Source: Octopus bimaculoides (taxonomy: Eukaryota). From it: a stretch of 59,695 nt of DNA. The DNA lies in the NCBI RefSeq assembly GCF_001194135.2, contig NC_068997.1, forward strand, positions 26,961,396 through 27,021,090, read 5' to 3'. The stretch's first letter is position 1. Each line of letters starts with the position of its first letter. The notes under the pieces were generated by a model. The model searched no databases. It saw only the letters and a program-made list of their open reading frames with translations, and was not told the origin of the DNA. The position numbers were made by a program, and so were the translations under genes. Positions 1 through 59,695 of this stretch are shown piece by piece.

Positions 1-149
1 ATATATATATATATAAAATCTGGTACCTATTTCCTGCAGCTAGATGAACTGATACAATGTAGGATAAAGCGTTGTGGCAAGAATCCTGATGACTAAGCTT
101 CCTCTTCAAGGCTTGAAAATATTTCTACCCAGATTAATTTTAAACTTCC

Positions 150-538
150 ATATGTATGGCTGTGTGGTCAAAAGTTTGCTTTCCAACCACATGGTTCCAG
201 ATTCAGTCTCACTGTGTGACACCTTGAACAAGTGTCTTCTACTATAGTCCTAGAACAAAATAAACTTTGTGAATGAATTTGATAGACAGAGGCTGAAGAA
301 ACCCACTGTGTTTATGCATGTGTGCATATGCATGTCTTCGTGTTTGTTCCCAACCACCACTTGACAACTAGAGTTGGTTTGTTTATATCCTCATAACTTA
401 GTAGTTGGGTAAAAGGATAAAATAAGTACCAGACTTTAAAAAAAATAAGTACTGGAATCAATTTGTTTGCCTACACTCTTTAAGGTGATGCTCTAGCATG
501 GCCACAGTCCAATAACTGAAACAAGTAAAATACAAAAG
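150..538 (+). mobile_element. tRNA-derived SINE, family A, diverged full-length copy
   Basis: Head GGCTGTGTGGT..AAG.TTGCT..CCAACCACATGGTTCC.G.TTCAGTC and tail ACTGAAACAAGTAAAA, shared with many copies in the window. Confidence 0.8.
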
Positions 539-789
539 CTAAAGCTTAAGTGTAACTCATTTTGATACATTTAGGATGAGGATGCTGTTACACACACTAC
601 TTCCGAGATCATGCCCCATCCCAAAAGGCCATCAAACTGACAAAGATTCCCTCACCAACACACTACAACCACTGGTTCACTGATGCACTGTTTAATCTCT
701 CTCTCTCTCTCTCTCCCTTCTATAATCTATAATATTATTTGGCTTTTTTGGATAGAAGTGTCATATTCCTCCTGGAAATGTGTCTCTTG

Positions 790-1800
790 TTTTTGTATAC
801 GACGACAGTGTTAACATCGTTTTAATGCTGAAGTGCATACACTTGATTCCACACATCTGTATTGTAATGATAAACCACTCATACAATAGTAACCACTCTC
901 CAAGTTCTCAACTAGAGTTGTCTCGTCCAGATTTCCTGTTTGTTAATATTCTCATGGCATTACTAACTTCAGTAAAGGTCAATAAGCCATCAACAGTAGT
1001 TGGTGGACATTTCACAAAATTCCTGCAAGACTGCAGGATGCACTGATTTAAACTAGTTTCAGAGCAAGCTATATTATTCTCCTCGGCACGCCACAACTGT
1101 TGATTGGTCTCTTAGCAGTGATGTGCCATCTGATGATTTGAATGATACCACAGATTGCTGTTACTGTGTTACAGATATTATGGATGTTATGGTTGTCTGT
1201 ATGCATCTGAATTTCTTGAGCTTTTCTTGATCATAAACACTCACCATTCATTTTCCAGGGTATAAAGGGTGGATTAAGAATCATTTCAAAGAGCTCACCA
1301 CTGCTTTTTAGAGAGCATGATGAGGAACTGTCCAGCCTTACACTGTAATACTATTGAGGAGCCTGCCAACTGTACTGGAATTCTTACTAAATAAATCTTC
1401 ATTTTCATTTTGGATCCAATGTTTTCAGCAGCAGCAGCATCATAGAGTATCAAACTTTAAAAGGATCATTTGTCATCCATCCCATCTTCTGAGGTGATGA
1501 GTACTTCCAAAGCTTTCTATTTGACAGCCAGAGAGTGATTAAAATCTACAACTATAATATTTTCAACCTTCCTCCAACAAAAAGGCTGCCAGATTGAACA
1601 GCACATAGCAATGTCTTCCACTCCAGAAATATATACGTGACACTTCTTCCAAGTGATCTTCAGCTGGTCTTTGAACTTTCTACCAGTCAAATGCTTATTG
1701 ATGTGTAGCTGACCATAAAGTTGTACAAGCACTGGGGCATGATCATAAACACAGAAAGCTTCACAACTGCTTCCCTTTATCAGATCACTTTCATCCAAGT
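790..1800 (-). mobile_element. Degenerate LINE ORF2 fragment (endonuclease end / RT start)
   Basis: Minus-strand peptides DHAPVLVQL (SDHxPV-like) and LTFTEVSNAMRILTNRKSGRD (EV..A..L.N.K.PG.D-like), with frame disruptions. Confidence 0.5.
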
Positions 1801-2741
1801 TATATTCCTTTACACTAAGGTCAAATTTGCTGTTTGTCTCTCTTATGAGTCATTAAAAAAAAAAAAACAAGTACTGAAATACTGATGCAGGAGGCAATAT
1901 AATTGATTAAAATACTTAACGACAGTACCACAGCATGACCACGGTCCAATGACATAAAGAATAAAAGAATATCCTATTTTAATAAACCAGAATTCAGGTT
2001 TTAAATTCTATTGCAAACCCAAAGAGAAAGCCGCTTTCAGCTTCACTTCTTTTCTGAAGTAAATTGTTTCCAGAACAAGTGCTTCTGACATTCTTCAGAA
2101 GTCTGCTTCCTGTTTTGAAAAAAACCCCAAAAACAAAAGCATCATTGTAACTGTTCTCTATTGTTCAGTGGTACTTCACAGTGACATAATGTAGAGTGGT
2201 TTTTAGATTATGAAGCTACTACACACCAACCCATACACCTCACTACACACACTGCCAGACAATTTTATTAGCAAAACTTCATTCATCTCCACCACATTAT
2301 AAAATATCAAAGAAGGGATGAGAGACAGTTCCTCCTTCTCTGAATTCAAATCCACCAAGATCAGTTTTGTTTTTCATCTTTTTGAGATCAGCAAAATAAA
2401 GTACCAGTCCAGTATTAAAGTCAATTCCCCCCGCCCTCTCTCTTTTATTTTACTTTCTTTCTGTTTCCTTTTCTCTCCAGAAGAAATTAGCTATGATCAG
2501 ACCTACAGAGGGTTGAACTCCACCAGGTTTAAAATACCTAAGGCACATCAACAGTGATACTAACAAACAATACTGGAAGCCTCTATATGAACATTCAAGC
2601 TACTATGAATAACAGCCAAATCTCCCACATATCACACGTTATCATATTAAATACAGAATGGATACATTAGATCAGAAGTGAGGCATCAAATGTAAGCGCA
2701 TAATACATATTAAGCAAATCAAAATGGTAATATGTACTACA

Positions 2742-3053
2742 TACTTGGGGCAAGTGTCTTCTACTAGAGCCCAGGGCCAAGCAATACCTTGTGAGTGAAC
2801 TTGGTAGATGGAAACTAAGTAGAAGCCTATCATATATGTGGTGGAGTGTCTATGTAGTTTTTGTTTATCCCCCATCCCCATATGACAACCAGTATTTGTT
2901 TGATTACATCCCAGTAACTAGCGGTTCAGTAAAAGAAACCAAAAGAATAAGTACCAGACTTAAAAATAAAGCAATGGAGTCAATTTGTTTGATTAAATCC
3001 TTCAAGGCTATGCCCCAGCCTAGCTGTAGTCCAATGGCTGAATAAAGTAAAAG
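2742..3053 (+). mobile_element. SINE family A, 5'-truncated
   Basis: CAAGTGTCTTCTACTA...TTGTGAGTG...AGCGGTTCAGTAAAAGAAACC...AATAAGTACCAG. Confidence 0.75.
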
Positions 3054-3544
3054 TTAAACTGATGATTTAGCTTTATATATTGATAAATCAGACAGATATT
3101 ATTGTAGCATTAAAGTTTGATAATTTATTGATTCTTCCCAATATCTATATTCCAAACATGGCCGACAAACGTTAAATAATGATGATGATGACTTTGCTTT
3201 ATATATTTTTGCTAATTCATCTAAGTTGCACCAACAACACTGCCGACACCAAATAATAATAATAATAATAATAATGATGATGATAATAATAACAATAATA
3301 TGTTCATGACTTGGTCGTCAATTAATTGCTATTTGATATTTTCAAACTAATAATTATCTATTCTGAACAGGATATTCTCTGTTTTCCTTGTTTGTTTTTT
3401 TAGCATGACCTCTTTCTCCTGATTACAATCATTCTGAATATATAAACTATGAGTGAATTTAGCAAAGAAAAAAGATACAAAAATTTATTTTCCCCAGTAT
3501 TATTTCTTTAGTAGAATGTAAAGGTATTATTATATGGTTGAGTA

Positions 3545-3766
3545 AAAGTGGTGAGCTGACAGAATTGTTAGCATGCCAGGCAAAATGCTTAGCGGTATTT
3601 CATCCATCTTCACGTCCTGAGATCAAATTCTGCCGAGGTTGACTTTGCCTTTCATCCTTTCGAGGTTGATAAAATAAGTATCAGTTGAGTACTAGGATCA
3701 ATGTAATCAACTTACCTTCTTCCCCCAAAATTGCTGGCCTTGTGCCAAAATTTGAAATCATTATTA
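3545..3766 (+). mobile_element. tRNA-derived SINE, family B
   Basis: GGTGAGCTG.CAGAAT.GTTAGCA...GAGATCAAATTCTGCCGAGGTTGACTTTGCCTTTCATCCTTTC...AAAATAAGTA...GGCCTTGTGCCAAAATTTGAAA. Confidence 0.8.
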
Positions 3767-4001
3767 CGTGGCTGACCTTTCTTGTTGTGTTTGATGGTAT
3801 TGCAGAGATAGGAAGTTCACCACTTCTGCTGTGCCTGGGCTGTTTCCAAAAGCAAGTGCCTAGCTCCAAGTACACTTACCCACTCTCCACTTATAGATAC
3901 ATCATCATCATCACCACTGCTATATGATCATGATGATGATGAATTAATTAGCAATAAATCTGATCTTCAAGAGATGAATCAATTTCTATCTTTTAATATG
4001 G

Positions 4002-4228
<227 letters not shown>

Positions 4229-4796
4229 CTTGGTAGTTACCTTGTTGAGATCAATGTAACCACAAGAATTGCATTCTATTAGGAACAGCAAGGATTGTTA
4301 AAAAAACCTTGATATCTAAGGAAACTAGTTATGACTTGGTATCAAGGACACTGACTTGGAATCATACCATTAAATAATATAATTAAACCAATTATTCAAT
4401 GATTAAAAATAATATAGACTTCTTTTCTTTCTGAATTAAAATCAGTTTTTTAGCTTCAGCAGCATAATTGTAATTTACATATTTGAAAATGTATCTCTAA
4501 AAAATGTCATTAAAAATAAGCATTATTAAGAAAGTTATGAGGAAACGAAGTCAGTAGGGAGAGGATGCTAAACTGTAGATAACAATAGTTCATTGTACCC
4601 TCTCTATTACCTGCAAAATGCAAACTTTCATAGCTTTGCCTGTTAGTCAAATATATGGAAAGTTTTGTTTTTGTTGCTAAAACATTTAATTTGTAGCAAC
4701 ATTTCAGACTTTATCTTTTAGTGTTAGAAGACAATGTCGTCTATAATAAAGCATTTGTAAGAAACAGAATTCAAAATGTTGTTTCTAATTTAAGCA

Positions 4797-4990
4797 GCAG
4801 GCCAACAGTTTTGAGGGGTGGAGGTTAGTCGATACCTCAACCCCAGTACTTGACTTATACTTTTACTTATCAACCCCCATTCCAAAAGGATGAAAGTTGA
4901 TCTGAGTGCAATTTGAACTAAAAACATTAAGAGTAGGAAGGAATACAATAAAGTATTTTTCCAATCCTCTAATGATTCTGTCAATCCATT
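4797..4990 (-). mobile_element. SINE family B
   Basis: Reverse complement of the family B core. Confidence 0.7.
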
Positions 4991-5043
4991 GTCCTGCCAT
5001 ATATATTGTTATGGTGACAGTTTGTCAACCTTAAAAGTATATA

Positions 5044-5481
5044 CACGGTGTCCCAAAAGTCTCTGATGGGTTTCAGTTTTCAATAACTTCCTTAACTTTA
5101 CAAATAAATGCATGAAATTTTGATACAATATAAAGGACATAATGGAAATTAATATGCACAAGTTAAATTTTGCAATACCACTACATCACATATGACAAAT
5201 GACATTGCCTAAATGGCAGCCATTTTCAGCTTTGCACATCCATGCTCTTTCCAAAACTTGCACCATAACGTCCTCAAGAGTTTCAGACACCACTTCTCTG
5301 ATTTCTCTGTTGATGTTCTCCTTCAGTTGCACCAGGGTCTCTGGTTTGTTGACGTAAACCCTCTCTTTCAGGTATCCCCACAAGAAAAATTCCAGACTAG
5401 TCAAGTCTGGGGAATGTGAAGGCTGTTCAAAGAAGACCTCACACATGGTTCCAGCAAGATGGGGCAACTGCTCATATCACA
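5044..5481 (-). mobile_element. Tc1/mariner-superfamily remnant (3' end plus TIR), with an internal inversion
   Basis: TA-CACGGTGTCCC terminus; SPDLTSLEFFLWGYLKERVYVNKP on - strand; WFQQDGATAHIT on + strand. Related to 34769-35240. Confidence 0.8.
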
Positions 5482-6619
5482 TAACTGGTACATACATAGA
5501 CATACTAGACACACAATAGAATACCGCTCCTACATCTGAGATAGTACTGTTACACATATGCACATATATTCTAGTTTCAACCAATAATGGAAAACAGCTG
5601 CTATATTTGGGATGGGTTTTACCACACACACACACACATACACATAAATACGTCTTAGAGGCCCTCCCAGTACAGTACTGATTCCACACACTAAATATTG
5701 CTACTACTCCCACACACATATCCAAGATCAACAATACAGTACTGCTCCCTCAGACATACTGTCTCCTCTCTCTGCTTTCTCTACTGCTACTACAGTAGCC
5801 TCTGTTCCTCTAAGCTAGCAGGTCTTGAGTCATTTTCACTCAGGTTCTCCTGATTCATTCACCTCTTCTCTTCTCCTCGCCCATATAGTGTCCTCCACCA
5901 ACCCAAATCCTCTACTAACCTCTACATCCAGTCCTCCCTCCCTGAGTATATATGCTCACATTGACCTTATTGTTCTTTGAGGGTTTGTGAAGGCTATGGG
6001 CACAGACCACCCACCAAAAAAAGATTATAAAAGAAAATGGTGTATATATATAACAAGTGTATATAGTATGACGTGTATGTTGATTACTGTATGTATATCT
6101 TGTATTCTGGTATGTAAGCTGTGCATATTACAGTATTTTGCACTGAATAGTCTATAGTATATGAGCAGGTGTGTGTATATCGTTGTATAGCATGCCTGGT
6201 GTGCAGATTACTGTATATGCGGTGCATAGAGTTTAAAGTGTAACAGCAGGTGTATGTTGCTATTGTATCTCTTGGTATGGCAGGACTGTTGGAGTAATAG
6301 GATGCTTTATGGTATTTATGCGTTGTAAGTTCAAATCATGCCTGTTCTGCCAAGAACTGCGATCAACAGGCACTATAATATAAAAGGTGCGTGTATATAT
6401 TAATGTGTGTAGGGCGGTATGGTGTTGGTAGTACATCATACCACTCTACGCTACAGTAACTGGTTTGTACATGACAATGTTATTAGTATACCAAGGGTGT
6501 GTATATTTTTGTATGCACTGGTATATAGTATGTCTAGTGTGTGTATTTATGTAGTATGTCTGGCACGTATGTTTATAGTATACCAAGTGCGTGCATATTA
6601 TTGTTTGTAGAAGTACGGT

Positions 6620-6790
6620 GCTGTGTTGTCTTAAGGCATGGGCACACTTGAGGAGGCCAAAGGGGCCTCACGGGTCTGAGATCCCAGTTCTGATCTATGT
6701 ATTACTGTGGTCTGGTGTCAATAAATATATACTGTGGGGCCAAGTGTATTGATTTGCTCGGGAGCCTATAACGCTGGTAAGACGGCCCTG
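6620..6790. mobile_element. Small non-autonomous DNA transposon (MITE)
   Basis: Right end GGTAAGACGGCCCTG, left end GTCTTAAGGCATGGGC (imperfect inverted ends). Confidence 0.45.
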
Positions 6791-6791
6791 G

Positions 6792-7016
6792 TACTCTTTA
6801 CTCTTTTATTTGTTTCAGTCATTTGACTGCGGCCATGCTGGAGCACCGCCTTTAGTCGAGCAAATCGACCCAGGGACTTAGTCTTTGTAAGCCTAGTACT
6901 TATTCTATCGGTCTCTTTTGCTGAACCGCTAAGTGACGGGGACATAAACACACCAGCATCGGTTGTCAAGCGATGTTGGGGGGGGGGACAAACACAGACA
7001 CACAAACATATACAAC

Positions 7017-7073
<57 letters not shown>

Positions 7074-7227
7074 CATGCGACGGGCTTCTTTCAGTTTCCG
7101 TCTACCAAATCCACTCACAAGGCTTTGGTCGGCCCGAGGCTATAGTAGCCCAAGATGCCACGCAGTGGGACTGAACCCGGAACCATGTGGTTGGTAAGCA
7201 ATCTACTTACCACACAGCCACTCCTGC
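6792..7227 (-). mobile_element. SINE family A, young full-length copy with internal (TA)n
   Basis: CpG-retaining copy matching 23470-23797. Confidence 0.88.
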
Positions 7228-7747
7228 GCTGTCTTCTGAGATTAGTATTACTCTACATTGTGCTGTAACGAGGTGTATAGTACAACAGGTGTGTGTATGA
7301 TATTTTTCAACAACATAAATAAAATAAATAAATAGAGTAGATGTGTATATCATTGTATGTCGTTGTACAATGTCTATAGTATGTCAGGAATGTACGTGAC
7401 TCTAATTGTGGTATGCGTGTGTGCATGATGAATGTGAGTGTATATGTATACAAGCAGATTTGCTGTATGGTGTGTACGTATATAGATAGAAAGATAGGTA
7501 GTACAACAGCTGTTGTATGAATAATATGTCAGGCATATATAAGATGGTGTATAGAAGTAATATAGAATGGTATGTAAAGAGGGCGTATATTATTGCATAA
7601 TGAATGAAATATGATGAAACACGTATGTAAGTTATATTTACGAGACAATTATGTACGAGAATGTCAAGTCCATTTAGAACGATATAGCATGTATGTATGC
7701 ATGCATGTATGTATGTATGTATGTATAGATATATGGATAGATAGATG

Positions 7748-7788
<41 letters not shown>

Positions 7789-7870
7789 AGAGAGAGGTAT
7801 AATGTGCGTATGTTTGTATATATTACGCATCGTACGATACAGTATGGCTATAGTTATGAACACAACTTAC

Positions 7871-8090
7871 CTGATCGCGTATCAAAAGTAACCACAAAGA
7901 TGGTAACAATCTTGTCAGCTGCCAATGACGATGGCAGTGGACTCCTATTGGCGCTGATTCTATTGTCGTTGCCATTGACATAGCCTAAATTACCACTTTC
8001 ATATAAATATCTAATCTTATCACGAGGATCATCAATAGCATATGTCCCTGCACCCTTCAATAATGGTGTTTTATCCTCATCTTCAGCCAT
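7871..8090 (-). CDS. DENND11: DENN domain-containing protein 11 (KIAA1147/LCHN) homolog, first coding exon; downstream exons not found in this window
   Basis: MAEDEDKTPLLKG...ADKIVTIFVVTFDTRSG ends at a phase-1 donor G|GTAAGT (7871/7870). It matches recalled human DENND11 MVEQGDAAPLLRW...DQVVAVFVVTFDPRSG. An in-frame upstream ATG exists at 8237. Confidence 0.8.
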
Positions 8091-8998
8091 TTCTTGGCAG
8101 TCAGACGATCGAGTACTGCTTCGCTCTGACGATAACGTAAGCGGCCTCCTTTTCAATAACAACCTCCCGCCACCACCACCACTACACCTTTGATCATCTC
8201 CCTTACTCTCTACTGCTACTCCACCTTCCCCATCCATCTTCTCCTTCGTCTATCATCTCTCTTTCTCTCTCTCCTTCTGGTAATGCAGAGCTATGGGTAG
8301 GGAGATATGCTGAAGAGGAAGTTGCACAGAGAAATAGAGAGAATGAGAGAGAAAAAAAAGGGAGAGAGAGAGAAAGAAAGAAAGAGGAGGGAAGTTATAC
8401 ACACGTATTCATGCAACAAGTTAAGGGTTTATGTATTGAAATAGTTGTGGATTATTTAAAGAAATTACGAATTAATTACACAAAATTAATTTATTTGCTT
8501 AAGAGAAAATCTAATTTTTGTAGGCAATGAGCCAGGTGCAGATGTTCTAATCTTATTGCATCTCATCAGCATAGCAATTAATTATAATTATTCTCATTGT
8601 TAGAGACGCTATTACTGTCCAAAATTCTCTGAATACCCTTTTCCATATGTAAAAACATTTGTTGATTAATCTTAATCAAAGCTGGCATCAGAAGACTATA
8701 CTATACTGGAAAGACCTGTAGCAAGACTAATTTCATAATTGCATGTTTAGACTTAAGTAATCCAAAAATGGTTCTACACCTAAGTCTCTAATGATTGGAC
8801 ATGCAACCAGTCATATGATGTTGAAATACTTGGTTGAGTTCAGCATTTGGATTGGTCTAGCTTTACGTGGGGATACAGAGCTCGTATCCAATCGCATTGT
8901 GGTAAATTCTAGATACCAGCCTGAACCTCGTTTTGTCAAAAGACAGCAAGATGTTTCTCATTTTAATGGAGAGGAGAGAGTTGTTTTCAGAGAGGCTA

Positions 8999-9945
8999 TG
9001 TCATATTATTTTTGTTCCTGTTGAAGCACATGTAACCAAGTTCAACTGAGTTGAAAAGCCAACTATGTATGATTTTCTACAGACAGCATTCTCCATGATG
9101 TATTAATCTGGTTTGTTGTATAATTTTATTTAGCGGAAGACTAAAGTGTCGCTGTTAATTGATGTTCCTGGAGCCCCTTTTTACCTATAAATAGCATGCT
9201 TTATCCACGCCAGTTTGTCACGATTTCAGACCTCTCTGAGGTCTGGTCGTTGACCACCCAGCAACAGTTTCCAGCAACGACATCAACACCACCGTTCAAC
9301 TATTTACTACAGTCTCATCGCCAGCGCCAACACGATGCCACTACTTACACAAGCCAGTAACCGCGGTTCCTCTCAACACTGTTTGTGTGGATTGTTTCCA
9401 CCATGAAAATAACAGCCAGAACAACCTGCGAGAATCTTCTGTATTCAAGTAACCGGTCGCAGCATCGTAGCCTCAACTTCTTCTCACGACATGTGACACT
9501 TCAACTTTGCTATTCGGCCACAATCTCTTATGTACAGACATTCTATCTACTGTGTAACTCAACTATGAATTGGTACTTTCTTATTTTTGTGTTCAGGACA
9601 CTTATTGTCCAGGTTACAGACTCTTTTTCATGCTCTGTATTTCTCATTCACACACATACACATATTTATGTATACACACTCTTGTTCACACAATGGCCTG
9701 TCATATATAGTGTTATTATTATTATGCCACATTTACGCAGACACAGTTGACTACTCTAAATAAACTTACTCTTCTATATATATCTTTAACGGTTGTGTCA
9801 CTCTCTTTCCTTGCATTTCACATGTGAGTTCCCTTATGTTATATTATATATTTTGTGTCGACCGTGCGACGCGTTAAAAGGAGCCTGTTCCATTCGTCAC
9901 CATCTCCTTGGTTCACACGGTCGTTTTCTACAGATTTATATAACA
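8999..9945 (+). mobile_element. Probable solo LTR
   Basis: TGTCATATTA...TTATATAACA termini (8/10 inverted match); degenerate 5-bp flanks GGCTA/AGCCA; TATAAATA at 9186; AATAAA at 9759; CpG-rich interior. Confidence 0.45.
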
Positions 9946-11379
9946 AGCCATGTGCCTCCAAACAAGCTTTCAAGCTCAGAGCATACTGTTAGATCTATTT
10001 AAAAACCAGGATGCTAATCTATGAGAAAACATGAGAAAAAATGGGAAGGAAAATACAAAGAAAGTTGATGCTAAAAGTGGTATGGGAAGAAAGAAAACAA
10101 AAGTAAGAAAACCAAGATTGTCTTGCTTGTCTGAAGAAATCATAATTAATGCATCTGGTGCAGATTAATATAAAAGAGAGGAGGCCAAAGTCTGGAACAG
10201 GTGGTGTCCTCTAGTTCAAGAAAAGAAACTTGTCTATGCGCTTGCATTTGCTAAAAATTTTGGATCTGGAATTAAGTAGTTTGGTGGACTTCTTGGATCT
10301 AAAAAGGATGTGCGATCTTTCAGCTATGTATAACTTGCATCTCTTTGATACATTTATATATGGCATAGATTTCTCCACAAGTGTCCCCTTGATTCTATGT
10401 GCAAATGTATGTGTGTCTTTGTGTTTGTTTGTCCCCCACCATCACTTGAGAACTAGTGTTGGTTTGTTTACATCCTCTGTTACTTAACAGTTCAGCAAAA
10501 GTGATTGGTAGAATGAATGCCAGGCTCTCAAAAACTAGATACTGGGTTGATTTGTTTGACTGACCCCTTCAAGGTGAGCCACAGCATAGCAACAGGCCAT
10601 TGACTGGAACAAGTAAAAAGTAAAGGATATATATATATACACAATGTAATATATAATATGTGTGTGTATATGTATGTGCTAGGTGAGTGCTGCACACACC
10701 TACCAAAGATATATAAAAATGTCATAAAGAGCAGTAAAGTGACAAATTCCACTGTGCCAGCAAATAGTTGGTAAATTGCTGGGGCAAACAATCATTTTAC
10801 TTTATCAGAAATCATCAGCTTGTTATGTAGAACATTTATCTGAATCAGTGATATTTGTTTAATCTTCAATCAATGTTCTATTCATTGATCTGTAAGCAAC
10901 AGTTTTTCATATCTTCACAAGTTAGAAATTAGTGTAGTAGACAATTAACAAACGAGACTACCGCTCTCAGTGAGACAAATATCACAGCTTTCAGTTGAAA
11001 GTGTGTCCTGCAAAGAGACCCAAGAGTTCACTATCTTTGAATATTTCAAATGGCTTGCCAGCTCCTGTCAAACCACTTAACCCACGCCAACATGGAATAT
11101 GGATGTTAAATGATTATGATAGCATATGTAAATATGTAAAGGAACAAGAATGGAACAGCTCAAATGGAATATGAAGACATGGTAACAAATATACACATAC
11201 TCCACACACAAACACAATGTAATATGTTTCCTGCAAATTTGAACTATATATATATGTAGATATATCACAGTATTGTCCAGACCATCAGATGCTGTGATAT
11301 ACAGCTGGACACAATGCATTTCCAATTCTGTTTTGATTGTGCCGTTACCATTCTTTTCCATCATGACCCAAATTACTTG

Positions 11380-12025
11380 GCTAAATCATCTTCCCTTCAT
11401 CATGGAGGCCTTATGAGTGGCCTTTTCCAATCTCTTAGGTACCACTCAGCAACTGCACAGATCCACTTGTTATCTGTGAACCTAGTGAAATGTCTAACCT
11501 GATGGAACTTGTATTTTTGGTACTCTGCAATCACATCGTTCACTCTACCCCATTCTTGAATTATATCTTTTTTAATGTGCTTTTGTAATGATATTCCTAA
11601 CATGGCTCTTTCCATGGCCTTTTGTGTCATAGAAAATCAATATTCTATCCTCTACATGGTAGCCTGTGTCTCACTTGCATACAAGAGTGCATGTAGGACA
11701 GAGCTATTGAAGAGTCTGGCATGTATGGCATTAAATAACTTTGTTTAGAGCACATCCTTCATTGAGTTAAATGATTTCCATCCTACCCTTATTCTTTTTG
11801 AGATTTCAGCATCCGTATATTGGTGCATATTCACTGATGTTACTTCTTTACCCCCTTGATTTCATTATTTCCCACCTCTATTTGGCTTTGTGCTACATGT
11901 TCCACATATATTTTGTTTTCTTATGGTTCATTTTAAGCCCCACTGCTAAGCACTGAGTATTCAGCTCTGTCAGCATGTTCTGTTGTTTCAGTGATGAGTA
12001 CAGTGTCATCAGTGAATTGGAGGTG
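11380..12025 (-). mobile_element. RTE-clade LINE fragment
   Basis: LQFTDDTVLITET (FADD-like RT motif) and TQKAMERAMLGISLQKHI...KWICAVAEWYLRDWKRPLIRPP. Confidence 0.75.
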
Positions 12026-13653
12026 CAGTGGTTGCTTGCCTCGACCAGCACACAGTGGCTGCTACAACGGCTCGTACATGTCGGTCTCAGTCAATATTTG
12101 CACCACGACCAATGCAAATATTAGACTGAGACTGATGCATATGGGCCATCGCAGCAGTCACTGTGCTCCATGCAAGGGTCAAGGCGTGTGGTAGCTTCAC
12201 GCCCTTTGATTTCACAGATATTGTTTTGAGCTGAGTGGGGTGGTGGTGCTAGATTCCCTTGTTTGAAAATATAAGGACACAGATCGTGTCGTATAGCCAG
12301 CTGGAGATGATGTCTCTTGGGGCTAAATTACAGTAACATTCTTTCTAAGCCAGGACTGCCATGTTATGTTGGCAGACAATCTTTACTCCAAAGTACTGTT
12401 GCTGAATATCTCATGTTGTGAGATTTACAAATAGTAATTTTCTAATAAAATATATGGTTGATAAAATAACTTTAGGATATTTTTTTTTTCACTGAATTTT
12501 ATTCAAGTTTAAACTTTATTAAATAATTTCCAATTTTTTTTTCCTCCTGAATAGTCATTTTCAAAAATTTCAATTGATAAAACCATATCAGTTTATTCAA
12601 ATTGAAATTCCCAAACCCGAAATAAAAAATAAAATGTAAATAATAAAAATGAAAAAATATAAAAAAAACTTGAATGAAAAGTCCTCATCTGTATTTTTAA
12701 TATAGCAAAAAGCAATGTGGGAAAAAAATAACACACACACACACACACATACACACAAAACTTAACAACAATGGACGATATCATTTCTTTTCCTTTCAGA
12801 CAATAAAAATAACAAATTTTACTCATCACATAAAAAGTAGCTTTCCACATTAAAAAAATAAACCCCAAGAAAACCATATTATCACAAAATGTTTTAGCTA
12901 AATGGGATAAGCTTAGAGACAGAATTATTAAACAAAATAAATTTTTATATATATATATTATTATTATTAATAATAATAATAATGATAATAATAATAATAA
13001 TAAAAAATAACAATACTAATCATTACTAGATTTTTTTACAGAATTTTTTTTTCCATTTCATTTTTTTTTACAAAGGAGAAAAACGAAATAAAAAAAAAGT
13101 TTAATGAGAAGTAATGAGAAATAACGAGCTGTAATGATGAAAATCATGTAAATATTTGAAGCACACACAAAAATGATGTGTATTTTTTTTGTTCCTTTTT
13201 GTTTTCTGTGAAACAAACAATGACACTGAGGTATAGATATACAGATGTATATGTATGCATGTATATTTATATGTGTGTATGTGTATGTATATATGTGTAT
13301 GTATATATATGTGTGTGTTGTTTGTATGTGTGAGTATGATTATGTTGTGTTTGTAAGTATACATGTATGAGAAACAGATATTGATGTTGATGGTGATAAT
13401 GAAGTTGATGTTATGCTGTGAATTATCCATCATCCAATAAGGATAAAGTTGCCCTTCAAGAGAAAAATAAGAATAAGAAGATGCACAGATATCAAAATAA
13501 AATGGAACAAACTTCCACCAAGTCATGGTCAGTAGATCAATTTTATTTTGATTTACTGCAGACTGGATGTTTCACCAAAGGAGACCTGAAGATGATGAAG
13601 TTAACACAAAGAAAATCAGCAGGATTTTTTTTAAGGGAGAGGTAGTTATATAG

Positions 13654-13719
<66 letters not shown>

Positions 13720-14451
13720 ATATTAGGGACAAAATCCAAATTACAGGTNNNNNNNNNNNNNNNNNNNNNNNNNNNNNNNNNNNNNNNNNNNNNNNNNNNN
13801 NNNNNNNNNNNNNNNNNNNNNNNNNNNNNNNNNNNNNNNNNNNNNNNNNNNNNNNNNNNNNNNNNNNNNNNNNNNNNNNNNNNNNNNNNNNNNNNNNNNN
13901 NNNNNNNNNNNNNNNNNNNNNNNNNNNNNNNNNNNNNNNNNNNNNNNNNNNNNNNNNNNNNNNNNNNNNNNNNNNNNNNNNNNNNNNNNNNNNNNNNNNN
14001 NNNNNNNNNNNNNNNNNNNNNNNNNNNNNNNNNNNNNNNNNNNNNNNNNNNNNNNNNNNNNNNNNNNNNNNNNNNNNNNNNNNNNNNNNNNNNNNNNNNN
14101 NNNNNNNNNNNNNNNNNNNNNNNNNNNNNNNNNNNNNNNNNNNNNNNNNNNNNNNNNNNNNNNNNNNNNNNNNNNNNNNNNNNNNNNNNNNNNNNNNNNN
14201 NNNNNNNNNNNNNNNNNNNNNNNNNNNNNNNNNNNNNNNNNNATATATATATATATATATATATGTATGTATATATATATGTATGTATGTATGTATGTAA
14301 GTATGTTTGATTATGGCTGTATTTATGTATGTATATATGTATAAATTAATGTATGTATATTTGCTATTATCAATGGTTCTCAATCTTATACAGCTTTGCA
14401 CCCCCCTTTCACCCAATACTTTTTTTTTTTATATAAATGTCCCCTTTCCAC

Positions 14452-14740
14452 CATTATCATCATCCTCATCATTTAATGTCCATGCTTTATGCTGGCATGA
14501 GTTGGAGAGTTTGACAAAATCTAAGGGTTCCGAAGACTGCTTTATGCTCCATCTGCTTTGTCATAGTTTCCACAGCTCGATGCTCTTCTTGAGGGCAACC
14601 ACATTACGGAATGCACTGGGTGCCTTTTTTGTGATGGTACCAGTACTAGTGAGGTCACCATGCAACCTGCAAGACTAAGAGACCCTTTGAGTGAGAGAAG
14701 CTGCTGTAGAAAGGGAGGTAGCTTTATGCAATGAGATGAT
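14452..14740 (-). mobile_element. RTE-tail-type SINE/LINE 3' end, family C
   Basis: (CAT)n-TTTAATGTCC...CCATGCT..CATG motif shared with 19375, 22720, 33763 and 55798. Confidence 0.65.
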
Positions 14741-14884
14741 GGGGTGGAGCTAGAGTATGAGAAAAGGGCCAGAATAAAACAGTTTCTTGCTGGAGAGGAA
14801 CTACACAACTACTCCCACTATAGAAGAGAGATGGGAGTGACTAGAATGGAGCTGAAAATAGATAAAATAGTGGTGACAAGGTGT

Positions 14885-15430
14885 AACACATGTCATATAG
14901 CACCTAATATGCATGTAACATGTCTCATATAGCACTTAATATGAATGTCATACATCTTATGTAGCACTTAATATATGTCACATGTTTTATGTAGCACTCA
15001 GTATATATATATTACATGTCTAATGTAGCACTCAATTGTGTAAATCATGTCTCATGTAATATTTAATGTGTCACATGACTCATGTAGCACTTAATATATC
15101 TGTCACAAGTAGAATGCACCATTTAATATATATGTATGTTATGTCTCATGCAATAGTTAATAAATGTGTGTGGCATATCTCATGTAGCATTTTATGTGTG
15201 CCACATCTTTTATGTACCACTCAATAGCACTTAACTATGTGAGTCATATGTTTTATATAGCACTTAGCATATGAAAAATCACATCTTATGTAGCATTTAA
15301 TATGTGTTGTGTTGTGCGTGCGTGTGTATGTGTATGGGTCACATGTGGTATATGACACTTAATGTGAGTGTGTTTTATGAACCACTATATATTTGTGTTT
15401 GTGTCACATGTTTGATGTAGCACTTAATAA
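14885..15430. repeat. Degenerate ~30-34 bp minisatellite downstream of the DHHC stop codon
   Basis: Repeated ACATGTCTCATGTAGCACTTAATATATGTC-like unit, more than a dozen copies. Confidence 0.8.
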
Positions 15431-15539
15431 ATATGTATGTGTGAGTGTGTGTGTAAATGTTTATGTGAGTGTGTGTGTGAGAGAGCATGCGTCGTTAGTA
15501 AAATGAAAATACTTAATGTATGAATGATCTCGAGTAGGA

Positions 15540-18500
15540 TTAGGCTGCAAAGGGGTCAGACGCGAAAGGTTGCTTTCCCTGTAAGAAATATGCAATGTTC
15601 AACAGCTTTTCAGTGGATGTCAAAACACTGTCAGATTTTTGGAAATACGTAGTGTTCCCTTGAGAGACTATGATAAACTGGAATCGGATCAACGTGAGAA
15701 TCCAAGCGAGGGAGAAGAGATCCATGGTGGAGAGGGTCAAGATCCAGATGTTGCTCCGTATCAATATGACAACCGTTTCAAGAACGGTGAAGTCTTTGTA
15801 AACATTAACACAATAGAGCAATGCAGTGAGGAGGAAGAAACTCAGACTGGCTGCACAGCAAATAAGGAACCACACAAACAATGTGTGGTTATTCTTCGCA
15901 ACACACTTCAGCAGAAAGAGGCAATGATGGTCCATATTTTGGAAGCATGTCACACAGAGGCGGCAATGTTTCACTCGAGGACTTCGCACAATCTAGAAAA
16001 TGAAAGAAAATTATTAAAATTAAAATATCTATTAGACAAGCATTGTATAATGAAAATTCTATATTATTATTATCATTACTATTATTATTTTTTACTTTTA
16101 ACCTGCATGTTTGTTACAGCCATTTGCTAAGACACACCCAGCATCCTGGGGCGAATAAAGGATAAGAGACGTTACAGTATGACTGAAAGTTCGGGGAGGG
16201 GAAGTAGCAAAATATCTTCATTTAATACAACACAGACATTTGAATGGATAGGGTTTTTCTAAGGATGTGGGCAGTACTTGTCAGTACAATCCTTTGGTTT
16301 TATCTGAGACATGGTTACCCTGGGATATTATCTAGATGTTTCTGACATCCCTTTTTATCATACCTCTTTTTAAGATGCCACAGATTTTGTATTTCAATTT
16401 CTGGGTCCTTATATAAACACAAGTTTATGAGTGGTTTTCATGCTTTAAGAATGGTCACTTGTCACTTGAGGACCATGGACCTCCTGAATGAATGAAAATT
16501 CATGAACTGAACTTGGACAACTGTCACCGAATGACTGACGAACTTGCTGATATGATTGGTGTGTCCTGGAGCTCCTGCCAGCAAACTTTGAATGAAGAAT
16601 TGTGAATGAAAAGAGTTGCAGCAAAGTTTTCTACCTCTCTTGCTCACAGAAGATCAAAAACAGTCACGACTAAATGCGTATCGTGGACTGAAAGAACAGT
16701 TTGAAATTGATCCAGGCCTTTTTTGAAGGTCATCACTGGTGATGAAAGCTAGAACTATGGTATTTGCAGATGTAGAAGAGGTGAAGAGAAAAAATGACAG
16801 AGGTGTTAAAAGGTATCACTTGGCAAGAGTTCCAAGACTGCTTCAAACAGTGGAAAACACACCTGGACCGATGCATTGCTTCAAATGGAGAATACTTTGA
16901 AGGTGATAAAAGTGTAAACATGTAAATCTAAGTGAATAAAATAATATTGCAAAATTCCAGTTTCTTTTGAGTATCCCCTCATATATACGAAAGTGTGTGT
17001 ATGTGTGTATCAAATAATTTTTACAATGTAAATAGTGAAAAAAAAAACAAAACAAAACAAACTTTATATACACTTTAAATTAGTATAAAAATCAAAGATA
17101 TACTTGACTTACTTCACACTCTTCACAAAATATTTCGACTTTCAATGGTGGGACACACAGATCTTTTAGTGTATAAGGGCAATTAGTGCCATCTTTAGAC
17201 AGGGAGTACCGGATTGTACCTGAAGAATAAATAATAAAATGATGGATACCAGAAAATTTGAAAAAAAATTGAAAAATACCAGGACCTGGTCAGAGAGATT
17301 GTGGAACACAAATGTGATAATAGTTCCTGTGGTAATTGGAGCATTTGGCACAACACTCAAACTGATACCTAAGGGACTAAAGGATATTGGAATTGAGGCA
17401 TGCACTATCAACCTGCAGAAAAGTGCAATCTTGTATTCTGCAAGAATTCTAAGAAAGATTCTTGAGATTTGAGGATACTTGTTGTCATCAAACCACACAT
17501 CAAGATAGCATCCTGCCTAAAAAAAAATTTACAACAACAACAGCAACAACAATGATGGATTCTCCCAATCGAAGATGACATAAGAATGTTCAGCTTTTGT
17601 TGAACGACCTGTACAAATGATTTGTTTATAGTGATTAAATGCAGGTGCATAATATTTTCTACAACAGGTACAAGGTCTGAAATTTTGTGGGAGGGAGCTA
17701 ATCAATTACATCAACCCTGATGTATTTATTATATCAACCCTGAAAAGATGAAAGGCAAAGTCATCTTTGGCATTTGAACTCAGAATATAGAGACAAAGTA
17801 GCGGTGGCAGTGATGGTGACAATGATTTCAAATTCTGGCACAAGGCTAGCAATTTTGGAGGAGAGGGTACATCAATTACATCAACCCCAGTGCTCAACTG
17901 GTACTTATTTTATTGACTTCAAAAGGATGAAAGGCAAAGTCAACATTAATGGTATTTGAACTCAGACCATAAAGATAGATGAAATACATTCTAATCACGT
18001 GTCCAGAGTACTGGAGCTATGACCTCTCAATGTAGAGTGGTGGCTCAACCTGGAGAGACTCCCTGATCTCTGAGCTATACATTCTGTCAACGAACCCCAT
18101 TTCAGTTGCTGGCATTCATAACTGTACTCTTTTAGTCATTACCCAACGTTTGTGACCATATGTGAGGGTAGGCATAAAATTATTTCTATCAATATGTGAT
18201 GATAACCACCATATCACATGACCAGAATCTGGATCTCGTAATGACAATCATGAAATCATCTCTATTAATGTGTAATGCCAGCCATCACATCATCTGGATA
18301 TGGATCCTGCAAAGACAAATTTATAATATTTGCTTTGAATACAAGAAATGTAATATACCTACCAGGATCAGTCCTCAGCATTTTCCAGTATAAATACAAT
18401 AAAAGTGTCGTCAAAAATGGGGAAAGACAATGCAAAAATATATAATCTCTGGTATCTGAAAGTTAAATTAAGGAATAGTAGGATATCTAAGTCAATGTCA

Positions 18501-21500
18501 TCACAAAACATGTATTCATGATTGTAAATTAAGATGGGAATAATGCTAGCATCAGTGGACATGGTTGTTGATGTTGTTTAACCTCAGGTCATGCCTTGTT
18601 GAGCAGAAGTGACCATTCTGTAATTTAATGTGCTTGTTCTGTTTTTAATGGCAAAAGAGGGTAAGCTGAAAAAGATTTGGCTGCTTTTTCTAGCAGGTCA
18701 AGTGACGCTTCTCCCATAAGTTCATGAATCAATGTGATGGTGCAAGCAACAGACTATTATATGTCTTTGTTCTTCCTTTTCTGTGATTACATGGGTTAGA
18801 TGAAATTTGTTGAGGCAAATTTTCTATGGCCAGATGCCCTATTGGTCACCAACCCTCACTTATTTCCAAGCAAAGTAATATTTTCCCATGGCTCAACATG
18901 TTTTACACAGAAGACTGGAAACGAACAACACTGCTTGTATGACAGTGATGCTTGTTTACAACAATAACCTGCTGTCATGACATGGGTACACACTCATAAA
19001 TACATAGATAGATAAACAGATAGACAGACAGACTGATAGATAGATAGGTAGATAGATACACACACACATATATAACGGGCTCCTTTTTGTTTCCATCAAC
19101 CAAAACTACACAAAGCTTTGGTCAGTCTAGGGCTATAGAAGAGAAGTGGCCAAAGTGCCATGCATTGGGACTGAACCCAAGACCACATGGTTGGGAAGCA
19201 AACTTCTTAACTACACAGCCACACAAGATTTGATTGCTATTTGTAGCAGGTCAATCTACTCAAGTAGCAATGAGGCAATACAAACTGTGGACTCATGGAA
19301 CATTTGAGCTATAATATCAGCTATATGTGTATATATATATATATATATACATACACACACACACACATACATGCATACATCATCATCATCATCATCATTT
19401 AAGGTCCATTTCCCATGCTGGCATGGGTTGGATGGTTTGACTACAGCTGGCAAGTTAGAAAGCTGCACCAACTTCTAGTCAGATTTGGCTTATATATAAA
19501 TGAGTAGTATAAGGTGTGGATTCAGAAAATTGTGTGGCTATCACAGAAAGTTCTTATGGATTCGGCTAACAGACTACATAATAATCAATTACAAAAGAGT
19601 GTAATGTAGTGTCCATATAATGGAAAATCTAGATGTTCTAGTGATTTGATGAACTAGCTTTCTTTATTTACATTAATTTGTGAATACATAATTGTATTGT
19701 ATAATGTTGAGCATACATACTGATTTCAAATTTTGGCACAAGGCCAGCAATTTTGGTGAAGTGGGTAAGTTAATTACATTGACCCCAAAAGAATGAAAGG
19801 CAAAGTCAACCTTGGTGGTCATGCTGGGCATATATATCAACCCAAACAAGAACGCATAATTTCTGCCATACTGAAATTAATAATACATGAATAAGGTTGT
19901 GAAACAACCATGATCCTATGAAAGGCAGGTGGTTAAATATATATATATGTTCTTCTCTCATTATCACCTGACTTAATGGTTTTACACACACACATGCATC
20001 AACTTTAGTGTCCTTTGGAATTGAGTTCAAATCATGATTTTGTGTTTTTATTTTTTTTTATACTGATTTGACAAAGGAAATACTATTGGTTGTTACTGTT
20101 TAGCTCTGAATAAGCCCTGAACTGAGAAAACATGTGATGAAACATATCCCAATCATTCCATCTTATTTCCAACATAGTGTTCTTCAGATTACATCTGCCA
20201 ATATGTTCTTTCTGTTCTTAAAACCTCAGGAGCTCTTTCAAGCCAAAGAAAATGACAACTATTGCAAGAAATATCAGCCAAATCTCCATTAAATCTCATC
20301 TTACCAATAAAAACAAAGGAAAAAAAACCTTTGGATAAATGTAGTCCTGGATATACTAAGATGAAATTATCATGGCTAAACGACTCTGATCACAGGTCTG
20401 CTTGATGAGGGTTGACCTGGAGTTAAACAAATACAACAGGATTTATTGTTGTTGTTTAGTACTAATCAATTTTGATCAAGCAGATCTATGCTTTACGTCA
20501 TTCCAACTTCGACCATCCTGCTTTTAAAGGGGTATGTATTTTTTCTGTGTATGTGATGATGTTTTAGCAATGCTGTTTTGGCATCATTGATTCAACACTA
20601 ACTTATTTGGACGTTTTAATGACCCTCTTGCTTTTCCCCCCACCTCTATCTCTCTCTCTCTTTATGTGAGTATATCAATTTGATTCAAATATCTATGTGA
20701 CACAAAATTTTGGTCATTGCTTCCCCAGCCACAAAGATTATTGCACGCCCCTGATTTATCCTGGCTTTGATTTAATTTAATCCATGAACTCCTACTCAGA
20801 TGATAATTTAATTGACTTATAAATTCATTGTGGAATAGTTTTATTATAACCACCTTAGTAATTTGCTTAGGAAAGGCCTTATGAATTTTCTCTTATATAT
20901 TAAAGTACCCCACTTTTAAGGTTTAAGTTTAATTATCTAAACTTTTTCCTTTATATTGTTCTAAAATTATTTTCTAAATTTTTTAATGCATTTGTGTGTG
21001 TGTGCACGCATGCATCAAAAAATATTGTTGCCAAAAAAGGTTGAATGTCTAACCAGCCATGCAAAATTCTGGGCATCCAAACAGCTATCCCATTTGACTT
21101 ATTCCAACATTTTCTCAAGTGCCCATTCCTTATTTAAATTTATAGGATGAGATTTGGGGAAATTTGGCTGCTATTTCTAACAGATTGAGTGGCCCCTTTA
21201 AAGGCACAACTAAGAATGAATATGAGAAACAGAGAGCAAAGCAAACATGGGAGATAATTGTGGTACCAAAAAAGGATACTTGGTAATAAAATCAAAAAGT
21301 AGGTAAATATTGAATAAAGGAGACCAGCTGAAAACATCCCAGCATAAACAGGGTTCGGCCATCTGAGAAAACAAATGGACAAAATAATATTAACCATTTT
21401 GTTATTACTATATTTCTGTGGAAATATACTGTGTTAATTTCGATTAATTTTAAAAATAAAGTCTAATTTACTAAAATAGATGTCATAATGTTGCTGGTGT

Positions 21501-23628
21501 TTTGAACATAAATTAGCTTGAAATTTTGATGGAAAGTTATAATTTAGATAATTTTAAAACAAGGACCAAAACTGGTCACAGGTAGGCAAGTATCAAAAAG
21601 GTTAAAGAACAATAAAAAAAAAAACACATTGAAATAAGTACTGACAAAGTGATAACACACTCACACACACAAACACATCACCACCACCACTCTCCCCCTC
21701 CTTTTAATGTCCACTTCCCCATGCTCCCATGGGTCAGATGAAATTTGATGAAGCAGATTTTCTATGACCAGATGCCCTTCCTGCCACACCGTTACCTGTT
21801 TCCAAGCAAGGTAATATTTCCCCAAGGTCAAACATGTTTTTTACAGAAGTTTGCAAAGGCACAACTCTGCTTGAATGGCAATGGTACTCATTTACAACCA
21901 GCATGTGATGTCAAAACAAGAGTACAGACAAATACACACACACACAATGCCCATTTCTTCCTCTTCCAGTCCTTTCAGCATGTGGTGACCATTCAATTTA
22001 GGCACACTTATTCTTTTCTCTTTATTTTTCTCTCCCCTCATCTACCCTTTCTGTACAAGAGCACAGGCTCAAAACATTAAACACTTCTTCCAATTTTTCT
22101 GAGCATTAATCATAATACACCCAGTTTGTTTTGTTTTTTTACACCTCTGCCAGCTCATTGCCTTAACCCTTTAGCATTCAAATTAAATTGCATTACAATT
22201 CTTATTTATTGACTCTGTTTTGAATTAATCAGCCATAATCTTGAACCTTTGAGATTTTGATGATGTGATTGTATATTTTTTTAATGACATTCATTGTACC
22301 ACAGGTGTGAGAGACCCAATCTAGTTGGTTTGAACATAAAACAGGTAGAATATTTTGGCTGGTTTAAATACTAAAGGGTTAAATATGAGACATGATATCG
22401 ACTTACTTGCATACATGATTCATTCTGTGTGAATGTTTCCTGAGAAGAAATAGAAAGTAGAGGAGAGCAAAGATGGCAACAGCGCCTTGGTACTGGTCTC
22501 CTGTCATATGTGCAATAACAAGCATACTGGTATAGACAAGGCAGGGCTGTAGTAGTTGAAGCCACCAGATAAACAATGGACTTGGAGGTTTCTGGTTACT
22601 TTTTTTTGAAGACATATATGACAGGAGAGACACCAGCTGTTTATGGCTGCAAATGGAGAAAGAATGGAGATCGTTAAATTTATTTAATGATTGAGAAAGA
22701 GAGAGAGAGAGAACTGACAAATATCATCATCATCATTTAATGTCTGTTTTCCATGGGTTGGATGGCTTGACAGGAACTAGCAAGGCCAGGGGCTGCACCA
22801 GGTTCCATAATCTGTTTTGGCCTGGTTTCTACAACTGGATTCCCTTCCTAATGCCAATCACTCCTCAGAATGTACTGGGTGCTTTTTACACAGCACCATC
22901 ATCAGTGCTTTATACATGGTACCAGCACTACCGCTTTTTATGTAGCACCTTAGTTTTAGGATCTCAATTCAATTGACAAACATCCAGTTACATAAATGTC
23001 TACTGACTTGTGTTGCAGATGAGGAGTATTATGATGAAGTATTTGATATGGAAAGACACATAGTATAAGGTAGTGCTAGATGCATTGGCTGAGAAACTAA
23101 GACAAGATGGTCATAGGTGGAATGCCTTTGATAAAAAGGCTGCTTCATTAAAACTAAACAACAAAAAAGAAAAATTATGCTTACTCGCTCTTCTTTTTTG
23201 GATTTTCAAGAACCAGGTCTAGTGGCGTCATATTCTGTTTGTTTTTCATGTGTAACAGACTACAATCCCCAACATTCAACAAAATCCAAGAGATATGGCT
23301 AAAACCTTCCTTTGCAGTTAGGTGTAGCACTGTATTTCCATCGACATCTTTCTGGAAAACATCAGAACGCTGTGGACAAACAAACAAGTCATTTAATAAA
23401 ATGTCAAATACATTTATTATAAAGATAAAAATGGAATATATTACATATAGTTCAAGTGATAATATATATGCAGGCGTGGTTGTGTGGTAAGAAGCTTGCT
23501 TCCCAACCACATGGTTCTGGGTTCAGTCCTGCTGCATGGCACCTTGGGCAAGTGTTTTCTACTATAGCCTTGGGCCAACCAAAGCCTTGTGAGTGGATTT
23601 GGTAGTCAGAAACTGAAAGAAGCCCAGC

Positions 23629-23690
<62 letters not shown>

Positions 23691-24729
23691 GTGTGTGTGT
23701 CATTCTGTCTGTGTTTGTCCTTCCTGCTATCGCTTGACAACCGATGTTGGTGTGTTTATGTCCCCAAAATTTAGTGGTTCAGCAAAAGAGACTGACAACA
23801 TCCAGATAAACCAATATCAGTAACTTTGGCCTGTGTATTTATACCTTGCATCCAGTATGGGGGGATGTAAGGTAGATAACTCTACTTACTCCAACTAAAA
23901 ATACAAACTGTCTCCCAACACGAGCCACCTTGTTGTCACTTGCCCTACAAGAAATAACAGCCAAATCCATCTCAAATCACAATGTAGAGTCTTACAAGAG
24001 ATACATCCAATAATGCAATCCCAGGTATATTATTGTTAAAAGAAAGAAAGGATTGTCAAAACTGTAATATCTTGGATTACAGGTTTGCTTGAACAGCGCT
24101 GACCTAGAGGCAGTGGTTTTGTCTGTAGCTTTTGCAAGTTGTTCAAGATGTGTGAGATTGGTGTGATTAATCTAATTAAATAGTTGAAAGTCAACAGCTG
24201 TATGTAAAACATAAATGAGAAAGGACAGGGCGTAGTGAGGCTAAACAACAATGGCAACAGCTATTATTTTTTTTTTTGTGGTTTCTATTTTGAAAAAAAA
24301 AAAAAAATCACTACAAATAGCAGGAATTAATATAAAATAGCAATTCCTTATATGAGAATTGCTATTTGGCCATAAATTTGGAATGATGGAGATGGGCAGC
24401 TATATCACACCAGTGCTTAACACGCACTTACTTTATCAACTAAGTAAGGACGGAAGATAAAGTTGGCCTTGCAGAGATTTTGACTCAGTATGTAAATGCA
24501 AATAAATACTGTAAAGCATTATTTTTACTATCATTCCACAGATTCGGCAATTCTACTGTCCTTAAAATGGTAAAAAACAANNNNNNNNNNNNNNNNNNNN
24601 NNNNNNNNNNNNNNNNNNNNNNNNNNNNNNNNNNNNNNNNNNNNNNNNNNNNNNNNNNNNNNNNNNNNNNNNNNNNNNNNNNNNNNNNNNNNNNNNNNNN
24701 NNNNNNNNNNNNNNNNNNNNNNNNNNNNN

Positions 24730-24765
<36 letters not shown>

Positions 24766-27700
24766 AAAGCATTAGAAAAACCTGATTTTTGGTGAGATAT
24801 TTCAAAGCTTCTAAGTGACCCATTTGGCAGACAATATGGAGTGGAGTCTGGAGGTTGTTGTCCATTGCTTGAAGACTCAAATTATGGACACTGTTGAGGT
24901 AATGGAGAACACACCTACAAGAGACAGTAAAGAAAACACAGTAACAACAAGGTCAGCTCAATAAAGGTTAACACAGGGCTAAACAACATTATATTTGATC
25001 TGTAAGCACCTATCCAACTGCTAAACTAAAGAAATATATGTATGCATGAATAGATGGATGGATGGGTGGAATAAAAAAGATATATATATGTCCTGTTGTA
25101 TTGCACATATAGCCTGCTTTTTAGAAAAGATACACTGCATCCTTGAATGTAATAAGAAAACACTAGACTGTCAACAACCCAGTCTACTGAGCTGTATGTA
25201 GGTACTATATGTGACATATTTCACTGTCAGGACCTGTCCCTTCTACAAGAAGTGGAAGAGTATATGCTCCAGCGTAATCAGTCAGTGCTCAGAACAAGGC
25301 ATGATAGTCAAGCAATAGCAGATAATGGACATGATATACATGTTAGTCACCTCTGCCTGACCTTTCAGGGATAGCTTTCTCTCAGCCCATTTCTAGGTGA
25401 AAGTAGTCACCCTGCTCATTACCTCATCCCAGTTTTTGTCCATCTGGAGGTTGAGCCTGAACCAGACCCTGATCAATTTAACTGGTCTGTCTGTCCAGCA
25501 TCCAACAATGCAGTCAGATGGCATGCACTTGCTTCTCCAGGTGCAGAGCCGCAAGCCCACTGATTTTCCCTGGTTAATCTTTGCTCCTGAAATCACCTCA
25601 TAGTCTCTGAGAGTGGGGTCGGTCATCAGCACATGCTGACATGCATCTCCCACATCTTAGGTCACATGGGATACCTCTCAATGCCTCCAGTTTGTGTAGT
25701 AGTGGCTCAAGAGTCAGTACATACAAGAGAGATGAGAGGGGACAACCTTGTTGGACCGAGCACATAGTGTTGAACGGTTCTGAGAGGTAACTGTTCACTC
25801 TGGCCACTGAACAGATGTCGATGTGCATTGCAGTGATCCAGCCCTTCAATACAGGCCCAAAACTAGCTATCTTGAGGTATAGATGGTTGACCCTATCGAA
25901 AGCTTTAGACAGATCTAAATTGATCAGGACCCCACCCATGCCAGGTTCTTTAGCCACTTTCTCAATGATGTATTGCATGAGGTAGGATGGATCTTTTCAT
26001 GATGACGTATGTCTGTGCCTCCCCTACCAGATCCCCGACAACAAGCGCCAACCTTGTAGCTAACACGTTCGCCAAAATTTTGAACCCTGCATTCAGCAGT
26101 TGTCAATACAATCCCCTTTGTTTGGGTCTTTCCTCAGCAACACCACTGCTCCTCGGTTCACAAAACTAGGAATTCTCTCATTCTGTTGCTGGTTACAGTA
26201 AACGTTTGCTAAGAGGTTGCTGAACAAGTCTGGCATGTAAATGTAAAGCTCGTAGGGCAGACCATCCAAACCAGGCAATTTACCCCTCAATGGTTTCAAA
26301 TTTTAGCAGAAGGCCAGCAATTTCAGGGAGAGGATAAGTCAATTTCATCAACCCCAGTGTTCAACTGGTACTTATTTTACCAAGCGGATGAAAGGTGGAA
26401 TTTGAACTTAGAATGATAATAATCCTTTCTACTAAAGGCACAAGGCCTGAAATGTTGGGGGAGGAGACTAGTCGATTACATCAACACCAGTGGCACTTAA
26501 TTCATTTACTCCAAAAGGATGAAATGCAAAGTCGACCTTGGTGGAATTTGAACTCAGAATAATAATAATAATAATCATAATACAGTATTATAAGTGCAGT
26601 AAAAAACAAAAATGTCATACGCACACACTTCCACTTTGTGCAGCATGGTGCACAACTGAACGTCCTTGCTTGTCTGTCAGCTGGATGTCTGCATTATGTT
26701 GTAACATTAGGTGTACATTGGACGCAATTCCACGACGGCACACATAGTGCAGAGGTGTTTCATCAAAGTCATTGCACATGTTTGGGTCAGCACCTGCCTC
26801 CAAAAGTAGGTAGATTATAGTCCAGTCACCTCCAAGAGATGCCTTGTGCAACGGTGTCTGAGAATGCCAACCTGGAAACAGAACAAAAAGTGAAAATTTA
26901 AATCATTGTTTAAATAAATAAATTATGATGAATACATGCCCATTGCTAAGGGGGTGCACTAGAAAGTACTGCTCCCTCAGTATTCAGTGGTGCACCCTTA
27001 GATTTACAGTAATACACTTATTATGAAATTCCGCTTGAGTATTACGATAAATTAGTGTTCCACCCAGAATATTTTGAAGCACCCCCAGGTACCAGAATCT
27101 AGCAATGGGCCTAGATGAATAAAGATTTTGTAATTTCAGTTCTAGTTTCTTCTTTCACTAGTTTCAGTAATAGTAGGACACTTCCACAAAGAGTTCCGTC
27201 AATCATATAAATCCTAATTTCAGTTTAGTAGTTATTTTATCACCTGTTATTCTTTGAACTGCAAAGGTGCAGTATACAACATATGTGCAGACATAGACAC
27301 ACAAACATTCTACAAGGGCGTTTAGCCTCTTTCTATTTATCATAGACTCTCAGGCCATAACAGAGGAGTTTAAGGCTGGTTTCTCATGGAAACAACAACA
27401 TATTGATGACTTCATTCTTAAAGCTGAGTTTATAGGAGCTATTAGAGAAGAAATTCCAGATATAGAAGCAAAACTGGTAAGAGTTAGCAATGAGAAGGAC
27501 ATACAATGGTAAAAATATTACCCCAATAATATGCATACATACAATGTACACTAGCACGGGAAAACATACAAAACAAATGAATGAAAGTTACCACTGCATA
27601 ACAAAATTTTTATTTCTTTGTGTTTGTCAGTAAGTGTTATTTCCTATTTGCTTCTATCTAGAAATCAAAGGAAAAGACTACTTTGCTTTTGTGACCTGAA

Positions 27701-30700
27701 CATAAATGTTTTGTAACTGACCTATTTTTCATTACATTTCAAACAGATTCAATACTGAGTTGCTGAAACAGAAATATCATTATAGCAAATATTCTGCTCA
27801 ATACCACAGATTTGCTTGTCTCTTGCTTGACCATAACCACTTGAGCATGTCCTTTAGTGGCTGAAAATATGTGCATCTTTGATGATGAGCAGGAGCAGTA
27901 GGGGAGCATCACAGCCATGTGTTGAGAGGGATTCTTTGGGGTTTGAATGAATGTAACAAGTAAAGATTGAAGGAAATCTTAGCCATTCTTTGTACTTTCT
28001 AAGGATAAGCAAATAGGAAATAACAGTTGCTACCCAAGGACAAAAATTGTGTTGCACAGAGTACTGAATGAGGTAAATTCACATGTATCTTCATGGTGTG
28101 GAGTATCTGAACTTCATTCTTTCCATTTTATTTCTCTTACATTTGATAATGAAGAAGTCATATTGAATTTTTACCTCTTCATAAAGTACTTTAAAAAGAA
28201 TATTTCATACACACTTACATATGTAGACTTTGTAGCCTACTTTAACATCATAACTCCCTTTAGTAGAAGTAGGGCCATTCAGGCCCCTTCTTCTCACCAG
28301 TCATGGAAGCTCTTTAAAAAAAAGAGCCATAAGTGCAGCTCTTCCTTCTCTGACTTCATTAATATAATGATTAAGACAAAGATGGTTTGGTTTAATCCTT
28401 CCTTTATCAAGAATTTGCTGCTAGAAGTGTTTAAGTGTACTCCTACTAAGTCAACTCCCAGCATGAACGTGCAGATGCAGTCATCCCTAGCAGGGGTGTA
28501 CGAGTGTGGTTACCTTAAGCTGACCATTTGCAGGAGAGTTCAAGAGCAACAAGTGAGTTGACCCCTAGCAGAACAGTAGAAGAGTGACCACTCTAAGTTG
28601 CCACTTGTGGGAGAGTGCAAGAGTGACCACTCAAAGTTACCACAAGAGAGTACAAGAGTGACCACTCTAAGTTGCCTCTAGTGGGAGAGTACAAGAATGG
28701 TCACTCTAAGTTGCCTCTAGTGAGAGAGTACAAGAGTGACCACTCTATGTTGCCACTTGTGGGAGAGTACAAGAGTGACCACTCAAAGTTACAAGAGAGT
28801 ACAAGAGTGACCACTCTAAGTTGCCTCTTGTGGGAGAGTACAAGAGTGGTCACTCCAAGATGATCACTACGAAGATAGTAGAAGAGTGGTCACTCCATTC
28901 AACCAGGAGAATGCAATAGTGCACCCCTCCCACCTATCAAGCTTACCAGTAGCAGGAAAGTAGGATGTTTTAATAGAACCATAACCATGGTGACCAGATA
29001 ATGCTGTTGGTTACATCTCTAAACTCATCAAACTCAGTTAATGAGTAGAAGTGTGAGTAGAAGTTGCTTACTTCCTCCAGTTTTCCCTTTGCTTTGGTTC
29101 ATGTCATATGAACCATCTACAGAAAAATAAATAAATAATCTCCACTGCTAAATAATAGCAGTCTGTCCACTTTAGTGTCCATTCTTCTATCTATTCCGGA
29201 AATTAATCAATAATTTCATTATCTCAGGGGAAATCAAGGAAAAGATCATAAAGTATTTATATGACCTTTTAATATTTGGACAACATATGAAAGTTTCTTT
29301 GTATTAGTTTACAACTTTCACTTACTGGACTCTGGCCATGCTGGAGCTTCCACCTTGTATTTATGTTGGCATTACCTTAGATGAGCTGAACCAGCTCCAA
29401 CTTGTGAATCTACAGTATCGCAAACAAAAGCAAAAGCTGATAGTGTTTGGCAATCACAGACGTCCGATATGGAGACCATCCACCAGTTGTGACTTCTTAT
29501 GGTAGATACCATATTACCATATAAATAAAGACCAGATATTGATTTAAGGTCCCACTTGATCGTCTAAGGCAGCATTTTCCTGCCTTTGTATTCTTGGGGA
29601 ACCCTTGAAATTCATTCCATGTCTCAGGGAACCCCCACACAAAAATTACTATATATCATTATTAATCTTTTTATTTACCTTTCATAAAAGTAAATTTCAT
29701 AAGAGATTGATACTTTTGATATATTAACCCACATGAGACTACCAATGGATCTACAATATAAATTAGTCAAATTATCATTATTTCTGAGGGAACCCATAGT
29801 GACATCTTATAGAAAGTGGGTATCCCAGGGAAGGGACACTGATCTCAGGTCTAGTTAATTCCATTACATAAACTCCAGTAGTTTTGTTATAGCTGTTTAG
29901 TTTCAGCTACGTTTTAATTTTAGTGAGCCTTTGACTTAGTCACTTGATCTGCTTGATATAGAAGCCAGAGATCGTAGTGAGAGCTTGTGTATGTTTATGT
30001 GCATATATGTGTGCGTGAGTGCGTGCGTGTATATATATATGTTTATTTGTATATTTAATTATTCAAATGAAGATGTGAAGCGCCAAGCGCTATAACTCCT
30101 TTTTTTTTAAGGCCTCGGGACCTGGTCCGAATGTTTGCATTAACTATGTGTTCTCTACTCACGGAAAAATTATACGTTAATGTAGTTCGGGATAACCCAA
30201 GAGAAGACGAAATATGTAAAACTGGAGAGACCTTTCGCTATCGGTCTGCTTGAACAGAGATGGCCTGGGACCAAACAACAACAGAAACAATAATAATCTG
30301 ACGGGTTGTTAGGCAGCAGAAAGGATGGGACACCAGAGTAACTTTCAAAGTCCTTAGAGTATTTACTTCGGACACTGTTCTGAATCCAGGATCCCAGAGG
30401 AGTCAACTTAACATTTTATTCCTCTTGGGTACGATAATAAATTTCCCTTAAAGAGTTCTGATACTAACATTAAGAAATTGGTAAAGCACTGAACTAAATT
30501 CTTTGTAAAATTTAGTTACCTTCATTTTGAGTTCAAATCACTCCGCGGTCGATATAAATACGAACAAGTCAAGTACAAGTATTGTGGTCGATTTAATCTA
30601 TTATGTTCCCACCCCAGAATGAGTATTGAGCCTAAATCATAAATCATTAACATTGGCAATGTAGTGTTACAGAAAACTTGGTCTTTAGATTTGAATGAAC

Positions 30701-30824
30701 AACATTCCAGGCAATAATAGCACTTATTTTCTTTTCGGGTTTTGATCTAGCTGCTTGCTGTTTGTTATGCTTCATAGTGCTTAATCAACAGATAAGAGGT
30801 GGGAAGGAAAAAGAAGTGAGATAC

Positions 30825-30912
<88 letters not shown>

Positions 30913-31915
30913 CAGACGGGAAAAAGAAAGAGAATAATTAAAAAGAGAGACCATAACAATTAAAGAAAGGGAAAGACAAAGAGAGGGGGGAAAAGTAAGA
31001 GAGACGGGTGTACTAAGCAACTATGGAGAAAAAGAAGCAAAAAAATAATAAAGATCGATAAAAAGGAGAGAGAGAGAGAGAGAACTAGACTGATAAAGAA
31101 GGTTGAAATGAAGAGAAAGAGGAAGATACATTTATGTAGGAAAGGAGAGAAAGAGAGAAACATGGAGGGCGACTGCGAAAGTAAGAAAGTAAAACAGAGA
31201 AAGCTAAATGAGAGAAAAACAAAAAGAAAACAAGAGAAAGTAATTAATTAACTAAGAGAAAGACGACAAGAGAGAGAATGTGTGTGCGATAGACTAATTA
31301 ACTAATGGGAAGACAAAATGAGAAAGTAAAAATGATGTTAAATGAAAACAAAGATAGCAAGGAAGTTAACGTATTTCTTTATATATGTCTGTTGAGAAAG
31401 AGAGAGTAAGAGAAAAGAGAGCGACGATAAAGAGAAAGAGAATGAGAAAAATAAGAGATAACAAGAAAAAGAAAGAGAGTAAAATAGGAGTAGAGAAGGA
31501 TTAATGAGTGAGAGAGAAGAGAAAGGAAAACGAGAGAAAAAGACAATAAGAGGGTGAAGAAAGAGAGAGAGAAAAGGGAAATCTAGAAAATGAAGAGATG
31601 AAAGACAGAAAAGGAGAAGGAAGACTACGTGAGAGAAAGAGTAAAACAAAATAAAGATGAAAAGAGAAAAGTGGATAGAATGGTGGGGACGTCAAAATTT
31701 TTATAAAAGTCTTAGAAAATGAAAAATGGATAAGACAACTGACCTTTCTGATGGACTAATTGAGGGTTCTGTCGAACTATTTGATGTACAAGAGGGGCAG
31801 CACAAGTGTTGATTCCATGCATCAACATGGAATATTCTGCTGATGTATTGCCAACAGCATCCTTAGCATTGACTAATTCCTCGTGACGATCCATTCGGCT
31901 GGAAACTGTTGCCAT
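15540..31915 (-). CDS. Ankyrin-repeat DHHC palmitoyltransferase (ZDHHC13/17/Akr1-like architecture), 9 coding exons, 570 aa
   Basis: Exons: 31744-31915, 26625-26871, 24782-24914, 23185-23369, 22407-22646, 21280-21362, 18363-18455, 17113-17219, 15540-15992. All introns are GT-AG and phase-consistent (1713 nt). Ankyrin motifs: TPLHKA..G, ETPLHY, SVVHHAA, TPLHIVC, TVLHLTAKEG, TPLDL. TM helices, YWKMLRTDPG, and a full DHHC-CRD CEEC-x9-HC-x2-C-x2-C-x4-DHHC-x5-C-x4-N-x3-F. Exact orthology is not established. Confidence 0.92.
16440..16985 (+). mobile_element. Internally deleted mariner remnant
   Basis: VSWSSCQQTLNEEL.MKRVAAKF..LLTEDQKQSR and FQDCFKQWKTHLDRCIASNGEYFEGD; right TIR-like TTTTGAGTATCCCCTCA-TA. 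Confidence 0.8.
17245..17550 (+). mobile_element. 3' end of an R4/Dong-like (restriction-like endonuclease) LINE
   Basis: KYQDLVREI / RLWNTNVIIVPVVIGAFG...LQKSAILYSARILRKIL, followed by an A/(AAC)n tail. Confidence 0.75.
17655..17990 (-). mobile_element. Two partial SINE family B copies
   Basis: Repeated GATGAAAGGCAAAGTC...TTTGAACTCAGAA. Confidence 0.7.
17990..18300 (-). mobile_element. RTE-clade LINE fragment
   Basis: MPTLTYGHKRWVMTKRV...EMGFVDR...EIRESLQVEP...IERS.LQYSGHVIRM. Confidence 0.7.
21394..21601. mobile_element. piggyBac-type MITE
   Basis: TTAA|CCATTTTG...CAAAAAGG|TTAA; related to 45661-45876. Confidence 0.65.
21700..21935 (-). mobile_element. RTE-tail-type SINE, family D
   Basis: CAGATGCCCTTCC...TTTCCAAGCAAGGTAATATTTCCC motif, also at 18770-18990, 56860-57070 and 57780-57990. 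Confidence 0.7.
22167..22378. mobile_element. piggyBac-type MITE
   Basis: TTAA|CCCTTTAGCA...TACTAAAGGG|TTAA. Confidence 0.8.
23470..23797 (+). mobile_element. SINE family A
   Basis: GCAGGCGTGGTTGTGTGGTAAGAAGCTTGCTTCCCAACCACATGG... Confidence 0.88.
25340..26297 (-). mobile_element. L1/Tx1-clade LINE reverse transcriptase fragment, frameshifted
   Basis: KLPGLDGLPYELY, LDLSKAFDRVNH, QQGCPLSSLLYVL, ACADD. Confidence 0.88.
26290..26565 (-). mobile_element. Two partial SINE family B copies
   Basis: Reverse-complement family B motifs. Confidence 0.65.
26935..27113. mobile_element. hAT-type MITE with an 8-bp TSD
   Basis: TIRs CATGCCCATTGCTA / TAGCAATGGGCCTA; exact TSD GATGAATA at 26927-26934 and 27114-27121. 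Confidence 0.85.
28579..28897. repeat. 39-bp minisatellite (about 8-9 units) with an internal palindrome
   Basis: Unit AAGAGTGACCACTCTAAGTTGCCACTTGTGGGAGAGTAC. Confidence 0.92.
30826..31690. repeat. (GT)n(GA)n microsatellite running into a ~0.8 kb polypurine tract
   Basis: Directly visible. Confidence 0.85.
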
Positions 31916-32149
31916 TTCACCAGATTTCCTTCAGTTAACACTTGACTTTACAACTTCACGTAGCAATAAGCACCATTCTAGCTAGCTAACGTTGACATTT
32001 ACAAAACATCTTGACATATATAGATATATCTTTATATGTTTTTCTTTTTTTTCCTTCTTGAAATAAGGAAACTTCTGAGATATGTGTGTGTATCTGCGTG
32101 TACGTATATTTATGTGTATGCGTGTATAAATATGTTTATGTATATATGT

Positions 32150-32950
32150 CTTTGTCTGCAGTCTACTCGCTCTTTTCGTCACGTTTTGTCTCGTCTCCTT
32201 ATCTCTATATCTCTCTATTTAGATCTGTCACTCTGTTCTTCTGTCGTAAGATCAGCAGCTTTTAGTGCTGCGGCCTTTTACAAGTCGGAATTGAACCACT
32301 ACTTCCAGCACGCTGCTCCGTCACATTAGAAGGAGAAAACGTCATAATTGTTTACAACACTTCAGCGCATTGGTCAGAAGTAACCAATCACAGGCCATGT
32401 TACAAAGTGAGTCTCTCCCAGTCTGTCTTGCAACATACAACAGTCGTTAGAGAAACTTCCTCCTGTTAACATTAACGCATGATTGTCTTTTCATTTCTCG
32501 TACCTCTAGCTATATCTACCCATTTATACACGCACACATACATTAACCCTTTTCTAAATTGCCCGTAAGGGTAATCTAGAATACTAATACAATCACTGCC
32601 ACGACTAAATCGTTGTTTAGTCGCAGCTAAATTGAAGCCGGACCAGTATTTATTATCTCTCAAGCCACGCTGTTTTCAAACTAAATGGTTAGTGTTGTCT
32701 TTTACTGCTGGAAACTTTCTCGACACATCACAGAGACTGAATCATGAGTGGATCTGCTATGTCTGACTTGTTTGATTGTGTGGTTGAGTGTCTCTTACTC
32801 TTTACAGTGTCACCGAGTGAAATGATATATATATGTATATATATTAAGGAGAATGTGTGTGTGTGATGTTTATGTGTTTGGTATAATGGTCTTTGAACTG
32901 CAGGAATTCGAGCGAAACCGCTAGACAAGCAATGTAATTTAGAGAGCTGT
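32150..32950. promoter_or_regulatory. Probable bidirectional promoter / 5' UTR region between the ankyrin-DHHC gene and LARP7
   Basis: Non-repetitive and visibly CpG-richer than the flanks. It lies between divergent start codons (31915 on -, 34227 on +). The LARP7 ATG exon starts at a splice acceptor (34224), so a non-coding first exon must lie upstream. Confidence 0.5.
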
Positions 32951-33585
32951 GTGTGCATCTATCACTCTATGTGCGCATACACGCACACAGACACACAAAA
33001 ACACACACATGCATTAATAGTATTTATAAGTCCATCTCACCGCTAAATAAGCAGATCTATGAATCTATATTTGTTGATTATTTAACTGTATGAAAAGAGC
33101 ATATATATATATATATATATATATATTTGCCACCTAAATGTGGCTAACCCTTAAGGGCCATGTTATATATNNNNNNNNNNNNNNNNNNNNNNNNNNNNNN
33201 NNNNNNNNNNNNNNNNNNNNNNNNNNNNNNNNNNNNNNNNNNNNNNNNNNNNNNNNNNNNNNNNNNNNNNNNNNNNNNNNNNNNNNNNNNNNNNNNNNNN
33301 NNNNNNNNNNNNNNNNNNNNNNNNNNNNNNNNNNNNNNNNNNNNNNNNNNNNNNNNNNNNNNNNNNNNNNNNNNNNNNNNNNNNNNNNNNNNNNNNNNNN
33401 NNNNNNNNNNNNNNNNNNNNNNNNNNNNNNNNNNNNNNNNNNNNNNNNNNNNNNNNNNNNNNNNNNNNNNNNNNNNNNNNNNNNNNNNNNNNNNNNNNNN
33501 NNNNNNNNNNNCGAATAAAAATAAATACAAAAAGAGGGGTTTTGTATGATTGTGTATAGAGGAATATATTATGTTAAACAAAATA

Positions 33586-33645
<60 letters not shown>

Positions 33646-33762
33646 GTATATAGGTATCTATATATGTATATTTGTATGTATATATATGTGTGTGTATATA
33701 TGTATATATATAAGTATGGATATATATGTATGTATATATGTATCTGAAATTCATCAATATCA

Positions 33763-33955
33763 CACTCGTGCCGATGGCACGTAAAAGCACCCACTACACT
33801 CTCGGAATGGTTGGCGTTAGGAAGGGCATGCAGCTGTAGAAATTCTGCCAAATCAGATTGGAGCCTGGTGTAGCCACCTAGTTCACCAGTCCTCAGTCAA
33901 ATCGTCCAACCCATGCTAGCATGGAAAGCAGACGTTAAACGATGATGATGATGAT
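33763..33955 (+). mobile_element. Family C RTE-tail element, young copy
   Basis: Ends ...AGCATGGAAAGCAGACGTTAAACGATGATGATGATG. Confidence 0.75.
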
Positions 33956-34226
33956 ATGTACGATGATCTTCTCTCATTTTTCTGTCTACCAAAAACATTC
34001 TCCAGGCTTTAGTTGGCCCAGGAGTATTATAAGAAGACACCTGCCCTAGATGATGCACCGTGGAACTGAACCTGAAACTATGCAGTTGGGAAGCAAACTT
34101 CTTACCCACATACCCATGTCTGTACCTATAATTGTGTTAAAGTTTAATGACAAAATATTTAAAATCTATTGATTTCTTGGAGGTTTGTTGGTTAATCAAT
34201 TTGGTGTCTTTTTCTTTTCTGTAGAC

Positions 34227-35619
34227 ATGGAATCGGTCAAGAGTCAAGAGAAAAAACCAGCCAAGAAACGTGTGAAGGCTCTTTGTGTTAAAATAAAAGA
34301 ACAGGTAATACATGTGGAACCACTCCTAAATTACAAATTGCTACTGTGTAACTGAGTCAATGCATGCTTTAGGCTGCTATTATAGTTTAACCACAGGTCA
34401 GTCTAGATCCTGCAGAGGTATGGTCATAAATGACACCAGCCTGTTTTCTTATTCAAACACAGTGTATCTAGGACTACATTATATGATGTATCCTTCCTAC
34501 CTTTAGTTGATCATCCTCAGGGCAAACCAATTATGAAAGATGTTTCAACTGTGAGCATCCTGTCTTCTATTCAAACACAGTATATCTAGAACTACATTAT
34601 CTAGTTTATCCTTCCTTTCTTTATAACAATGTGGTATGATTTATAGAAATTTAGCTGCTATTTCCAACAGATTTAGTGATGTGTCTTGTTTATGGTTTAA
34701 CACCTAAGTAATCGTAATAACTAATTGTGTTTGATATGTTGATATATATGTGTGTGTGTGTGTGTATACAGGGTGACCCAAAGGTCACTGAGAGGTTTTA
34801 ATTTTTAATAACTCTCTTATTTTTACAAACAGGTGTATGAAATTTTAATTCGATATAGAGGAGATTAATCTGCATTAATCCTTTTTCATCATAACTCTGC
34901 ATTATATATGAAAAATATCTTTTAAGTGGCGTCCATTTCCAGCTCCACACATCTGTGCCCTTTCCAAAATATGTTCCATGATAGCTGTATGTGTTTCAGG
35001 GTCCATTTCCCTGATTCCTCTAGTGATATTCTCCTTCAATTACTCCAGGGTTTCTGGTTTGTTGACATAAACCTTCCCCTTTGGGTACTCCAACAAGAAG
35101 AAGTCAGGGCTGGTCAAGTCTGGGGAATGCGATGATAGCGAGAGATGATTCTTTCTCCAAAACATTGCCTCAGTAACCGCTCTCTCTTTGTGGTATGAGC
35201 AGTTGCCTCATCTTGCTGGAACCACATATCAGGCCTGTTTTAAATGGGGTCAGTAAAATAAGTACCAGTTGAACACTGGGGTCTATGTAATTGACTGACC
35301 TACCCCCCTGGATTTTCTGGCCTTGTGCCAAAATTTATGTACAGGAAGAGGGGTGAGAATAGTGTGACTTGTCTCTGATTTAACGCATCAGCATTCATAA
35401 TACTAATGAATTATTTTTGTTATTCTTTTAAACTTCAGATGGAGTTCTACTTCAGTAATTCGAATTTACACAAAGATCGTTTTTTCAAAAAACAAATTGA
35501 TAAAGACAAAGATGGATGTAAGTTGAATTTTGTTTTTTCCATTTGAATTTTTCTGCTTTTTCCTCTCTCTTTGTTTCATTTTCATTTTAAACGTTATAAG
35601 CCTTACAGAGGAGATGACA

Positions 35620-35665
<46 letters not shown>

Positions 35666-38600
35666 CCCTCTCTCTCTTGGTCAACCTTAGGCTGTAGTAG
35701 AAGGCACTTGCCCAAAGTGCCATACAGTGAGACCGAACCCAAGATCACATAGTTGGGAAGCAAGTTTCTCAACCATGCAGTTACACCTGCACCTATGCTC
35801 CAAACAGCAAATTAGCAACAGAAAAGTTGTCTTGCTAAACCATTTAAAATTTTTAATTATTTTCCAAATTAATTGAAACATATAGACAGTCTATATTTTG
35901 AGAAATACATTTATAAAAAGAGTTAATAATCATTTGTAAATTAGACTAATTAATACCTTTATGATTAGAATTTTCCAGTTTGACATCAATCTAAGGAATT
36001 AACTCATGCTTTTATTTTTTCCTTTCTTTTTCAGATATTGATTTGTCTTTATTTTTAACATTTAATCGTATCAAGTCTCTTACTGAAGACCTGGCTGTCA
36101 TGCGTAAAGCACTGTCAACTTCTTCTATGCTGCAGGTGAGACTTTTCGTCAGGTTTGTCACTTTATCCATTTTTACAATATATATTTGTATGTATACAGG
36201 GTGGACCAAAATTCGTCCACAAAATAAGTTCAATATGCTCACAACGGCACACATCAAAGTCATTGCACATGTTTGGGTCAGTAGCTACCTCCAGAAGTAG
36301 GTAGATTATAGTCCAGTCATTTCCAAGAGATGCTTTGTATAACGGCATCTGAGAATGCCGACCTGAAAACAGAACAGAAAAATTTTAATTTAAATCGTTT
36401 AAATAAATAAATTATGATGAATGTATGTGAAAATGAGTTGATAAAGGAAGTTCATTAGCTTACAGCTGTTTCTGCTGTAAGATGCAGTGAACTCATAATT
36501 GAGTGCCTAAGTAACACCTTATAGCTTCACACATGCACTCATGTATTCATCAACCTCATCCTTTTTTTCTATTCTCTCACTATTTGTCTCCAGTTAAGTG
36601 AAAACCAGAACAGCGTACGTCGTGTCACTCCATACACAGAGCCTAAAGATGTGGACGAGAGGACAGTTTATGTGGTGAGGCACAACATTCCCCTCTTATT
36701 CTTTCTTTTCATTTTTTTTTTACTTCTTTTCTTTTAGTTTTTTTCTTTAATCTCTTTTTTTTCTCTGCAATTGTCTTTTTGCTGCTATTTTTCAATAATC
36801 TAGGCTTCTCATATAATGTACCCTATCATTGTTTTCCCAAATGTACCCAATCATAAGGTTCCTAAATGTATCACAAGAGCACAAAGAAAGAGTGAACTCT
36901 GCAAGTCCAAAACCAACTCCTTTCCCTTCATTCGCAGCCGGACATGCCGTCACCCATCTTCTTCCATGTGATGTCCTCGATCATTGTTGACAACAACAGA
37001 CAAACAATTGAATGTATCCTGTAACCAGATACTTAAATTTGACTTTATGAGGTGTATTTTGTTGAGTGTGTGTGTCTGTGCTCATGTATGTGTGTGTCAA
37101 TTTGTTTACATTTGTGATCGTCTTAAAATCGCTGAACTACAAGCAGTGATAGTCATTTCCTTTGTCAATAAAGAGAACGCTTGCCCAAGGTGCCATATAT
37201 TGGGGGTTGAACCTGAAACCATCTGGTTGCAATGTGAGTTTCTTAATCGCACAGCTGTACCTCCACAAATGGTAAAAAGAAGAAGGAAATTGTTCTATCA
37301 ACTCTATTGTTTCCTTGTAAAATATAACAATACCTTAATTGTTAAATGTTGATTGCAATATTTTCAGGAACTGCTGCCAGCCAATGCTGACCATGATTGG
37401 CTGAAGAAAGTGTTTTCCTCCTGTGGGATGGTCACTTATGTTAGTCTTCCACGCTATAAGTCCACTGGAGATCTCAAACAGTTTGCATTTGTTGAATTTG
37501 AAACCATTAAAGGTGCACAAAGAGCTTGTAAAGTGAGTCTGTCTCTCTTTTATCTTCTTTCTTTGCTTCATTTTTTTCTTGTGTTCTTCATTGTTTTCTA
37601 AAAACCTTCCATCATTCTAAAGTCAGTGAAAAATAAGTACCAGTTAAATATTTGAGGATGGTTCAACTTTATTCAAATTTATTTACCTTGCGCAAAAACT
37701 AAGAAATCCTACTTCGATAAAGTAGTGGTTCTCAACCATTTTTTTGCCTATGGATCCCTTTGATTCCTGTTTTACTTGGGTCGACCCGCAGAGCCATTTG
37801 ATGTTTATAAAATCCTATTATGTCTTTATAATTAAAGATTAGTAAGAATTCTATTTAAAAAATTGTTAAAATATTTTGTGTGTTGTAGAAGTGCTACCAA
37901 TTTACTGCACATAAATTTTAATTACAATCTTATATGGATCCCAGTTGAGAACCACTGAAATAGCAGATTCCACGTGATCCATGCAAGTATAGAAAAGTGG
38001 ACATGAAAACGACAATGATGATGATACACAACATAATATATTTGGCACTGCTTTCTTTCAGGTGGTTAATCAGATATTCAGTTTGTTACATGTGTTTGTG
38101 TATATGTATCTGCATATATATGTGTGTGTAAGTGTGTTGTTTGTTTTGTTAATACAGAAAAATGGATATAAAATAGGAAATATGTAGTTGCTTTTGTTGT
38201 CAATTTGTTGCAGGAATTAAATCAACCACCCATTGAAACTACCAATAAACCTGGAAAATTCCCCAAGAATAACAAAGCTTTGAACCAGCTGAAGAAGAAA
38301 GTTCAGACAGAAGGTAAGTAGATAGTTTCGATTCGGCTCTATATATAGCATCAGTGGCATCGTCAGTATCATTTTCATCATTGTCATCATCATAATCACA
38401 ATCATTATTCTCATCATCATCATCAGTAGCAGCAACATTCTCCCTCTTCCTCCTCCTCAGTTTGACATTCCCTTTTCATCCTCGATTATATGCATCAGAC
38501 AGTATTCAATGAGACAGATTTTCAAATATCCCTCAAATCACAACATGATATCTTAAACATGAGAAAAGGAGGAAAGGCTCTTTGTTCGCTGTAGTTCTAG

Positions 38601-41600
38601 ATACACTTATTTTTCTGAAAACAAGATGGGTTGGTCTGGTTGGAATACTCTTAACCAAACATAGGCCTTCTCAAAATCGGCAGATCATCATCTGGAGCTA
38701 AATTAAATTACAAAAATTCAGTAGGTTGGTGTGTTGGGCAGTCATAAGCCACAATTAATATATTTCTTTTATTTGTTTCAGTTTTGGACTATACCATCCT
38801 GGGGTACTTCTTTCATTTCTTTCTCTTTATCTCTCTCTCTGTAAACCTCCATCTTTAGTACATGCTTCTTTCTACAACTCTCACTCTCTCTCACTCCCAC
38901 CCCCGCCGCCAACAAGCCAATCTCTATGTGTGCTCTCACCTTGCAAGAAATAACAGCCAAATCTTGAAATCATAGCCTGTTTTAAGAGAAGACGAACACT
39001 TTAGTTAATGTAGCCCTGAATATGTACACCATGTGTGTAATGTTTGAATAATAATAATTAAAAAAATAGGATGGTCACAGCTGAAGTGTCTTTGATCCTA
39101 AGATTCTCCTCCTGCTCTATCTGAGCTCACTTGGGGGTTAAACAGCAGCAACAACTCTACAGTCTCTGCAAAATGAAACTGTAGAACAGATTGCTAAGAC
39201 TGTTTGAGTTGGAGCAACATTGAAAAATGACTTATAATAATCCATGATGTGGAAGAGGAGAAGAAGGGATGATGATGATGAGAAGAAGTGGTGATGATGC
39301 TGGGTGATGAGTGGGTGCTATATATCAGGTATGCATGTGGTGGGAGCTACTCTACTGCACTTTATCATGTGTTCCTTTTCTTTGTTTTCTATAGATGGTA
39401 TGGATTTAAGTGAGGAGAAACCAGAATGTGATCTCATCAGCAATGACAGTCCGAAGAACAAAGGTTGCAAACAGAAACGAAAACGCAACAGTAGCTCCGA
39501 AGCAAAGGAACCAAGCCGACCAATTAAACAGCGGAAGTTGGAACCTTTGTGTGGAGAAAACACTGATGAAACAAACATCAAGTTCGAAGGTCAAGCAGAA
39601 GAAGGTGCCAAATCAGAAGACGAGGATCGAGGTTCTGGTAGTTGGAAGAAGAAGAAAAAGAAGAAACGACATTGGTTGGAGAGTTTCAGCAAACTTTCTA
39701 ATGATGTTTTTCCTGAGAAGTGTAAGCTCCAACGTCGGTCTAGCAGCAACTCAAAACTAAGTGATATCGAACCAGCTGATAGACTGGCTCAAAAATCAGA
39801 GACTGATTTAAAATCATCGAACAAACAGGAATCAGGTGAGACTGCGACACAGGAAAAGACTCCTCATGAAACTGAATCACGGTTGGAAAACTTATCTGCA
39901 GACGAAGGAATCGATTCTGCTGCTAAAGATACTAAAAGGTCTAAAAGGAAACGGAAAAAAGACAGCATGGATAGTACAACTGGTAGTGATCTGGAGAATG
40001 TGCCAAAGCGTATAAAATATGACAGAACTGAAGAAGCCCTGAACAACAATATGCAACTAGATCATTCTAAAGATTGTAATAAGAAACGGCGCAATAAGAA
40101 TCGTAAACGATCCAAACCACTGCCACACTTGCGGGTCATCTCCAAGTGAGTTGTAGTTCCTTGCTTTTATTTCTTTCTTTTTTGTATCATGTATTTTTTG
40201 TCTTAAATGAATGGCCAATGAGTTTCTAGTGGAAATTCTTCAGAAACTCACAGTTATCTAAGTATCTCAGTTCTTGACTGAGTAGACCTACATTCAAAGG
40301 GGTTTCATCCATAGCCAACCTGTTTTTTTATCCAAGTATTGTGTTCTCTGGATTACATTATCCAATGGGTGTTTTTGTCTTTTAAAGACAGTAAAGTGTA
40401 ACTTGAAGGTGATTTTTCTGCTATTCTTAGCAGGTCTAAAAATCATATAGAAACTCTCTTGTTGGCTCAGGCTGGCTGTATGTTGCCCTCATGGACTAAC
40501 TGTCAACATTAGTATCTGGTCACCACAACTAGTGCCTCTATAAAGAAAAAAAAATCAAGCTCTGACTGGACCATGACTCCTGTAACTAAATAGGTACCAT
40601 GTGGAAGTATGAGACATTTTGGCACAGCTGTTTTGGTGCTGCCTATTTGGCATGGCTGACTCCAGGCTTTTTAATGTTTCTCTCATTCTCCTTTCTATCA
40701 CTATCTGTCTGTATGTATATATTTCTAAGTGCGTGTGTGTTTGCCTCTAGTCCCAGAAACTAGTTTCCAAAACAGGTTCAATGTCCAGTCAGCTGTGCCA
40801 AATTGACAGTGTCCAAACAGCCTCACTCACTTGTCTCATTCCGACCATGTAGAAGTATGGCTTAAGTAAATTTCAGGATCATGACAGAACTAACAAATAG
40901 TTTTCATGACCATGCAGCATTGAGTTCTAATACTACCATAGTTATAGCTTGGAGGCTCCCTCTCTTGAAGTCATCAGGTATGATGAGTAATCAGGATGCT
41001 AATGGGTTAAGAGTTGCTACTCAGAGTTTCAGCAATGTACTTATGTCATGCACTTATTGGTAGTTGAGTTAAGGTAACTTTGTTAACTCAGTTGATGTTA
41101 TTGTTGTTCCATCTCAGGAAGGAATGGTTAAAGTACAAAAGTGAATACCTTGCCAGACAACGGTCCAATATGTCCAGGATGAAGCAGATGCTCATTGAGA
41201 TGAACAAGAATCAAGGTATGTTACAACCATTATGAAACACTATTTTATTCAGTCATATTATATATGTCTATATTATTCCTTTATACACAACACACGCACT
41301 CACTGGACTTCTGCCTTCTGTGTTATCCAATGTCCATTTTCTCAAAACATTGACATGAAAAGAGCATCCAGTTCATACTGTAAAGTGGTTGGCATTCAGA
41401 CAGGAATCCAATCATAATAACCAAACCACTAAACTGTCAACTGTCTAGTCTGCCTAGTTGTAAGTAGGCACCACAGTGTGATGTAGTTCACTGTATTGTG
41501 TCCATGACCAAGACACTGAAGACATTGAACTGTCAACAATCCAGTTTCTCTAGCTGTAGACTGGATTGTTAACTTAGTATTGTAAAACATGAATTAAAAT

Positions 41601-42126
41601 GATAATTATATCTTAGAAATATATCTTAAAACCAGACTACTGAATTTTAGCACTATTGAAGTTTTCTATATTTTTTCTATTTCTTTCTTTTCTTTTTATA
41701 TATATTTCCAGACTGTAAAATTCCTGAAAATTCTTCTGAAGACAAATACAAGTTTATTCCAAATGTGATTGTAAACATTAAGTCTGAGACAGTATTAAAC
41801 GTGAAGGAATTAAAAGTATGTTTTTGGCAATTGCCATGTTTATTTGGTGGTGATACTTGTTCTTGTTGCTGCTGTTGCTACAACAGCATAAGGTCCCTGA
41901 ATAAGGGTTGTTTAAGGTTGTTGAACAAAACACCCATGTTTCCAGGGGTGAATCACCCAAACTCCAAAACTTCCCCTCAACACATGGCTATGATGCTCCC
42001 CAACTACTTCTGCTTGTGATCAGAGATGCACATATCGTCAGCCACCAAGGGACATGCTCAACTGATTAAAGTAAAAAAACTGACAAGCAAATCTGTGGTA
42101 TTGAGCAGAATATTTGCTGTAGCCCA

Positions 42127-42164
<38 letters not shown>

Positions 42165-43844
42165 CAGACACTTAGCTCATGTCTGACAGTGGGTACATGT
42201 TATTGACAAAACCCAACAAGGAACAAATGTACATCTAGTTTCTCACCACTGCAGCTGGTCAATTCTGCTACTGATATATTTTTTATGTTCTTAAACATTA
42301 GAGATATTATCTCTACAAATACCACAGTTAATTTGCTTTTTCAGAATGTATCTGCAATATGTATGATACTCTGATGGCTATTTTAATCTAATACAGCTTC
42401 TTTACACAACAAATTTATAACTGTGTGTGTGTGTGTTGACTGTATGACAAAAGCAAATGTGTTTAAGGTGATGTAACCTACAGTAAAACTTGTTTTAACA
42501 GGGAAAACTCACACCACTTGGTGACATTGCATACATAGATCTGAAAGAAGTTGATACGCAGGCCTTTGTGCGTTGTAAAAATGAAGCAAGTGCACAGAAA
42601 ATATGCAACACCAAATTCGAGACATTAAGTGTTTCACTTCTTGAAGGTAAAGAAAAAAATAATTTATTTGTTGTGAATTCAAAATGGTTTTATTTGAAAT
42701 TCTTAAACTGGTTCCACTGTTGTTTAGCCCCAGGTCCGTCCTGGCCAAAGAGGACCATACCGTGACCATCCTATCTTTTTTTATCTTAATATTGTCTATC
42801 TAGGACTATTATACACATATATGTATATACAAACACACACTCACACTCATACATGCACATCCATATATAAATAATATACACACACACAGTGATCAAAGAC
42901 CACATCAGAATGTAAAAATAAAAAAGAATGGAAGAAAGCTTATCCTGCTGATTAAGCATGCCTTAAGGTCACTGACTCACAGACATGCTGCAGACTCTCT
43001 CTGTCTTTTCTACTTTCTCTGCTACAATAAACTCATCTTCTATCCATCTTTATTGTTCAGGTGAAGATGAGAAGTGCTACTGGGACAAACTCAAGGCAGA
43101 CAGAGAGAGTAAGATCAACTCGAAACATCGTTTGAAGAAAAGAGGAACACTCAAGGTTTGTTTAAAACTTAGGAGCAGTTTTTATTTTCACCTTTTTTAA
43201 AAAACTTATTTAGATTGAACCTTGATATTTCTACATTGAAGTAAATATATTCATTTTTAGAAGATGCAAAATAAAAATAATTGTGTTGCTATTTCTGTTA
43301 AAATAGAAATATCTAAATTTCAATAGATATGACAATATGTGCATCATAATATCCTCTTTTACCATGCTTGTAGAGGATGGATGAAGTTTATTGAGGGAAA
43401 TTTTCTGTGGTTAGATATCCTACCTCTTGCCAACCCTTATCTGTTCTTGAGCAGAATAGTTTCGATGGGTGTCACTGTCATACAAGCAGTGTCAATATTT
43501 CCAGTGGTGAGCTGATGGAATTGTTACCACGTCAAGCAAAATGCTTAGCAGTATTTCGTCTCTCCCCATGTTCTGAGTTCAAATCCTGCCAATGTCGACT
43601 TTGTCTTTCATCCTTTCAAGGTTGATAAAATAAATACCATTTGAGCACTGGGGTCATTGAATCGTCTTTCCCTTGATCTTGCTGTCCTTGTGCCAAAATT
43701 GGGAACAATATTACCTTGTTTGGAAATAGGTTTGGAAACAGGAAGAGCATCCAGCCATCGAAAAAAATCTGCCTTAATAATCTCCATCTGATCTATGTAA
43801 GCTTGGGAAAGTGGACATTAAAGCAGTGAGGATGAGGATGTTGA

Positions 43845-43882
<38 letters not shown>

Positions 43883-45110
43883 TTGAAGAGGTCACCCATG
43901 ACTTCTCTTTTGAAGAACAGTAGTTAGATGATAAATTAATTCATTGCTGTTATAACAGATTAAGGTAATGAGTCTTTGAGAAAGATCTGGTTGTTACATC
44001 AAGCCAATATTCCTGAACTAGAAGGCACATAATGTGCTTGAGTAAGGTACATCATTTCATGTCTGGTCCAATCTAAATAGCTGTGATGAGTATGTTTGAT
44101 GTTCTGCAGGTTCAATGATAGGAAGGGCCACAAGAGTGTCTGTGTCCATTTGCAACTACACAGCCACCTAAAACAAGTACTGAAAGCATGGCACATGATG
44201 CCTAGTTGTACTTACTTGCAAGTGACAGCTATTATATATGGTGATAATTTTCATCGATCTGTTCTTGGTAGGTTGGATAGCTAGGATCTCCATCTAAGAT
44301 CCATAATTTACTGCAAGTGCAATTATGTACATGATGGGATCCCAATCCCTTTCACAGATGCTGGCCACAAGTCTGTATTTTGTCAAAAGAATCTCCTAGA
44401 TATGCCACACGTCTGAGCAATTGACTATATTGGGTTCTGCCTCATCTACCATTTCGGTATTTCTGCACTTAAGGGGTCATTCTTGATACCCATTACTTGA
44501 AGCAAGGTACTGTAGTGTGGCCATCAGTGTACACTACAAATTTATGGAAGTCATAAGTGAGGGCTGTGCTCCTGTTCATGTCTGAAAATGTACAGCTAAC
44601 AAGTTTACAAAAGTATTACTCCTTATATAATACACCAAACATCACAGGAATTCTAAGTACCAGTTATATATTGAGGTTCATTCAGCTGAAAGTAGCTCCT
44701 TGTCTATTATCCATTTAGCACAATGGTTCTCAACTGGGGTTCATATAAGAATTCTGGGGATCCATGCAACAAAATAGTGATTTGGAAATCCATAATAGCA
44801 CAAGAATATTTAAATATTGTTTTATGTTCAAACTGGCCTAATTCAGCCTCTCACACCTTCCTTACAATGTCATTCTAAAAATAAGCAATCACATCATTAA
44901 AATTTCAGAACTACAAGATAATGCGTGATTAATTCAAAATAATATTATTAAATAAGCATTACTTTTGACAATCTGAATGCTAAAGGGTTAAATATGACTA
45001 CTAGACAGAGGAAATTTGTAGTTTTATGTAATGTCTTCTCTTTGTTTCAGCTACTTGACAAGATGGAGAAAATCAACACCCAAAACACCAAAATATATTT
45101 TGATGATTGA
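34227..45110 (+). CDS. LARP7: La-related protein 7 (La motif, RRM1, xRRM), 12 coding exons, 618 aa
   Basis: Exons: 34227-34304, 35439-35517, 36035-36135, 36594-36674, 37368-37532, 38214-38313, 39395-40145, 41118-41215, 41712-41815, 42502-42646, 43061-43155, 45051-45110. All introns are GT-AG and phase-consistent (1857 nt). Motifs: EQMEFYFSNSNLHKDRF, DERTVYVELLP, VSLPRYKSTGDLKQFAFVEF, LPHLRVISKKEWLKYKSEYL, GDIAYID, EKCYWDKL, and C-terminal KIYFDD. Confidence 0.97.
34769..35240 (-). mobile_element. Tc1/mariner-superfamily remnant in LARP7 intron 1
   Basis: TA-CAGGGTGACCC terminus; WFQQDEATAHTT...SPDLTSPDFFL...KVYVNKP on - strand. Confidence 0.8.
36252..36422 (-). pseudogene. Duplicated fragment of ankyrin-DHHC exon 2 plus upstream intron, inside LARP7 intron 3
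   Basis: Aligns directly with 26761-26933. It encodes RHSQMPLYKASLGNDWTIIYLLLEVATDPNMCNDFD versus the original WHSQTPLHKASLGGDWTIIYLLLEAGADPNMCNDFD. Confidence 0.9.
37723..37957. mobile_element. hAT-like MITE
   Basis: TIRs TAGTGGTTCTCAAC / GTTGAGAACCACTG. Confidence 0.75.
41890..42160 (+). mobile_element. Retroposon 3' end with (ATT)n tail
   Basis: Same family in reverse at about 27780-27960 (CAACACATGGCT.TGATGCTCCC...ACAAGCAAATCTGTGGTATTGAGCAGAATATTTGCT). Confidence 0.7.
43500..43712 (+). mobile_element. SINE family B
   Basis: Matches 3545-3766. Confidence 0.75.
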
Positions 45111-45163
45111 GTTGAATTTCTACAACTTTCTCTCCTGAAAAATCAATACAAATTCATTTTTGA

Positions 45164-45169
45164 AATAAA
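45164..45169 (+). terminator. LARP7: Putative polyadenylation signal of LARP7
   Basis: AATAAA about 55 nt after the stop codon, followed by a T-rich downstream element. Confidence 0.5.
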
Positions 45170-45660
45170 TATTAAAAAAATTTAAGTACTTTTTTTTCTT
45201 TTTTCTCAGTTTGACTAACTTGATGCAAAATCTTAATTGGAAAATACAAATATGAAGGCACAAATGTGGCTTAGTGGTTAAAAAAGTTCACTTGGATAAA
45301 ATAATGTTTAACCCTTTCACATTCAGATTATTATCAAATGTGAAGTTTTTTTTTTTTTAATTCATTGCTGTGAACTAATCAGGCATTATCTTGAGATTTA
45401 GATGATGTGATTATTTTTAGAATGACATTGTGGAGAAGGTGCAAGAGACCAGATTTGGCCAGCTTAAATGCTGGAAAGGGCTGAATGGAATGCATCCTAA
45501 ATCTTTCAATTTTGCCCTTTTCTTTCTATGAAAACATTTTGTTATTCTATTCTTGCCTTTTGTTTCAGTTTTGAACATAAAGAATTTAGTAAAATAACTT
45601 TGTCATTAACAAGTTGATATTTGGAACATAAGTTACCAGGTTTAATTTAGACCACTTTAA

Positions 45661-45876
45661 CCCTTTTGTTACCATATTTGTGGAAATACAATGCCTACGT
45701 TTCAATTTATTTTGAAAATAATGAAGAATTTAGTAAAATAACTTCATCACTATGAAGCTGGTGTTTGGAATGTATATTAAAAATTTTGATGGAAGGTTTT
45801 AATTCAAATTGCTTTAAAATGGAGATTTTGCATCAGAGAACAAGGGGTGGTCTCAAGTAGGTTGGTATCAAAAGAG
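45661..45876. mobile_element. piggyBac-type MITE
   Basis: TTAA|CCCTTTTGTTACCA...TGGTATCAAAAGAG|TTAA. Confidence 0.7.
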
Positions 45877-46799
45877 TTAAAAACAGAATTATTAAGAGGT
45901 AGTGAGTAGTAGCAGCAGCAGCAGCATAAGATAGCAATATAAGAAAGCAAGTGACTTTTCAAATATTTTTTCTTTATTGATGATTGAAGAAATACATGTA
46001 AGTGTGGCTTCCTCATTCCTGGTCTCTGGTGACAGGCTTCAGTGATAGATAAGAAATAGAAGGAAGAACAGTCGAGAGTTCTTAAGACAATCACAGTTGG
46101 AATCCAAAGTCACTGTAGTGGAAATATTTAGCTTTATGGAGATGGGGTGGGGGTAGGGTGAGAAGAAAAAATAAATAACAGACTCACCCCCGTTACTATA
46201 GAAACAGACAAAATCCAACAGGTTTACAACAAAAATAAAGAAAAAAAGTATTTGGTGAAAAAATACCCACTCAGCCCAGATGACTAACCGTTTAAATACA
46301 TTTGATCAATATGAACAAAGATAATCTTCCAGTTTTTGTTTGTCATTGTCCACTAGTTAGCAGTAGCATTACTAGGGGGAGGGGTCATAGCCTAAAAATA
46401 AATGCTGCTACTCCATGTTGTAAGTTAGACTGTGCAAAGTTAGCAAGAGACCAAAAGGCACAGGAAAAAAAAAAAAAANNNNNNNNNNAAAAAAAAAAAA
46501 AAAAAAAAAGGAAACTAACAAAATATACAAACTAATTACTACAACGACACCAGCATACCATTTATCTGAGCAGCTGAAAGAAACTATTTTCAATGGCAGA
46601 TAGAGGTCGAGATGACCAAGTGATGAAGACTTCTCAGAATGTAACACCTCCCAAGTCAATCACTTGTGATTTTCTGCATCATCCGAAAGAGGTGGGGGTA
46701 AAAAAATAAAAGGGCACACCTACTCCCACATCACAAACAGCTGCCAGTAATTAAATACATTGTTGATAGTTATGTCTTGTACATCAGTGCTCACTGATA

Positions 46800-48050
46800 C
46801 AGGAATTTAGACAGCTGGTGAGAATATCAATAAGGACATAGCTGATGACATATCATATGAAAGATTGGACAGGACAGCAAGTGTTGGGAAGTGAAATAAG
46901 AGGATGGAGATCTCATTTCTCATAGCAATTAAAACGAGGCACCAAAGTTGGAAACATAGATTTGGCAGCATGGTAATTGTTGGAAGGTCAATGAAACGAG
47001 GAAAGGGACAGCTCGGTTGATAATTGCAATGGAAAGAGAAAAAGATGGTTGGAGATATCGTGAGAAAATGCAGAAGAGAGACATGATTGATCTGGTTGAG
47101 TTTTCTTTCAAGATACCCTGGGTAGATGGCATACAGTATTTTCCTGAATTCTATTCCAAAAGACAGAATTGAGCTACTTCTATGATGCAATGATTGCAAA
47201 GAAACTGCAGTCATGAAAAATTCCCCAAACCCTCCAGGATCATTATGTTGAAGCAATGATATTTATGTTTGAAGTAGAACAATTAGATCAGATGATTCAG
47301 ATCTGGAATCTAAAGTCACTGTAATAGAATTGGTGTTGTGGAGATGGAGGAGGACGAGAAAAATAAATACACATCCCATCACGACAAAGTGGACATAATC
47401 TAATCACTTATAACTTTGGTAGAGAGAGAGAGCGAACAAGCATACCAGTGTTTTCTATGACTTCTGCAGGATCAAATAATCCACAATTGAAAATGTTGGT
47501 GAGAATTATTGATTGAAATGAAAAAGATTGAGGACATTCCTGACAGCATTTCATACAAAGAGTTTGAATCTGGCCACAGCAGTGTAATTGTTGGGAGGCA
47601 AAAGAAATAAGAAAAACAATATCTCAGCTATAGTAATCATTGCAACAGGAAGGAGAAATAAGGTCAGAAAGATGGTGAGAGACAAAGCAGCAGAAAGGAG
47701 GATCTGTTTTGTGATGATTACAAACTGCATGAAATAGACAAGATGAAGAGTGGTACTAATGACACCACACACACACATGATGCAAAATACAATTACATCT
47801 GGATACGTTTTCTTCAAGATATTCTTGGTTACGTGGCAATGTAATGAATGCTTTCCTGAACCTTAATCCAAATGACAGAGATGATGTACCCAACCACAAC
47901 TGACACAACTGCACTACACTTACTGAGCAATGTTTGCGAAGAAAATCTGCAGACAAGAGAAATGCCCAAACCTTCCGGAAACACTGGTTAAACAATGACC
48001 TGAGATGATACATGCACTGGAGAAGTAACACTTTCTTGGTGCCAATGATG
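46800..48050 (+). mobile_element. Two highly decayed, mutually similar LINE RT N-terminal fragments (about 47085-47260 and 47795-48000)
   Basis: Shared GATCTGG....TTTTCTT.CAAGATA...TTTCCTGAA...TCCAAA.GACAGA; peptides resemble K.PG.DG...L...F...C..E.IP. Confidence 0.4.
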
Positions 48051-51000
48051 TTCCACCTATTCTCAGAAATGAGTTGCATCTTGGGAAGATCAGAAATTAC
48101 CTAGTGTTAACTAAATCGTATTTTAAAATGTATCATCAGATTATTGTTGTCTTTTTTTTTTGTTGTTTCTTTTATATTCAGATGCATGTAAAGATTTATA
48201 AATTTCCTTATTAGTATTTTTTTTCTGTTTGCGTAGATGTAAATATTAAAACGTTTTCCATCTCTAAAAGACGAGGTTAATAGTTTGAAAAATTATAGTC
48301 ATAAAATATATGTATATATATATTTTGCATAGGACGTGCATTACAGTGTGTTAATAATCAACGTGATAGATAAGAGAAGCGTAGTGTTCTAATGATACCA
48401 GAGCAAGACCCAAAATGTTAAATGCTCATTAGTGTTAGTTCGTTTAGAACCTATCCTTCTGAATGACTGATATTGAAACAATATATTTTTCAAAAAATCT
48501 TTCACAAATGCCTACTAATGAGTCATAATTGATGTAAGGGATGAAAAAAAAAAACTCTTAAAAAATTCATTTTCAATAATGACTAATGGTTGACTAGAAA
48601 TGACACCATGATTGAAATGTTTGATGAATAAAATTTATATTTAATCCAAAAGATGTTATTTTCAATTAAAAACAAAACGGGAATTTTTTTTTGTTTGTTG
48701 TTTGCTAAATATCAAGTGTATGAATTAAGTTGGTGTAATACTAAGGTGATTAATTAACTAGGTGATTATAAAACATTAGCTATTATTGCAAGTTTTAGCA
48801 TTGACGTTTAGGACACATGAAAATTTCCTTGTTGTAGACATTCCAAAGAGATTTATAAAAAAAAAAAAAAAACGACAAAAAACAAAAACACCACGAAGTC
48901 TAAATGCTGAGAAGATAACTTCAGGTGTCTTTAATAAGTGATTGTCTTACCACTGGGAGAGAAGTGGGGAGAAAGAATATATAAATTAATAATAAATGTA
49001 GCCCAAGAAAATGATCTGTAAACCACAAGCTGGTGTCATCAGATAAGTGCTTGATTATAAATGGGCACAATTGTTGTTGAATAGTCCTGCTCTCAGCCAT
49101 GATGCATTAAGGAGGTTAAAACATGTCCCTAGTTCATTCTTGCTTTCCTTTTTTAATGCTTTCAGTTCTCATTATATATATATATAGAACCAACTTCTTT
49201 AAATTTGTATATCAGGAATTGTGAAAAGTAAGAGAAACAAAATAAAATATACATTGGCATAATTGTCATTTCAATTGAAGATAACAGAAGCCTAAATATG
49301 GTGCAGCAGTTAAAAAAAAAAGTTTGAACCACAAATGGCCACTATGAAGCATCGTAAACATTGTTACCATAGCAATATTCTGTGTGGTCCCAGTCAATAG
49401 AAGAGATCTCCAGAAGTTGGTACCAACAGCAGGTAATAGATTACACGAGTAGTTCCAAAGACTTCTCATTCCAAACCCAGTCAGCTCCATCTTTTGGAAT
49501 AATTCTATTTCATCATCCCAAATGAATGCAAAANNNNNNNNNNNNNNNNNNNNNNNNNNNNNNNNNNNNNNNNNNNNNNNNNNNNNNNNNNNNNNNNNNN
49601 NNNNNNNNNNNNNNNNNNNNNNNNNNNNNNNNNNNNNNNNNNNNNNNNNNNNNNNNNNNNNNNNNNNNNNNNNNNNNNNNNNNNNNNNNNNNNNNNNNNN
49701 NNNNNNNNNNNNNNNNNNNNNNNNNNNNNNNNNNNNNNNNNNNNNNNNNNNNNNNNNNNNNNNNNNNNNNNNNNNNNNNNNNNNNNNNNNNNNNNNNNNN
49801 NNNNNNNNNNNNNNNNNNNNNNNNNNNNNNNNNNNNNNNNNNNNNNNNNNNNNNNNNNNNNNNNNNNNNNNNNNNNNNNNNNNNNNNNNNNNNNNNNNNN
49901 NNNNNNNNNNNNNNNAAAAAAAAAAAAAAAAAAAATGTCGGCAAATTTCATCTTATTTTGTTTCTTTTTTTTGTTTGTTTCCCCACTTCTAAATATATCT
50001 TTTATAAGTTCTATTAATAAAAGCTGAACAAGTGTGTAAAAGTGTAAACTTATAGTTAAAAAAAAATCTCTTCCATCTTTCAGTTAAAATTTTATAGTGT
50101 TCATTAAGTACTAATTGATTAATTAATTTTAAAAAATTAAAATCTTGCTTATTATTATTATTATTATAATAAGAGTTCACAGACAGGCAGTCTAAATGAA
50201 TTGAGTTGTATAAAGTATCTCTGAGCATCATACATAGCAGTACACAACAGATAATTATAATAATAAAAATAATAATATTGGTTTTCCTCCCCGGGCAGTG
50301 TGTAGCTTAAAGAGAATTGTCTTGAGAGAAAGAGAGAGAGAAAAAAAAGGGTATATTTTCTTTTCTTTCTTTTTTTTTTATAATCAGCACAGCAATGGCA
50401 CCAACACCATTCCATATTTCAATATTCAACTCCTCCAGCTGTAGGTAGGAATGATAGGCAAGACATTCGGAAAGATCTACTGCAAAGTTACATGGATAAA
50501 TACAATTAGCAGATTGATAGCATATACAGGTGAGGTAACATAAAAAAAATTTTTCAATAAGAAATATGTCAAGTTTAAAAAATACAATAGTCTTAGAGGA
50601 ATTGAGTTCAGGAACTTTCAGAAGTATTAAAACAACATAGCCCTCAAGTAAATAATAATAATAATATCTTAATAAATGATAATTGTCATTAAGTTATGAT
50701 AATAATGAATGTAAAATGCCCTATTGTCTAAAATGAAATATCACCAATGTCCTTAACACAAGTAAAGCCTTAATCATGAATACATTTAATTAATTTCAAG
50801 TACCTTATTGTATATGTTTGTTTGTTTGTGTGTGTGTGTACGCACACACACACACACATATATATACATTATAGAATGTGACATGCAGAACTATCTCACT
50901 GTGCATGTTTGCATGTGTGTATGTATGTATGAGTGTTTGTGCATGTGTGAGTGAAAGCACATATATTAGTTTTATATTCGGGAAGAAGGTCCTTTATCCA

Positions 51001-51394
51001 GTAGTACATGCTTCTGGTAGTAGTGGTATATAGTAGTAGTAGTAGTGGTAGTGGTGGTAGTAGTAGCGGTAGTAGCTAGCTGGGTGGTGGAGCTACAGCT
51101 GAAATCATAGTCATGCATACACAGTAACAACCAAAGTAGTTGTAGTTCAGAAAAAAAAAGGAACTACCAAAAATAAATATAAAAAAAAAAAATAAAAGAG
51201 GAGGATTTTGGGAGATCTTTTTATCAACTTGAAGCTGAAATAACCAAGAAAGTGGGAATAAGGATAAAAGTTCGTTTATGGTTTGTCTTCTTTTTTTTTT
51301 CTTTCTTTTTTTAATTATTATTATTATTATCGTTATTATGATCATACTGAATAAAAAACTGATATCTATGAAGTAGAACTAGTTTTGATTCCAA

Positions 51395-54300
51395 TCATTT
51401 GTTGCTTTCCTCACTATCAGCTGTTCCCTCTGAAGTAGCCTCAGTGCTGTCCTTCACACCGTTCCACTGCTCAGCTTGCAAGGCATTATTTGGAGACACA
51501 GTTGTCTCTTTCTCTGTCGCTGCCTCTGATTCTGAAAGAGAAGATAACAGCAATACAAGTTGAAAGTAAATTTCATTGGTCGACTCCCTAATGAAAAACG
51601 CTAACTCAGGAGAGAAAACTAGTAGCTTTCTTTTTTTTTCTTCTTTTTTTTTAAGGTTGGGAAGAGGGAGGGAGGAGGTGGCAGGGGAGGGAAACGGGTT
51701 AAACAACTATGTTGTTAGTTATATTATTATTATTATTATATATATATACATATATATATAATGTTAATAGAAAAAAAATCTGAGTGAAGATATATCAATT
51801 TGCCTAATAGTAGTAATGTTAAACTATAATAATGATAATAATAATAAATATTAATAGTGGGCTATGTACAGTTAACATTCAGAGAGTTCCTGTCCTCAAC
51901 ACCTTACAACAAAAACTGTTTTGTTTTTTGTGGTTTTGTTTGTTTGTTTGTTTGTTAGTTGGTCGTTTTTTTTTTTGTTGTTTCCAAAATAAAAAAAAAA
52001 GAAAAGAAAAAAAAGTAATCAGGTTTTTTCAAAATAATCCCCCTCACAATCTATACAAGTTTTCATTCTTTTAAACCAATTTGAAAAACACTGAGTCCAT
52101 TCAAAATTGGACAGTTGAGACATTTGGTTGACCAGTGCCTGGACAGCTTCTTCGGGGCTCTCAAATCGGATGCCCCTCAGCTTTTCTTTCACTTTGGAGA
52201 ACAAAAAATAATCACAAGGTGACAGATCAGGGCTAGAGTCAGGGTGAGAGATTATCTGTACGTGGTTTTCAGCTAGCAAGTCGAGTGTTGCTGCAGCAGT
52301 ATTGATACGAGTGTCATCATGGTGGAGGAGAATGCCCCGGAGACCAGAGTCTGGGCGCTTCAATTTGATTGCTTCAAACAACTGGGGTAAACACTTGGTC
52401 ACGTACCACTGTGCACTGACTATTTCCCTGTCTGTCAAAGACGTGGTCACTAGATAACCACTTCTTTGGAAATAAGTTGCCATCATTGTTTTCCCAACAC
52501 TTCGAGGCCTTTTCAGTTTTAAAGGAGGGTCTTCATCTGGAAAGACCCAAACAGAAGCCTGCCGTTTTGTTTCAGGTTCATATTGATAAAGCCAAATCTG
52601 GTCTTCTACAACAATATCCCAGACCTTAGGAGAACCTCCATTTTCAAATTTTTTCAGCATATAATGACACCATTCCACTCGAGCCTGCTTTTGCATTTCA
52701 TTAAGAGTTTGTGGAATCCAACAGCAACTATGCTGTTTTAAATGCATATGATTCTGTAGAATCCATTTGACATTTCCTGATCCAATGCTTAAGGTACCTT
52801 CTATTTCTTTAGGTGTCACTCTTTTATCACTATTCAACATTGCCTCTATAACTTCAATATTTTCAGCGAGTATTGAAGCGTTTGGGCGGCTAGTTCTTTG
52901 GTCATCTTCCAAATCTTCTTTACCACGTCTAAATTCTCCAAACCAGAATTTAACTGTACTGTAAGAGGGACTTAAATCCTGAAATAATCGATACAAAATT
53001 TCATGACTGTCAGCTGCACTTTTCCCTTTCGAGTAATGCAGGAACATCATGGCTCGAAAATTTCTTCTCTGCAGTTTCATGGTGAATACTGAAAGATTAG
53101 TCTGCTGCTTAACTTTGTCAAGCTCTGAAATGAGAATGAAGAATGAGAGAAGGCTGAAAGCTCAGCTTGTCTTATAGACAATAACGACAATTTAGGAACA
53201 GTAAAGATTTGACAAGGTGTTGAATTGAGGAACTGTCTGATGGTGATTTCTTGAAGCATTCTTCCTTTTCTTTTTTTTTTATTTTCTGGGGGGAAGGGGG
53301 AATTATAGAAGAGAGATAGAGAGAGAGAGAAAGAGAGAGAGACAGAGAGAAAGAAAGAAAGAAAGAGAAAAAACAAAATACAAAGAAATCAATATAAAGT
53401 GAAGTACTTTGTCATTGTTATCTGAAAGCAGCCAAAACAAAAGAACAAAAACAAAAAAGTGCATGACATGACAAATGTACAAGAAACCAAAACCAAAAAC
53501 ATCAGCTCCTTAAAACTAACAAAACATTATAGAAATAATGACTTCAATAGGATGACTTTTATTTATTGTTTTGCTTGGCTGAAGAAGAAAGGGCAGTACC
53601 CATAATCTTCACAGACTCTTACAGACTGGAGAGATAAATACTGTTGATGATCAGTAGGAACTCGTATAAGTGGATATTTGTTTAAAAACATCTGGAGAGA
53701 AAATACTGGGTTCACTACAGTGTTTGTAAGTGAGAGGTAGAGACAGTGATAGCAGGGAAGGAGGAGCAGAAGAGAGGTAGAGAGGTGGTGCACTAGTGGT
53801 ACACAGCCTGCTAATTTAGAGTAGGAGAGAGAGAGAGAGAGAGAGTAAGTGTATGTGAATGTGTGCCCTAGTGATCATGCAGTGTTGAACCTAGTTGTAT
53901 AAAAACAATATAGTATGTATTGGTTAAGAACTGATGATGAAATAGTTTTTAGTTCAAGGAAGGAAGTTAGTTGAGTAAACAGTAACTTGCAATGTTAATT
54001 AAAATGGGAAAAACTTGAGTTACATCTGGAGACAAGGTATTTCATCAAAAATTAAAACGACAAAAACACAAACTGTTTTATTTTGAAACAATTAGATATT
54101 TTCAATTGCATGATTTCTGTAACAAGAGAGAGAGTGAGAGAGAGAGAGAGAATCAACCATTTGGTTGTGTCAAAGTTCAACCATGGTTGAACAACAACAA
54201 AATAATAAGTAGTAGGTCTGATTATTATACTACCTTAAATGGAGAGCCACACTTAGCACTGACAAACATTTTGCCCACAGTCAAATCATCTCAAATCTAA

Positions 54301-55177
54301 CCTCCTTGTATCAGACATATAAGGTAAGGCGATCATGCATTTAGAGAGAAAATACAGTTTAAATGGATAGGGTGTCTTTTTAAAAATCAGAATGGAACAC
54401 AGAATGAATGAGAAAAAAGAGGCCCCTCTTCCCCAGCACGGTCTGTGCATGTGTGACTACCAACCTACCTGTAGTGGCTGGATTGAGAGAAAGAAAGAGA
54501 AAGAGAGACTCTCAATAGTTTGGGTGTGTAACTAACAACCTACCTGAAGTGGCTGGATTATCAGGTTTGGTTTCTGAAGCTTCAGAAGCAGCAGAAACAG
54601 GAGGAGCAGTAGGGGTGTCTGTAGTGGTGGTGGTGGTAGTGGTGATGGTGGCGGCGGCAGTGGTGGTAGTAGTGATGGCGGTGGTAGCAGTGGTGGCAGT
54701 GGTTGGGGTAGTGGTGATGGCAGCAGCAGCAGCAGTAGTAGTAGTGGTAGTAGTAGTAGTAGTAGTAGTATCAACAGTAGTAGAAGTGGTTGTAGTAGCA
54801 ATGGGGGAAGCTGAAAGGGCAGGAGCTGGCGATGATGAAGGAGGGGGTGGAGTAGGTGTCTTCTCACTGGTGGCTGTTGTCTCCTCACTGTCCCCACTGA
54901 CAGTGNNNNNNNNNNNNNNNNNNNNNNNNNNNNNNNNNNNNNNNNNNNNNNNNNNNNNNNNNNNNNNNNNNNNNNNNNNNNNNNNNNNNNNNNNNNNNNN
55001 NNNNNNNNNNNNNNNNNNNNNNNNNNNNNNNNNNNNNNNNNNNNNNNNNNNNNNNNNNNNNNNNNNNNNNNNNNNNNNNNNNNNNNNNNNNNNNNNNNNN
55101 NNNNNNNNNNNNNNNNNNNNNNNNNNNNNNNNNNNNNNNNNNNNNNNNNNNNNNNNNNNNNNNNNNNNNNNNNNNNN

Positions 55178-55223
<46 letters not shown>

Positions 55224-58200
55224 GAAAAGGAAAAATACAATAAAAATGAGAAAACCAGAAAATTCAAGTTAGAAATAAAAGAGTGAAACTACTGTTACCT
55301 CAATATTTTGGCCAATATAGCCTTCATCATGAACAGAGAGTGAAACATTGTTGTGATCTGTGGAGATTGGTATTAACCAAAATGCTTATTTCTTTTTTAA
55401 TATAACACTACAGATCTTTCTTTGTCACAACGCTCCCACAACTCCATCTATGCAGGTCAAAATGACATTTCATTTTCCTTCTGATCATGATTTGGGCCTT
55501 GCAAGGCCAAAACATTGAAATTTATAAAGTAAAAGAGCAAAGCATTGATTTTGTTTTCATTCCTTTATTTTTGAGGTGTATAGTTGTGCTTTCCTAAATT
55601 TTAATGACCACTGCATTAATATAATTAGTGTTGCTTTGTTTTTCAAGACTCATGTTGAAGCACAATGTAATGAGATTAATTATTGAACACATGAATAGCT
55701 GTGCTGAAATACTGCCCCCAAGAAGAATAAGTTCAAATTTTACTACCCCCATGGTACTACTCAAAACCAAACTCCTAATATAATGCACCACATATACAAG
55801 TTTCATCCCCATTTAACATTTGCTTTCCATGCTGGCCTGAGCTGGTGAGCCAGAAGACTGCGCCATGATCCACTACCTGCTTTGGCATGTTTTCTACAGC
55901 TGGATGCCTTTTACGTAGTACCAGTAAGGTCACCATGTAATTCGCAAGACAGGACCCCTCAACTGAGGGAGAGTGCTTAGTGCCAGGTGAAGTGAGGTTA
56001 AAGTATAAGAGATGTATAGAAACAAGTGTCTTGCTGCTGTAAAGATACACAGGTACCCCAGTTGGAAGAGAGATGGTGACGAAGATATGTGAGAGCAGTT
56101 TATATTGGAAAAATCTCAACTGCTTATATTATAGCTATTTTCAAGTGATACAGACACATGTGCACCATCAACATCATTTTACAACTGCTTTTTTGGCTAG
56201 TATCATAGGTTAAGTCCAAGTCAGTTCTCTTATACAGCCAGGGGACCACATCTTACATGTGTTTCATTTTAGGCAAGGTTTGCTGTCACCTCCCACTTTA
56301 CAGTGTACTGGGTACCAGACTAGAGAAGTTGCCATGTCGTTGACAAGCCAAAAGGATCTGCATAACCCATAATTCCATAGTACCTCTGCTCATTGGTTTT
56401 TTTTTTAAGCGCGTACTGATTGCAATTTATTGTAACACTGGAACTAACAAGGTTGCGCAGTATTTCTGTAAAACTAGAGTCCTCACCACTGTCGAGTAAC
56501 AAGAGTGAGAGAAGGTAAACAGAAAAGAAAGCAATGACAGAAGCAGTATTAGTGAATGAAGGAAGACGGAATATGAACTAAGTGATTAGAAAGAGAGTTT
56601 AGGAGGATAGAGAGAGAGAGAGGGATGACTGAGGTGAGAAAGGAAGAATAAAAGAGGAAGGCAAGCAATAGATGTACTACACAAAAGCCAGTATGATCAT
56701 CAATTTTATATTCAGATTTTCATGCTGGCCATGAATGGAACACAGTTTACAGTAGTCTTCAACAGCCGGATGCTCTTACAGCTGCTAACCCTTACTTGAA
56801 ATTCCACTGGTTTTTGCACATTGAAACTGTCAAGTGATAGAATGTCTTGTTTAGAGATGTACATAGACATATGCATGGGTCAGATGGAATTTGTTGAGGA
56901 AGATATTCTATGGTCAGATGCCCTTTCCTGTTGCCAACCCTTACTTGCTTCCAAGTAAGGTAATATTTTCCCATGGCCAGATATGTGCTTTACAAGACTG
57001 GAAACAAACATCATTGCTTGTATGACTGCGATGTTCATTTACAGACATCATATGATGTCAAGACACAGGTATGTACACAGACACACATATATGCATTTAC
57101 ATGTATATATATGATGGGTTTCTTTCAGTTTCTGTCCACCAGATACACCCATAAGGCTTTGGTCAGCTCGGGTCTATATAAAACACTTACCCAAGGTGAT
57201 GTGTAGAGGATTGAACCTGAAACCACATGGTTAGGAAGTAAGCTTCTTAAACACACAAACCCACCTACTCCTTTATATGAAGGCAAAACAAAAGAATCAG
57301 ATATGTTTTGTTGCAGTAATATATATTTCATCATTAGTAGTGTAGTGTCACTTAAAAAAAGAGGTATTTGGAATTACTTGAGCCACATTTGCAGTGATAA
57401 AAACATCTGTGGATGTTGCTAAAGGTTAAAATTTTAACAGCTGTTAGGCACAATAGGAGTAAGAATATAAGATTTGCTCTGCCCCATCTCGAAAAACTAT
57501 CGTTTCAATGGAAAATTATAAGAGTATATTCAATGTGACATACCTCAGTGACCTGTGGCAGCTGGGAAGGATTTTCAGTTTTATCAGATTCATTTACAGG
57601 GGTTTCTGGAGGTGCTGAAGAGGGTTCTTCAGTCGTCGTTGATGGCTGTGAAAAATATAAAAGCAACATAGAATACAAAGTGATGTAATTAATTTCAGTA
57701 AAGCAATCGTAACCATGAAAATTTATCGATTCTAACTGTACAATGTTTTTTATGAAGTATAACAGATACAACAATTCTGTTCATCATTTCAACATCTACT
57801 TTTCCATGTTTACATGGGTCAAATGGGATTCATTGAGGCAGATTTCCTATGGCTGGATGCCTGTCCTGTTGCCATCCCATGCCTTTTTCTAAGCAAGTTA
57901 ATATTTCCTCATGGCCAGACAAGTTTTTCACAGAAAACTGGAAACACACGTAAAAACACGACACTTATTTGCAAACATCAATTGATGTCATGACATGGGT
58001 GCTCTCTCTCTCTCACACTCGCACGCGCGCATACACACACACACACTAAAAACCTAAGCCTCAATGCCAAGATAATAAATCTACTGCAAACACAAAGACA
58101 ATACCAAATCAGAAATAACAAATATACCGCAGGTGGTGTAGTTGATTCTGAAGTTGAAACAGGAGTCTTCGGTTCTGGAAGTGGATCAGGCTCTTCTGTT

Positions 58201-59037
58201 TTCAACACTGCAGCAGGTGCTGCTGGTGTTACTGGCGTTTCTAATTCTTCTTCCTCTTTATTCACTTCAGATGGTTCGGGTTTATCACTTGATGTAGAAT
58301 CCTATAGAGATAAAGTCAGCAAAATAAAATGTCTGACTGACAATGGTAGTGAAGAAACAATACTGTTGGCTATTAGCAGTTAATACAACAACACTGTACT
58401 ATCAATTTATAACTAAGACTAGCAAAGTTGATCAACATATTTGCTACCATCACTTATTAGGATGGCAACACAAATAAAGAGGTTACAAATTCAAAATTGA
58501 TAAATCTGAAATGTTTTACACTGGAATGGAAAAAGGATTAAATTGAAACAAAATTAAACTTTATCTCACTTTCAATTTAAAAATAAGTTTTATTCATCTG
58601 AAATTAAGAAATTGGGAATGTAGAGGTTTCCCCTTTATCAAGAAATTAACAGCAACAAGATTTCTATAAGTTCTAATTACCACATTGCTCTTTGATTCTT
58701 CAATTTCCATTTTCTCAACTGTGTCACATTTTTCTTCGTCTTTAGGTTTTGTGGAAATCTCACTCTCCTGCATGTCCAAATCTGGTGGGCCAGGCGTTGC
58801 TGCTGATGAACTTCCAGGAGTGGCAGGTGACATACTGGAAGCAACTGGGGGTGTTGGCGTTGACGGAGGTTGCTGTGGTGATGATGACAATGGTAACTGC
58901 TGATGTAAAGCAGCAGCAGTCTTTGCCTGTTGCTGTTGTTGCAGAAACTGTGCATGCCGTTGACGAAGCTCTTCCTTGACTTTTGCAAGCATATTAGCAA
59001 ATACTTCATCTGTGATCTGTGGTTTGCTTTCACACAG
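51395..59037 (-). CDS. SMARCE1: Probable SMARCE1/BAF57 (SWI/SNF HMG-box subunit), 3' exons of the native isoform; 5' part lies beyond the window end
   Basis: Exons: 58681-59037, 58128-58301, 57544-57645, 54544->54905 (acceptor hidden in the N-gap), and terminal 51395-51531. The first visible exon starts in phase 0 with LCESKPQITDEVFANMLAKVKEELRQR. This resembles the post-coiled-coil segment of SMARCE1 as recalled (human ELKR|LCGLKVEVD with an intron at the same position; Drosophila BAP111 HCKPAVDEETFQKM), followed by an acidic, disordered tail. The exon structure is well supported; gene identity rests on this short segment only. Confidence 0.68.
52019..53080 (-). CDS. Mariner (D,D34D) transposase-derived ORF, 353 aa, uninterrupted; candidate alternative terminal exon of the SMARCE1-like gene (exon from 53124 or 53088)
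   Basis: Two HTH regions (RAMMFLHYSKG...SYSTVKFWFGEFRRG; DKRVTPKEIEGTLSIG), WIPQTL (WVPHEL-like), triad D160, D255, D290 with 34-residue spacing, SPDLSPCDYFLF, and a C-terminal WFKRMKTCIDCEGDYFEK. No TIRs are recognisable. Confidence 0.95.
   Translation of the reverse strand: MKLQRRNFRAMMFLHYSKGKSAADSHEILYRLFQDLSPSYSTVKFWFGEFRRGKEDLEDDQRTSRPNASILAENIEVIEAMLNSDKRVTPKEIEGTLSIGSGNVKWILQNHMHLKQHSCCWIPQTLNEMQKQARVEWCHYMLKKFENGGSPKVWDIVVEDQIWLYQYEPETKRQASVWVFPDEDPPLKLKRPRSVGKTMMATYFQRSGYLVTTSLTDREIVSAQWYVTKCLPQLFEAIKLKRPDSGLRGILLHHDDTRINTAAATLDLLAENHVQIISHPDSSPDLSPCDYFLFSKVKEKLRGIRFESPEEAVQALVNQMSQLSNFEWTQCFSNWFKRMKTCIDCEGDYFEKT
54469..54477 (-). CDS. Candidate 9-nt frame-preserving microexon of the SMARCE1-like gene
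   Basis: CT-rich tract, then ...AATCCAG|CCACTACAG|GTAGGT. Phase 1 to phase 1, adding Ala-Thr-Thr. Confidence 0.4.
55798..56090 (-). mobile_element. Family C RTE-tail element
   Basis: Matches 14452-14740 and 33763-33955. Confidence 0.65.
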
Positions 59038-59391
59038 CTACAACAAGAATCAGAATCATTTACTTAAATAGCTAATACAAGTCAATAAACACATCCAATA
59101 AATATGAAAGATATTTTACAAAATTTTACATTATTTTCAAAATTAATTCGAACAAAATCTAAGTTGATACTACTCTGTACAAAAGCAGTCTTCACTACCA
59201 TTTCAACATCAAGTAGCTAATAAACAGAAAGTGTAACTAGAAGTAAAAAGATCCTTTGTTCAAGCCGTATACAAAATGTTCAAATTTCTATGGACCCACA
59301 CCTAAAAGAAATGCAATAATTCTAAGATGGAAATATGGTTGAGGAATAATTAAAAAATGGTGAACGAAGTATTGAGTCTTTTTTTTCTTAA

Positions 59392-59695
59392 CCCTTTCGT
59401 TACCAAACCGCCCAAAGCCGCCCGAAAAAAATTTTGGTTCATGTGACCAAGCCGCCCAAAACCGCCCGTAATCACCTATTCATATTTAAATGAGAATATC
59501 TGAGCAAATCTCGTTAGTACATTCGTGAAAACACGTGATTATTTGTGTAAACAGTTCAGCTATAGTTTTGTACGACGATCAACGTGTTTTTTTAATTTTG
59601 TGAATTTTGGGAGATTTTTTTCCAAATTTGTTCCTGTTGTGTTTTCAAAATTTGTAATCCTGACAAAAAAATGGATACGAATTTTATTCTGTCAA
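59392..59695. mobile_element. piggyBac-type element terminus, continuing beyond the window
   Basis: TTAA|CCCTTTCGTTACCAAACCGCCC with repeated CCAAA(G)CCGCCC subterminal motifs. Confidence 0.7.

What the first reader, a model, noticed from the sequence alone, without database searches (positions are those of the whole stretch)
51395..54544. Predicted SMARCE1/BAF57-mariner transposase fusion made by alternative terminal-exon choice
Seen in sequence: the Thr-rich host exon ends at a phase-1 donor (...CCAGCCACTTCAG|GTAGGT, 54544). The native last exon (acceptor 51531) is phase 1 and adds 45 aa. Between them, on the same strand, lies an intact 353-aa mariner transposase ORF. It is preceded by a strong polypyrimidine tract and acceptor (TCTCTCATTCTTCATTCTCATTTCAG|, exon start 53124). 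Splicing there reads G|AG CTT GAC AAA... = ELDKVKQQTNLSVFT-MKLQRR..., in frame with no stop. A second acceptor (53088) is also in frame. No AATAAA/ATTAAA lies between the transposase stop and the native last exon, so the native exon would become 3' UTR of the fusion mRNA. Established knowledge: this layout parallels host-transposase fusions such as SETMAR (SET plus Hsmar1) and CSB-PGBD3 (intronic transposase used as an alternative 3' exon); SMARCE1 is a BAF/SWI-SNF subunit. Inference: an isoform keeping the HMG and coiled-coil regions but swapping its 45-aa tail for about 368 aa of transposase could tether BAF remodelers to mariner TIR-derived sites. I know of no description of such a fusion.
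Basis: partly seen in the sequence, partly recalled or inferred. Interest (0 to 1): 0.93.

Follow-up and report, generated by a model that had tools for sequence, protein, structure and literature searches.

The report
Octopus SMARCE1–mariner transposase fusion gene
In octopuses, a single-copy mariner transposase kept intact inside the last intron of the chromatin-remodelling gene SMARCE1 (BAF57) is spliced onto that gene in about 10-25% of transcripts, making a conserved host-transposase fusion that appears not to have been described.

Summary
The window is Octopus bimaculoides chromosome CM046617.1. The host is SMARCE1/BAF57.

RNA reads and contigs from nine runs in five studies bear on the fusion. 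In five runs (four studies) they join the Thr-rich host exon (end 54544) directly to the acceptor at 53124, inside a mariner element. In two more (a fifth study) coverage starts exactly at that acceptor. Single 1647-nt RNA contigs link host exon, the whole 353-aa transposase ORF, the rest of the intron and the native last exon. The native exon therefore serves as 3' UTR, as predicted. The fusion is roughly 10-25% of 3'-end isoforms.

The element is single copy in three DNA runs. It sits at the orthologous site in a second Octopus species and in Argonauta hians, whose GenBank model (GAB1609329.1) is the same fusion.

The ORF has dN/dS 0.06 at dS 0.70, no indels and an intact DD34D triad. Both 27-nt terminal inverted repeats (TIRs) are 100% identical between the genera.

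It is a new member of the SETMAR/KRABINER/CSB-PGBD3 kind. The fusion protein and its function, BAF tethering or otherwise, are untested. The second acceptor (53088) has no read support.

The parts
58681..59037 (-). SMARCE1 exon encoding the end of the coiled-coil region (LCESKPQITDEVFANMLAKVKEELRQRHAQFLQQQQQ...) followed by low-complexity sequence
   Evidence: tblastn with A. hians SMARCE1 fusion protein residues 320-452. The same region of the A. hians protein aligns to human SMARCE1 residues 260-303.
54544..54905 (-). 3' part of the Thr/Ala/Pro-rich penultimate host exon. It ends in phase 1 at 54544, with donor GT at 54543-54542. Its 5' part is lost in the assembly gap 54906-55177.
   Evidence: Sequence and translation. 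RNA unitig boundary at 54544. Its last bases are the loose ends of both the native and the fusion junction reads.
53241..54543 (-). Upstream part of the last intron. It is removed in both isoforms and poorly conserved (55-67% identity in aligned columns to Argonauta).
   Evidence: RNA depth is 0-3 here against 10-25 over the ORF. Identity profile.
51879..53240 (-). Complete single-copy mariner element (1362 bp), in the same orientation as the host gene
   Evidence: TIR pair (pair I7). A single DNA unitig spans it and both flanks at single-copy depth in three DNA runs.
53214..53240 (-). 5' terminal inverted repeat TCAGACAGTTCCTCAATTCAACACCTT
   Evidence: Identical at 27/27 positions in Argonauta hians and in the second Octopus species.
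53125..53155 (-). Polypyrimidine tract and 3' splice site (…CCTTCTCTCATTCTTCATTCTCATTTCAG|) inside the element's 5' UTR
   Evidence: Junction reads and contigs end here and continue into the host exon sequence. The tract is identical in Argonauta.
53081..53124 (-). First 44 nt of the alternative terminal exon. With the G of the host exon they encode ELDKVKQQTNLSVFT in frame before the transposase Met.
   Evidence: Translation. 41/44 nt are identical in Argonauta and the frame stays open there (ELYKVRQQTNLSVFS).
52019..53080 (-). Mariner transposase ORF, 353 aa, with catalytic residues D160/D255/D290 (DD34D). Stop codon at 52019-52021.
   Evidence: dN/dS is 0.062 against Argonauta with no indels. 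RNA depth is well above the upstream intron.
51906..52018 (-). The element's own 3' UTR, pyrimidine- then A-rich, including an A11 tract near 51965-51975 where coverage in run X9 ends
   Evidence: 73% identity to Argonauta.
51879..51905 (-). 3' terminal inverted repeat (AAGGTGTTGAGGACAGGAACTCTCTGA on the minus strand)
   Evidence: Identical at 27/27 positions in Argonauta and the second Octopus species.
51532..51878 (-). Remaining part of the intron. It is retained as 3' UTR in the fusion mRNA. The last ~70 nt before the native acceptor are nearly identical in Argonauta.
   Evidence: The 1623/1647-nt RNA unitigs run 53129->51507 without a break. Alignment.
51395..51531 (-). Native last coding exon of SMARCE1 (45-aa acidic tail, stop at 51395-51397). 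It is coding in the major isoform and 3' UTR in the fusion isoform.
   Evidence: 39, 72 and 65 junction reads from 54544 in X21, X22 and X23. Native-junction unitigs. The orthologous exon lies at L005 46006-46116.

Best explanation
A mariner (DD34D) transposon inserted, in sense orientation, into the last intron of SMARCE1/BAF57. This happened in an ancestor of Octopus and Argonauta, and the element has since been domesticated.

A 3' splice site inside the element's 5' UTR, 44 nt upstream of the transposase ATG, competes with the native terminal-exon acceptor for the phase-1 donor of the Thr-rich penultimate exon.

- Native choice, the majority: SMARCE1 ends in a 45-aa acidic tail.
- Mariner choice, roughly 10-25% of transcripts: the reading frame runs through 15 linker codons into the full 353-aa transposase and stops there.

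In the fusion form the mRNA continues unspliced through the rest of the intron and the native last exon to the native poly(A) site. The stop codon therefore lies in the terminal exon, and the mRNA should escape nonsense-mediated decay.

The product would be SMARCE1 (HMG box, BAF-anchoring coiled coil, long low-complexity linker) carrying a C-terminal transposase. That transposase has two HTH DNA-binding domains and a remodelled but DDD-intact catalytic domain.

Shown here:
- the junction;
- the read-through structure of the mRNA;
- single-copy status;
- orthology;
- strong purifying selection on both transposase domains;
- absolute conservation of both TIRs.

Inferred:
- the fusion protein is made;
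- it enters BAF complexes;
- the transposase moiety gives BAF57 a sequence-specific DNA-binding or dimerising module.

The invariant TIRs flanking its own exon are the most obvious candidate binding sites. One possibility is feedback on isoform choice or on local chromatin.
For: **Fusion junction**
- Loose ends at 53129 read GTGGCTGGATTATCAGGTTTGGTT. This is the host exon end, and 5 nt are shared by both sides.
- The junction is seen in X23 (3 reads), X9 (contig depth 342), X5 and X8 (1647-nt unitigs).
- X7 and X16 carry the 1623-nt unitig 53129->51507. X5, X7 and X16 show zero coverage at 53135-53250.

**Isoform share**
- Fusion against native-junction unitig depth: 35/210 (X5), 176/760 (X16), 35/123 (X7), 22/63 (X8).
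- Native junction reads number 39, 72 and 65 in X21-X23.

**Single copy**
- One DNA unitig, 51826-53338, sits at flank depth in X25 and X29. In X31 two unitigs (51826-52000 and 51971-53303) meet at the A-rich tract, also at flank depth.
- No protein above 52% identity exists outside the 90% cluster.

**Orthology**
- The A. hians locus has the same order: Thr-rich exon, mariner, native last exon, then a convergent LARP7-like gene.
- The GenBank model GAB1609329.1 is the fusion.

**Selection**
- dN/dS is 0.062 at dS 0.70, with no indels. It is 0.054 for the HTH part and 0.063 for the catalytic part.
- The host SMARCE1 exons give dS about 1.0 between the same species.
- TIRs are 27/27 and 27/27 identical, and the TIR-to-acceptor stretch is 94% identical. 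The upstream intron is 55-67% identical.

**Transposase features**
- DD34D is intact.

**Host identity**
-.
Against: - No protein-level evidence exists.
- Short reads do not show that fusion transcripts carry the HMG and coiled-coil exons. Linkage of the Thr-rich exon to upstream SMARCE1 exons in O. bimaculoides rests on the A. hians model and synteny. The GenBank O. bimaculoides model ends earlier, at about 57505.
- In X21-X23, direct junction reads are few: 3 in X23 and fewer than 3 in the other two.
- In X9, coverage ends at the A11 tract just after the stop. This may be internal oligo-dT priming or a second 3' end, so isoform shares are rough.
- The three substitutions in the 15 linker codons are all nonsynonymous, so the linker peptide itself shows no amino-acid constraint.
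- Residues next to all three catalytic Asps, and the WVPHEL and YSPDL motifs, are changed in octopods. Catalysis may be lost.
- No other TIR-like copies were seen in the genome (a weak test).
- RNA from Argonauta could not be examined.
Confidence: 0.8

Rival explanations
1. The transposase is a stand-alone domesticated gene nested in the SMARCE1 intron, as annotated in GenBank (a separate 353-aa gene). It would be translated from its own ATG on its own transcript. The spliced fusion RNAs would be a by-product.
For: The GenBank annotation of GCA_001194135.2 calls it as a separate 353-aa gene. The ORF keeps its own ATG. The 15 upstream codons show no amino-acid constraint. A few reads in X21 and X22 run upstream of the acceptor to about 53190-53250.
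Against: In X5, X7, X9 and X16, coverage begins exactly at the acceptor, with zero depth at 53135-53250. In X5, X8 and X9 the same unitig continues into the host exon. No pile-up of read starts suggests a transcription start site. The acceptor and the phase-1 compatibility are conserved in Argonauta. On the fusion mRNA the internal ATG lies far downstream of the SMARCE1 start codon.
Confidence: 0.1
2. The fusion transcript is made, but its role is regulatory rather than protein-coding. Use of the mariner acceptor would divert a share of SMARCE1 pre-mRNA away from the canonical isoform, and the ORF product would be irrelevant or unstable.
For: It is a minor isoform. Intronic sequence around both acceptors is highly conserved, as is typical of regulated alternative exons.
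Against: A purely regulatory exon would not keep 353 codons open with dN/dS 0.06 and no indel at dS 0.70, in both the DNA-binding and the catalytic parts. The stop codon lies in the terminal exon, so this is not an NMD switch.
Confidence: 0.07
3. This is ordinary exonisation noise from a recently inserted, still autonomous mariner that happens to lie in an intron.
For: The ORF, the DD34D triad and both TIRs are intact, as in an active element.
Against: The element is single copy in three DNA runs. It has no close paralogues. It lies at the orthologous site, with the same flanks, in a second Octopus species and in Argonauta, where dS is 0.70. Octopod-specific changes at otherwise conserved mariner motifs are fixed in all three sequences. 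No TA target-site duplication is visible.
Confidence: 0.02

Closest known systems
KRABINER (ZNF112-Mlmar1 mariner fusion of vespertilionid bats; Cosby et al., bioRxiv 10.1101/2020.05.07.082677)
   Same: A mariner lies in the last intron of a host gene. It is captured through alternative splicing onto upstream host exons, using an acceptor inside the transposon. The full transposase (HTH plus DD34D) is retained, and the fusion coexists with the parental transcript.
   Different: The host here is a core SWI/SNF subunit (HMG box, coiled coil), not a KRAB zinc-finger gene. The lineage is a mollusc. No frame-restoring deletion is evident. Both TIRs are kept invariant. No abundant cognate transposon family was detected in the genome.
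SETMAR / Metnase (SET domain plus Hsmar1 transposase, anthropoid primates)
   Same: A chromatin-related host protein is fused to a complete mariner transposase that is single copy at the locus and under purifying selection. The transposase aligns to SETMAR's catalytic and DNA-binding domains in the PDB.
   Different: From my own knowledge, not tested here: SETMAR arose from an insertion downstream of the SET gene with creation of a new intron; it has DDN instead of DDD; and it has thousands of Hsmar1/MADE1 TIR sites to bind. Here the triad is DDD, the element is intronic and used as an alternative terminal exon, and no other TIR copies were seen.
CSB-PGBD3 (ERCC6 plus piggyBac transposase, primates)
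   Same: An intronic transposase is used as an alternative 3' terminal exon of a SWI/SNF-family chromatin-remodelling gene. The fusion and the native protein are made from one gene.
   Different: The transposon superfamily differs (piggyBac rather than mariner). From my own knowledge, the host there is the remodelling ATPase itself and loses its ATPase in the fusion. Here the host is the accessory subunit BAF57, which loses only a 45-aa tail.

Membership tests
mariner (Tc1/mariner superfamily, DD34D) transposase | N-terminal paired helix-turn-helix DNA-binding region | tested here: met
   Pfam HTH_48 at E 9.6e-10, 38.9 bits against a cut-off of 24.1. Aligns to Mos1 from residue 9 and to the SETMAR DNA-binding domain 7s03.
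mariner (Tc1/mariner superfamily, DD34D) transposase | Full-length homology to a characterised mariner transposase | tested here: met
   Mos1 (3hos), query residues 9-351 against chain residues 12-345, E 3.5e-32. Pfam Transposase_1 alone is just below its cut-off, at 22.5 against 24 bits.
mariner (Tc1/mariner superfamily, DD34D) transposase | Catalytic D,D(34)D triad | tested here: met
   D160, D255 and D290 align with Mos1 D156, D249 and D284, with 34 residues between the second and third Asp. Neighbouring conserved residues are altered: TGDETW to VEDQIW, and HDNASAH to HDDTRIN.
mariner (Tc1/mariner superfamily, DD34D) transposase | Short terminal inverted repeats bounding a ~1.3-kb element | tested here: met
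   27-nt arms at 53240-53214 and 51905-51879, 22/27 complementary, in a 1362-bp element.
mariner (Tc1/mariner superfamily, DD34D) transposase | TA target-site duplication | tested here: not met
   The flanking dinucleotides are CA and AT in O. bimaculoides and the same in A. hians. The duplication may have decayed, or the ends may be offset by a base or two.
mariner (Tc1/mariner superfamily, DD34D) transposase | Mobility or multiple copies (an active transposon family) | tested here: not met
   Single copy by DNA unitig structure and depth in three runs. No paralogue above 52% identity. Fixed at the orthologous site in three taxa. So it is a domesticated derivative, not an active family.
host-transposase fusion gene (SETMAR / KRABINER / CSB-PGBD3 kind) | Transposon inside or next to a host gene, in the same orientation, with the transposase on its own exon | tested here: met
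host-transposase fusion gene (SETMAR / KRABINER / CSB-PGBD3 kind) | Spliced transcripts joining host exons in frame to the transposase exon | tested here: met
   Junction 54544->53124 in X23, X9, X5 and X8. The frame is open.
host-transposase fusion gene (SETMAR / KRABINER / CSB-PGBD3 kind) | Purifying selection on the captured transposase, and conservation of the fusion architecture across species | tested here: met
   dN/dS 0.06. The same acceptor, phase and exon order occur in A. hians, and the ORF and acceptor are identical or near-identical in a second Octopus species.
host-transposase fusion gene (SETMAR / KRABINER / CSB-PGBD3 kind) | Fusion protein is made and functions (DNA binding, host-domain activity) | not testable with these tools
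   Needs proteomics, immunoprecipitation and ChIP or CUT&RUN.
SMARCE1 / BAF57 | HMG box followed by a conserved coiled-coil region homologous to human SMARCE1 | tested here: met
   The N-terminal 359 aa of the A. hians orthologue match human SMARCE1 (6lth_Q) at E 6e-89 over two stretches. More than 700 SMARCE1-named homologues were found. The O. bimaculoides upstream gene call carries HMG_box. The window exon matches residues 320-452. The HMG exons themselves lie outside the window.
SMARCE1 / BAF57 | Incorporation into BAF/PBAF complexes | not testable with these tools
   Needs co-immunoprecipitation or mass spectrometry.

The most novel reading that the evidence does not exclude
The fusion keeps a catalytically competent DD34D nuclease together with its two perfectly conserved cognate TIRs, which flank its own exon. 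BAF57-transposase would then be a BAF-borne, site-specific DNA-binding or DNA-cleaving module acting first of all on its own locus. It could work as a self-regulating switch of SMARCE1 isoform choice or of local chromatin state, or even as programmed nicking or excision. It might also act on diverged sites elsewhere in the genome. That would be an octopod-specific way of targeting a chromatin remodeller.
Probability: 0.12. Interest if true: 0.92.

Novelty: new member of a known kind. Interest (0 to 1): 0.78.

Why it matters
Host-transposase fusions are a recognised route to new regulatory proteins, but the catalogued cases are almost all from tetrapods and mostly involve KRAB, SCAN or SET hosts.

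This case would be a deeply conserved example in a mollusc. dS is 0.70 between Octopus and Argonauta. It involves a core subunit of the BAF/SWI-SNF remodeller.

It keeps the whole transposase, the catalytic triad and both TIRs under constraint. That makes it a clean system for asking what a captured transposase contributes beyond DNA binding.

Cephalopod genomes are noted for large-scale reorganisation and distinctive gene regulation. A lineage-specific way of directing BAF would bear on that question.

In practice, the O. bimaculoides annotation should be corrected. It currently shows a separate 353-aa gene and a truncated SMARCE1 model.

Tried and rejected
- **Long stretches.** Read laying on 4.4 kb was swamped by low-complexity repeats, and the top joints were all artefacts. 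I switched to short unique stretches and read the loose ends instead.
- **TIR copies.** Read laying on a 63-nt TIR stretch in DNA runs laid nothing, not even the known unitig. This is a technical failure and says nothing about TIR copies. The only evidence on TIR copies is the flat single-copy depth in bin 53175-53229, which is weak.
- **Other cephalopods.** The protein database appears to hold almost no other cephalopod proteins. The SMARCE1 search returned no cephalopod apart from one O. bimaculoides fragment. The lack of squid or cuttlefish orthologues of the transposase is therefore uninformative.
- **Related mariners.** I fetched two mariners at about 50% identity (L006, L007) to ask whether the acceptor or the TIR is ancestral. 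L006's TIR and both elements' 5' UTRs are unrelated to the octopod element, and no TIR was found in L007, so there is no answer.
- **Acceptor 53088.** No loose ends were found there.
- **Literature.** No paper on a SMARCE1/BAF57-transposase fusion turned up. Hits pairing 'BAF57' with 'transposase' looked like unrelated cancer and chromatin-biology papers.
- **Source species of L002.** A search for SRR11869391 found nothing, so the species is unknown.
Full report
**1. The observation**

- The Thr-rich host exon ends ...CCAGCCACTTCAG|GTAGGT at 54544, in phase 1.
- The native last exon starts at 51531 and adds a 45-aa acidic tail (ESEAATEKE…EESNK, counting the split Glu codon), with its stop at 51395-51397.
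- An intact 353-aa ORF lies between them at 52019-53080.
- The ORF has the Mos1-type HTH_48 domain. It aligns over its whole length (residues 9-351) with the crystallised Mos1 mariner transposase at E 3.5e-32, and with the SETMAR domains.
- The acceptor TCTCTCATTCTTCATTCTCATTTCAG|AGCTTG puts the exon start at 53124. Splicing from 54544 reads …DNPATS-ELDKVKQQTNLSVFT-MKLQRR… without a stop.
- No AATAAA or ATTAAA occurs between the transposase stop and the native last exon.

I add one feature. The ORF sits in a complete 1362-bp mariner element bounded by 27-nt terminal inverted repeats (TIRs) at 53240-53214 and 51905-51879. These are the only two matches to that motif in the window, against 0.01 expected. 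The acceptor therefore lies inside the element's 5' UTR.

**2. Where the window comes from and what the host is**

- The ORF's exact protein is encoded once in the assembly collection searched, in Octopus bimaculoides GCA_001194135.2, chromosome CM046617.1. It is annotated there as a separate 353-aa gene.
- Its upstream neighbour is a gene call with an HMG box. Its downstream neighbour is a convergent La/RRM (LARP7-like) gene.
- The window holds only the 3' part of the host gene.
- Its exon at 58681-59037 matches residues 320-452 of the Argonauta hians protein P0040.
- The N-terminal 359 residues of P0040 match human SMARCE1 from BAF cryo-EM entries at E 6e-89, covering the HMG box and the coiled coil.
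- The same N-terminal region retrieves more than 700 proteins, most of the best-listed ones named SMARCE1.

The host is SMARCE1/BAF57.

**3. Is the fusion transcribed?**

Yes. Long stretches were unusable because of low-complexity repeats. I therefore laid reads on short unique stretches and read the loose ends.

At the mariner acceptor, reads and contigs stop at 53129 and continue GTGGCTGGATTATCAGGTTTGGTT…. This is the plus-strand sequence of the end of the host exon. The five bases CTGAA are common to both sides, so the junction is 54544|53124.

- The junction is present as 3 reads in raw-read run X23 and as a contig of depth 342 in X9.
- It is also present as a single 1647-nt unitig in X5 and in X8.
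- That unitig contains 24 nt of host exon, the acceptor, the whole transposase ORF, the 3' TIR, the rest of the intron and the first 25 nt of the native last exon.
- X7 and X16 have the same 1623-nt unitig, 53129->51507.
- In X5, X7 and X16 there is no coverage at all at 53135-53250. Transposase-containing RNA therefore begins at the splice site, not at a promoter in the element, and it is not pre-mRNA.

The runs come from five different studies. The stop codon lies in the terminal exon, so the mRNA should not be an NMD target (inference from established knowledge of NMD).

**4. How much of it is there?**

| Run | Fusion/read-through unitig depth | Native-junction unitig depth | Fusion share |
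|---|---|---|---|
| X5 | 35.3 | 210.2 | 14% |
| X16 | 176.4 | 760 | 19% |
| X7 | 34.7 | 123 | 22% |
| X8 | 22.4 | 62.9 | 26% |

- In the raw-read runs X21-X23, native junction reads number 39, 72 and 65.
- Fusion junction reads in the same runs number 3 in X23 and fewer than 3 in X21 and X22.
- ORF depth in those runs is about 9-23% of native-exon depth.
- In X9, fusion depth is 342 against about 1780 for native. Coverage there stops at the A11 tract just after the stop codon. This may be internal oligo-dT priming or a second 3' end.

The fusion is a reproducible minor isoform, roughly 10-25%.

**5. Transposon or gene?**

In DNA runs X25 and X29 one unbranched unitig (51826-53338) crosses the whole element and both flanks. 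In X31 two unitigs (51826-52000 and 51971-53303) meet at the A-rich tract after the stop codon. In all three the depth matches the neighbouring single-copy unitigs: 9.8, 46.7 and 11.9. No other copy shares 31-mers with it.

A search of 5.8 billion protein clusters found nothing between 52% and 100% identity outside the ORF's own 90% cluster. That cluster has three members.

- The first member is the window's own protein.
- The second member is a 353-aa protein from Logan contigs of another Octopus species.
  - It is 98% identical at the amino-acid level.
  - The contigs are colinear with the window's intron from 53793 to 51827.
- The third member is GAB1609329.1, a 1243-aa 'hypothetical protein' of Argonauta hians.
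  - It consists of SMARCE1 (HMG box, coiled coil, Thr-rich region) continuing …LYKVRQQTNLSVFS-MKLQRR… to the end of the transposase.

The A. hians locus (L005) has the same layout.

- The Thr-rich exon ends …CCACCCACCACAG|GTAGG in phase 1.
- The mariner carries the identical acceptor TCTCATTTCAG|AGCTT.
- The native last exon lies about 470 nt after the transposase stop.
- The same LARP7-like neighbour follows.

**6. Selection**

- Between O. bimaculoides and A. hians the ORF has no indel, 91% amino-acid identity, dS 0.70, dN 0.044 and dN/dS 0.062.
- dN/dS is 0.054 for the HTH region and 0.063 for the linker plus catalytic region.
- Conserved SMARCE1 exons of the same pair give dS of about 1.0.

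Non-coding parts of the element are even more conserved than synonymous sites.

- Both TIRs are identical at 27/27 positions.
- The TIR-to-acceptor stretch is 94% identical.
- The 44 nt before the ATG are 93% identical.
- The upstream intron is only 55-67% identical in alignable columns.

Even at a generous 80% neutral identity, 54/54 identical TIR positions has probability of about 6e-6. About 70 nt upstream of the native acceptor are also nearly invariant. That is typical of regulated alternative exons (established knowledge).

The DD34D triad is intact: D160, D255 and D290, with 34 residues between the last two. However, 24 of the 103 positions that are at least 90% conserved in 23 related mariners are changed and fixed in the octopod sequences. 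These changes cluster at known functional motifs:

- TGDETW has become VEDQIW.
- HHDNASAH has become HHDDTRIN.
- PPYSPDLAP has become (D/G)(S/F)SPDLSP.
- RWVPHxL has become CWIPQTL.

This is the signature of a domesticated transposase with a remodelled active site. Whether it still cuts DNA cannot be told from sequence.

**7. Mechanism**

The best-supported account runs as follows. A mariner landed in sense orientation in the last intron of SMARCE1, before Octopus and Argonauta diverged. A splice acceptor in its 5' UTR, in phase with the host donor, created an alternative terminal exon. Selection has since kept the ORF, the acceptor, the frame and the TIRs.

- Shown: the junction, the mRNA structure, single-copy status, orthology and constraint.
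- Inferred: the SMARCE1-transposase protein is made; it enters BAF through the unchanged HMG and coiled-coil part; and it adds a sequence-specific DNA-binding or dimerising module, possibly a nuclease, at the end of a long flexible linker.

The DNA data show no extra depth over the 5' TIR region, so there is no sign of a MADE1-like family of sites. The only perfect candidate sites known are the two invariant TIRs around the exon itself. That suggests self-regulation as a hypothesis. The TIRs might equally be conserved as splicing elements.

**8. Rivals**

- A stand-alone nested gene is disfavoured, because coverage starts at the acceptor and continues into the host exon.
- A purely regulatory, non-coding isoform is disfavoured by dN/dS of 0.06.
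- An active young transposon is excluded by copy number and orthology.

**9. Comparison with known systems and novelty**

The closest system is KRABINER: a mariner in the last intron of ZNF112, captured through an acceptor within the transposon. SETMAR and CSB-PGBD3 follow.

The defining features of a host-transposase fusion that can be tested here are met; see the membership table. Features of an active mariner family (multiple copies, TA target-site duplication) are not met.

Five full-text literature searches found no description of a SMARCE1/BAF57-transposase fusion or of this octopod gene. The tetrapod survey does not mention SMARC or HMG hosts. The fused model does exist in GenBank for A. 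hians, but only as an uncharacterised 'hypothetical protein'.

I rate it a new member of a known kind, with unusually complete computational support.

**10. Caveats**

- There are no protein data.
- No long reads link the junction to the 5' exons.
- The O. bimaculoides GenBank SMARCE1 model ends at about 57505, so linkage of the Thr-rich exon to the HMG exons rests on the A. hians model and synteny.
- An assembly gap (54906-55177) interrupts the Thr-rich exon.
- Argonauta RNA could not be examined.
- The age of the insertion beyond the Octopus-Argonauta ancestor is unknown, because the protein database lacks other cephalopods.

Noticed in passing
L005 44191-44205 (A. hians); window ~53421-53434 (-): The A. 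hians gene model inserts a 15-nt microexon (…TTTCAG|ATAAGAATGACAAAA|GTAA, encoding DKNDK) between the Thr-rich exon and the transposase exon. It keeps the frame. The homologous O. bimaculoides sequence (TTTCAG|ATAACAATGACAAA|GTAC) is 14 nt and would shift the frame into a stop. O. bimaculoides junction reads skip it.
   Followed up: partly
window 54460-54484 (-) compared with 54535-54559 (-): A near-duplicate of the host exon end plus donor (AATCCAGCCACTACAG|GTAGGTTGG) lies about 76 nt into the intron, downstream of the real donor (AATCCAGCCACTTCAG|GTAGGTTGT). Using it would read through an in-frame stop. No evidence of use was looked for.
   Followed up: no
window ~34000-43200 (+): A LARP7-like gene (La, RRM_1, RRM_3; for example the RRM exon at 37353-37598 and a large basic exon at 39298-40146) is convergent with SMARCE1. 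The same neighbour lies downstream of the A. hians locus, so the synteny is conserved.
   Followed up: partly
window 52019-53080 (-), protein positions 120-124, 158-161, 255-260, 281-295: Octopod-specific fixed substitutions sit immediately beside all three catalytic Asps and in the WVPHEL-like and YSPDL-like motifs. The Asps themselves are kept. This is a remodelled rather than a decayed active site.
   Followed up: partly
window 51965-51975 (-): In run X9, RNA coverage of the fusion exon falls about 20-fold at a genomic A11 tract just after the transposase stop. In X5, X7, X8 and X16 it continues to the native last exon. This is either internal oligo-dT priming or an alternative 3' end.
   Followed up: partly
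window 5189-5476 (-); 25396-26302 (-); 26618-26902 (-) and 36166-36384 (-): Other repeat debris: a fragment of a different Tc1/mariner-type transposase (…HSPDLTSLEFFLWGYLKERVY…), LINE reverse-transcriptase fragments, and two copies of an ankyrin-repeat-like ORF (…TPLHKASLGGDWTIIYLLLEAGADPNMCNDFDETPLH…).
   Followed up: no
window 13749-14242, 24581-24729, 33171-33511, 46479-46488, 49534-49915, 54906-55177: There are six runs of N (assembly gaps). The last one lies inside the Thr-rich SMARCE1 exon, so the exon's full length and its acceptor cannot be read from this window.
   Followed up: no
L001 1-5576 (window equivalent down to ~57505): The GenBank annotation of O. bimaculoides ends its SMARCE1 model (552 aa) near window 57505 and calls the transposase as a separate gene. 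RNA shows at least two further host exons (ending at 54544 and starting at 51531), so the public gene model is truncated.
   Followed up: partly
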